A program made the position numbers and the translations under genes. A DNA stretch of 64,000 nucleotides. Origin: Octopus sinensis. Taxonomy: Eukaryota. The stretch spans positions 58,590,001-58,654,000 of the forward strand of contig NC_042998.1 in NCBI RefSeq assembly GCF_006345805.1, given 5' to 3'. Under the pieces are notes generated by a model. That model was not told where the DNA came from and made no database searches. It saw nothing but the letters and a program-made list of their open reading frames with translations. Below are positions 1-64,000 of this stretch, piece by piece. Each line of letters starts with the position of its first letter. The stretch's first letter is position 1.

Positions 1-768
1 CATCATTATTTTAACATCCACTTCTCCATGTTTGCACATGATGGATGAATTTATTGAGGTAAATCATCTATGGCTGGGTGCCTTTCCTGTCACCAACCCC
101 CTCATATTTCCAAGCAAGATAATGTTTCCCCATGGCCTGACATGCATGAATATATGATACAGCTTGTATGATAGTGACATTAATTTACAACTATCCCTCA
201 ATGTCAAAACAAAGAAAAATAAGCACACACATGCATGCACACACATACACACACAAATATGCACAAACACACACACACACATGCACGCACATTCATACAC
301 AGACATGTGTGCGTGTGTGTGTGTGTGTATATATATATATACACACACATATATGTATGACAGGCTTCTTTCAGTTTCCATCTACCAAATCCACTTACAA
401 AGGTTTGGTTGGCCTAAGACTATAATAGAAGACACTTGCTCAAGGTGCCATAGAGAGAGTTTGAACCCGGAATCATGTGACTGGAAAGCAAACTTCTAAC
501 CACACAGCCATGCCTGCACCTATATATAAATATGCAATGGGCTTCATTCAGTTTCCATCTACTAAATTTACATTCAAGGATTTGACAAGCCTAGGGTGAT
601 AGTAGAAGACACTTGTCCAAGGTGCCACATAGTGAGATTGAACACAAAACCATGTAGCTGGAAACAAAATTATTACCCACACAGCCATACCTGGTTCTAT
701 TCACACACATGTATATATGTGTGTGTGTGTGTGTGTATGTGTATATATATATATATATATATAATATA

Positions 769-1989
769 TTGGGTTGACAACGAAGTTCCTGCTGTTTTTT
801 TTTAACTTAAATTTTTTAAAAGGTTTAATAAAAAATAACAGCTAATTAATCAATAATGTATTCACCCCACCCATTTTCGACACGAAAAATTGATCTAACC
901 AAGCTCTCAATTCTGCATCAGTATTGAACAAAATTCCTTGCATTGCCTTTGAAAGAGATCAAAAGAGGTGGAAATTAGGAGAGAACGGTGGGTGTGGCAG
1001 CACTTACCAGCCATGCGTTTGAACAGCTTCCTTGGTCATATTGGCGATATGAAGGCGGGTGTTGTCGTGCAGCAGAAGAACTCCATGCTGACCATTAGGT
1101 CTGTTCTCTTGAATAGCCATGTTGAGTCATTCCATCTTTTGAACATAGAGTTCTGCATTGACTGTTTGGTTCCATTCAAGCAATTCGTAATGGATTATCC
1201 CTTCCCAGTCCCATCATACGCACAAAATCGCTTTAAGCGGATGAAGAGCTTGTTTCACGTGCAGTGTCGCTTGTTTGCCAGGGCTAAGCAATTCCTTATG
1301 CTGCTTCATATTGATGTACAGGCACTATTTTTCAATGCCAGTAACAATTCGGTAAAGAAATCGTTGTTTGTGTCCATGAGTTGAGCAGTGACGAGCAAGC
1401 AAACCAGTGGAGATTATGGCTCGCTGATTTTTGTTGTTGTCACTTAAAGCATGTGGAACCCATGCTCCATACTTCTGAACTTTTCCCATCGAGTTAAGAT
1501 GTTTCTCTATAGCAGTGTGGGAACATTCCATTTTCTCTGCCAGTTCCCTTACTGTTTGACGAAAATTTTCATGCAAAAGTTGATTTAATCGCTCTTCATC
1601 GAACTCAACTGGACGACCAGGATAAGGTGCACCTTTGTGATCAAAATTTCCATTTTTGAACTTGGCATACCAATCATGAGTGGTTCTTTCAGCTATAGCC
1701 CTCTCTCGATAAACAGCACAAATGTCACGAGCAGCTTTTGCGGCCTTAGAATCTTGGTTAAAAGCTAAAAGAAGGAAGTGTCGAAAATGCACATTTTTCT
1801 TAACTTGACATTCCATTTTAATGATCTGAAAATAAACAAAAGCTAACTAAAATTAACTAGTAAAAAAAAACAAAATAGATTCCAGAATGATTCAAAAATA
1901 GAATTCTCAAGAACAATAGATTCCAAAATTTAAAAATGCAATAAATTCCAAAATTAAAAAAAACAACAGGAACTCAGTTGCAGACCCAA
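769..1989 (-). mobile_element. Full-length defective mariner DNA transposon
   Basis: Imperfect ~30-bp TIRs (ttgggttgacaacgaagttcctgctg / caacaggaactcagttgcagacccaa) flanked by TA. Minus-strand transposase with WVPHAL, IVTG(I)EK*, LLHDN; several stops; YSPDLAPSD region collapsed to FSPNFHLF. Confidence 0.93.
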
Positions 1990-3618
1990 TATATGGATTA
2001 TTTGAAGTGGTATACAGATTGTATACATTAAGAAAAGAAGGTAGTCAGGATTTGGGATCTAAAACTAAAGGGAACTAAGGAGCATGGCTATATAATATGT
2101 CTATAATGACTATATGCCCTGGTGATGTTTGATCAGAGGTTAAGGACAGATGAGAATTAATTCTGCAATGCAATCATTTTATTGTACCAGTCCCAATTTG
2201 AATTCCAACTGTTGGCCAATTTGTTCCAAACTTCTTATCTCAATGTAAAATTAACAAAGTGAATGTCATTTATCTCCCCCTTGATCTCTGATATCCTCTG
2301 ACAAATGCCAACCAAGATGGTGTGAATCAGCCAAAGCTTTACCTACTAGAAAGAGCAACCTAAATGCTTGTAAATCATACCCCACTGCTGGTTGTTCAAG
2401 AGCCAAATAAAGGGTAGATTTTCAATCCCAAGATCATTCTGATTCCAAAAAGGTGTAATATGTTTATATAGAGCAAATGTAGATTCAGATACATGGGGCC
2501 CCAGACAGACAGAATTTCATGTTTATTATTATAGATATATAACAATCAAAGAAATCAAGGTGGCAACATCACATTTATTAATTAGTTATGACCATTTCAA
2601 TTACTGATGTAATGGTGACATCAATTAACAAGCTAGATCATATGCACGTAAATTATAGGAGATACATAAAGATTACTTAGGACCATGAAATATTAAAAGT
2701 CATCTTTGTTTGATTTCTTGAATCTCCCTTCTTTTCTCTGTGTGTGTGTGTGTGTGTATTTGTACGTGTGTGCGCACGTGCACCTCCTTGTCTTAACATC
2801 ATGCTGTAAACAAGTGTCACTATCCTACAAACTCTCCTATTTGTTTCTAATCTCTGTGAAACTACGTCTGGCTATGGAGAAATACTAACTTGTTTGGAAA
2901 CAGATGTCGGTTGGCAACAGAAAGACATCCACCTCTAGAAAACCTGCCTTAACAACGAATTCTGTATGACCCATGCAATCATAGGAAAGTAGAAGTTAAA
3001 ATGATGATGGTGACAGATACATGTATGTGTATATAGCACTGTGTAACAAAATTTTAATTTTTTTTGTTTTTAGTCAGTGTTTTTTTTCCTATTTGCTTCT
3101 ATCTAGAAATCAAAGGAAATGGCTACTATTCCCTTCAAACTTTGCTTTTGTGACCTGAATATCAATGTTTTGAAACTGACCTATTTTCTATTTCATTTCA
3201 GACAGATTCAGCGCTGAGTTGCTGAAGCAGAAATATCGTTATAGCAAATATTCTGCTCCATACCACAGATTTGCTTGTTAGCTGCTTGACCATAACCACT
3301 TGAGAATGTCTCTTAGTGGCTGACACTATGTGCATCTCTGATCACGAGCAGGAGTAGTGGGGGAGCATCATAGCCATGTGTTGAGAAGGATTTCTTGAGG
3401 TTTGAATAAATGTAACAAAAGCAAAGTTTGAAGGAAATGTTAACCGTTTTTCATACTTTCTAGGGGCAAGCAAATAGGAAATAAAAGTTGCTATCCAAGG
3501 ATAAAAATTGTGTCATAACATGTAATCAATCACTAATGTGATACTGTAAGTATATATGTTGAGATGGATATATATAAATATACTTATACACATAAAAGAA
3601 AACAATTTCTCTTTTAAG

Positions 3619-3763
3619 TTACAGAGAAATCGGAATTGAACATTACACCTGCAATGATGAGGTCACGTCGAGGAGATTCCACGCCACCAGCTTACCTTCT
3701 GTCATCAATGAATGAGAACAAATCCAAAGCATTGTGTCGGCGCTGTCCAAATGGATTGATTAC
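3619..3763 (+). CDS. PLCE1: PLC-epsilon exon, Y-box region (TEKSELNITPAMMRSRRGDSTPPAYLLSSMNENKSKALCRRCPNGLIT)
   Basis: SSMNENKSKALCRR resembles the PLC-epsilon Y-box motif SSLNENxAKxLCRR. Acceptor ttctcttttaAG at 3617-3618; an in-frame alternative tacAG at 3623-3624 would start the exon at 3625. Ends in phase 2 before ATATCCTTT. Confidence 0.9.
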
Positions 3764-4353
3764 ATATCCTTTAAATACAAACAACCTTTATTTTTTTGTC
3801 TTTTTAACAACAAGAAAAACAATGAAGAACAGGCACATACAAAATACATTTTGAAATTTAAAATTTTCTTTTACATGCTTCTGTAAGTATCTGTGTGAGA
3901 TTCAGTTTTAGCAAAGATGGAAATAGCATCTGAGTTAGTCTCTGTTCAAGAGGCAGAATAATTTAAAAGTTATGTGTACAATATGCTATGTATTTGAATT
4001 GGATATATGAAATGAGATAACCTTAAAAAGATTAGAATCCAGGATATAAAAATGCTCTAAGAAGTGAATCAAAAAGTCATGAGGAGACAGAAACTGAAAG
4101 AAGCCCATCGTGTGTATATATATATATATGTGTGTGTATCCACCATTGCTTGACAACCGATGTTGGTGTGTTTATGTCCCCAAAACTTAGCAGTTCAGCA
4201 ACGGAGGCTGATAGAATAAATACCAGGCTTACAAAGAATAAGTCTTGGGGTCGATTTTTTCAACTAAAGATGGTGCCGCAAGATGACTGAAATGTGTAAA
4301 AGAGCAAAAGAATAAAAGAGTACACACACACACACAAAAACACAATTATATAT

Positions 4354-4413
<60 letters not shown>

Positions 4414-4840
4414 TTATGTAGTAAGGTTTCAACAAGTAGAATAGCACTCAATCAGCTAAGAGAGTAGAGATAATGCTATAATAAAAACCACAAGTCTTGT
4501 TAATTACAGCTATCCCGGGTTTCCTGGTTGAAATATTTAAAGGTTTTGGCCACAAAGTCCCAGGTAGTTGTAATTAACAAGGCTTGTGGTTTTTATTATT
4601 ATTATATATATATATATATATACATATTATTTTATTCTTTTACATGTTTCAGTCATTTCACTGCGGTTATGCTGGAGCACTACCTTAAAGGGTTTTAGTT
4701 GAGGAAATCAACCTCAGGATTTATTCTTTGTAAGCCCAGTACTTATTCTATCAGTCTCTTTTGCCGAACTAAGTTACTCTGATGTAAACATACCAACATC
4801 GGTTGCCAAATGATGGTGGGGGACAAACACAGACACATAA

Positions 4841-4871
<31 letters not shown>

Positions 4872-5058
4872 ACGGGCTTCTTTCAGTTTCCCTCTACCAT
4901 ATCTACTCACAAGGCTTTGGTCAGCCTGGGACTATAGTAGAAGACACTAACCCAAGGTTCCACACAGTGGGACTAAATCCAGAACCATGTGGTTGGGAAT
5001 CAAGCTTCTTTCCATACAGCCATGCCTGCACCTATAAAGTCACACCTGTGCCCATACT

Positions 5059-5225
5059 CAATCACTAGTATGATACTGTAAGTATATATGATGAGATGGA
5101 TGTAAATACATTGAAATGCATAAATGAAAGCAGAGAAATTGGAACTGAATGATATTCCTGCAATGATGAGATCATAGCAAGAAGATTCCCCTCTACCTGC
5201 TTACCTTCTATCATCAATGAATGAG
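5059..5225 (+). pseudogene. Decayed partial duplicate (pseudo-exon) of the 3619-3763 exon plus upstream intron
   Basis: Aligns to 3527-3716. Translates AEKLELNDIPAMMRS*QEDSPLPAYLLSSMNE versus TEKSELNITPAMMRSRRGDSTPPAYLLSSMNE; in-frame TAG at 5175-5177; about 80% nucleotide identity over 96 nt by manual count. Confidence 0.9.
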
Positions 5226-6223
5226 TAGGGTGGTTGAATAAAAAATCATGGCCTTGGCTGGTCTTACTTCTGAAAGAACTGTCTTGAAAACAAATCTGAG
5301 AATTCTGCCCCCACACACAAACCTCACAGGAATAAATGTGTAATGAAGGTTGGTGGATAGGTGGATAGGTGGATAGAATCCATGGATGGATAGAAGTTTC
5401 AAATTCCAAAACACTGAAGTGATTTTCTGAAGTGAAATTGTGCCTGAAATTGCAAACTGCCAACTTTGAACTGAAATTTAATTTCATAAATGTAATTGTT
5501 TCAAACTCAATTTTCAGCCCTTTTAAAATTTCATTTTAATCCAAAATTTAATTTCAGTTTATTAAAACTAGAATAACATTTGCCTTTTGATTTTGATTTC
5601 ATGAAGTATTACAACCTTTACTAAATATTAAATCAACAGTGTGTTAATGAGTCAGTACATTAGTGAATGACTTGAGTGGGGTGCAAATCAAATATATTTG
5701 AGGAATCAGCTTGCTGGAGATAAAAATCTTGTTGTGGTGTCAGGATGTTAACCTTTTTTTTTATCATATTCTGTTGAAACTTTGTTTCAATTAATTGTTT
5801 AAAATATGAAGAATTTAACCTGTTGCTTGGAACAAATTAACATGAAATTTTGATTGGAGATTTTAATTTAGATTACTTAAAAGCAGGAAGTTGTGTCATA
5901 GAACCAGATGCATTTCAGGTGAGAAGTTGTCAAGAGGGTTTAAAAGAGGATTAAGTGTAAGTGGAGTAGCTGATGAAATTTTGGGAAAGTTTTATAAATC
6001 TGCTTGCGATTTTTTATGTCAATAAGAGATGTAAATGACAGTGAATTATACAGGCTGTTGAAAATCTCAAATATTCAGTGTTGTACTAGTTAAATTGGTA
6101 CAGACAAATGAAAGAATTCACAAAAAGTTAACAATGAAATCACTGACAACAGCAACTTTACCCTTTAGTATTTAGATTTCTCTGTCAAAAGTTATGTTTG
6201 TTTATTAACATTGTTTTGAATTA

Positions 6224-6732
6224 CCATAAATCCTCAAGTACAGTCTGCACTTGAGTATAATATGCAGGGAATTTTTAGGGGGTGGTACTTCTGAAAAACC
6301 TAAATCTTGTGTATAATGCTCATCCCTTCTCTAACTTGAGTCGTGCGTAATTAAGCCAGCAGCACCTAGTCGAACAAACACTTCCGCGCATGCATAATAC
6401 AATAACGGTGATGTTCTTAATTGTTATATGGGAATATAAATATGTTTGCAAATTGTTTTTGTTACATGTTATTCTATGTTCTGAATACTTTTATTTTAAT
6501 AAATGTTGCTTACTGCAAGTTATGGACGATTCTTTTATGACTTCATTGCTTTCAGGCTTAGCTTAAGGTATTTTCTCGCCCGACATCACAAAATGCGTTT
6601 GAATAAACATTGCCGGACAGCAAATAGAGACTCGGACATTGCTTAGAAAATATTTTTCATTTTTAACCTCGTATATAGTACGCACTAGGGATTTTGGGGA
6701 AAAAAATGCGGATTATACTTGAGGATTTATGG
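6224..6732. mobile_element. pogo/Tigger-like MITE, copy 1
   Basis: TIRs ccataaatcctcaagta / tacttgaggatttatgg with TA flanks; opposite orientation to 47734-48245. Confidence 0.75.
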
Positions 6733-8157
6733 TACGCATGCATTACCTTTGTAGTTTTGTGATTTCAATGAAGTGATTGCTTATTTTTAAACTGACTTCC
6801 TGGGATAGGTATGAGAGGACAGGTTTGACCAGTTTGAACATAAAGCAGGTAGAAATATTTGGGGCTGAATATGGCTGTTTTAAATACTAAAGGGTTAAAG
6901 TATTCAAATGGAAGTTCTCAGTGTATGACATGAGATTGAGAAGCAATCTATAATGATTGTGGTTTTGTTATCTTCCCAATTTCAGAGAACTCAAACTCAA
7001 CACTTCAAAGTCCTTTTGTTATTCCATACTTAATAATCATACAGTAATAATTTCTGGCATCCTCTCAATACATATTTTCATATATATAGATTGAGCCTGT
7101 GAATACAGTCTTTTATAGATTACAGACTTTTGACAATTTCATTTAGTAGCCTGGCACCCTGTCAACCCATTTTTTCTGTGGGACTCTTTACTAAGGGTAT
7201 CTTGAATATGTCAAATAGTGCTGAAAGGATCTTAGTTCATTTAGAATTCACCTCCATGCTTTAGTAAGATGTTAAAGAAAACAGTATTATAAAAGAAGAG
7301 TCAAAGGTAGAGGGTGATACATTTTTAGTGAACATACAGAATTTAGTGGTTAGTGTGTTTGGCTCATGGAATCAAGGGTTCAATACCTGGAACAAACAGT
7401 GTATTGTATTTTTGTACAAGAAACTTCATTTCACATTGCTCCACTCTGTTGCAGCAACCATCTAGTGTCCAACTACGATGAGTACCAGCTGGATATTTGT
7501 GCAACCCTCTATCCCTCTAGGTGTCACATCCTGGATGTTCTGATGGCTCAAAGGTGAGGTATTTAAACAATTAATGAGAGCTCAGTTGTGAATTATGTGA
7601 AATATACTTATCAAAAACATGACACAGCATAAATGTTTTCAGTTGTACATACTTAACAACAGTGACTCTGGACATCATGGTAACTTCATCCAAACCTACA
7701 TTAACATGTCGGGATGGATGAAAAGGCAGTGGGGGCAGTAATAATGAGGAAATTTACACTTATCTTTTGTAATCATCATTAATACTACTGAAGGTTTAGC
7801 TAAATGAATGACAGGGATAACTGTGATGATGATGATGGTGGTGGTGGTGGTGATGGTTGTGATGGTGGAGATGATACAACAGAGAGAATGAAGAGGAGTT
7901 GGTAGAGGTAAACAAAAGAAAATGATCATTATGATAATATTGTGACACAACAATAAAGATTGTAATTATAGCAATGATAATCATCATCAGTATGATCAAT
8001 ATCCTTGTGTTGTTCTTGATCATCATCATGATTAAGATGATGATATTATGACAATAATAACAATAATATTGATGAGGATGATAAAAGAAGATGCTGATGG
8101 TGGTGTTGACAATGATGAGAATAATGAACAATTGTTATATTTCCTTAATGATGTCAC

Positions 8158-8282
8158 TCATACAGAGAAACAACTGATGAGAACGTATCCGGCTGGAGTA
8201 AGAATAGATTCTTCCAATTTTAACCCAATGCAGTTTTGGATATTTGGAATACAAATGGTAGCTCTTAATTACCAAACTGAAG
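8158..8282 (+). CDS. PLCE1: PLC-epsilon exon, Y box ([41 protein letters not shown])
   Basis: Hallmark PI-PLC Y-box motif RTYP.G.RIDSSN.NP..FW..GIQ.VALNYQT. AC acceptor upstream, GTAAGA donor at 8283, phase 1. Confidence 0.96.
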
Positions 8283-9752
8283 GTAAGAAGCATGAATATG
8301 AAACTAAAACTTTAGATCTGAAATTATACAGCTGCCTTTTTTTTCTTTTTTTTTTTTCTTCGTTAAAGTCATCAGAGAAGGTGGGATATTATCTTTTATC
8401 TACACAGGTCCTCTGCCTCAGACATGTGAGATTGGTACAGCTGAAACCTAGCCTGGACATCTACAAGTCAATGTCTTCATAAAATGACATTGAGCAGAGA
8501 GGGTCCTGGAAACTTTGTCTGAATGCTTGCATAAGAGGGAATTCGGTTAAAGGCCCTCAAGAATCAGGTTGTGGTGTTAAACAGGATGACTTAGTAGGGT
8601 CACTACTAAAACTGAATAAACGAGAGTGTGGACTCAGAAAATTCTTTGTAAAATCTGCTATTTGTTTGCAGGATTTTTTTTTTTGTTTTTATTTGTTTCA
8701 ATCACTTGACTACAGCCATGCTGGAGCACTGCCTTGAAGAAATTTTAGTCAAATGAATTCACCCCAATACTTATTCTATTGGTCACTTTTGCTGAACTGC
8801 GAGGTTACTGGGATGTAATCACACCAACAACTGCTGCCAAGCAGTGGTGGGAACAAACACAAAGACACTTACATGCATCATCATCGTCATAATCATCATC
8901 ATCATCATCATCACCATCAATGTCCATCCTCCATTCTTGCATGGGTTGGACAGTTTGACAGGAGCCGGCCTGGTTAAAGCCTACACCAGGCAACTGTCTG
9001 TTTTGGCATAGTTTTTATAGCTGGTTGCCCTTCCTAACACCAACCACCCTGTAGAGTGGACATTTTATGTGACACCAGCACAAGCGAGGTCAGTTTTGGC
9101 ATGGTTTTTACACCTAGATGCCCTTCCAAATGTCAACTACTAACAGGGATTTGGTCAGTCCAAGGGTATAGTAGAAGACACTTGCCCAAGGTGTCATACA
9201 CTGAGCCTGAACCCAGAAACATGTGGTTGGGAAGTAAGCTTTTTACTACATAGCCATGTCTGCACCTATGAATCAAATTTTGTAATCTTTGAACAGATTT
9301 CATATATCAAGTGGTGTTAGTATTGTTATTTAGAGATTTAAGACTAAATAGAAGGATTACTGAAATGATAACAGAGTGCTTGACTTCACAGATGAGGCAA
9401 AATATAGACATGGGAATTGTTAATAATGAAATGTCATGGGATAAAATTACGAATAATACAGGGCAACACTAAGTGTGCCTAAGTGCTCTAAATATAGCAA
9501 ATTTTTTTCAGGGGGAAGAGGTTAGTCATTTATATTCTACTATTGGTACAAGGCCTTAAATTTTGGGGTAGGAGTTAAGTCGATTACATCGACCCCAGAG
9601 CTCAACTGGTACTTATTTAATTGACCCCAAAAGGATGAAAGACAAAGTCAACCTTGGCAGAATTTGAACTCAGAACCTCAAAACAGACGAAATGCCACTA
9701 AGCATTATTCCCAGTGTACTAACAATTCTGCCAACTCGGTGTCTTAACAACG

Positions 9753-9878
9753 GTGATGATGATGATGATGATTATGAGTACGACGATGATGATGACGATG
9801 ATGATGACGACAATGATGATGATGACAATGATGATGATGACAATGACGATGATGATGACAATGATGATGATGAGGACA

Positions 9879-9910
<32 letters not shown>

Positions 9911-9912
9911 AA
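9753..9912. repeat. (GAT/GAC/AAT)n trinucleotide microsatellite
   Basis: Direct reading of the sequence. Confidence 0.95.
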
Positions 9913-10659
9913 TTTCTAGTTTTGTTACAAGGCCAGTGATTTTTAGTGGGAAGGGCTTAGTCAAGCACATCAACCCAAGTATTTGACTGGTATATTATTT
10001 TATCGGCCTCTGAAAGGATGAAGTACTGGAAGAAGTACTGCAAGTCATTTTTTTTTTCACAACACTCTATTGAGTTTGCCAGCCAAGTTTCACCTCCAAT
10101 AAAACAACATAGCACACATTCTCACATAACTGATACACACCAGCCACTCACAACAACTTACCATTGTCCAAACATTTGACCTAAATCTCCAGTCTGAGGA
10201 TAGCTAGCTTTTACAAGCATTAAAGACATTGAAAAGAAGTCATTAGTGCTGGTTACCCAGCCCTTAAAATAAATACATTAAAATAATGTGCAGTATGATC
10301 TTTTGTTAGGTGGAGGTATAGAAAATTTGGGAATGATACATAATGGTTAAGCTATGTGCATGATTTAGGTCATCAGAGCTGACTTGAGACAACATGACAG
10401 CAATAGCAATAAATGTTGGCCCTTCTTTACAAAATTTTGCAGAGCCCTTATTTATGCCTGCCTGAAATAAGAGATATTTAAAGAAAAGGAAAATAGTAAT
10501 TGCCTTCTTAGTATCTCTTATTTCTAAAACTCCAAACAGCTTAGATATAGTAGAATATTGTTGTGGTTTTAAAATTACCTTCCATCATAGTTAATTGGAA
10601 AGTAATTAAAAAGAATAGTGATTAACTTTAATATGAAAATATTTCCCTTTTACTTTCAG

Positions 10660-10823
10660 ACACAGCCATGGCACTGAATACGACATTGTTTGAACAGAAT
10701 AGAAAATGTGGACTAGTATTGAAACCTGAAGTTATGTGGGATAAGAATCATGTCATGTACACACGATTCAGTCCATTTGATAAAGAATTTGATGGGATTC
10801 ATGCAACGGTGCTCACACTTCAT
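10660..10823 (+). CDS. PLCE1: PLC-epsilon exon, end of Y box and linker to C2 (DTAMALNTTLFEQNRKCGLVLKPEVMWDK...LTLH)
   Basis: tttactttcAG acceptor and GTAAGT donor at 10824; phases fit both neighbours; F..N..CG.VLKP..W motif. Confidence 0.96.
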
Positions 10824-11006
10824 GTAAGTGTTCTTTCTAAGTCAGGCTAACATTTTCTTACAGCTTCAGAAATTTTCTTTTAACCAAGTCATGATGTTTT
10901 GATGTCAAGTTTTTCTCATTTACAGTAATGTTTAGAATAATATATTTCAAGAAAGAATATTTTTAAAAATGCTTTTGATCTGGTTTGCTATAAGAGAATA
11001 AATAGA

Positions 11007-11053
<47 letters not shown>

Positions 11054-12238
11054 ATAGATAAATAAATAAATAGATAAAATCAGCAAAACACATGAAGATT
11101 TCTTATATAGGTGTAAGGACAATTTACATCTTACAGCTGCATAATTTACATACGTAAAAGAACACATGCAAAATTTGAACTAAAAATTTAAGGTGTAACT
11201 AAAATTAGTCCAACACTTTCCTGTACCAACCATCTCAACATTTATGAGCAATAACATATTTACAACATTAGGACAAGAGACATGGGTGCAAGCATGTCAT
11301 TTTCTTTTTATCTTTTTTTTAGTCAGGAAGGAAAGAATTACCCATGACCCTCAGTGGGCCCCTGAGATAAGTGGAAAGGAGAGAGGAAAGTATCCTCAAA
11401 CCAGAGACCTGGCCTGAATGCTTACACCAATGTAAACTCAGCTAAAGGAACTCACAGCACCAGGTGGTGGTGTTAAACAATGTGATCGACTGAGTCTATC
11501 CCCTAAGCAGTCCATAGCAGGATTTGAACTTAAAAGGCAAAAAGAAACTAGAATAGCTACCACAGAATATCCAGTCTGATGTCCTTACAGTTTCACTAAC
11601 CCATATTCTGGACTGATATTTTGTTAATGCCAAAAAAAATGCAAGACAAAGTTGATATCAGCAGGATTTGAACTCAGGTTCTGAGAGCCAGAACAAATAC
11701 ACAAGGCATTCTCTGATGCTCTAATGGCTAAGAACATCACTTTGAAATTACATGTTTTTCATTTTAATCCCACTTTGCATTACTTAGAGCAAGTGTCTTC
11801 TCTCACAGTTTGAGAATAAACAAAGCCTTGTTGGGTTAAATTTGGTTGATGGAAATTATGTGGAGACCTTAGAAGGATCATTCCTGTTCCTAGATTGTAG
11901 ATTTGATGTGTTGCCCTGTTTAACACCACATCCTTGTCTTTGGATGCCTTAGGCAGAACCCACTCTGTCTCAATTATCCTGAATATAACTTCTTTCCTTC
12001 TTCCTGCCATTCACAGAGACTTGAAAATTGGCACAGTTACTGCCCCTCCCACTCTCTTAAAACAGTAAAACATTATTTTAAAATACGCAAGTCAAAATAT
12101 ACTTGCTCAAACAAAACAACAATGAAGACAATACAAGAAAACCATAAGATGCAGTGAAAAACAGTAGAGACTTATGGTGGCACACCAGCATGGCCATACC
12201 TATAAGGACTTAGTGGTACTGTGGATCTGTGGAACTAA

Positions 12239-12629
12239 TCTATATATATATATATATATATGAAGCTGAAGTTGTCTGTGTATGGCAGGTTTGGTGGCCT
12301 TCAACTAACACTATCTCCTCCGAGACCCTGCAGCACAAGTTGACCAAAACTGAAAGTAAGATAGAAGAAGGCTCGCTCTTCATTCCGTAGAAGATAAAAT
12401 TCAAATTGGACCATGTTAGCACCAAAAATTATTTACATCAAAAAGGTGCTTTTTTTCTATGAAAATCCCTATTTTTTACGATTTTTTGACTGCTGTGTCG
12501 CCATTTTTCGGTGTATTTCAACCAGAAAAATGTTCACTTAAAGAGAATAACAAGCTACATAATGCAAAATTTTTACTTTTCAAAACTTCAAATTCTAAAG
12601 AGTCAAGCAACGCTGGGCTATACCGCTAG
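12239..12629 (+). mobile_element. Short non-autonomous Helitron
   Basis: Starts TC(tatatata) after A; ends ...agcaacgctgggctataccgCTAG before T; no TSD; second copy at 24616-24978. Confidence 0.8.
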
Positions 12630-14420
12630 TGAATTGATAAATTACAACTGCATCATTGTGTTCATTACTAGTTAGATGACTTCTCTTAGATGCAAAGTGT
12701 AAGGAGTAGCTAATTACTAGTGGTAAACTTTTGGGATTTATCTGGGATCAGTTAAAGTTTTAGAAAGCAGATTTAGATTAAATGTTTCAGAATGTTCATA
12801 CGGGAGAAGCCTTATGAAGGATTTCAAATTACTTATGTTCAAGTCAGCTTTCAAGGACCAACATTCAGCAACCGTTGGACAACAGAAGGGCTGTAATTTC
12901 TCCCTGTCCCTTCTACTACAGAAATAGATGTTCCTCTGAACTTGCTGAGGCTTAACATTTGGAATGACTCAAGGACTGTTGTTACATGCTGCTCGTGTTT
13001 AGAGTACAGTGAGATGCAGTGTTAAGCATATGTGTTTTTGTTGTTGAATGAGGGAGGATTAACAATGTCTCTCCAAGAGGATGCTTTTGAGGTGTTCCTT
13101 CATAAAATCAGTGTCGGTTTGGTATGTGATATCTAGCTTGACTGTGAATGATACATAATTATGGAAGATTATGGAGGAATGAAATCATCCATATATGCAA
13201 GGCTGTTGTTGCTCGCATAACTAGGACAGTGTTGCCACAACACATACAGACATCCTAGACTACATAAAAAGACCACCCTAATGACTATCATTAAGCCACT
13301 TATCATCATCCTCCATCTTCTGACCCACAGACTTGATGTCTCCTCGCTCTGCCTCTTCTGCACTACCAATCAATTTTCAAGAGTACTGACGAAATAAATC
13401 AATTAGTAACTTCAAATAAACTAAGTTTCCATGTACTAAATATGTCACATCATCAAACACCAGGTCTTTAATTCTACTAGTGTTTCATTCCATCCAATAA
13501 CAACTGTTATTTCTCTAAGAACCTGAATTAACTACAGTTTGGTAGTGTAAAAACATGCCTTTTTTTCTTTGAGAATATAAATAATCTATTGTGATGGAAA
13601 TGTGCCAAGCATCTTCAAACAAAATTATGATGTTAAAAATTTACTTTTGAATATCATTATTGAAATACAGTGCCAGAACAATAATGGCTTGATCTAAAAG
13701 AAACTTGCGTGAAATATTAATAAAGCAGCTGGGTTCATATTATAAAATACATTAATAAATGAGAGAACGACTGAATAAGTAATACTGTTTATACAGTGCT
13801 ATATCTGCTTAAACTCATAGAAAGAGATGACAGGAAATTAGCATCATAAAACGAAAATAATTAATCAACTAAAGTTTTAGAATTGTTATCATTGTGATGG
13901 GTTCTCAGTGATAGAAGGAGAAAACCCTGAATGACAAATGTTCAGTGCAGAAGTGGGTGTTTTAAAAAGTTCTGATAAAGAATTAAGCATATCAATAGAT
14001 AGATATGAAGCTTGTGTTAATTCTTCTAGAGTGAATCTTTGGAGAAGTTGAATATGATTAAACACAGTAACTAATTAACATAGTTAAATATGTCTTGCAA
14101 ATAAGACTTAAGACATGGTTTTAGTTTTTAAGATGTTAAGCAGTTTGTTAAAGACACTATCTACTATATTGAGCTGGTCAAACAAATTCCTCATTTGCTC
14201 AAGATTGCATTTGAAGGATTCCATGAAAATTCTTAAAAATGAAGAATAAATTACACTTTGAGCTTGATCAGAATTAGAAGGAAGATAAATGAGAAAAATC
14301 AGCTTCTACTTAGAAAATATGGATATTAGTATTCAGAAAGACTCAATTGGTTTATTGTGGTGGGGGGGGAGAAAAATATTAAGTTGATGCATCTTTGAAT
14401 TATGATTCCAAACTCTTTAA

Positions 14421-14625
14421 CACTTTAGCATTTAAACTGGTCATATCCGGCCCAAATATTCTGCTATTTTATGTTCAAACTGACTAGATCCAGCCTCTTA
14501 CACCTCATCCTGCAATGTCACTCTAAAAATAAACAATCATCTCATCAAAATCTCAAAGCTACAAGATAAGTCATGACTAATTAAAGATAATCATTACATT
14601 TGGGAGTAATCAGAATGCTAAAGGA
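14421..14625 (+). mobile_element. piggyBac-type MITE (family 1)
   Basis: TTAA on both sides; (c)ctttagcatt / aatgctaaagg termini; homologous copies at 24548-25143, 43145-43357 and 50273-50493. Confidence 0.7.
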
Positions 14626-15487
14626 TTAATCTAGTAGTTCTTAACTTAGGCTGCAGCAAACTTGTGGGAAATGTGGTGTGCTTATAAAGGGGATATAAAT
14701 GTCAAGAGAACATTATAGATGAGTTTTAGTTATATGGAAGAGTTTATGACTTTTCTTAGGAATACAATATTTAAAACCAAGTACAACATATTTTAAGCAC
14801 ATTTTTTTCAAAAAATATCTTAGTTAGAATTACAGTGTGAGTATGAATTGTGTTAACAGTGAGTAAAGACATGACTGATGAAGTACCAGATCCAAAATAA
14901 TTTTGTTCTGTAGGTCTTCATGTTCTTTAGTAATGTTTATAAAAATTTGAACATGAGAGTATTAGTTGACACAAAACATCTGTAAAGTTGCACATGCTGG
15001 ATAATTTAGTATAAGGGGGAAAAAATGGATAATAAACCACTACACAAAATTAGCTTCTGTTTGATTGAAATAATCATTTGGGGAGTTTGCAGGGGGGTAT
15101 TGTAGTTTACCTGGAGATGGAGCAGTTGTAAAAAAGCACCATTTCATGAAAGTAGGTATTGAACTACAAAAAGTTGAGAACCATTGTTTTTTGACAAAAA
15201 TGGTTCATCTCCTTAAAGATTCTTCTACATTATTTAACAAGTTCAGCCTTAGAAGTTTGCTTTTACAAAACAAAGAGGGGGAATACTCATTGATTAATTC
15301 TCCACTTGCAAGATTCATTTCTTTGCAAAAGGCATTTTCAAATAACTACAGTCCTTAATATTAAACATATGCATTTACATACAATTTCTTAAATTCTTCC
15401 TGTTTTTCTCTGTAACAATTTAATAAACATGTGAAGTTCTATGACTGAATATGAAATACTTTCATAGCAGAATTTATTTATTTCTAG

Positions 15488-15643
15488 TTGATCTCAGGTC
15501 AGTATGTAAATCCAAGTCTGAGTGCCCACACACAAGTGGAAGTAGAAATCATTGGTATTCCTGTTGACTGTACAAAACACAAAACCAAAGTTATACAACG
15601 TAATGCCTTAAACCCTATATGGAATGATGTCTTCAATTTTCAG
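15488..15643 (+). CDS. PLCE1: PLC-epsilon exon, C2 domain part 1 (LISGQYV...EVEIIGIPVDC...RNALNPIWNDVFNFQ)
   Basis: tttctAG acceptor, GTGGGT donor at 15644, 156 nt phase 0-0; ISGQ, G.P.D and NP.WN C2 motifs. Confidence 0.96.
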
Positions 15644-16156
15644 GTGGGTAAATCTTATGGCTATACTCAAGAATATTATCACTGGTTGACCATAATTTTC
15701 AGTGGTCGCAATTCATGTGTTATCTTTTTTAGTTTGCTTCCATTCTGTGATTTCTGGCTCTGATAACTTTCTAATTCTCCATAATTTGTTGATTTCTTTG
15801 GACAGTTCTCTTAATTTGGTACATATGAATCAAGATTTCAATGACTTCGGTTAATGAACTACTTGCCAATTAATTGGCAGTTAGTTTTGCACTCCACTGA
15901 AGTCATTAAATTTCTATTGGTTTCTCCTGCACTGTGAAAATAATTGCAGCTGGGTTATTTGATAATTTATACAAATATATTTGATATTATGTTCAAACAT
16001 TTGATATTATGTTCAAACATATTTGATATCATATTCAAACATCATATTGACAGCGATGGGATAAAAAGAAAACATGATGATTCTGTCAACAAGGCGTTCT
16101 GACCACATTAGTATGCTCTCTCTCCTATTAGAAAGTAATGTTAAATTAAATTGAGA

Positions 16157-16218
<62 letters not shown>

Positions 16219-17062
16219 ATGTATGTATGTATGTATGTATGTATGTATGTATGCATGTATGTATGTACACATACATATACATGTAAATATATGTATACAT
16301 ATATATACACATATGTATGTAAATATATGTACACCATTTTTATGTAAATGAATTTATATATGTATGTGTGTTTATAAACACACATACACATGTGTGTATG
16401 TATGTGCTTGTGAGTGTGTGTAAGAATAAGTTGGTGTCTCTATGTATTTATATTTGTTTTACAAAGTGAAGTTAATCCACTGATCAACATCAAAGATATA
16501 TAAAGCTGATATTTCATTCTGGTTTTATTAGGCATGGCTTTGTGGTTAAGAAGTTTGCTTCACAACCACATGGAATTAGGTACAATCCCACGGTGTGGCA
16601 TCTTGGGAAATTTGTTTTTCCACTGTAACTTCAGAGTGACCAACACCTTGTGGAAGGGATCTGAGAGACAATGTTTACATATATATTAACTGACACTCCC
16701 TTGCTACTCTGGCCATTAAAAATACAATAGACAAATAATTGGTTCCACCAACTGCACTATAGAATTAAAATACATAAGCAAACGATTGGCAAAGTGTTCT
16801 TCTGGATAAGACAATAATCTATTGCAGATAATTTCCCCAATAGCACTGGAATGTATTACCAATAATTGGTAATAGGTTCCAGTCTATCCAGAAACAAGAA
16901 CTACTACCTGCAGTGGATTTATACGGACAATCCAGCAGCTGATATTAAAATTACAACTGCCCCCGCCCCCCTCCACCACCACCACCACCATTTGGCAATT
17001 TCAATTCACTTACTTTCTCTTTGATCTTTGGTTTATTTTTTTTTTCATTTAATCCATTATTA

Positions 17063-17351
17063 TATATATATGTATATAATTTAGAGAAAAACTGCTATTA
17101 AACAATTCAATAATGAAAGATGTTATTCACACCATATAGAAAACATATACTATTAAAAAACCTTAATCTAAAAATCAATGAAGTACAATAAATAGTAAAT
17201 CCATTAGCCAGTTCTGAAGCATTTTTACTACTATTTACTATTCATTGTATTTTATTGATTTTTAGATTAAGGTTTTCTATATGGTGTGAATAACATCTTT
17301 CTTAATTGAATTGTTTAATAGAGATTTTTCTCTAAATTATATACATATATT
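17063..17351. repeat. Foldback inverted repeat (~125-140-bp arms)
   Basis: 17063-17200 pairs with about 17234-17351; the loop matches 18061-18086. Confidence 0.9.
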
Positions 17352-17424
17352 ATATATTGGGAAATTTGATTTAAAGTTGTTAAATTGAATTTTTCCCTGT
17401 AAGTTTTGGAATTATATTCCTTAC

Positions 17425-17489
<65 letters not shown>

Positions 17490-17529
17490 CACACATACAT
17501 ACATACATACTTACATACATACATACATA

Positions 17530-18884
17530 CAGGGTGTTTCAAAAAATTTGATATCATTTGAGATGTAAATATCACAGAAACTACACAGTCAAATCAAATG
17601 AAACTAAACAGGCAACAAAAGATTTATTCCTCCTAATTTGAATGAGAAATTTAAAGGTATGTGGACTCCATGAACGATGTCGCAAATGTTCAATATGCGC
17701 ACCACCTGAGACATGGCACATGTCAAGTTGGTAGTCCAGCTCCTCCTAAACATGCTACAGCATGTCTTGGGTAACAGTCTCCAATGTGGTAGTGATTCTC
17801 TGCTTGAGGTCCTCTAGGCTTGCAAGAAGATGGGGGACATAGACCAGACCCTTCACATAATCCCAGAGAAAAAAATCACAAGGTGTCAGATCAGGTGAAC
17901 GTGGTGGCCATTTCAACAGTACATTGTCTTCATCATCAGCATGTCCGAACCATCTCCCTCACAGATTGTCATTGAGATAAGCCCGCACAGTGAGGTTCCA
18001 GTGAGGTGGAACCCCATCCTGTTGAAAAATGAAGTCTTTATGTTCGTTTGCAATGAGCTCATCCATTAGCCAGTTCTGAAGCATTTGCAGACAAACATCG
18101 TTGGTCACATTTCCCTCAAAGAAAAACAGGCTATGAAGATGCCTCTTGGAGATGGCACAGAACACATTCACTTTTGGTGGGTTCCACTCGTGCTCAACTG
18201 TGGCATAAGGATTTTCTTCACCCCCAAATGCAAACATTATGCTTATTGACTTTGCCATTCTTATGAAATGTGGCCACATCACTGAAAACAAGACGTTCCT
18301 TGAACTCAGCTTCTTTAAGTTTCTCTTCCATATCAACACAGAATTGTCTGCACTTTCACTTGTCATCTTCAGTTATGGCCTGAATAAACTGCATCTTGTA
18401 GGGTTTCATTAGCAAGTGTTTCCTCAAGATTCACCAAAAAGTCATTGGAGGAATCCAGGTTTCCAGCCTTGTTCTTGTTATAAACTTCTTGGGGCTTCAC
18501 AAGAGTTTTTGGCAAACCTGCTTGACCATCTCTTACAATGTTAGTGATCATCCAGATCCTTTTGCCTTGCACAGATAGCCTTCCTCTTTGAATTTTTTGT
18601 GCCATGTCCAAATCTGCATTGCTGTTGGTGACTTTTAAAGAAATCTCTCACCAATGCACACTGCACAGTACTGTTCGACTGTGTTCGAGCATACTCCAAC
18701 ACACAAAATGCCTTTTCTCTTCCAGTGAATGCCATTTCTATACCTGAAAAGATAAACATATCAAACACTAAACATAAAATTTTGACTTGCTTTTACAGAT
18801 GCTGTTAAACTTTGAAATCATTTGAACAAGAATTGACAAAGTTATTAGTTTGTGAAATGATTTCAAATTTGTTGAAACACCCTG
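17530..18884 (-). mobile_element. Full-length defective Tc1/mariner element of the DD41D (rosa/Visitor)-like group
   Basis: TIRs cagggtgtttcaaaaaatttga / tcaaatttgttgaaacaccctg with TA on both sides. N-terminal EKAFCVLEYART, catalytic QQDGVPPHW and WPPRSPDLTPCDFFLW; frameshifts and stops. Confidence 0.92.
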
Positions 18885-19123
18885 TATATATATATAAATT
18901 GTATAAATTGTATATATAAATTGTTGCCAGTACCACCAAACTGGCCCTCATGCCGGTGGAACGTAAAAGCACCCACTACACTCTCAAAGTGGTTGGTGTT
19001 AGGAAGGGCATCTAGCTGTAGAAACACTGCCAGATCAGATTGGAGTCTGGTTCGCCAGACCTCAGTCAAATCGTCCAACCCATGCTAGCATAGAAAGCAG
19101 ACGTTAAATGATGATGATGATGG

Positions 19124-19157
<34 letters not shown>

Positions 19158-20073
19158 ATAAATATACACACACACACATATATATACATGACATGTGTGT
19201 ATGTATGTATATATATGCATTTGTATATATATATTTATAGTGTGTGTGTGTGTGTGTGTGTGCGTGTAAATATAATCCATTCACATATAATCAATATCAT
19301 CATTGTTTAAACAAATATTTTTCTATACAAATATGGCTTTGAAGAAACTTGTTGAGGTAGATTTTTTTACAACATAATAGTCTTTCTGATGCCAGTGTTT
19401 ATCTGCATTTCAATTAAGATAATTTCATCCCACTGGTCTTCAAATATCAAAAGCAATAAAGCTGTTGAAACAATGAGGCTTCTGCTTAACTGAGAATGTA
19501 AAAAAAAAGGCACTGTTTTGGCTGTGGTAGTGTTAATGAGGATATGTGGAAATAACATTCACACCATCAGCTTCTCCTCATGTTTTTCATGTCGGCACGC
19601 ATTAGTTTTATATCTATAAGAAAATGAGAACACAAAGGAAAAAATGATTATCATATGAGCTTCATTAGCTTGCAACTGTTTCAGCTATAAAAGATGCAGT
19701 GGACTCATAGCTGAGTACTTGACTAACCATTTTATAGCTTCATCAGAGCCTTGGAGGTTACAAGGTGTTACTTAGGCACTCAACTGTATCTTAAAGCAGA
19801 AACAGCTGTGAGCTAATGAAGTTCATAAAACATTCGTTTATTCCTTTTTCATCTCATTTTCTTATTACCACTCTGTACTCGGCTAACACTTCATTCTGAA
19901 CCATATGTACATTGAGTTCTTCACCAGGTTTTTAGTTTTACAATGCCTAAGCAATATATATATATAAATTTTAAATAATGAAGATGAAAAATTGTATATT
20001 AATTTGATTAATATCAATTTAAAACCAATGGTATAGCATATAGAAAAATCTGAAGATTCAGAAAAATTATATT

Positions 20074-20349
20074 ACATACAGATAAGAGGGATGACCTCTA
20101 AGTGGACGTCCATTATGCTAGAATTTGCCTCCCTATGGTCTTACCATTAAAAAAGGAATGTTCTCAAGAAAATTTAGCAAATGCTAAAGATACAAAATAT
20201 ATTTTGTATCTTTTCATTTGTCTTGCTTGCTTACGTTTTGGTGTTTGCTAAATTTTCTTGAGAACATTCCTTTCTTAGTGGTAAGACCATAGCAGATCTA
20301 CTTCTAGCATAATGGTTGTCCACTTAGTGGTCATCCCTCCTATATGTAT

Positions 20350-20351
<2 letters not shown>
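20074..20351. repeat. Foldback/MITE-like inverted repeat with an inner perfect palindrome
   Basis: ~110-bp arms; perfect 28-bp palindrome aaagatacaaaata|tattttgtatcttt at 20186-20213. Confidence 0.88.
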
Positions 20352-20388
<37 letters not shown>

Positions 20389-20663
20389 GTTTCTAGAGCT
20401 GGATGCCCTTCCTAATGCCAACTACTCTAGGAGCATAAGGGGTGCTTTTACGTGCCACTGGCTTGGGTAACATTTACATTTTTGACATGACACCAGCCAC
20501 AACTGTGTTAATACACTTTCATATGCAGGTAACACATGTATTCACTTTGCGTAACTCTTATTTTCTACAATGTTTAAATTATATAATTCTTATATTAACA
20601 GCCATTCGATTTGTGCTACTGCTACCATAATCATCATTGTTATTCTATATTCTTTCTCCTTAG

Positions 20664-20766
20664 ATTATGTTTGTTGATCTGGCATTCATCCGTTTCCTCG
20701 TCATTGACACCAGTACTGGCCATATGGTCCTGCAGCGAATAATTCCACTCAAACATTTGCGTCCTG
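20664..20766 (+). CDS. PLCE1: PLC-epsilon exon, C2 domain part 2 (IMFVDLAFIRFLVIDTSTGHMVLQRIIPLKHLRPG)
   Basis: Not in the ORF track. ttctttctccttAG acceptor, GTAAGA donor at 20767, 103 nt phase 0-1; DL.F.RF.V and QRIIPLK.L..G motifs. Confidence 0.95.
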
Positions 20767-21424
20767 GTAAGATAAATGACATAACATGATAATAATGTTT
20801 TGGTTTGTTTCATATCTATTATTCACATCAGAAAGAATGCTCAGTAGAATTTCTTCCAGTTCCTTATTTTCTGAGTTTAAGTTCTGCCAAGTTCAACATT
20901 GCCTTTCATCCTTTTGATGTTGATAAAGTACTAACAGTTAGGCACTGGAGATCAATATAAATCAACTTACTCCCCCACCACCACCATCCCCAAAGTTGTT
21001 GGCCCTTTGCTCTAATTGTTTAAATTGTTTTTAAAATTATCTGATAACCTTCAAGGCAGGGTAACAGCTTGATAATTCAGTAAAAGGCTAATATTTTACA
21101 AAGTCAGAAAACAGCACAGCTCCCATGACTTTTGGAAACATTTCTTCACGCTAAGAGTTGCTGAAGTATGGAACAGACTGCCGGCATCAGTTGTTAGTTG
21201 TCGGAGCATTGCATCCTTCAAACCTTCCATGCTTCCTGAGATTTGCTAACACTACACCTGATTTTCTCCCCTCCATACACACGCAAGCATGTATCTGACT
21301 CATACACTGTTCACTTTCCAGACATTTGTACATTACTGCACATGCTTTATATGCACTTTTGACAAGTTGTGGTGCACCTGAGCACTGTATACAATAATTT
21401 CATTATTATTATTATTATATTTTG

Positions 21425-21670
21425 ATGGCAAATAAGCACTGTTTCTGTTACTTTGAAAATTTCATGTTTATAGCAGGCATCATCATCAACATCCATTTCC
21501 AATGCTTGTGGCAAAAGAGTCAGCAGAAGTTCGCTATTACCTTCTACTTGAGCCGCATAAAGCTTAAGTGTTTCACTCATAAACACACACATTGCCCGGT
21601 CTGAGATTCGAACCCGTGATCCCTCGACCGTGCGTCCGCTACTCTAACCACTAGGCCATGTGCCTCCACA
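21425..21670 (-). mobile_element. tRNA-derived SINE, family D
   Basis: Reverse complement has A box TGGCCTAGTGG and B box GGTTCGAATCTC; second copy at 39249-39540(+). Confidence 0.8.
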
Positions 21671-21864
21671 CGAATGAAGATGGAAGGTAGGGTAGAGTGA
21701 AGGAGGAGTTAGGGTAGAAATGTGATCTACTGTTAAATGTGTGTATGTGTATCTTCTCACTCTGATTATTTGATAAGAAAACCATATGGTTGTATAAGTG
21801 ATATACAAAGATCTAATTGTTTTCCATATTTAAGTATATTTGATAAAACATTCATTTATTGCAG

Positions 21865-22067
21865 GATATCGACATGTTCGGTTACGCAACCCCCTAAATC
21901 AGCCAACTGAACTAGCAACTTTATTCATTTACTCTAAACTGGAAGAAGACCAACTGGATCAGTGCAACAACATAGACCTTAATGCTGATATTCTTGGCAA
22001 ACGGCGGTCGCTTCTAGCGAAAGTCAAAGACTTTTCTGATGTCTCCAAAGTTGATGCTGGGAAAGAT
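21865..22067 (+). CDS. PLCE1: PLC-epsilon exon, end of C2 and linker (GYRHVRLRNPLNQPTELATLFIYSKLEED...AGKD)
   Basis: ttgcAG acceptor, GTAAGT donor at 22068; GYRH..LRN motif; phase 1-0. Confidence 0.96.
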
Positions 22068-22239
22068 GTAAGTATTTGCTTGATGATAATTATTTCAGAA
22101 TATATTAAAATGCAGTCCCATATGAAGATTTAGTAGAACTGGTGAGAAAACAATGTACCATCAAAGAACATGAAGGGTAGATGATTAAAATGTATGACCA
22201 CTGACATTTTTTCTTATCAAGATATGGCTTATTTCCTTT

Positions 22240-22253
22240 GTGTGTGTGTGTGT

Positions 22254-22328
<75 letters not shown>

Positions 22329-22330
22329 AT
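22240..22330. repeat. (GT)n microsatellite
   Basis: Direct reading. Many similar CA/GT, TA, TACA, TAAA, CT and ATT tracts occur, e.g. 11003-11078, 16156-16265, 17425-17483, 23141-23210, 49680-49868, 50620-50715, 52058-52153. Confidence 0.95.
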
Positions 22331-23138
22331 GCGTGCATGCATGTGTGTGTGTTTTTTTAAAACCAGTTGAGTTGTGAGAGCATCAAATGCAATGTCTTGC
22401 AGTATGTGATTGAACTCTGGGTTCTGAATTCAAATCCCACCTCTTATAGAATCTGACAGAAGTGGTAATAGATTTGGGAAATCCTTAAGCCCAAGTACCG
22501 CAACTGACCATATTCAATGTGACCCTCACACTAGTTGGTAGAAGAGAATGTAAAGGGATTTCAAGTTCTTGAATACACACACACACACACAAATATAAAA
22601 AGAGTAAAGACTTTCTTCAGTCATGAATGACCATGGGTTTGCACCTAGAAAGTTAGCCTTGCATCCTCCCTTAACACACACACACACACACACATTTCAA
22701 AAGTGTAATAGATTAGTTTGCCATTAGCAAGAGGAAATTTCTAATAAAGTTCATGCAGTGTGGAGAATTTTTGGGAAAAGGGTTCTCCCTAAAATGTTAC
22801 AATGTTCCTATTTATTTCACTTTATTGCCAACACAGACCACTTCTTGCTTCCTTGGATCCTTACTATACATAATTAAATTTTGTTTTAATTATTTTTTTC
22901 TGCTAAAAAAATATATATATTTTAGCTTTTAAATACATATAAAGACAAAAAGTGTCAAAGATTACAAGTTTAGAGTGATGGTGGTGGTGGGGTACTGTTG
23001 ACTGTTATGCCCTTGAGTGAAGCACAACTTTTTCCTCGGTTTGCTGGACTAACACAAAACATTTTTTTTACTTCAAAGATGATGTTTGGTTTTAAGATAT
23101 GCATTTAGGTGAAAAATACAGTTGCTCTAATAAAAGCC

Positions 23139-23219
<81 letters not shown>

Positions 23220-24547
23220 TCTCTCATATACACATGCAAACACATGCATGTGTATGTTTGTGCAAGGGTGTGTGTATGTGTACTCTGAAAAATTAATTTA
23301 TTTCACACTTTAAGTCTAAACTATTTTTTTGATAAAAAAACCAGTAACTTAAAAAAAAAACTATAGATCTGGTGCTGTGTGACATAATATTAATATATTC
23401 AATAATAATTTTAATTGCTGGAAATGATTCCCATTCTGATAGTTTCTTTGATATTATTGATAAGCAATTTAGCAAAGACTAGAATGTCTTTTTTTCTTTT
23501 TGTTTTTTTTTTTTTTTTTTTGTTCTTTTTTTTTGTAGATAAATGCTAAAAGGCAACATAATATGAGACAAGGGAAGCTGGATGTCTGATTTGCAACTCC
23601 ATAGAGGGGAGATAATACAAAAGCTGGACAATTCTGAATTTTATAGATAATTGAATATAGATGAAAGCAAAATTGAGTATAGGGAAAACTGTGTAAATGT
23701 GACTGAGAAATGAATATTTTCATAGAATTTAAAAAGTTATTGAAATTCATTTAAATGATAAAATATCTGTCTCATTAAGACAGTCATAGTGCCGGCCATA
23801 ACATATTTTTTAGCATTAAACCATGAACCCCAGCAAGGGTTAATAGTTGTGTGTGTCTATATAAAATGGACTTAGGGTCAGATTCCATCTACCAAGTTCA
23901 ACTTACAAGATATTGGTCAGCCCACAGTTCTGTAGTTCTGGACTGGAACTTAACAGACCTGGATTCTATAGACAGTCATGGTTTAAACAGTAAGCTTGGC
24001 AGGAAAGAAACGTGCCTTTAAGCAGTACAAAAACAACAAAAAATGGAAGGTACAGTTATGCATTCTCACCTGGAGTCGATTTTTGTAATTTTTTCAAGAC
24101 TTATACACGCCCTGATACCGTCAGTATCTACATATCAAATTTGAGCACAATCGGATGGAGGATGCCTGAAATCCTAGAAGACACACACACAGACAGACAA
24201 AACGGATTTTATCTTCTAAGAAAATATCACATATTACCCATTACAAATAATATCTAACAACTATAGATTCCAAGAAAAGATATCATGAGTCAAGAATCAG
24301 TTTAAGAAGGCAGCTCATGGTGCTACTTCCTACATTTTCTAATGTAGAATAAGTTTGCTGTGATATTCTTGTGAACTATGATTGCAGAACATGTTGTGAA
24401 GTAGATAATTACTGACAGCAGAAATTCCAAGAAATTGGAAAAAAATTCAAATGTAATAAAAATTATCATAATGATGGTACCAAGGGTGATCATGAATGAG
24501 CAGCCATAAATGTATCCTCTTGCATAGTTAATACTTCTGTGAATTAA

Positions 24548-25143
24548 CCCTTTAGCATTTAAACCAACCATATCCAGTCGAAATATTCTACCTGTTTTAT
24601 GTACATATATTCAAACTAGCAGTATCGCCCGGCGTTGCTCGGATTTGTTTTGACCCTTTAGAATTGGAATTTTTGAAAAGTAAAAATTCTGCATTACGTA
24701 GCTTGTTATTCTCTTTAAGTGGACATTTTCCTGGTTGAAATACACTGAAAAATGGTGACACAGCAGTCAAAAAATCGTAAAAAATAGGGATTTTCATAGA
24801 AAAAAAGCACCTTTTTGATGTAAATAATTTTTGGTCTTAACATGGTCCAATTTGAATTTTATCTTCTACGAAATGAAGAGCAAGCCTTCTTTATCATACT
24901 CTCAATATTGGTCAACTTGCGTCGCAGGGTCTCGGAGGAGATAGTATTAGTTGACAACTTTAGCTTTATATATATAGATTAGCTAGATTCTGGCTTCTCA
25001 TAGCTATGCTACAATGTTATTCTAAAAGTAAGCTATCACATCAGCAAAATCTCAGAACAACAAGGTAGTGAATGATTAATTCAAAACAATGTGAATAAAT
25101 AAGTATTACAGTTAATAGAGAAATCTAAAGGCCAAAGGATCAA
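24548..25143 (+). mobile_element. piggyBac-type MITE (family 1) split by a Helitron
   Basis: TTAA-ccctttagcatt start; the two halves around 24616-24978 align with 14421-14625. Confidence 0.7.
24616..24978 (-). mobile_element. Short non-autonomous Helitron inserted in a piggyBac-type MITE
   Basis: Reverse complement starts TCtatatata and ends ccgagcaacgccgggcgatactgCTAG; sits between A and T; homologous to 12239-12629. Confidence 0.82.
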
Positions 25144-25582
25144 ATCCTCTCTTCTTACAAATAAAGACTGATACTAGCCTGTATGAACAAATCCAATCTG
25201 AATGGAGTAACAAAACCAGTGTTTGGCATCTAGTAAGATGCGATCATCATTAGCCATCATCAACCGACTATTTGCACAAGTACAGTGACATGTTCACCAC
25301 ATAACCTGTTTCACCATCCATGTCCCATGTTCATTAGAAGTTGCAGCACCACTGTCTTCCACGAGTGTCTTGACTATAGTTTGGAAAGATTTCTAAATTT
25401 TTATCCTGCCAAAAGTCATTCTCAAATGACAACTTGGTAGATAGGTAACTGTGGATGTCTTAGATAGTGCCTTGAAAGTTGTAACCATCTTTCTGCTGTC
25501 TTGTTGGTTAACTAGAGAAGGTCACCAGAGAGTTGCTCATTTGTTCACTTACTGTGTCTAAAATTTTCTTGTATAATAATTA

Positions 25583-25860
25583 TTTCTTTGTTGTGTCTGG
25601 GGAGAGTCATTTTCTTTTTGTGCCTTATAATATAACACACTCACTGGTAAAATTTCCACTTTTTTTTTATTTTTATTGTCCTAAAATTTCGTTACGTCTT
25701 AAACCTTTTCAATAGTTTTGAGTCAAAACTATTGAAAAGGTTGTAAGACGCAACGAAAATTTTAGAAAAGTAAAAAAGAAATAAGTGGAAATTTTACCGG
25801 TGAGTGTGTTAAATAATAAGGCACAAAAAGAAAATGACTCTCCCCAAACACAACAGAATA
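25583..25860. repeat. Long palindrome (MITE-like), centre 25722
   Basis: Arms of ~137 bp meet at ...aatagttttga-g-tcaaaactatt... Confidence 0.92.
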
Positions 25861-26067
25861 TGCTTCAATACACGAACTCATATAAAGAATCTTGCAAACC
25901 AAATCCAAAAACGAAATTATTTCTTTTATAGTAATAATGATTTGATGTTCCCTCTAAGTATCAATTTTTCAACTTTGAAGCTTTTTGAGATTAATTTCAT
26001 TATTTTTAATGATGTTTTGTTACTTTCACGTTGATTAATCATAATTTTGTTTTTTTCTTTCCATAAG

Positions 26068-26208
26068 TTATCTACGAACATTGTCACTACAGTTGGTAAA
26101 CAGAAACGGAGAATGTTTATTGTCACCATATTCGGCCTCAGCACGCCAGATGACTATGTAATTTTAAAGATCTCCCAAGATACATCCGTCTGTGATGCTA
26201 TTGCATTG
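26068..26208 (+). CDS. PLCE1: PLC-epsilon exon, RA1 N-terminal half (LSTNIVTTVGKQKRRMFIVTIFGLSTPDDYVILKISQDTSVCDAIAL)
   Basis: Pyrimidine tract plus ataAG acceptor (an in-frame AG at 26102-26103 is also possible); GTAAGT donor at 26209; phase 0-0; strand-strand-helix pattern of an RA fold. Confidence 0.85.
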
Positions 26209-26249
26209 GTAAGTAACACTAGTTGCTGATGACAATGAAAAAAATATTG

Positions 26250-26500
26250 ATGATGATGATGATGATGATGAGGTGGATGATGATGATGATGAGGAGGAGG
26301 AGGAGGAGGAGGAAGATGATGATGATGATGATGATGATGACGACGACAACGACAACGACGACGACAACGATGATGACGATGATGATGACGACGATGACAA
26401 ATGTAATGATAATGAAGTAAACGAGGATATTGCTGAATGTGATGGTGATGATTGTAATGATGATGAGAATGAATGTGATGATGATAATGATGAAGTAATT
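26250..26500. repeat. (GAT/GAG/GAC)n low-complexity tract just inside the intron after the RA1 exon
   Basis: Direct reading; begins ~40 nt after the GTAAGT donor at 26209. Confidence 0.9.
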
Positions 26501-27387
26501 ATTATTCTGAAACATCCAGCTCAACTCTAATTAAGAAGACATGAGAGCTGAACACATACAGACAGTCATCTACAGATTTATTGCTCTCTAGCTCTGAATA
26601 TTGCAGGTGTTATAACAGTTATAAGAAATCCCAGCATTGCAGAATTGATGAATTTTGTTGACTTGCAGTGTTGCTTCCAGTTCATATGGCAGTTTTCCCA
26701 TAATAGACTAGTTTCTCATCCAGGGAAAGATACTTGTCTTGTTTCTTTAATTATCAGAATATATATATTTGTAAGTGTGTGTATTGTGTAAATACAATGA
26801 TTAATAAGAAAGGCAACACAGGAGGAACAAAGTTTGCCATACATATATATATATATTGAATTATATATATAATCAAAATAAGCAACAAGTATATCTGAGG
26901 TAGAGTGGTACAATTGTTTCATGCTACTTCATTTTATTAAACACTGTAAGTATTACATCAGTTTTAAAATGTCGAGCAATCTTCAGCCACATATGGAAAT
27001 TTTCCAATCAAGTGGACAATGCACATTCTTATCTCTATTTCGTTTGCCAACATTATAAAGAGGGTAGATATATAGACAGAGAGGCTGATTTCATTCTTAA
27101 GAACATGATAGTAGTAAATTTACTCCCTGACTGTAGATTTTTTCACTTTGTTATTTAGATCTGTCAGTGGGGAGATGGGATTTTATTTTTGGTTGGATGG
27201 AGACAAAGAATTTTTCTATTTATAGATATATGAAGGGGTAGAACAAATGTCAAAACCATAAACTTATTCCCATTCAGAGGAACCTAGCCCAGATACATTT
27301 GAATGCACTATAGCAAAAAGGTAGTATGTTGAAGTTAGAGGGCTAGGGGAGCATAGACTACTAGTGCACTAGAGGTTTTAATGTCTC

Positions 27388-27610
<223 letters not shown>

Positions 27611-27614
27611 CAAA

Positions 27615-28070
27615 TCAAATCAAAATCGATGAACATCAATGGAATTTGTATTTTTGTGGTACCAGTGCCGGTGGCACATAAGAAAACCATCCGAACGTGG
27701 CCGTAGCCAGTACCACATCGACTGGCGTCCGTGCTGTGGGCACATAACAAACACCATCCAATCGTGGCCATGCCAGCCTTGCCTGGCCTCTGTGCCGGTG
27801 GCACGTAAAAAACACCATCCGAGCGTGGCCGTCTGGCACGCTCGGCCTCGTCTGGCACCTGTTCGCCAGCCTCGTCTGGCACCTGTGTCGGTGGCACATA
27901 AAAAGCACCCACTACACTCACGGAGTGGTTGGCGTTAGGAAGGGCATCCAGCTGTAGAAACACTGCCAGATCTGACTGGCCTGGTGCAGCCTTCGGGCTT
28001 TCTAGACTCCAGTTGAATCGTCCAACCCATGCTAGCATGGAAAGCGGACGTTAAACGATGATGATGATGA
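27615..28070 (+). mobile_element. RTE LINE 3' UTR copy with internal tgccggtggcac repeats
   Basis: Shared core aggaagggcatccagctgtagaaacactgccagatc...gcatggaaagcggacgttaaac(GAT)n. Further copies near 1-140(-), 8875-9135(-), 18925-19155(+), 45155-45297(+), 51100-51342(+), 59470-59703(+), 60355-60730(-). Confidence 0.75.
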
Positions 28071-28686
28071 TATATATATCTCTTATTATAAAAGGCAGAT
28101 TTTTTCTGCCTCCCTTTGTCTCTTATAGAAATCTACAATATAGGATTTCTTCAATTACAATTTACCTAGCATTTTTAAGAGTAGAATACATCGGGTCATG
28201 CCAGGTCCAGTTTTTCAAATTTCAACCCCAATTAAGCAAAATTTCGAGAAAACTCACATTGTGGTGTGTAAGTGAAGTGCTTTTCTTAGTGTGGGCTACA
28301 GCACACACACACAAACGGAGCGAACTGCTTCACTGATGCTATCACCCTAATTTCTCCTCCTTTCTCTTTGCATGTGTGCAACGATTAAAGTGAAAGTATT
28401 TGAGAAGTGTACCTTAAACCACTACTCAAAAAAAAAACAACACAGCAAACAGAAACAAATAAATACATAACGATTTACTCCTCACACAATTTCTTCAATT
28501 AGAGTTTACCTATGATTTTTCAAAGTACTTCCATTCGGTCATGGCATACAAAATTTCTTTCAATTTCACCCCCATTTCAGAAAAAATTCGAGACAACTAA
28601 ATATTTTACCATTTCACTCTTTCACTCTGCATTCCCACTTCCTCTTTACACTGTAAGCTAACGTGTGTGTATGTGTGTGTGCGTGT

Positions 28687-28736
<50 letters not shown>

Positions 28737-28776
28737 GTGCGTGTGTGTGTGTGTATGTGTGTGAGTGTGTGACAGG

Positions 28777-29459
28777 AAAGTTTTTTAGGACGAATATAAG
28801 ATCTAAAGTATATCCAAGTAGCAGAAAGATCACCCAAAAGTGTATATAGATATTTAAATGTATTTATATATTCATCTATACACAGATTTATGTATAATGT
28901 GTGTGTATATATTTCCATAGAGGTAACCTTTCACTCCATACAAAGTTTTTTAGGACGAATATAAGATCTAAAGTATATCCAAGTAGCAGAAAGATCGCCC
29001 AAAAGTATATATAGATATTTAAATGTATTTATATATTCATCTATACACAGGTGTATGTATAATGTGTGTGTATATATTTCCATAGACGTAACCATTCACT
29101 CCGCACAAAGTTTTTTAGGATGAAAATAAGATCTAAAGTTATCTCTAAGTAGCACAAAGATCGCCCAAAAGTGTATATAGATATATAAATGTATTTATAT
29201 ATTCATCTATGCACACATGTATGTATAACGTGTGTGTATATATTTCCATAGAGGTAACCATTCACTCCATACAAAGTTTTTTAGGACGAAAATAAGATCT
29301 AAAGTTATCTCTAAGAAACAGAAAGATCGCCCAAAAGTGTATATAGATATTTAAATGTATTTATATATTCATCTATACACACATGTATGTATAATGTGCA
29401 TGTATATATTTCCATAGAGGTAACCATTCAATCCATACAAAGTTTTTTAGGACGAAAAT
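28777..29459 (+). repeat. Tandem array of 165-166-bp units (4 full copies plus a partial one) inside the Helitron
   Basis: Unit starts aaagttttttaggacgaa at 28777, 28942, 29107, 29273 and 29439. Confidence 0.95.
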
Positions 29460-29706
29460 ATTTTTATATAAAAGAAAGGTTGTGTGTCTGTCTACTCCGA
29501 TTTAGATTTCTAACTACTCCCACATTTTGCGATGCAGTTTAACCAAAACCGGGTATCTTATAGTCGTGATTCATATCGACCCCTTCTGGGTATTAGCGCG
29601 CGTCTACGATGAGTCTACGATTTTACAAATAATTTACCATCATTTTTTTCCATTTTAATGCATATTTTTTTAATAAAGGGAAGTAACTCTCAAACTTCAC
29701 ACCAAT

Positions 29707-30228
29707 ATGCGTGCTCATATGCGACATAATATCACATCAGCAGCATTTCCTCACACCCTCCTTGCATTTGGCGATGGCAAAATACCAGGGGATGAAAATG
29801 GTAATATTGCCATCGATTCCATTTGTACCATTGTTAAGACGCCTTCTGATCTCAGAGATGCAGTGTTCCCAGATCTACAAGCTAATTATCAGAATATGGA
29901 TTGGATTGGCAAAAAGGCTATACTGGCCCCGAGGAATAAAACTGTTCACCATATTAATGATGAAATGCTAAAACTCATTCCTGGGGAAGTCTATGTATAT
30001 CAGTCTATCGATACAACTCCTGACCCAGAGGACGTCATCAACTATCCAATAGAGGTACTCAATTCCTTTGAGCACCCCGGACTACCACCACACTTTCTCA
30101 AACTTAAAGTTGGTGCCCCTATAATGCTCATCAGAAATTTGGTTCCCCCAAAACAATGCAATGGCACACGTTTGATCGTTAAGTCCTTATCTCCCACTGT
30201 AAACTTATATCAATATTTGCCTGAATAA
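29707..30228 (+). pseudogene. Helitron RepHel PIF1-like helicase fragment (173 aa, open frame)
   Basis: AILAPRN, YQSID, NYPIEVLNS, GLPPHFLKLKVGAPIMLIRNL and CNGTRL motifs are typical of Helitron helicases; both ends truncated. Confidence 0.93.
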
Positions 30229-30625
30229 TCATCATAATTCAGTGCAATCATTAACAGTACTTTCAAGCAATTTAGCCCCGAGCAACGCCGGGTAATTCTG
30301 CTAGTATATATATATTTGTCTTGCAAGGGATTGAGTTTGGATGGATGGCTAGGCAGATAGGTGGATAGATGGACAGATTGATGAAGGATAGAGAGATAGG
30401 TTGCTGGACAGATGGGTGGATGGATGGATGGAATAATGAATGGACAGAAGGATGGACACACAGACAGATGAATGGATGACCAAAAGGTTGAACAGCTAGA
30501 TGGATGAAGCATCTGGCAGTAAAAAGCTCAGTATCAACATACTCTCACTAGACCCATATTGAAATGTAAGTATTAAAATGAGGTTGAGGACATATATATA
30601 TATATATATATAATATATATATATA

Positions 30626-30863
30626 ACATTGTATAAAAGGGCTTAGTAAAATAAATTACTTTGCCACATACTGAACTCATTAGAAATAGCAGCCAAAAAA
30701 AGATTTTTTAACCATTTCTAATACTTAAAGAAAATTTCTCTGAGAGAAATTTTCTTTAAGTATTAGAAATGGCTAAAAAATCTTTTTTTTTTTTGGCTGC
30801 TATTTCTAATGAGTTCAGTATGTGGCAAAGTAATTTATTTTACTAAGCCCTTTTATACAATGT
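30626..30863. repeat. Near-perfect 238-bp palindrome
   Basis: acattgtataaaaggg.../...cccttttatacaatgt; 3-nt loop TGA at 30741-30743. Confidence 0.95.
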
Positions 30864-31574
30864 AATATTTTGAATTCGCCTTAAATGGTCCCTTTACATA
30901 CTGAATATTTGGTGAAATTGATTAATAACTAATTAATTTTACCCTCAATTGTTGAAATTATATATATATATATATATATATAAGTATGTATATACTGCAA
31001 ATACAATGAACAATAAAAAGGACAAAACAGAAAGAACAAAGTTTTACAATATATCATCATTCACTTGGTTCTAAAGAAACAAGAAATAACTCCTGGGTCT
31101 ATAAATCCATGTGTAATGTGAAAAGATATGAGAAATAATCTGGAAGAATCCAACATAATGGCATCTAAACCTTGATTTAGATGATAAGGTCACAACTGAT
31201 GAAACAAAGCTCTAATGTGGTACTATATATGTTATAATTGACAATTGTCAACAGTGGAATCCATGTGAGGTACACTGTGTCTCTGCATGTCATAAGAAGC
31301 AACTGAAATGGTTGGCAACAGAAAGGACATCTAGCGGTAAAACACAGCCTCAGGAAATACATCCGATTCATGCCAGCATGGAAAAGTAGACAAAACTGCT
31401 GAATGATTTATTGACCTGCTGTGCCAAGTTAATCCAAATGCTGGGTTCTTGTAATAAGGTATTACTCTGTCCAAGGGAAGATAAACTTATTAGATCTGTT
31501 AAGTTATTTTGATTTACTCTAGAGAAAAAAAATTGTACTTATGGCTTTCACAGGTCCTCACTGACTGGTGAGAT

Positions 31575-32032
31575 CAATACCCTTGATGATCTTTTTGAAG
31601 ATTCAAGTAAAACACAAGCAACAAAGGAATTCCTGAAGGCTGCTCTTCTTGAAATTCTCTTCACAGTAAAAGTGATTACTGCAGGGCTGAGAGAGTAGAC
31701 ACAGGGATAAAGGGTAAAGACCCCCTTTGATCATGAATGACTGTTGGATTGCACCTAGAAAGTTCCCCTCCAAGAACACAAATCCACGCAAGCTTGTTTG
31801 TGGAAGACCAGCAGTTGCACATGGATACCAGTCTCCTCTCTCCCACCACCAATGTTGTCCATGAGAAAGGCACAGCTTGGCACCAACGATATCACAACTC
31901 ATTTCTACAGCTGAGTGAATTAGAGCAATGTGAAATAAAGTACTTTGCTCAAGAATATAACACACAGCCCAGTCCGGGAATCAAACTCATAACCACATGA
32001 TTGCAAGTCCAATTCTCTAACCACTAAGCCAT
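31575..32032 (-). mobile_element. tRNA-derived SINE, family E
   Basis: tRNA-like head at the right end (reverse of ...tctaaccactaagccatg); homologous copy at 46815-47272(-). Confidence 0.7.
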
Positions 32033-32384
32033 GTTGTGTGTTGCTTCATGAAAAACATAAAAGAAAACAAATGAGTTCATATTGTACAGTCATAGTCACT
32101 GCTTAAATGCAAATTAGCCTTGATTGTGCACTCCTTTGATCAGACATTCCAACACTAACCATCCCAGTTTTTTTTTCTTTGTTTTTTTTCCACATAAACC
32201 CAAGTTTACATAATCCTATGTGTCTTTCACTTTTTACTATAAGATAATAGGATAGTAACTGAGGAATGTCTGGTTGTAAAATCAAGAAATTTTTGTTGTT
32301 TAGCCCTTGATCAGCAGACCTATAATTAAAGGCATTCTAACTACAACCATTTCATGGTGTTTATATATATATCATCATGATCAT

Positions 32385-32870
32385 GATTATGATCATCATT
32401 TAACATCTTCTTTCCATGCTAGCTTGGATTGGACCGTTCGACCAGGGTCTGGGAAGTCAGGAAGCTGCATCAGGCTCCATTCTGATCTGGCAGTGTTTCT
32501 ACAGCTGGATGCCCTTCCTAACGCCAACCACTCCTTGAGTGTAGTGGGTGCTTTTAATATGCCACCGGCACAGATGTCAGTCACGGCAACGCTGGCATCG
32601 GCCATGTTCAGATGGTGCTTTTTACATGCCACCAGCACGACTATCACTACTACAATTTCCATTTGATTTTTATTTTGATGTCGATGTTGACGTACTTGAC
32701 TCAATAGATCTCTTCAAGCACAGCAGATCACCCGACGATCCAAGGTAAGGACAGCAGGCCGTCCTGCAAGCCACAAATACACTTCATTTGTCGGGTCTTC
32801 GTAGTCACAGCAAATCTCCAGAGGTCTCGGTCTTTCATCATTGCTTCTGTGAGGCCCAACGTTCAAAGGT
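32385..32870 (-). mobile_element. 5'-truncated RTE-clade LINE 3' end
   Basis: Reverse complement encodes LGLTEAMMKDRDLWRFAVTTKTRQ, followed by the same 3' UTR and a (GAT)n tail. Confidence 0.78.
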
Positions 32871-33299
32871 CGGATTTCTACATTGTTGAATATAAGATGA
32901 TGTGGTGTAATTTCAGGGTTATTTTGCTGCTATTTCATGCAGATTGAATGGCTTTCTTCATTGGCTACAGAGTTCTTGTTAATCAAAAAATAAAGGAAAA
33001 CAAACTTTACAGAGCATTTTAATAATAAATGAATGATATAGTAGACAAATATATTCTCCAACATCTATCATTAAGATAGCTATTTGTTTTCACTTAGTAC
33101 TTCAATAATTGGTAATTAATTCAAATAGTTTCCATCGCATTTCTCTACAGTTCTGAGTTTATCATGTTTTCTTTTAGCCTTCAGTTTTTCTATTCTGTAA
33201 GAGTCAATAATTTAAAGTTATGTTTGAACATTATCCAGAACAAATTTGCTTGGTGGAAAAAAAGCAGAAAAGCATTTTTAATAATATGTGTAAGCTATA

Positions 33300-33670
33300 A
33301 AAGCCAAGTTTCTATATTTACCAGTGCAAGCAAGAAAGTTTCTATCCTAATTACTTCAAAATTAATAGTTTCTGTACTAACCAGTTCTAATTGGTTAATT
33401 TCCCTATTGACCACTACAAGCTAGTTAATTTCTGTAAGCTGGTTATTCTCTATATTAACTAGTACATGTTTATTCACTTATTAAATTATAATTTAATAAG
33501 TACAAACTGGTTAGCATCTGTATCAGTGCAAACTAATCAATGTCTATACTAACCAGTGCTAACTAATCAGTTTCTATACTAACCAGTTCCAACTAAATAA
33601 TTTCCAAATAAACCAGCGCAAAAATTACTTGTTTCAATACTAATCAGTGTCACTTAACTTCCATTCTAAC
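33300..33670 (+). repeat. Degenerate ~30-bp minisatellite
   Basis: Recurring unit close to agtttctatactaaccagtgctaactaatc. Confidence 0.7.
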
Positions 33671-34377
33671 CAGAATAATTAAACTTGGACAAGTTGTAAG
33701 CAAAGCAACAGCAACTGTTATTTCTGTTTATACTCCAGAATTGGGACAGACCAATTAAAAGCATTCCTTTTTTGCTCTCTAGTAAACCATCTCAATGTCA
33801 AATAGTAGTGGCTTCGTTAACATATGTCAAATAAATAAATTAAATCCAGTCCTATCCTTATTTAAGAATTTCAGAATACCAATATAACCACTCCTAATCA
33901 TTATTATTCATAGTAACTGTTTGTCAAACTGCTTTGTCTCAGGTATTTTATAATTGCTTTCTATTTTATTTATAAAAATTATTATTGCATATGGCAGGAG
34001 TAGCTGTGTGGTAAGTAGCTTGCTTACCAACCACATGGTTCCAGGTTTAGTCCTACTGCATGGCACCTTGGGCAACTGTCTTTTACTATAGCCTTGAGCC
34101 GACCAAAACCTTGTGAGATGGATTTGGTAGACGGAAACTGAAAGAATCCCGTCGTATATATGTATATATATATTTGTGTGTGTGTTTGTGTGTCTGTGTT
34201 TGTCCCTCTAACATTGCTTGACAACCGATGTGGGTGTGTTTACATCCCTGTAACTTAGTGGTTCGGTAAGTTGTAGGCTTACAAAGAATAAGTTCTGGGG
34301 TCGATTTGCTCAATTAAAGGTGGTGCTCCAGCATGGCTGCAGTCAAATGACTGAAACAAGTAAAAGAGTAAAAAAGT

Positions 34378-34865
34378 ATGGATGAAGACTGCTGTGATGA
34401 TGAATATGGATGAGGTCAGCTGCATAAAGAAGTGCCAAGCCCTAATTGTGGAGGGAACCTGTGCAAGGGGTGGACCATGGAAGACTTGGGATGAAGTGGT
34501 GAGAAAGGATCTTCAGACACTGGGCCTCACTAAAGAAATGACAAAGGACCAGGGTTGTGATGATTTGCTGTACTTGAGAATCCAAAGTAGAATCACAGTG
34601 ATCCATACGTATAAGCATGTCCCTTACACATGCCAGCGCCACGTAAAATGTACTCATGTCGGTGTCGCATAAACACACCCATGCCAGTGGCATGTAAAAA
34701 GCACCAAGCACACTCTGCAGAGTGGTGCGCATCAAGAATGGCATACTGCCATAGAAACCTTACCACAACAGACAATTAGAGTCTGGACAGCTTCCTGGCT
34801 GGTCAGCTCCTGTCAAATCCTCCAGCCCATGCCAGCATGGAAAATGGACATTAAATGATGCTGAT
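34378..34865 (+). mobile_element. 5'-truncated RTE-clade LINE (ORF C-terminus plus 3' UTR)
   Basis: SCIKKCQALIVEGTCARGGPWKTWDEVVRKDLQTLGLTKEMTKD resembles the RTE C-terminal GRP..TW motif; the UTR ends ggacattaaatgatg. Confidence 0.8.
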
Positions 34866-35087
34866 AATCTAGCCTTAGATTGTCAACAGTTATCTAAGCT
34901 GTCACATGGTGGAATTGAACCTGGGTTCATGTGGTTGTGAAGTAATATTTTTAACTACATGGCTATGCTTGTGCCCATGTTCTGTATGTAATAATCTTCC
35001 AATGATAGATTTTTCAGCCATTTACTTCTCCTGAATCCCTTGAATATTAGAATATTTAATCTTCAGTTGTTTGCCTCTTTTCTTTAA

Positions 35088-35543
35088 CCTTTTCAATACC
35101 AACCCGACTGAAAGTGGTTCTGGCTCTGAGTGCAAATGTCTTGATTTCATAAGTTTTGAATTAAAATCTTCTACCAGACCTTATTCACAATTTATGTTCC
35201 TAACACTAGCTGAATGATAACTAAGTTGTTTTACTAAATTCTTTGTTATATTTAAAGTAATTGAAAGAAACAGAGCATCTCAAAATCAATACAATAATGA
35301 AAAAGTTAAAGAATAGACATTAACCCTTTCAATACCAATCCGGCTGAAACTGGCACTGGCTCTGAGTACAAATGTCTCGTTTACATAAGTTTTGGATTAA
35401 AATCTTCCACCAAACCTTAGTCACAATTTATGTTCCTAACACTAGCTGAATAATAACTAAGTTGTTTTACTAAATTCTTTGTTATATTTAAAGTAATTGA
35501 AAGAAACACAGAGCATCTCAAAATAAATACAGTAATGAAAGGG
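35088..35543 (+). mobile_element. Two tandem piggyBac-type MITEs (family 2; 35088-35305 and 35324-35543)
   Basis: Each copy is bounded by TTAA, with ccctttc / gaaaggg-type termini; the copies align along their whole length. Confidence 0.75.
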
Positions 35544-35791
35544 TTAATAATATTATCATTATACTTTCATATGTGTGTAGATGTGTGTGATTGTGTGTTG
35601 AGAATAGGTTTCAGATCCACTTATTTGCTTGCTCTTGGAATAAAAAAGGAGCAGAGCCCCTTCTCAAATACGAACTGTCATGGAACCTGCTTGTCAACAG
35701 ACTAATAAACACTGTTATGTCCCATGTCAAGTGGCAAGATAATAACCTCAGCAGAAAATTTCTGATTGCGGCGAAAATTTCTGAAACGCAG

Positions 35792-36238
35792 CGAGCTGGC
35801 AGAAACATTAGCATGCTGGTTGAAATGCTTAGCGGTATTTCGTCTGCCACTATGTTCTGAGTTCAAATTCCACCAAGGTTGACTTTGCCTTTCCTCTTTT
35901 CAGGGTCGATTAAATAAGTACCAGTTACGCACTGGGGTCGATATAATCGACTTAATCTCTTTGTCTGTCCTTGTTTGTCCCCTCTATGTTTAGCCCCTTG
36001 TGGGCAATAAAGAAATAAGAAATGTTAGCGCACCAGTTGAAATGCTTTGATGTATTTTGTCTGCCGTTACGTTCTGAGCTCAAATTCCGCTGAGATCGAC
36101 TTTCTCTTTCATCCTTTCAGGGTTAATAAATTAAGTACCAGTTATGCACTGGGTTCGATGTAATCGACTTAATCTCTTTGTCTGTCCTTGTTTGTTCCCT
36201 CTATATTTAGCCCCTTGTGTGCAATAAAGAAATAAGAA
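35792..36238 (+). mobile_element. tRNA-derived SINE, family C, tandem pair
   Basis: gcgagctggcagaaac(g)ttagc...ctgagttcaaattcc head and ...gcaataaagaaataaga tail, twice. Other copies near 9540-9742(-), 46498-46725(+), 51700-51915(-), 55325-55560(-), 57295-57505(+). Confidence 0.8.
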
Positions 36239-36291
36239 AATTTCTGATTGCATCTGGTTTTATCCAAGTTTTCTCTCTATTTCCTTCTTGA

Positions 36292-37552
36292 GAAATAAAT
36301 TCATTATTTTTCAGGCAAACGTATCTGACACATCATCTTATATCAGGCTTCTATCAAGAAATAGAAAGGATGAGATATGCAGGGTGGACATTATTCAATA
36401 TTCTCCAAATAACAATTGAGATTCCCTGAAAGACACCACCAGAGATATGAAGGCCTATTGTATGTAGGTGACCATAATTTCCAATCTGCATATGGCTGCT
36501 TGTGTGATAAAGATATCCTCATAGCAGATATTTTAGGAAACTTGCAAACTTTCTCTTAAATGTGCTTAATACGATGGGGTGCTGAAAAGTTCCTGAAAAT
36601 ACCGGAGGACCAGTTGATTACTCTTTACTCTTTTACTCTTTTACTCTTTTACTTGTTTCAGTCATTTGACTGCAGCTATGCTGGAGCACCGCCTTTAGTT
36701 GAGCAAATCGACCCCAGACTTATTGGTTGTAAGCCTAGTACTTAATCTATCAGTCTCTTTTGCTGAACCGCTAAGTTACGGGGACATAAACACACCAGCA
36801 TCAGTTGTCAAGCGATGTTGGGGGGACAAACACACACACACACACACGCACACACACACATATATATATATACATATACATATATACGACGGGCTTCTTT
36901 CAGTTTCTGTCTACCAAATCCACTCACGAGGCTTTGGTCGGCCGTCACGCAGTGGGACTGAACCCAGAACCATGTGGTTGGTAAGCAAGCTACTTACCAC
37001 ACAGCCACTCCTGCACCTATTATGATTTTTTATTCAATATATTCCCTTCTCAGATTCACACACTTATTGCAGTGGTTCCTCAATCTTTCTAAGCCCCGTA
37101 AAAGAACTTGGAAAGCTGCACCTCCAACCAGGTCATTTGCAATACTCTTAAAGCCAGAAACTATTTAGCAACCCCTTGTAGATACAAACCAAGTCTTTGA
37201 ATTCTGTGTTTGCATGACAAGAACAGTGTATTGTAGTAATGGTAAAATACACAAAAGACATAGCATGGAGGCGAAGCAATAAATTTGAGATATGAGTATA
37301 TCTATGCATTTATTATAGATCCAGTGATGAAGATGGGTTTTAGAAGCTAGGGTGACACTAAGGTCACCATGAGGCTGAGAAGAGGAGAAAGGGGTGTTAG
37401 ACACTATAGGTCCCATATCCTAATGTGCTGAAAAGAAAAGGAATATTGAATATTGTCCACCCTGCATATCTCATCCTTTCTATTTCTTGATAGAAGCCTG
37501 ATATAAGATGATGTGTCAGATACGTTTGCCTGAAAAATAATGAATTTATTTC
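36292..37552. mobile_element. Element bounded by 112-bp near-perfect inverted repeats (Mutator-like candidate)
   Basis: 36292-36403 is the reverse complement of 37441-37552 with one mismatch; flanks ccttcttga / cctttctta form a possible imperfect 9-bp TSD. Confidence 0.55.
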
Positions 37553-37865
37553 CCTTTCTTACCTAAATTAATCCAGTTGCAGAGAGGGGAAAGAGAGAGA
37601 AAGAAAAAGAGAGAGAGAGAAAGAGAGAGAGGGGGAGAGAGACACACACAGACAGACAAACAGGCAAACAGACATGCGGACAGAGGTAGGGGAGAGAGAG
37701 AGAGAGAGAGAGAGAGCAAGAAAAATGCAGGAGTATTTAAAGAATGGACTGAATCTAGCTGGAATCTGATGAGTTTTTATGAAACTTACAGACCAACATT
37801 TGGTATGATTCCACATTACTTACAGAGCATATTAACCAGTTATTTTGTTGTTTTCGTTTTTAAAG

Positions 37866-38060
37866 GCTTTACTAAAGGCAGGGAAAAGTGAAGAAAAAGT
37901 TGCGAATTATGTCTTGGTTGAAGAAGTTCAAAGTGGTTGGGAGAGAAAAGACCAGGAAAAGCCTTGTACTCAGAGAATTCTGGATATGTCTGAAAAACTA
38001 CTAGCATCTCAAAATAAATGGAAGGGATCAGGCAAATTTATCCTTCGAAAAATGAGTGAT
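37866..38060 (+). CDS. PLCE1: PLC-epsilon exon, RA1 C-terminal half (ALLKAGKSEEKVANYVLVEEV...QNKWKGSGKFILRKMSD)
   Basis: ttttcgtttttaaAG acceptor, GTAAGT donor at 38061, 195 nt; YVLVEEV and W.G.GKFIL RA motifs. Confidence 0.94.
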
Positions 38061-38911
38061 GTAAGTATTTAATTTTTCTTCCCTCCCCTCTTTTTTTTTT
38101 GTTTTTCTTTATTCAATATATTTTTTTGCAAACTGAGGTGGCATGCTGACTAACTGCTTGAAAGGTCAGTAGTTAATGTGTGTATTTCATGTGCCTTGCC
38201 TGTTTTACGGGTACTGGCAATGATGGACCCCCATGTCAAAGTTAAAGACCTAGTTTTCTTCCCAGTGCTTTCCTATTACCTTCTGCTAGTTTATCTACAG
38301 TTTACTCTGCTTAACTTCTGTTTTTCCAAGCTTATTCTTAAGGCACAGAGCCTTTTTAAATCTTAAGCAAGAAGACTAGTTCATGTCACATCAAGGCATG
38401 TCGATACACTGGAGGCCTGTGTGACTTATGCTAAGGAGCCAGCACTCCTCTGAGTCTTGTGCCTTATCCACAGGACTATCTTCTGTTATTTGTCCTATAA
38501 ATAGGGCCTTTGACAGGTATTTCTACCTTGAACAAGAGTGGACCTGGAAGTATTAATGATGAGGCTACAGCTCCATAGAACCCCTTAATTCTTGAACTGG
38601 AGCCTCACTACCAGATGCAGTTTAATGCCTCATCTTGGACTATATATCTGCGGTCAAGTGGCATTAAAGGTTGATAACTCTCACCAGCCTAAGTGGAATT
38701 ATATTACATTCTGTCTTGTAAACAATATATCTACCATTGAGAATCCTGCAGCTGATACAAAAAGGTGTTGAGGTAAAAGTATTAAATATCTTGTTTTGTA
38801 GCTCAATACCAATAACATCATAGTTTTCCATGCTGGTATAAATTGTGTTATAAAATAAATAACTTATATAAATTGATAAATACTAAATATAATTCTTTCT
38901 GTTGCTTTTAG

Positions 38912-38962
38912 GACCCAAGTAGTCGTGCTTGGATGACCACCATGTTAACAAATGAACAAAAG
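38912..38962 (+). CDS. PLCE1: PLC-epsilon 51-nt inter-RA linker exon (DPSSRAWMTTMLTNEQK)
   Basis: ttctttctgttgcttttAG acceptor, AAG|GTAAAT donor, open phase 0-0 frame compatible with neighbours; no family motif to confirm it. Confidence 0.75.
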
Positions 38963-39248
38963 GTAAATACATTTTCCTTTTAAATTCTAAATAATGAAAT
39001 TATATAGCAAGTTTCCAAAACCTGTAAATGACTCAGCTTTGGTTTCATAACATTAATCAGATGTTAAAATGAAAATCACCATGGGTAGTATGTAAATGTT
39101 TTAAAGTTGGCATTTCTCGAAGATGACCAAACTATTTTTGACAAGGTAAGTTTTGCCAAGAGATTCAATGCAACACAAGCTACAGATGTTGATGCTGATG
39201 TTGGATCTACTAGAAATAGTAACCTGATCTTCCTCAAATTAGACACTA

Positions 39249-39540
39249 GTGGAGGCACATGGCCTAGTGATTAGAGCAGCAGACTCGTGGTCGAGATATC
39301 ATGGGTTTGAATCTCAGACCAGGCGATGTGTGTGTTTATGAACGAAACACCTAAGCTTCATGCAGCTCCGGCAGAAGGTAATGGCAAAACTTCGCCACAA
39401 CTTTCCCTCACTCTTTCCTCCTGCATCTTGCAGCTCACCTGCGACGGACTGGCGTCCCATCCAGGTGGGGAACCTATATGCCAAGAAACCAGGAAACCGG
39501 CCCTTATGAGCCAGGCATGGCTGGAGAAGGAACAACAACC
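39249..39540 (+). mobile_element. tRNA-derived SINE, family D
   Basis: ggaggcacatggcctagtgattagagc...gggtttgaatctcagacc head; body homologous to 21425-21670. Confidence 0.8.
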
Positions 39541-40834
39541 AAATTAGACCTTATCATCTTTAAAAAAAAATGGAAGTGTATATAACATAATCCTGATTAC
39601 CCTATGCCTAGAAAGACACTTTAATCACAGCTGGAATGCCTTTGATCAGGGGTCAGCTAGGCTAGGCCTGACCTTGTTCTAAATAATAAGATAATAACAA
39701 ATGTAAAATTGAACACAAGATTTAAGAAGTTATAGTACTTTCCATTTTTATATCAAATGACTATTATTGAAATCTTCAATAGCAGAAGGATAGGCTCTAT
39801 CAGACTTATTACACATTGCAGAGTCTTAATGAAATATGTGATGACACTCATATTCATCTGTTATATCTTCACTTATTCGGAGACCACAATATCTTCAATA
39901 AAGTCAGTATTAGAATCATGTTAAAGTAGCATACAAGAAAAAAATTCTGTTGATTAGTTATTGATTTTTTTTTAAGCCTGTTGACACTCCTTCCCAAACA
40001 ACTGTAATCAAATTGAAATCAAAATCACTTGTCTAAAATTTAATTCCACTAAACTGCTTCACCTTCCCTATCCTTATCATCAACAAAAAAAATCTTTTAT
40101 CATGAAGAGGAAGAATAGATGAAGAAATTCTGTTATATTGAAAATTTAAGAAATTTTCTTTTTTCTTTTCTGTTTTGATATTTGCTTCCAGTTCTTAGAG
40201 TGAGTGGGGACAGCAGGAAACATTAAAATCAATAACTGTTTCATGGAAAAATGAAAAGGAAATCTCTGATGAGAAGCTTTTATAGCAAGGCATGCCCTGG
40301 TGATTGAAGCAGTTAAATTTACAAGATAGGAAAACCTATTTTTTAAAACCCATTAAATTTTAAGAAAATCTTTGTGAATTTGGGAAGATTACAGTACAAA
40401 ATACTGATGCATCGTGAAGTTGGTCATGAATGGCACACATTTTTTTTCTTATAGGGCTGCTTGATTAGAAATTGAACCTAGACTTGACAATATTACTTAA
40501 CAAAATTCAACATTGATTGCAAAAATCACAGCAAAAGAAATGGAAACTTCTGAGAAACTATGTAATAGAAATTTCTGAAAATATCAAATCTCATGAAATT
40601 CCTAATTTCTGATGAGATTTAATTTATTCTGTATTTAATTTTCTGATTGCTTCTGTTCTTGTCTATCAGCTGATTTAAAGGTTTTTGAGGGAGAGGATTT
40701 TTTTTTTTTTAGCATTCTTAGCAAGAAGTGGAGCATTGATACATGAATCATTACATTTTGAGGCATCAATTTTCGTTTTTCAATCACCTATCTGTAAAGA
40801 AAAGTACCAAATTTTTTTAAAAATTAGAATCCCA

Positions 40835-41227
40835 TAGGCACAGGAGTGGCTGTGTGGTAAGTAGCTTGCTTACCAACCACATGGTTCCGGGTTCAGTCTC
40901 ACTGTGTGGCACCTTAGCCAAGTCTTCAACTATAGCCTCGGGCCGACCAAAGCCTTGTGAGTGGATTTGGTAGATGGAAACAGAAAGAAGCCCATCATAT
41001 ATATATTTATATATATGTGTGTGTGTGTGTTTGTCTCCACCCCAACATTGCTTGACAACCGATGCTGGTGTGTTTACGCTCCCGTAACTTAGCAGTTCGG
41101 CAAAGACCGATAGAATAAGTACTAGGCTTACAAAGAATAAGTCCTGGAGTCGATTTCCTCCACTAAAGGCAGTGCTCCAGCATGGCCACAGTCAAATGAC
41201 TGAAACAAGTAAAAGAGTAAAAGAGTA
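40835..41227 (+). mobile_element. tRNA-derived SINE, family A (full copy)
   Basis: Head ggcacaggagtggctgtgtggtaag...ggttccgggttcagtc with A/B-box-like motifs, central (TA)/(TG) tract, aagtaaaagag tail. Other copies: 360-692(-, two head halves), 4084-4322(+), 4630-5035(-), 8680-9270(-, split by RTE), 33990-34376(+), 36622-37020(-), 48640-48815(+), 53280-53440(+). Confidence 0.8.
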
Positions 41228-41991
41228 TCCACATCTTCATTAAAAAGTTACAATGACTATGAAGGAAAAATCAATTCAAATAAGTGACACTTTAAAGAGA
41301 TAATAAATATTATTATAGTTAGAGGCAAAAGATATTTTTTCTTTTAATCAGGAGGGAAGGGAGTGTGATGACCTTCTATGACTTCCATGATTGGTGGGAG
41401 GAAGAGAGGAAGTATTCCTAAACAAGACTTGACCCAAAATGTATACAACAGAATTAATTCAGATAAATGTTCACAAGAAGCCAGATGGCAGAGTTGAACC
41501 AGATGATAAAGTCTACCATCTGAGTAGGCCATGGTGGGATTTCAAGTCAGACTACCAAGAGCCAGAACAAATACAAGGCACCTGATCCAATGTTATTAGA
41601 ATTTCACCAATTCACCACACTGGATTGGTACTTCTTTTTGTATATCAACCCTGAAAGAAAGGCAAAGGTATTCTTAGTGGGATTTGAACTCAGAGCAGAA
41701 TGAATCAGAACAAAATACAACAAGGTAAATCATTTGATGTGCCAAAGATTCTATCAATTCACCATTTGTTGCAGGTATCCAGTCTGGATGTCATAACAGA
41801 AATGACAAAGGTACACAACAAATGGCAAAATACTGTGTTGGAAAGAACCAGTCCAACTCTACAAGCATGGAAAAGCAGATGTAAAAATGACAATTATGAT
41901 GATGACATATACAGTCACCACAGATATAGCATAGAGTGAATTCTACATTATTTACATTTGACAGATATTTGTCCTCATCTTGTTTGTTGCT

Positions 41992-42037
41992 AACACAACG
42001 TTTTGGCTGATATACCCTCCAGCCTTCATCAGGTGTC
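41992..42037 (-). ncRNA. Minimal type I hammerhead motif (family F), G12 lost
   Basis: Reverse complement GACAC CUGAUGA A GGCUG-GAGGGUAUAU-CAGCC AAAA CG UU GUGUU; GAAA mutated to AAAA. Confidence 0.6.
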
Positions 42038-42086
42038 TTGGGGAAATTTCGAACCTGGGTTCTCATTCCTAAGGTATTTTTCGATA

Positions 42087-42125
<39 letters not shown>

Positions 42126-42286
42126 TATTATTATTATCATTCAGGTCACTGCTTAGAACTCAGAATCCTGGGGTTAGTAGCCCACACTCTTAACCACTAT
42201 GCTATATGCCCGGACATATGGCATAGCGGTTAAGAGTGTGGCTACTAACCCCAAGATTCTGAGTTTGATTCCAAGCAGTGACCTGA

Positions 42287-42338
<52 letters not shown>

Positions 42339-42341
42339 TAT

Positions 42342-42548
42342 TCAGACAAATACATAACAAAAACACCAGGACTTACAAACACATATAACATACAGAAAAT
42401 TGCACTACTAGGCACTGCACACATCCGACGCAGAACACTTTCCATACAATAACCATCAGAGCATCACAACAAATCACAGCACATACCAAGGCACACAGAG
42501 CTGCGCTCGGTAGTGAAGTGAAAGCACGCTATAAAAATAAAACTACTG
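42342..42548 (+). mobile_element. 5'-truncated R4/Dong-like (RLE-type) non-LTR retrotransposon 3' end in an (AAT)n tract
   Basis: Reads SDKYITKTPGLTNTYNIQKIALLGTAHIRRRTLSIQ* (stop 42450-42452), resembling the QK.xLLGTA.I.R C-terminus of restriction-like-endonuclease LINEs; (AAT)n on both sides. Confidence 0.72.
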
Positions 42549-42784
42549 AATAATAATAATAATAATAATAATATAATAATAATAATAATAATAATAATAT
42601 ATAATAAAAATTTAAAAAAATAAAACTTTTTTTTTAGACATTCATTAGTACAACACCCCCACCCCCCAAATATATGGCACACTAGGCATAACAATAACAT
42701 GAACTTCCAACCCTGTTGTCTCTTGATGTCTCTGGGTGAGACTTGGAGCCAACATGTACAAATATAAAGCAAAAGTCAAACATA

Positions 42785-42847
<63 letters not shown>

Positions 42848-42899
42848 TGACATCGAAAAATACCTTAGGAATGAGAACCCGGGTTTGAAATTTCCCCAA

Positions 42900-42953
42900 G
42901 ACACCTGATGAAGGCTGGAATGTTGTGTTAACATTCAGCTGAAATGTTGTGTT
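42900..42953 (+). ncRNA. Minimal type I hammerhead ribozyme motif (family F, plus copy)
   Basis: GACAC-CUGAUGA-A-stem II (GGCUG...CAGCU)-GAAA-UG-UU-GUGUU; stem I GACAC/GUGUU; core intact, stem III ACGU changed to AUGU. Confidence 0.7.
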
Positions 42954-43144
42954 AACAAGAAACAAGATGAGGACAAATATCTGTCAAATGTAAATAATAT
43001 AAATAATGTACATAATTCCTCATCTCCTGAATATACAACTTTAGAGTGAATTCTAATCAGTACTTAATTAATTAATTTAAATAAATCACTAAAATAACAC
43101 TCTGCAAACCAAGCTAATCAATTAAGCAAGATCACAATACTTAA

Positions 43145-43357
43145 GCCTTTAGCATTTAAACTGGTCATATCTGGCCCAAATAATTTATCTATTTTATTTT
43201 CAAATTGGCCATACCCAGCTTCTCAAACCTACCCTACAATGTCATTGTAAAATTACACACTCACCTCATTGAAATCTCAAAGCTACATGATAAATAATTC
43301 AAAACAATGTGAATGAATAAGCATTACAATTGACAGAGTAATCTGAAAGCTAAAAGA
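43145..43357 (+). mobile_element. piggyBac-type MITE (family 1)
   Basis: TTAA flanks; homologous to 14421-14625. Confidence 0.7.
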
Positions 43358-43767
43358 TTAATGGCTATGTGGGTTTTAGCTATATTTCTCTCAGCAGGAA
43401 GATCAAATGGTATTTTATCTCTGAAGAGCATCAAAGTTTGATGCTGGTCAGTTAGATTCATTTCCTCTGTCTATGGAGAGAAACAAAGAAAGTGTTTGGT
43501 CTCATTAGTCACAAAACAGCAACAGCACCAATGTGTGTGCAAATAAAATAAATAATATAAAACAATAATAAAAAAACTAAAGAAATAATATAAACAATAA
43601 TATAAAAAGAACTAAGCCACAAAATTACCTTGTATCACTACAGATATAGATTGAAATATAATTCTCTTTTCCTTTTGTATGCTTTACAGAATAAAATTAA
43701 AATGAACTTTATTTATAACTTAACTAATTCCATTAATTTTTTTTTGCATTTGCTTTGTTCTTTTTAG

Positions 43768-43917
43768 AAAAAAATGGACTCAACTGATGATGACTCAGCA
43801 GTTTGGGATTCAGAAGAGAATATGTTTTTAGTATGTGTATATAATGTCTCACCAGATCAGCCCTATACAGTATTTAAAGCACCAGTATCAAGTACAGCTC
43901 AAGATATAATCACTCAG
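43768..43917 (+). CDS. PLCE1: PLC-epsilon exon, RA2 N-terminal half (KKMDSTDDDSAVWDSEENMFLVCVYNVSPDQPYTVFKAPVSSTAQDIITQ)
   Basis: ttgttctttttAG acceptor, CAG|GTAGAT donor; close match to the PLC-epsilon RA2 pattern F.V.V..VSP.QP.TV.KAP..STAQD.I.Q. Confidence 0.96.
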
Positions 43918-45382
43918 GTAGATGGTCACTCACAATTCTATATTTTTATTATATTACTGCATTTTTAATTTTCATAGTCTGAGTATACTGTTCTCTAAAC
44001 ATTCCAGTGTGTAAGTTTCATACTTGGTCAGGATTATACCATTCCGTTTCTCTGCACCAGCTGCTAGGTATCATTTATTTATTTTACATTGTACACAGAC
44101 AAAGCTTTGTGATTAATAAGTTTGCTTCTCAGTTATACCATTTTGGGTTTGGTCCCCCTGTGCAGCTATTTAGGTAGATGTTGTTTAGGTAGGTGCAGCT
44201 CAAAGTCTTGTGAGTGGACTTGGTAGATGGAAACTGAAAGAAGCTCACCATGGAACATGGATCTTAAAGAATGACACTGATAATGATGTGTATGTATGAA
44301 TGTCTTTCTTTCATTGACTTGACATCATGTGATCGTTCTAAATAAGCATCACCATCATGCAAACAGCATAATTTATTTCCAGTCTTCCATATTTCATAAA
44401 TGAAATATTACTTTGCCTAGAAACAAGTATGGGTTGGTGGGTGGAAGGGCATCCAACTGTAGAAAATCTGATTCAACTAATTCTGTCTGACCCATGCAAT
44501 CAGAGAAAAATAAATGCTAAAATGATGACGATGTTTCCATGCTAGCATGGATTGCACATATAGACAATACAAAGGCAATGTTTTACAGCCAAATATGTCT
44601 TTTCTCTCACTAACCCTTCCCTGTTTTGTCTTCAAAAGCACAGAGCTGGGAGATAATTTGTGACATCATATCACCATTTATTTAGCTCAAAGCATTCATC
44701 CGAAAGGATAAACTATAATAATTGATGTACACATTTATACAATGGGCTGTCATACAGTTTCACCATCCAACATATTAATCACACACACATACATATATGT
44801 AGCTGTATAAAATAGAAAGAGGAAACTTAGAATAGTGATGGAGCAAGGTCTCAGATTCAAATAAATAAATATCTATACATACATATGTACAATAGTATGT
44901 ACGACTAACAGTATTCATCAGAGTTTATTTATTCAAAGTTATTTATTTCATCCATCTAAACAATGATTTATCTTGATGGTAGAATTAACTCATGAAGCGA
45001 AGAACTCAAGTGAATCTATGTCTTGGAAGACTTAGACTCAAACCTAAACACACACACACAAATTGAAACTTATCTTGAACTATATTAGTATCACTAGTTT
45101 AGAAGTTCCTGCATAAGTCAACTGTACTATCACTACTTCAATCAGTTTATATATTCGAAGGGCATCCAGCTGTAGAAACTCTGCCAGATCAAGATTGGAG
45201 CCTGGTGCAGCCATCTGGTTCGCCAGCCCTCAGTCAAATCGTCCAACCCATGCCAGCATGGAAAGTGGACGTTAAACGATGATGATAATGATGATGAAAT
45301 CTTTACATACACGAATTGCATGAATCTACTTCTAAACATTGTTTAAACATACAAATTTATTTTATTTCTTTATCCATTCTAG

Positions 45383-45628
45383 GCTATGATGAAATCTCGG
45401 CGCATCAACATGTGTGATCCACGGGATTTTGTTCTTGTACAAGAATTGGAAGTATTGTTCACATCAGACACAGCTAGCAGTCAGAGAAACAGTCGGACAG
45501 TACAGAAAAGTGAACGGCACGTATTAAGCAATGAAGATAATGTATATCAAGCTCAAAATGAATGGAAAACATTTGGGAAATTCATTCTCCTGCACAGAAA
45601 CAAAGTGGATGATGAATTTGAGTTATGT
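45383..45628 (+). CDS. PLCE1: PLC-epsilon exon, RA2 C-terminal half (AMMKSRRINMCDPRDFVLVQEL...VYQAQNEWKTFGKFILLHRNKVDDEFELC)
   Basis: ccattctAG acceptor, GTAAGT donor at 45629, 246 nt phase 0-0; D.VL..E and V.QAQ..WK..GKFIL motifs. Confidence 0.95.
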
Positions 45629-47733
45629 GTAAGTGTTTCCAGATAAAGAACTTTTGAATTTTACTGTCAAAACTTTCTTCACAAATCAGATATCTAGGAT
45701 CTTTTCTTCTATTTCTCTTTGTTGATCTAGTTCTGATGATCCCTGCTTGAGTAGAATTTAGTGTTTTACTCAAATGTGTCACATTTTTCTTACAGTCTAG
45801 TGTATTTTTATTTTCTTTCTTTGTACATTCTAGTGAATTTTCATTTTTTTTTAATGTATTAAAATGCATACTCTTCTATTTCTACTTATTCAAATGTGTC
45901 TTGTTTCCATTCTTTTGTGGGGGCTGTATTCTGCTGCATTTTTTCTCTCTGCATTATAATGCATTTCTTTGCCCTTGTGATCAGTTTAGTGTTTCTTTTT
46001 CATTATATATTATAGTGCACTTTCTTCTACCTCTGTGCATCTCATTCTTTGGCTCAAATCAGTACATTTCTTTCTTGCATTTCATTGTTCTTGTTTAGAC
46101 CAGCCCTCATAGAGTGGACTTATCATTAAAGGTGCTCTGTCCAATATTTGAATGTTTATTTTTTAAAACAAAATAGAGACTGTCTTGAAGATTTGGCTGC
46201 TATTTCTTGCATGTTGAACAACCATGTAAGAGGCCTCTTCATTGGCTTGTCATTTTGTTTGTTTGCTTGCTAGCAAATACCAGAATGAACTGGGCAAACT
46301 GGAGTCACAAGAGTGCTAGATAGAATGCCTTATGGTATCTATTCCAACTCTCTAGGATCAAATCCCACTCACATCAACCTTGCCTTTCATCCTTTATGGG
46401 CTTGATAAAAAAATAAAATAAGGTATCACCCTAGGGCAGTAGACCGGTGGAACTGTAAGAAAATTGAACCAGATGCCTTGAGATATTTGTTCTGGTTCAT
46501 GGCGAGCTGGCAGACACGTTACCGCGCTGGGCGAAATGCTTAGCGGTATTTTGACTGTCGTTACGTTCTGAGTTCAAATTTCGCTGAGGGCAACTTTGCC
46601 TTTCATCCTTTCAGGGTCGATAAATAAAGTACCAGTTTCGCACTGGGGTCGATGTAATCGACTTAACCCCTTTGTCTGTCCTTGTTTGTTCCCTCTAAGT
46701 TTAGCCCCTTGTGGGCAATAAAAAATATATATTTGTTTTGGTTCTTTGCATTTTAAGTTCATATCTGACCATGGTTTACCTAGGTGCTAGATTTAACCCT
46801 ACCAGCTGACACAATGTGAGCCCTTAGCACAGTCTACTTTGTTGCAGGAATTGGGCAAGGTGTTTTGGTTGAGGACACCTTTGCCATTCCTTCCTGTGTA
46901 AAGGACCATGGGCACTGCCTTTGCTTTTGACTAAAGGATAAAGACCTCCTTTGGTCATGAATGACCATGGGATTGCACTTAGAAAATTACCCTCTGATGC
47001 ACAAGTCTGGAAAAGGTTGTTTATGGAAGACCAGCAATCGCCCATGCATACCCGCCTCACCTCGCCACACCACTCATGTTATTCAAGGGAAAAGTAAAGA
47101 CTGATACATTTTGGTACCAGTGATAGTGCAACTCATTTCTTCAGATGAATGACTTGGAGCAATGGGAAATAAGTGTCTTGCTCAAGAACACAACATGCAG
47201 CCCGGTCCAGGAAAAACTCACTACCTTATGATTGTGAGCCCGACATGCTAATCACTGAGCTGTGCACCTTCATTTCACTAGAAGTTAGAACAAAAAAATG
47301 ATCACAGCTAAAATGCTTTTGATCTAGGTCAGTTGGATTTGGGATGACCTGTGGTTAAACAACAGACAATTTTATATAGGCATGCAACTAGGGCTAGCTT
47401 TATCAACCCTAATATTTTCATGAAGCAAGCTCAATTTATAAGTAGCTTACTGCTTTTCTTGATTTTATCCAAGAGATTATATACTAACATTTTATCATTC
47501 CCTGTAACTAATTCTGTTGGTCTGGGGTAACGGCATAATCTTCCATTCATTTTCTTCTCTGACAACAAGATTGTCAGCAAATTACATTTTCCACCACATC
47601 ATTGTTTCTATGTAGCTTTCAATGCTCTCAAATTAAATATGTTAACGACCACCTAACTATTGTTCTAAATTCAGAAAGCATTACTGAATACTTTATGCTC
47701 TTAACAATTTTAGTTTTTCTAAGTCAAAGAGTA

Positions 47734-48245
47734 CCGTAAATTCTCGAGTATAATCCGCATTTTTCCTCCAAAATTTAAAGGTCAAAATCCCTAGTGCGTA
47801 CTATATACGAGGTTAAAAATGAAAATCATTTTCTAAGCAATGTCTGAGTCTCTATTTGCTGTCCGGCAATGTTTATTCAGACGCATTTTGTGATGCTGGG
47901 CACAAAAATACCTTAAGCTAAGCCTGAAAGTAATGAAGTCATAAAAGAATCATCCATAACTTGCAGTAAGCAACATTTATTAAACATTATTACTGTTATT
48001 TCTTTATTTTCTGCAAACAAAATGCAGAAAAAAGCTACACCTTTGCATTATGTTATGGATACAATAATAATAAAGGATGCTACCGTATACAGTTTTACAA
48101 ACCAAGGACGTTATATAGACTTCCTTGACTCAAGTTAGAGAAGGGGTGCGTATTATACACAAGGTTTAGGTTTTTCAGAAGTACAGCCTCCTAAAACTAC
48201 CCTGCGTATTATATTCAAGGGCGGACTATACTTGAGGATTTACAG
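47734..48245. mobile_element. pogo/Tigger-like MITE, copy 2
   Basis: TIRs ccgtaaattctcgagtata / tatacttgaggatttacag with TA flanks; both arms are shared with 6224-6732. Confidence 0.75.
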
Positions 48246-49117
48246 TATATGTCCTTGCAAATTTACTTAGTTATTCTCCAGTAACTATTTCATGAAGTAC
48301 TGTGAAATCTTTGTTTTATTGCAAAGTTGTCTCCCATATATGATGAAGATGTTAATACTAGTAAAAATCACATAAGTTAGCAGAAATTTCTGCTATGTGT
48401 TTTTTTTATTCATGCAGACACATAAGTGAGCACACATATACATGTATATACATATACATACATAAATATATGTACATACATAGTCATATATACTTATTTT
48501 AAATACACATATTCACACACATGCAAAAAAAAAAATATATATATATATCACCGTGATCAACCAGGCTATCAGATGCTGCTACACATCACTGGTCACAAAG
48601 CGCTTAGCATTGTTTTAGCTTTCAAATGACACCACCCGGATGTTGGTGTGTTTACATCCCCATAACTTAGCGGTTTGCCAAAATAGAGACTGATAAAATA
48701 AGCACTAGGCTTACAAAGAATAAGTCCTGGGATTGATTTGATAGACTAAAGGCAGTGCTCCAGCATGGCCACAGTCACATGACTGAAACAAGTAAAAGAG
48801 AGAAAAGAGAGAGAGACATTTTTTTCATAATCATCTTGCTCCATTATATTTAGATGAGTTAGTGTTTAATACTGTTTATTATCATAAAATTTTTATAACT
48901 TCATGCTACCAACTATATACTCTTCATATGATTTTTTTTGTGTTTATAATTTATGAATGTGTGTATTGATCACTAAATATCATTCTTTCCAATCTTTTCC
49001 CTTTTTGCCTCATCATCTTCAACCATAAACTTCAAAATTCTAACAAATATAAATCCAAGCTGTACGATACTCTATCAATGCATGCCACATTATGAGTATT
49101 CTCCTACATCACAATGT

Positions 49118-49154
<37 letters not shown>

Positions 49155-49793
49155 ATAGGAATAGGAAGTTGGAAAAGTTGTTTTCGTATTATTCCCCAAT
49201 ACACATGTTTCGTTTGCTAAGAGGAATTACAAAATGGTACATGCTGGAGAAACATGTAAGAAATTTCTTTTTAAAACTTCTTCAGAGAGAGACTCAAGGT
49301 GATACAGAATTTACATTTGGATGAAACGTTTATAGATAGTTCATAATCAGGAGTTGTATAGATAGTTGTGAGATAGAATAAAGAGGAAATCTAGTAGTAC
49401 AGAAAGGAAAGAGAGTCACACACACACACACACTGACACTCACACACATATCTAGAGTGAAATACAGTTATATTCACATATACATACACACACACACTCT
49501 GACATCCACATATGCACACACACACTCTGGCATCCACATATACATACACACATAACCAAATATATATAAGAAAACATACGTACACACACACACACACACA
49601 GACATATATACAAAGAGTGAGCATATATACAAAATCACCTGCATATTCAAATTCAAATAGATAAGAACAAATTTATGGATATACATACTTACATATATAC
49701 ATGCATACAAACAAATATACATACTTACATACATACATACATGCATACATACATATATATGTACATACATACATACATACATACATACATACA

Positions 49794-49829
<36 letters not shown>

Positions 49830-50272
49830 CAAACATACATACATACATACATACATACATACATACATAGAATCACTTGGATTTTTGACAAAATTGAATA
49901 AAAACTAAACGTTTTGTTCTCAATCAAATTCATATTTTATCTTCTTTTTTGTTTATCCTTGAATTTCAATACGAATTTCAATTTGTATATATTTTCAATA
50001 TAATTTTAGTGCACACAACTTTAATTTCTGCTTATGCAAATAGCAAACTGGAATTTAGGACAACAAAAAAGTAAATAGAAACCTGCAACAAACATGAAAC
50101 AATTTTTTTCTCTTTGTTAAAGCCATTTAACATTCTGTGACTGATCTGCGTTTATCAGATGAAATTTAACAACAACTGTATTAATTTCTGTTAAGGGATA
50201 ACAGAAGTTAGATATACCCTGTTGTCCTTTGAGAAGATAATTCAAGTTAAATACTTCAATAAACAGATTTAA

Positions 50273-50493
50273 CCCTTTAGTGTTCGCATTATTCTACCAA
50301 AATTAATGCTTCTTCATCCACATTCTTTTGAATAGATCATGCATTATCTTGCAACTATGAGATTTTGATGAGGTAGCTGTTAATTTTTTAAAAGATATTG
50401 TAGGGTTGGTGTGAGAGACCAGATATGGCTAGTTTGAACATAAAACAGGCAGAATACTTTTGGTCGGATATGACCGGTTTAAATGCTAAAGAG
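50273..50493 (-). mobile_element. piggyBac-type MITE (family 1)
   Basis: TTAA at 50269-50272 and 50494-50497; ccctttag / ctaaagag termini. Confidence 0.75.
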
Positions 50494-50625
50494 TTAAGCC
50501 TTTTGGACTATCAAGGAGAAAAAAGAAATATAAGAATAAAAAGAAATATAGCCCAAGTTGCACTGCTTTGTATCAGATTGTAATTAATTCATTTACAAGT
50601 CTTATAATTGACCTTGTATGCATGT

Positions 50626-50691
<66 letters not shown>

Positions 50692-52058
50692 ATGTTTGTG
50701 TGTGTGTGTGTGTTTGTAGATGTGGGCATGCACAGACATGTGTGCACATATGTATCTCAGATGCAGGCACAGGTTTGTCTTTACTATTTCGTTACATGTG
50801 TTCCTGGGTTTCCCTCTTTCACAGCTTCAATTCACATTTAGTGACCTGAACCCTTTAATGCAGCTGTCTTCCTTCATGCGCATCACATTACAATACCACT
50901 GCAATCTTCTCTCTGGCAAACTACATCTAATATCTTTCCTAAAGCCAATTTTACAATTCTGTGGGCTCTCATTTCAACTGTGACTGCAACAGACACAAAT
51001 GTGCCATGAACTTTCATATTTTTCAGAAATGATTTTATGTGTACAAAGATGATCTTTCTCTTTATAGCAAACCTTTATTTATTTATTTCGTGTCTGGACA
51101 CGTAAAAGCACCAACCGATCATGGCCGTTTGCCAGCCTCCCCTGGCCCCTGTGCCGGTGGCACGTAAAAAGCACCCACTACACTCACGGAGTGGTTGGCG
51201 TTAGGAAGGGCATCCAGCTGTAGAAGCACTGCCAGATCAGACTGGAGCCTGGTGCAACCTCCAGTCCTCCCAGACCCCAGTCAAAACCGTCCAACCCATG
51301 CTAGCATGGAAAATGGACGTTAAACGATGATGATGATGATGATGGATAGGGTTCCAGGATTTATTAATAGTTTATAAAAACATATATAGCTGTGTAATTA
51401 AGAAGTTTGCTTCATAACCATGTGGTTTAAAGTTTATTTCCACTGCATAGCACTGTGAAAAGGAGCCTTCTTTGGTCTTAGGCTGACCAATGCCTTGTGA
51501 GCTGAAGTAGTAGATGGGACCTCTAAGAAACTTGTAAGAAATGTGTATGCATGTGTGTGTGCTTCTGTCTTCTGTCTTTCCTTTATCCTAATGTTGTTTG
51601 TATGCTGCATAGAAACAAGGTCTTAATATTCACCATACACTGTGACAAAACCATACCCAGCTATTGTGCTGTTTATTGTTTGAACGACTAGGGCAAATAT
51701 TCTTTTCTTCTCGAGGCACAAGGCCTGAAATTTGGAGGGAGGGGGAGCAAGTCGATTAAATCAATCTCAGTATGCAACTGGCACTTAATTTAGTGACTCT
51801 CAAAGAATGAAAGGCAAAGTCGCCTCAGTAGAATTTGAACTCAGAACGTAGTGGCAGACAATGTACCACTAAGCATTTTGACTGGCATGCTAACGTTTCT
51901 GCCAGTTTGTTGCCTTGACTACAGCAAATATTACCTTACTTGTAAACATGTGAGGGTTAGTATTAGGAAGTAAATAAACTGTAAAAACAAAAAAGTGCCT
52001 CAATAAGTTTCATAAGTTTCATCTAATGAAAGCTGGCATGGAAATGTAAATATTAAAA

Positions 52059-52092
<34 letters not shown>

Positions 52093-52177
52093 GGTGGTGG
52101 TGGTGGTGGTGGTGGTGGTGGTGGTGGTGGTGGTGATGATGATGATGATGACGATATTTCTTTTTTTGCTGTTTCAG

Positions 52178-52316
52178 GATAATAAGAAAAAGAAGGGTTC
52201 TAACTATATGGGATCACTTTCTAGAGGAACAGCTAATATAGCTAAGAAAATTGGTTCTAAACGATCAGGTCGTGCAGCATCCTCATTTGATCATTCTTCT
52301 CTAAACAGTTCTGATG
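52178..52316 (+). CDS. PLCE1: Probable PLC-epsilon C-terminal tail exon (DNKKKKGSNYMGSLSRGTANIAKKIGSKRSGRAASSFDHSSLNSSD)
   Basis: tttttttgctgtttcAG acceptor, GTAAGT donor at 52317, open frame in phase 0 with the preceding exon; basic/Ser-rich low-complexity tail. Confidence 0.8.
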
Positions 52317-52481
52317 GTAAGTAATTCTTCCCTTACAAAAGAATGAGGTGCAAGACTGTGTAAAAAGGTAGGACGATTTGTTGTAGACTCAAAATGATAA
52401 ACAACTGTCAGCATAATGAGAAATCAATAGCAATAATAAGAATTGCGATTATTAGTCATTTAATTATTTATTCTCTATTAG

Positions 52482-52507
52482 GTGTGAAAAGTATACCATA
52501 CAAATAA
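52482..52507 (+). CDS. PLCE1: Tentative terminal coding exon (G-VKSIPYK-stop)
   Basis: Nearest phase-1-compatible acceptor (ttattctctattAG at 52480-52481), TAA at 52505-52507; no homology support. Confidence 0.3.
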
Positions 52508-53854
52508 AACAGCGATATAGGACTTGTGCATTCATGCACAAACAAACACTCATGCACTTCTGTATCATGACTTCACATTAACATACATGACACTGAATAC
52601 AGGGATCTTCAGTGGAATGGATATTAGCATAAAACCATGGTACAGACGTAAGAACACTATATATTAATATTGTTACATTTTATTTGAATATTTATTGTTA
52701 CGATACATATATTTCTATATTTATTTATTTGTTAATTGTTATATGTTAAGATACATACATTTATTTTATTATTTTAGACCTGAAGAGTGGCTATATTTTT
52801 AAATCGAATTTATTTTAATAGTATCGATTTTATTATTATCAATTTAAAGATATAGTCACGAAATCAATTTAAAGATATAGTCAATTTAAGGTTTATTTAA
52901 TTTAGTGATTTTTAGAATAATATTTATTATAATATTTATTATAATATATTCAAATTTCTTCTATATGATTTAATATCGATAATATCTTTCACTATCAATT
53001 GAATTACTTAACAGAGGTTATTTCTCTTAATTATATATATATAGATAGATAGATAGATATATATACATTCATATATATATAGAGAGATACATAAACATAC
53101 ATATAGATATATATATATATATATATACATGCATACATACATACATACATATACATACACATATGTGTGTGTGTGTACTATACTATAAGACTGCAAGAGT
53201 ATACTAAACACTTTGATATTTTTTACAAGAACAGGGCACAACATTTGATATATATACACATGCACACACATACATTTATAGGTGAGGAAGTGTCTGCTGA
53301 TTTAAAAAATCTACTTCTCAAACTCATGATTTCAAGTTCAGTCCTACTGTAAAGCACCTTGAGTGTCTTCCACTATAACTCCCAGACTGACCAAAGCCTT
53401 GTGAGTGGATTTGGTAGACAGAAACTGAAAGAAGTCCATCATGTGCATGTGTTTTGACAGTAGATGATTGTTATAAATGAATGCTATTCATTTCCAGTAT
53501 ACTGCAAAGGTATATCTGGCCACGAGGTCATATTATCTGTCTTGGAACCAGATAAGGGTTGGTGACAAGAAGAATACCCAAATTTAGAGAATCTGCCTCA
53601 ATAAACTCAATTTGACCCAATCTGTAAGCCAGAAAATGTAGCAGTCATATACATTTGTCAATAGAGTGGATATATTCATCAAAATATACAGTATTATAGA
53701 TCCATTTCAGCCAAGATATTAGGAAATGAAGTGAATACCAAAGACTGCTCTCATCAGACTGGCCAGTATGAAAGAAAATGGTGACTGCTCACCCTAGTTT
53801 ATATTTTGATCAATATATATACATGCAGAAGGAAAGAGAGAGAGAGAGAGAGTC

Positions 53855-54070
53855 TGTTGTGTGGACGCCCCCTGATGATGAAGTAGGCTAGCCCAATACG
53901 TAGATATAGTGGGAGAAGCCTAGACATCAGAGTTCAGACTAGAGCACAGTTGAGTAGCAGTCGGAGTAGAGAGACTAAAGCAGAGTAGAGGTCATCCAAA
54001 CATGCGATATAACAGTATCAATGAGGATTTCATAGCTCACACAGCCACTGTGTAGTATTGCAACATAACA
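53855..54070. mobile_element. Solo LTR of an LTR retrotransposon
   Basis: TGTT...AACA termini with a perfect 5-bp TSD GAGTC (53850-53854 and 54071-54075). Confidence 0.75.
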
Positions 54071-57000
54071 GAGTCCTTAAAAATAGGGACAACTAGTCTA
54101 GAGGATCAGATACCTTTAAAAACCCTGAAAATTTCCATTCCCCACTTTTGCCTCCACACATACAGGTTGGATGGATCTTTCTATGCACATCAATCTCTAA
54201 AACTCACCCTTAGAAGTGTTGTGTGGTGTGAGAGATAAAAAATTAAGATTTCAGGCAATGTCACTTGAAACAATGTATTTTTTTTCCCTTTTTGCTTCTT
54301 ACAGCATACCGATTTATTTCAACAAAATGAAGTTTCTATAGGGTTGCTCAATCTAATAGAAATAGTTAACAAGTTTCCATCAAATCACAACTTTAAAAAT
54401 GAGTAACCTTTGCTATTGTGATCTTAGATACAATGTGTCTGAAAATCAAATGGTGGGGTGATCACAGCTAGAATGCCTTTCAATCTAAAGTCTGTTTGAT
54501 CCGTATTAACCCAAGATTAAATAGCAATATGTTTTTAATTATTTCTGAAATGATTCATGGCAAGGAAAATCAGGTACTCTGTATTGAATAGGCACTAATT
54601 TTGTGACCCTGCTCTTTAGGAAATAATGACAGTTATAGGTCCTTGAAAAGCAGGATATTGGATTAAGTTCTAAGACTAAGCTCTTTGTGTGAGGAACCAT
54701 TTTGTTATAGTATTCAAGAATCTTTCAATATAACTTTACAGAACTCTTTTTTTTTTCAATAAAGCATGTTTTCAATAAGTGGAATATTGTTAATATTCTT
54801 ATTTGGAAATACTATTTTTTAAATCAAAATGCCTTGAATGCACTTCTTTAAAAAGATCCTTTTTAATACAAGTTACATTTTAATCAAATGTTCTTTTTAA
54901 ACTATTTTCTTTTAAAGAACCATGAAAAAAGCATATTATATTACATATAAAAAGTTTTACAGATTTAATGTGGCAGTTATAAGTATTTCTTGCAAGTGGT
55001 TCCTTAAAGAACGAGAATTTTATTTCGTGTTTGTATGTAACTTAATTTTATTCTCAAAGATGGAATCCTTTACAGAAAACAAATGCAATTGATTTTAAGA
55101 TTTTGACACCAAAAAAACAAACAAGCACATTGAGTTAAGGATGCCTTCAAATAATTAACTAATTGCATTTTACATGAAAAAGATCAATAATTGTTAATTC
55201 TTTTAATATTGTTGAACTGGTAGAATCATTAACCCTTAGTCAAAATAACTTGTTGTTCTTAGTTGCAGTTCTTTACAGTCTCAGTTCAAATCCTGCTACA
55301 GCCTTCTTTGCTTTACATCCTTATATATTTCTTTCTTTACTACCCACAAGGGGCTAAACTCAGAGGGGACAATCAAGGACAGACAAAGGTATTAAGTTGA
55401 TTATATCGACCCCAGTGCGTAACTGGTACTTATTTAATCGACCCCGAAAGGATGAAAGGCAAAGTCGACCTCAGCAGAATTTGAACTCAGAACGTAACGG
55501 CAGATGAAATACGGCTACGCATTTCGCCCAGCGTGCTAATGTTTCTACCAGCTCGCTGCCTTTACATCCTTATAGAGTTAATAAAATAAAGCAGTTGCAT
55601 TGTACAGAGGTTGAAATAATCAACTGTATTCAATTTCAAATGTGAGGCCTTACTTCCATGTTATACTTATTAGCAGTTTGTTAATAAAATCAGGAGTGGA
55701 CAAAGGACAATGGTCGTAACTGCTTTAGGCTTTCTTAGCTGCCACTTCACAGTTCCAAGGTGTCTGTTATTCTTCCTTCAGGACATATAACATTCTAAGT
55801 GATTATTTCTAACTATGTGTAGTCTAAGGCAAGCCAAAGTAGACCCATGGCAAACTACTCAAACTATTGCCTATGTGTCCTATTACCCACCACTAAGTTA
55901 TTATCACTTTTACTCAAACAGATCAGCAGCAACAGATTGTTGTTTGTGTATGTGACTGTGTATTATTGTCACTATTTAATAATTGCTTTTATTTAGAGGA
56001 ATCCAAGAACCCAGATTAACTTAGGAAAAATCTGTTAATCATTTGGAAGCATACTTAACTTATTGTGCTTATTTAGGATTAGTGTCAAATGCTTAAGGTC
56101 TATATTCATATTCATTTAAAATTACTTAAAATTTTACTCAGAAAAAAAAGAGTCTTACTTAGGAATACAATACCTTTTTTTTTACCTCCAATCCTTGTAT
56201 CCTAATAAAAATTGGAATATGTCTTTTTCCTTTGAATTCCCCAGCGACCATATGTGTTTCTAAGAATTGAAAATAATTAGAGTAGTTAATATGATCTGAA
56301 GTAAATGAAAAAAAATTAAGAGGATCATTCCTCTTTCTTGTAAGGTAAATTGCATTGATTATTTAATTTCTACATTATTCCAATTTCTTGCATAATTTTT
56401 ATATTTTAATTTTTTTTTTACTTATTTCCCTTTATTTTTCTATTTTGCAGAATGTTTTTTCTCTCCTCTTTAGAATTCTCTATATTATTCACATATTTTA
56501 ATTATTACTAATTGGTAAAATCTTAAACAATAATTCTTGAGTTACAGTTATTTGGTGAGTGGTTTGATATGATGTTAGGACTCAAATAACTTGCAGCCTT
56601 GTAGAGTCATTGTTTCCATTAAATGTACAACAAAATATTTTGTAACGTGTAATTTGTAATACACTTTTGGCGAAGGAGCATAATTACTTATATCTGGTCT
56701 TATCAGTTACTTATATCTGGTCTTATAACATTGGTCTTATCAACTCAGGAATGACAAAAAGCAAAGTTGAACTTGGTAAGCTTTGAACCCTGAATATATG
56801 TTACAAGATTGCTGGATTGAATCATGTATAGTTGACAGATTGTCAGAATTGTGAGTTTGTCAGAATGCCTCAAGGTATGTCTTCCTGCACTCTGAGTTCA
56901 AATCTCACAAAGATCAATTTTACCTTTTATCCTTTTGTGGTCGATAAAAGAGTACCAATGCAAGATGGCAGATCGATGGAATGCAAAAACATTAGATCGA

Positions 57001-57500
57001 ATACCATACAGTATCTGTTTTGGCTCTTTGCCATAGTAAACTTAATTCATTACGTGGTTTCATGCCACTACCTGGCAGTTTAGGTCTTTTTAGCAGTGTC
57101 TACACTGCTGCAAACATCAGGCTAACTCTTCAATTTGAAGATGCTGTCTTCTCTTCTCCCATCAGTTTCAGAAGCCCTGTGAAAGGGTCATGGGCACAAC
57201 CTTTTCTTCCTGACTAGTGGTTAAAAAAGAAACCATAAATAATAATCAGAAGGAACTCAGGACATGACTAAATGTCATATCACTTTCTCCATAACTCTAC
57301 TGGCAGAATCAATAGCACACAGGGCAAAATGCTTTGTGGCTTTCGTCCATCCTTACATTCTGAGTTCAAATTCCACTAGGATTGGCTTCACCTTTCATCC
57401 TTTCGGGGTCAATAAAATAAGTACCAGTTGAGTACTGGGCTTGATGTAATCAACTATCCCATTCCCCCAAATTTCAGGCCTTGTGCCTATAGTAGAAAGG

Positions 57501-57545
<45 letters not shown>

Positions 57546-59090
57546 ACATGAGAATGAATTAAACATTGCAGTGCATGTGCCTTTTAATAGTAGCAATGAC
57601 TCTACCAAGATGTAATTGTAGAACGTTAGCATTCATCATAAGCTTTTCCAACATAGTTGAAATCATGAAATATTCATTGCACCAAACGTACTAACTTCAT
57701 GAAAAAATATAAAATACGAGCTGTTAGTAATATCCACTATTGATCTTATTCTTTGTATCTAGCTATTAAGAATTTTACTATTGTTACAAAATATCCTAAT
57801 GAGTCTCATAGAATTTTTGATAGAAAAAAAAGCTAGGGACTTATTTGAGAGCATGTTTTTACCATAGATAACAGATATGCTTTGTGTTCATGCAAATGCA
57901 CACACACAAACACACGCATGCACACACACACACACACACTCACACACACACATTCACTCACTCACACACACACACAATATTTTTGTTTCTCATACATTTT
58001 CATTAGCATGCTTTTGAAGGTTAGAATATATTCATGCTTGGTCAAACACACTTAAAAAAATACACATGCTTACACATACAGACACATGTTTGCATGCATA
58101 CTCACAAACACAAAATACATATATGAACACACACATAACAGATCAATACAAAGTTATATTTCGTAATGTACTATTTTTCCATTGCTAGAGAATATGATAG
58201 AGATAACATGTAAAAAAAAAGTTACACACTTGTTTGCTTTGGAAAAAATTATATCGATAATTCAACTTAGATAATCACAAATTCTGTTCTCCTAGTTGTC
58301 ATACAGACAGACTGAGGAAAGGAGAGTTACCTGCCTTGTCATTAAGCTTATTTTCTATTTCTTTAAGAACACTTTTGCATTTCATTTGTTTCATGCATGA
58401 TTACATGAATTGAATGTTGCAGTAAATTTGGTCGCTTGTTTAGGTTTACTCTGCATATAGTGTATGCATATGGCACATGCAGTCTGCTCAGCCAAAGTAA
58501 AGCAGTGCCAACCCAGGCAAAAACTATATAAATGTTAATTATTATGTACAAAAAGAAATGACTGCCAATTCTTTACCAAAATATAATTCTATCTAAGAAA
58601 TTCAATAAAGGAATATATTGATACCAGTAAGGCATGATTTCTTTGTGCCTTTCATCCTCAGTACATATATAAATATGTAATGATATCAAACCTACAAGCC
58701 TTTAATGAAATTTCAAAATAAATTTAACAGAGTATCAACACAGCAAAATGATTGGTGCTGCTTTTGTTCAGTGACATTACAGAGTGAGCAGTGTGTGCAT
58801 ATGTGTTTGCTTTTGGTAACTGAGTAAATGTTTTTCACATTTCATGTGAGTGTATATAATAGAAATTATAAATAATGGTATATGTGAGTGCATGTATGCA
58901 AATACAAATTTATGAAATGACAAATGTATATGTAATATTATACATGCATAAGTATTTATGCTTGTGTATATAGTTGCAACTCAGTCAACTTTTTATGTTT
59001 CCAGTAGACGCATATACATAAGTGCTCATGCTCACACCACATGTGAACATGAGTTTCTTTATTTGCCTAGACATCATGGTATCTTATATG

Positions 59091-59137
<47 letters not shown>

Positions 59138-59232
59138 ATAAAAATGGTAAGACAACAAAAGAAAGAAAGAGATCTCGATATTATGTAAATAGAGGAATTT
59201 ATCTGTAAATGTAATATGTAACAATTATTCGG

Positions 59233-59306
59233 TAGCCATGATAAAACTCTGAGTTTCGGATGCCGAGGTGGATATCCACACTGCCATCTCTTCAGTTATC
59301 TGGCCA
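59233..59306 (-). ncRNA. Type I hammerhead ribozyme motif (family G), core apparently intact
   Basis: Reverse complement UGGCCA-GAUAA CUGAAGA GAUG...CAUCC GAAA CUCAGAG UU UUAUC-A-UGGCUA: 11-bp stem I with one bulge, palindromic stem III, GUU triplet at 59247-59245. Confidence 0.78.
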
Positions 59307-59329
59307 TTGGAAAAATACAGTAGAAGTGA

Positions 59330-59403
59330 TGGCCCGATAACTGAAGAGATGGCGGTGTGGATTTCCACCTCGGCATCCAAAACTTGGAGTTTTATCATGG
59401 CTA
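59330..59403 (+). ncRNA. Inverted second copy of the family G hammerhead, G12 lost
   Basis: GAUAA CUGAAGA GAUG...CAUCC AAAA CUUGGAG UU UUAUC. Confidence 0.55.
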
Positions 59404-59432
59404 CCGAATAATTGTCACATATTACATTTATA

Positions 59433-59463
<31 letters not shown>

Positions 59464-59662
59464 TATACATGGCCAGCTCCGTCTGGCACCTGTGCGGGTG
59501 ACACGTAAAAAGCACCCACTACACTCACGGAGTGGTTGGCGTTAGGAAGAGCATCCAGCCGTAGAAACACTGCCAGATCAGACTGGGCCTGATGCAGCCT
59601 TCCGGCTTCACAGACCCCAGTTGAACTGTCCAACCCATGCTAGCATGGAAAGCGGATGCTAA

Positions 59663-59703
<41 letters not shown>

Positions 59704-59706
59704 ATA

Positions 59707-60292
59707 TAAAATTATTTATTTAAAGGTCACAATACATGTATTAAAGCACTACTAATAGTTTCATATGTTGAAAAAACTCAGACATATTCTTCAGGCACAA
59801 ACCACATATCCTAACAAACTAAAGAAATTGAATAATAGAAGAAATGCGTATAAAAAACTGAGAAGGCAGCGTATAGAAAATGCAGATGGTAAACAACAGA
59901 AAACAGAAAACAGAAAATAGAAAACAGTACTAAAATGTCAAAAATAAAAAGTCAAAGGTAAAAAGGTAAAAGCTATTCTCCTTAGACCTATTCCCGACTG
60001 ACTTGATATCTTTCCAGCCTTTTCATTTAAGGTCTAAGGAGGAGAGTTCTTTTACCTCTTTACTTTCAATTTTTTACATTTTAGTTTCTGCTTTTCATTT
60101 TCCATTGTTTACTGTCTGCATTTTCTATATGCTGCCTTCTCAGTTTTTTCACATTTCTTCTATTATTCACTTTCTTTGGTTCATTATGGTATGTGGTTTG
60201 TGCCACGAGAATATATTTGAGTCTTCTCAATGCATGAAACTATTAATAGCATTTTAATACATGTATTGTGGCCTTTAAATAAATAATCTTTA
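59707..60292. repeat. Old diverged inverted repeat (~270-bp arms)
   Basis: 59707-59990 pairs with about 60030-60292, with many mismatches and indels. Confidence 0.8.
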
Positions 60293-62444
60293 TCTCTCAC
60301 CAGATGGAGTACTTTTTTTTATTGAATTTTCTGTCACAGAGCAGTATATTTTATATCATCATCATCATCATCATCGTTTAATGTCTGCTTTCCATGCTAG
60401 CATGGGTTGGACGATTTGACTGAGGGCTGGTGAACCAGATGGCTGCACCAGGCTCCAATCTTGATCTGGCAGAGTTTCTACAGCTGGATGCCCTTCCTAA
60501 TGCCAACTACTCCGAGAGTGTAGTGGGTGCCAGTCAGGTGGTACTGGCAACGACCTCACTTGAATGTTTTTACACATTCCACCAGCACAAGTGCCAGTAA
60601 GGCGACGCTGGTAATGATCACACTCGAATGGTGCCTTTTATGTGCCACTGGCACAGAAGCCAGTTAGCCGCTCTGTCAACTATCACGCTCGTATGGTGCT
60701 CTTTGTGCCCCACTTGCACGGATGCCAATCACCGAATTTGATTATATATATGCAGTGACATGAAATTTTAATCACAAGATAAAACATCAGTTTCAGTAAA
60801 CTATAGTTCTACATGTATTGAGCACTCCCCTCTCAGTTGTTTGATATTCATAAATCATCTGTGTGTGTGTGTGTGTGTGTCAGTTGTAAATATTATTTGT
60901 TGCCAAAAAATTTGTACTTAATCTCTCTTAAGGAAAAGAACACACACGCACACATATATATATTGAAGTTATATTTGCACAACAATGTCTTGATCTGAGA
61001 CTGTAATGAAACTGAAAACATTATTTTGTAGAAAAGCCATTTAAGACATAAAGGCTGCTAAATGTGTTTTTATATTTCTTTGGCCGTCAAATAAATTTCA
61101 CTTTTTATGCACATTTTAAATGGCACAAAATGCCTTTTTCATGATGTAAATGCTTATATAAAAACATGCATACACACATTAATGCATAAACCTTAAACAT
61201 ATGCAAATGCATGAACACTAATTTTCACACAGCTATATATATATATATATTGTCCCACTAAGTTTTATGCATTTTATATATCATCATCATTATTGTTCTA
61301 TATCTGCTTTCAACACTGTAATGTTTGTGTATATGTGCATTTTATTCCTCTCTCTTTCCCTTTCAATTCGCTATTATGAAACCCCTCCCACAGCTCATAA
61401 TTATTTTCATACTTAATCTTCTATATTTTCCTTTCTCCACTCAGAGACTAATAGCATTAGATTTCATACTTCTTTCTATAAGATAAGACACTCTCTATAA
61501 TACTTCAACATTATCTATATGTAATCCCTTAAGTATCCTGTCCTCCTTCCTTGTCAACACTCATTCTAATTCATCTGCCTACTTTCTCTACTTTTGCTGT
61601 TTTACATCAGTTTTATAGACTCAATGTCATTTTGTTTTCACTCCTTTGCACATTCACTCCACAATGGGAAGGAAGACCAAATAGAAAACAAATTAAGATG
61701 TACACAATATTCTATTGTTTTTCTTTACTCCCAAATCAGCCTTAAGAAAACCTATGGTAAAATTCTTTCTAACCATGACCTTCCTGTTATTTCATACATC
61801 AGGAAATATATTGTTTTCCAATGTGTCCTTCCTTCTTTTAGACAGTAGGCTGTGTGATTTAAGCCAAATATTTCTGGCTATTTCAGGCTTGAGTATAACT
61901 ATAATGTCCATCCATCTTTTTTGTATATCAAGAAACACTTTCTATAGTGTATACCTTCATTTTTAAGGGAATAAGTTATGATAGGAATAAGAGGATATTT
62001 GGCTGGTACTTATAGCAGATCAACCTACTACATACAAGTTCCTTTAGTTATTTCTGTTCAGCCTTGGCATCTTTGGCAAAATGCCCAGGATAGACTGACA
62101 GGATATGTATTATATCAAGTACAACATGAATCAAAACCACCACAGCTAATGTTTACATCTTTTATGTACAATTCCAATAATCAAACAACTGGTGCCATTT
62201 GACTTTCAAAGAAATTTCTCTTGGTGCTCCTGGTTGCAGATAAAATTGTTTTTATTAATCTAATCTTAGTAAAAAGTTTGTTTATTCAGTCTAATGTGGC
62301 CACATTGGGACTAAATTGCATCTTTAGCCATAAATGGTAGGACTGTTCATTTTGCTTTTAAGCTGTTAATTAACCTTGCTCATAATTCCAGATATGATCT
62401 TTCTGGAGAGGCAGAGGTTCCAAAGCAGGCTATAGTGAAGGTTT

Positions 62445-63038
62445 GAGTGTACAATGCCTCACTGACTTGCGTTTGAAGGGCTTCATCGGATCTTTTTGGT
62501 TTGAACAGCAGTTTTTTAAAATAATTTCCATGTAACTAAACACTTTTAACTTCGTATACTGGTAGAATGTGTTTATAAAAGATCTTATTCTCTTGGCTTT
62601 ATTGAGAAAATTCTATAGTTTGTAAGATATTTGTTGTTGTTTTTTTTTTCAATTTCTGCAATTTCAACCAATCAATGACGTCTATTGAGGTAAAAAAACA
62701 TTCTGTACCATATGAATATGTCCCTCGTTTAAGAAACAGATTGGGTTTATTTACATTTGTGAAGAAAAAAAGATACCCTTCCACCACCCCTAACCCTAAC
62801 TAATCCTAACCCTAAAACAGATTGAAATGCAATAGATCGATACTAGGGTCATAATTATGGGTGACAATTTCATATGACACCGCTAGAAAAAACTGCCGTT
62901 CAAACCGAAAAGATCCCTTAATCATACTTTACAAGAACTCAGAAGAAAGACTAACAGCATAGGTGGCATCACAGTCTTGCTCTCTGGCAATTTCAAGCAA
63001 ACTCTGCCACTGCAAAGAGTACAACTGCTGATGAGTTG
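62445..63038 (+). pseudogene. Helitron PIF1 helicase relic interrupted by a MITE
   Basis: After removing the insert it reads ECTMPH*LAFEGLNHTLQELRRKTNSIGGITVLLSGNFKQTLP, matching the (D)EC.M and GDF.Q.LP helicase motifs. Confidence 0.8.
62488..62916. mobile_element. 429-bp MITE with ~29-bp TIRs, 7-bp TSD and an internal TAACCC-like tract
   Basis: ggatctttttggtttgaacagcagttttt / aaaaactgccgttcaaaccgaaaagatcc; flanks CTTCATC (62481-62487) and CTTAATC (62917-62923). Confidence 0.85.
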
Positions 63039-63118
63039 AGAACAACCTTTTAAGGATACAGTTCTATATTTACATTATTTACATTTGAAGGATATTTGTC
63101 CTCATCTTGTTTGTTGCT

Positions 63119-63164
63119 AACACAATGTTTTGGCTGATATACCCTCCAGCCTTCATCAGGTGCC
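63119..63164 (-). ncRNA. Degenerate hammerhead motif (family F)
   Basis: GGCAC CUGAUGA A GGCUG...CAGCC AAAA CA UU GUGUU; G12 lost. Confidence 0.5.
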
Positions 63165-63216
63165 TTGGGGAAATTTCAAACCTGGGTTCTCATCCCTAAG
63201 GTATTTTTTGATGTTG

Positions 63217-63253
<37 letters not shown>

Positions 63254-63321
63254 GGCGTAGTAGTTAAGAGCACGGCACGGGCTACTAACCCCAAGATTCC
63301 AAGTTTGATTCCAGGCAGTGA

Positions 63322-63387
<66 letters not shown>

Positions 63388-63448
63388 CAACAACAACAAC
63401 AGCGAAAAATACCTTAGGAATGAGAACCCAGGTTTGAAATTTCCCCAA

Positions 63449-63491
63449 GACATCTGATGAAGGCTGGAGGGTGTATCAGCTGAAACATGTT
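63449..63491 (+). ncRNA. Degenerate hammerhead motif (family F)
   Basis: GACAU CUGAUGA A GGCUG...CAGCU GAAA CAUGUU; deletion in the stem III / stem I 3' strand. Confidence 0.45.
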
Positions 63492-64000
63492 AACAACAAA
63501 CAAGATGAGGACAAATATCTGTCAGATGTAAATAATGTAAATAATGAACTTTTAAGGAATTGTATATTTGGAGAGGATCCGGAAAACTTTATCTTTCTAC
63601 CAAAGTGAATGCTACATTTCATAGAGATATTTCGGCAGCCAAATTTGCAAAATCTTCACTTCTATTTGGAGCGAGGGTCAGTTACCTTTTGATATTAGAG
63701 GAAAGATGTTAAAATACTAAGACATTTTAAAACATCAACTCAGCTAAGAAATGCTATTAGAGGTGTATCCTAGTTTCTCTCAAAATTGTAGAAACCCTTA
63801 ATGCCATCACCATTCAACATAAAAAATAGAAATAGACCTAGCACTCCTGTTCTACAAACATGCATTTCTCCTTACAACTTTATTCTTTATTATTTCTTTC
63901 CAGCCTTCTTCACTTTTTTTTCCTCTCATAACCCAACTTTCTCTACCAAAACAAATGTTATATTTCTCTATAATCAAGTCCCCTGCTTCAAATTTCAGAC

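What the first reader, a model, noticed from the sequence alone, without database searches (positions are those of the whole stretch)
3764..8157. Minor-spliceosome AT-AC intron in the catalytic Y box of PLC-epsilon
Seen: donor ATATCCTTT, branch TTCCTTAAT about 9 nt from a terminal AC, and exact in-frame restoration of LITHTEKQ. No GT donor follows the upstream exon. Established: AT-AC U12 introns are a small minority of introns, are slowly spliced and are missed by GT-AG gene predictors. Inference: minor-spliceosome activity could limit output of active enzyme, and automated gene models are probably wrong here. The intron is long (4394 bp) and TE-filled.
Basis: partly seen in the sequence, partly recalled or inferred. 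Interest (0 to 1): 0.7.

Follow-up and report, generated by a model that had tools for sequence, protein, structure and literature searches.

The report
Conserved AT-AC minor intron in PLC-epsilon
A 4.4-kb intron in the catalytic domain of a mollusc-like phospholipase C-epsilon gene carries textbook minor-spliceosome (U12, AT-AC) signals; it sits at the same codon in a gastropod, an annelid and a priapulid, is missing from vertebrates, and coincides with the point where several published gene models break, so it is real and useful for annotation but is an ordinary member of a known intron class.

Summary
The upstream exon ends at 3763 (…GGATTGATTAC) and is followed by ATATCCTTT. TTCCTTAAT lies at 8141-8149, and 9 nt separate its second A from the end of the terminal AC (8156-8157). 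Joining 3763 to 8158 gives …[20 protein letters not shown]…, which aligns without gaps to rat PLC-epsilon. The gene has the PLC-epsilon layout (Y box, C2, two RA domains) on the + strand from 3625 to about 45630. Its nine other introns in the window are ordinary GT-AG.

The same codon position and phase carry U12 signals in six other genomic loci: Plakobranchus (gastropod), Priapulus, Ridgeia (annelid, GT-AG U12 subtype) and three unnamed assemblies. Only the first 9 nt, the branch motif and the last two bases of the intron are conserved. The intron is absent from vertebrate PLCE1 and from arthropod-like loci, and PLCE1 is not in the human/mouse minor-intron gene list.

Published models for Plakobranchus and Ridgeia break at this intron, and those for Pomacea and Bulinus start at the Met just after it.

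Not tested: the mRNA junction itself, and the idea that slow minor splicing limits enzyme output, which the literature disputes. "TE-filled" is only partly true: 32% is dispersed repeats and no TE protein domains were found.

Verdict: a real new member of a known kind, of modest interest.

The parts
3625..3763 (+). Upstream Y-box exon (…KSELNITPAMMRSRRGDSTPPAYLLSSMNENKSKALCRRCPNGLI + AC of a Thr codon). Its acceptor is an ordinary U2 type (ctcttttaagttacag|AG); an alternative AG would start the exon at 3619.
3764..3772 (+). U12-type 5' splice site ATATCCTTT (AT-AC subtype), an exact match to the consensus
   Evidence: identical 9-mer in L002, L003, L007, L008 and GTATCCTTT in L009
3764..8157 (+). 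The intron: 4394 nt, phase 2, inside codon AC|T (Thr)
8141..8149 (+). U12-type branch-point sequence TTCCTTAAT (branch A at 8147 or 8148); 9 nt from the second A to the intron end
8156..8157 (+). Terminal AC of the intron
8158..8282 (+). Downstream Y-box exon (T)[41 protein letters not shown], ending at an ordinary donor AAG|GTAAGAAG
4085..5038 (.). Dispersed repeat copies inside the intron (4085-4328 and 4620-5038) with 70-80% identical copies at about 329-693, 33994-34383, 36626-37020, 40834-41233 and elsewhere; AC/AT microsatellites lie between them
5055..5225 (+). Decayed partial duplicate of the upstream exon plus part of its preceding intron (72% identical to 3523-3716). It has an in-frame stop, lacks 23 nt present before the acceptor of the real exon, and has no donor
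6162..6904 (.). Further dispersed repeat copies inside the intron (6162-6342, 6495-6735, 6737-6904), with copies at about 47731-48242, 43136-43354, 14415-14564 and 50338-50497
10660..10823 (+). Next exon (end of Y box); GT-AG introns on both sides
15488..15643 (+). C2-domain exon
20664..20766 (+). C2-domain exon
21865..22067 (+). Exon at the end of C2 and the following linker
26068..26208 (+). RA1 exon
37866..38060 (+). RA1 exon
43768..43917 (+). RA2 exon
45383..45628 (+). RA2 exon (3' boundary approximate)

Best explanation
Positions 3764-8157 are a genuine U12-type (minor-spliceosome) intron of the AT-AC subtype. It lies in phase 2 inside a Thr codon of the Y half of the catalytic domain of a PLC-epsilon gene, and the organism is most like gastropod molluscs.

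Inferred mechanism, from what is established for this intron class: U11 and later U6atac pair with the 5' ATATCCTTT; U12 pairs with TTCCTTAAT and bulges a branch adenosine at 8147/8148; the first AC about 10 nt downstream is used as the 3' site. This joins 3763 to 8158 and produces ...[17 protein letters not shown]....

The intron is old. It occupies the same position with the same signals in a gastropod, a priapulid and an annelid (where it has switched to the GT-AG U12 subtype). It has been lost cleanly in vertebrates and in arthropod-like lineages. In the window's lineage it has grown to 4.4 kb by picking up dispersed repeats, microsatellites and a decayed partial copy of the upstream exon.

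Shown here: the signals, their placement, collinearity, conservation, absence elsewhere, and the broken gene models in relatives. Inferred: use of the minor spliceosome and of this exact junction in mRNA.
For: (1) Sequence: an exact ATATCCTTT donor, TTCCTTAAT followed by 9 nt to the intron end, and a terminal AC.

(2) PWM scores fall within the range of 77 human minor introns and are extreme for the window. Bona fide minor introns in the published list carry near-identical strings, for example SCN8A TTCATATCCTTT and mouse Tcea1 TTTTCCTTAATG.

(3) The joined exons give PI-PLC-Y at E 1e-22, or 1.5e-32 with the next exon. They align without gaps to rat PLC-epsilon across the junction: [23 protein letters not shown] against [23 protein letters not shown].

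(4) The nine other introns of the gene are GT-AG, most with GTAAG-type donors, and none has a U12-like branch motif.

(5) The orthologous position and phase carry U12 signals in L002, L003, L007 (Plakobranchus), L008 (Priapulus), L009 (Ridgeia, GTATCCTTT...TTCCCTGAC...AG) and L001 (acceptor only). Intron lengths range from 246 to 4394 nt, and only the splice motifs are conserved.

(6) NCBI's Priapulus model contains ...GVIAHTELQ..., which is exactly the AT-AC junction.

(7) Intronless orthologues keep the residues on both sides of the junction, so the junction restores the ancestral protein.
Against: There are no transcript data from the window's species, so the junction and the spliceosome used are inferred.

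The distance from branch to 3' site (9-10 nt) is, to my knowledge, at the short end of the range considered optimal for U12 introns.

A second AC at 8162-8163 would also be in frame and would delete His-Thr. The His-Thr codons (CAT/CAC + ACN) force it to be present in every species, so its presence is not informative.

Each motif on its own occurs at chance frequency in the window.
Confidence: 0.9

Rival explanations
1. The gap is removed by the major spliceosome using cryptic GT-AG sites. The only in-frame pair is the donor TTT|GTCTTTTT at 3798 with the AG at 8166-8167.
For: That pair is in frame, with a net gain of 24 nt (one search lists the sites; the arithmetic is from the coordinates).
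Against: The donor is very weak: it lacks the AAG at +3 to +5 that most other donors of this gene carry. The product would replace the conserved THTE with 12 unrelated residues, yet HT(E/Q/A) is kept in all orthologues, including intronless ones and rat. Neither site is conserved in other species, whereas the U12 signals are.
Confidence: 0.02
2. It is a U12 intron, but the main 3' splice site is a nearby alternative: the AC at 8162-8163 (in-frame loss of His-Thr) or the AG at 8164-8165 (frameshift).
For: These dinucleotides lie 15-18 nt from the branch adenosines, which to my knowledge is still within reach of the minor spliceosome.
Against: To my knowledge, minor-intron 3' sites are normally the first usable dinucleotide about 10-13 nt from the branch. 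His-Thr is conserved in every orthologue. The spacing between branch motif and terminal AC is kept at 9-11 nt in all seven loci. The Priapulus model uses the homologous first AC.
Confidence: 0.05
3. The short gene models are right: transcription starts inside or after this 'intron', giving a protein that begins at MRTYPAG, and the upstream exon belongs to a separate gene or is a relic.
For: Deposited models in Pomacea, Bulinus, Plakobranchus and Ridgeia begin at that Met.
Against: Such a protein would lack the X box and the first third of the Y box. The upstream exon is conserved as protein and is followed by a perfectly conserved U12 donor in six loci. In Plakobranchus the upstream model simply reads through the donor to the first stop. 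In Ridgeia the upstream model carries RasGEF, an EF-hand-like domain and the X box, which is the missing N-terminal half of PLC-epsilon. Vertebrate and arthropod-like genes encode the two parts in one exon.
Confidence: 0.03

Closest known systems
AT-AC subtype U12-type (minor) introns of animals, for example those in SCN8A, ALG3 and TCEA1 listed in the minor-intron gene catalogue (Olthof et al. 2019, PMC6717393)
   Same: The same 5' consensus |ATATCCTTT and the same TTCCTTAA(C/T) branch motif close to a terminal AC. There is a U12-like branch motif that none of the gene's U2-type acceptors has, the phase is not 0, it is the only such intron seen in the part of the gene within the window, and its position is conserved over long evolutionary distances.
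   Different: The host gene differs: PLCE1 is not among the human/mouse minor-intron genes. Splicing by the minor spliceosome has not been shown for this intron.
Minor introns of the vertebrate phospholipase C family (PLCB1-4, PLCD1/3/4, PLCH1/2, PLCZ1; '60% of PLC genes', PMC6865273)
   Same: The same gene family, known to be enriched in minor introns.
   Different: The examples I saw listed are the GT-AG subtype (PLCD1 GCAGTATCCTTT, PLCB1 AGAGTATCCTTG, PLCB4 CAAGTATCCTTA). In the one paralogue I could inspect (fish PLC-eta1, L010), the Y-box exon runs straight through the homologous position, so its minor intron lies elsewhere. Positions in the beta, delta and zeta genes were not tested.
Vertebrate PLCE1 (rat structures 9ax5, 6pmp)
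   Same: Orthologous protein: E 6e-86 against 7e-44 for the best PLC-beta, with the same Y-C2-RA-RA layout. The next intron, after ...ALNYQT(D/E), appears to be shared.
   Different: There is no intron at this codon. Many independent vertebrate genomic fragments encode ...[23 protein letters not shown]... in one exon.

Membership tests
U12-type (minor-spliceosome) intron, AT-AC subtype | 5' splice site matching |(A/G)TATCCTT | tested here: met
   ATATCCTTT at 3764-3772. PWM score 12.9 bits, second best of the + strand and within the human training range.
U12-type (minor-spliceosome) intron, AT-AC subtype | Branch-point sequence TCCTTAAC-like, about 10-20 nt from the 3' splice site | tested here: met
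   TTCCTTAAT at 8141-8149, with 9 nt from the second A to the intron end. Score 9.4 bits; only 11 of 63,989 + strand positions score as high.
U12-type (minor-spliceosome) intron, AT-AC subtype | Terminal dinucleotides AT...AC with exact restoration of the reading frame | tested here: met
   gap-free alignment to rat PLC-epsilon across the junction.
U12-type (minor-spliceosome) intron, AT-AC subtype | No U2-type polypyrimidine tract and AG at the 3' end | tested here: inconclusive
   Pyrimidine fraction at -23 to -4 is 0.65, much of it the branch motif itself. The other acceptors range from 0.5 to 0.9, so the two overlap. Sequence further upstream is purine-rich and there is no AG at the junction.
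U12-type (minor-spliceosome) intron, AT-AC subtype | Conservation of position and U12 signals in orthologues | tested here: met
   Six other loci, including Plakobranchus, Priapulus and Ridgeia (the last as the GT-AG U12 subtype). Only the motifs are conserved.
U12-type (minor-spliceosome) intron, AT-AC subtype | Excision depends on U11/U12/U4atac/U6atac, and the junction is seen in mRNA | not testable with these tools
   No transcript data for the species. Indirect support only, from the Priapulus NCBI model.
PLC-epsilon (PLCE1 orthologue) | Y box followed by C2 and two RA domains | tested here: met
   Pfam PI-PLC-Y 1.5e-32, C2 1.8e-8, RA 6e-6 and RA 6.2e-7 on the assembled exons. The best solved match is rat PLC-epsilon, E 6e-86.
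PLC-epsilon (PLCE1 orthologue) | N-terminal RasGEF (CDC25) domain, EF hands and X box | not testable with these tools
   These exons lie upstream of the window; nothing matched in 1-3600. In the Ridgeia orthologue the upstream gene model carries RasGEF, an EF-hand-like domain and PI-PLC-X.
Minor intron shared with other PLC paralogues | Same homologous position as the minor intron of PLCB, PLCD, PLCH or PLCZ genes | tested here: not met
   Tested only for fish PLC-eta1 (L010), which has a continuous exon across the homologous site. Beta, delta and zeta were not tested.

The most novel reading that the evidence does not exclude
The intron is a relic from the protostome ancestor or earlier. Lophotrochozoans and priapulids would have kept it because regulated retention of it gates production of catalytically competent PLC-epsilon. 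An unspliced transcript would end 30 codons into the intron and yield a protein with the N-terminal half (RasGEF to X box) but no complete catalytic domain. On this reading the intron is a switch between a GEF-only and a full lipase form, and vertebrates and arthropods lost that switch.
Probability: 0.08. Interest if true: 0.55.

Novelty: new member of a known kind. Interest (0 to 1): 0.3.

Why it matters
There are two practical points.

First, annotation. This single AT-AC intron coincides with the point where PLC-epsilon gene models break in published mollusc and annelid genomes: an N-terminal RasGEF/X-box part is separated from a model that starts at MRTYPAG. Domain inventories and orthology tables for these phyla are therefore wrong at this gene, and the fix is simple.

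Second, evolution. PLCE1 is not a minor-intron gene in human or mouse, so human-centred catalogues do not list this intron. It is shared by molluscs, an annelid (with a switch from AT-AC to GT-AG) and a priapulid, and it has been lost cleanly in vertebrates and arthropod-like lineages. That makes it a tidy example of minor-intron persistence, subtype switching and loss.

It does not reveal a new mechanism.

Tried and rejected
- Chance occurrence of the motifs was considered. The motifs alone are at chance frequency, but their placement and conservation rule chance out.
- I enumerated cryptic GT/AG sites and rejected that route.
- I looked for a second minor intron in the gene. High-scoring donor-like 12-mers at 24512 and 2291 (+) have no matching branch motif or exon and are taken as chance. 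Those at 63052 and 63088 (-) lie in sequence that appears to be repeated in inverted orientation nearby, with no convincing exon.
- Rfam and tRNA scans of the window found nothing.
- Pfam on ORFs inside the intron found nothing.
- Literature searches for PLCE1 together with U12 found no paper on this intron. The supplements of Moyer 2020 and Olthof 2024 that are held hold nothing on it.
- The Pomacea locus could not be fetched.
- L011 and L012 were fetched in the hope of transcript evidence. L011 is an intronless genomic copy, and L012 is too short to reach the junction.
- The species of the window and of L001-L006 could not be named. The window's protein is closest to gastropods: 70-74% identity against about 62% for arthropods.
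Full report
**The observation**

The window reads ...AATGGATTGATTAC|ATATCCTTTAAATAC... at 3763/3764 and ...TTATATTTCCTTAATGATGTCAC|TCATACAGAGAAACAACTG... at 8157/8158. Joining 3763 to 8158 gives ...[62 protein letters not shown]. This matches Pfam PI-PLC-Y at E 1e-22. The frame stays open after the exon until 3851, and the only GT in that stretch is TTT|GTCTTTTT at 3798.

**Is it more than chance?**

The bare motifs are not rare. ATATCCTT occurs three times in the window against 4.0 expected, and TTCCTTAAT once against 1.25 expected. What matters is where they sit.

I built position weight matrices from 77 human minor introns in Table S2 of Olthof et al. 2019 (PMC6717393).
- The donor 12-mer TACATATCCTTT scores 12.9 bits. 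That is the second-best + strand position in 64 kb and the 21st percentile of the human set.
- The branch 12-mer ATTTCCTTAATG scores 9.4 bits, the 25th percentile of the human set. Only 11 of 63,989 + strand positions score as high.
- None of the nine other acceptors of the gene has a branch-like match above 5.7 bits within 45 nt.
- Published minor introns carry near-identical strings, for example SCN8A TTCATATCCTTT and mouse Tcea1 TTTTCCTTAATG.

**The gene**

Segments of two orthologous loci place further exons on the + strand at about 10660-10823, 15488-15643, 20664-20766, 21865-22067, 26068-26208, 37866-38060, 43768-43917 and 45383-45628. The assembled protein has PI-PLC-Y (1.5e-32), C2 (1.8e-8) and two RA domains (6e-6 and 6.2e-7). 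Its best solved relative is rat PLC-epsilon at E 6e-86, against 7e-44 for PLC-beta3. The alignment runs across the junction without a gap: [23 protein letters not shown] against [23 protein letters not shown]. The X box and the RasGEF region lie upstream of the window. All nine other introns are GT-AG, most with GTAAG-type donors.

**Relatives that have the intron**

Genomic loci recovered through exon-sized protein fragments show the same intron at the same codon and phase.

| Locus | Source | Donor | Branch region and 3' end | Length |
|---|---|---|---|---|
| L002 | unnamed assembly | caa\|ATATCCTTT | TTCCCTAAC + 9 nt, ending AC | 396 nt |
| L003 | unnamed assembly | caa\|ATATCCTTT | TCCTTAAC + 9 nt, ending AC | 1296 nt |
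| L007 | Plakobranchus ocellatus (gastropod) | cac\|ATATCCTTT | TTCCTTAAC + 9 nt, ending AC | 2534 nt |
| L008 | Priapulus caudatus | tgc\|ATATCCTTT | TCCTTAAC + 8 nt, ending AC | 246 nt |
| L009 | Ridgeia piscesae (annelid) | caa\|GTATCCTTT | TTCCCTGAC + 10 nt, ending AG | 494 nt |
| L001 | unnamed read assembly | contig too short | GCCTTAAC + 9 nt, ending AC | not known |

Ridgeia therefore carries the GT-AG subtype of a U12 intron at the same place. L001 is a close relative of the window, with 41 of 42 residues identical in the downstream exon.

When the sequences are anchored at the junctions, only the first nine intron bases, the branch motif and the last two bases are conserved. The window's protein is most like gastropod sequences: 70-74% identity against about 62% for arthropods.

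**Relatives that lack the intron**

Four compact, arthropod-like genomic loci (L004, L005, L006, L011) encode ...CRKQPLALVAH(N/T)(E/Q)[10 protein letters not shown]... in one exon. Dozens of vertebrate genomic fragments likewise encode ...[33 protein letters not shown]...NYQTD in one exon, which ends at the next, apparently shared intron. In agreement, the human/mouse minor-intron gene tables list PLCB1-4, PLCD1/3/4, PLCH1/2 and PLCZ1 but not PLCE1. A review gives 60% of PLC genes as minor-intron genes (PMC6865273). In the one paralogue I could inspect, fish PLC-eta1, the Y-box exon is continuous across the homologous site, so its minor intron is elsewhere.

The simplest history is an intron present at least in the protostome ancestor, kept in molluscs, annelids and priapulids, and lost cleanly in vertebrates and arthropod-like lineages. 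A later gain cannot be formally excluded without deuterostome invertebrates and cnidarians.

**Gene models**

- In Plakobranchus, the deposited upstream model ends at L007 7466. That is the first in-frame stop reached by reading through the AT-AC donor (AC|A TAT CCT TTT TCA TAT TGA). The next model (P0020) starts at the ATG of CAACTG-ATG-AGG, 19 nt into the downstream exon.
- Models from Pomacea canaliculata (MMRTYPAG...) and Bulinus truncatus (MRTYPAG...) start at the same Met, and one from Elysia marginata starts a few residues later (MRIDSSN...). Their genomic DNA was not examined; the Pomacea look-up failed.
- The Ridgeia piscesae model also starts there (MRTYPGAL...). In Ridgeia the separate upstream model carries RasGEF, an EF-hand-like domain and PI-PLC-X.
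- NCBI's Priapulus model contains ...GVIAHTELQ..., which is the correct AT-AC junction.

**Inside the intron**

32% of the intron (1421 nt) matches other places in the window. Dispersed repeats lie at 4085-4328, 4620-5038, 6162-6342 and 6495-6904. Segment 5055-5225 is a 72% identical, decayed partial copy of the upstream exon plus part of its preceding intron. That copy has an in-frame stop, lacks 23 nt present before the acceptor of the real exon, and has no donor. There are also AC/AT microsatellites and a low-complexity ATC/GAT-rich stretch just before the branch site. No ORF in the intron hits a Pfam family. "TE-filled" is therefore only partly supported.

**Rival readings**

- The only in-frame GT-AG alternative (3797|GT with AG|8168) uses a very weak donor. 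It would replace the conserved THTE with 12 unrelated residues.
- A second AC at 8162-8163 would delete His-Thr in frame. It is present in all species only because the His and Thr codons contain it. The conserved 9-11 nt spacing points to the first AC.
- The idea that the short models are real is contradicted by the conserved upstream exon and donor, and by the single-exon arrangement in species without the intron.

**Function**

The claim that slow minor splicing limits the output of active enzyme could not be tested. Moyer et al. 2020 state that the rate difference is not large enough to affect expression meaningfully (PMC7367187). Whole lineages also do without this intron. The mechanism I give (U11/U6atac at the donor, U12 at the branch site, first AC as acceptor) is inferred from what is established for the class, not shown here.

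**Verdict**

This is a real, deeply conserved AT-AC minor intron: a new member of a known kind. It has clear value for annotation and some evolutionary interest, but it shows no new mechanism.

Noticed in passing
window 5055-5225 (+): A decayed partial duplicate of the upstream Y-box exon and part of its preceding intron (72% identical to 3523-3716) sits inside the minor intron. It translates as KLELNDIPAMMRS*QEDSPLPAYLLSSMNE, lacks 23 nt present before the acceptor of the real exon, and has no donor.
   Followed up: partly
window 7999-8006 (+): A second ATATCCTT (TCA|ATATCCTTG, 11.7 bits) lies 159 nt before the 3' splice site in low-complexity ATC/GAT-rich sequence. No exon is evident before it, so it is probably chance.
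   Followed up: partly
L007 (Plakobranchus ocellatus GCA_019648995.1) 6710-7466 and 10001-11265; also P0095, P0096, P0124, P0136: Deposited gene models for PLC-epsilon in Plakobranchus and the annelid Ridgeia are broken at this intron. One Plakobranchus model reads through the donor to the first stop, and the next starts at the Met of QLMRTYPAG. Pomacea and Bulinus models start at that same Met, and an Elysia model a few residues later; their genomic DNA was not examined.
   Followed up: yes
L009 (Ridgeia piscesae) 9488-9981: The orthologous intron in this annelid is the GT-AG subtype of U12 intron (caa|GTATCCTTT ... TTCCCTGAC ... CAG|). This is a subtype switch at a conserved position.
   Followed up: yes
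window 1325-1816 (-), 29707-30228 (+), 17959-18366 (-): Transposon-derived ORFs lie in the flank and in other introns: a Mos1/mariner HTH_48 domain (E 2.8e-18) and a Pif1 2B helicase domain typical of Helitron-like elements (E 3.1e-15). The third ORF looks like a Tc1/mariner transposase fragment by eye but had no Pfam hit.
   Followed up: partly
window 24512 and 2291 (+); 63052-63095 (-): Other U12-donor-like strings: AAT|GTATCCTCT, CTG|ATATCCTCT, and two on the minus strand 36 nt apart. None has a matching branch motif or an adjacent exon. The minus-strand pair lies in sequence that appears to be repeated in inverted orientation nearby (about 63471-63608).
   Followed up: partly
window 26208-37866: An intron of about 11.6 kb between the two RA1 exons holds the Helitron-like ORF and other long ORFs without family hits. 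Further small exons between 22067 and 45383 may have been missed by the similarity-based model.
   Followed up: no
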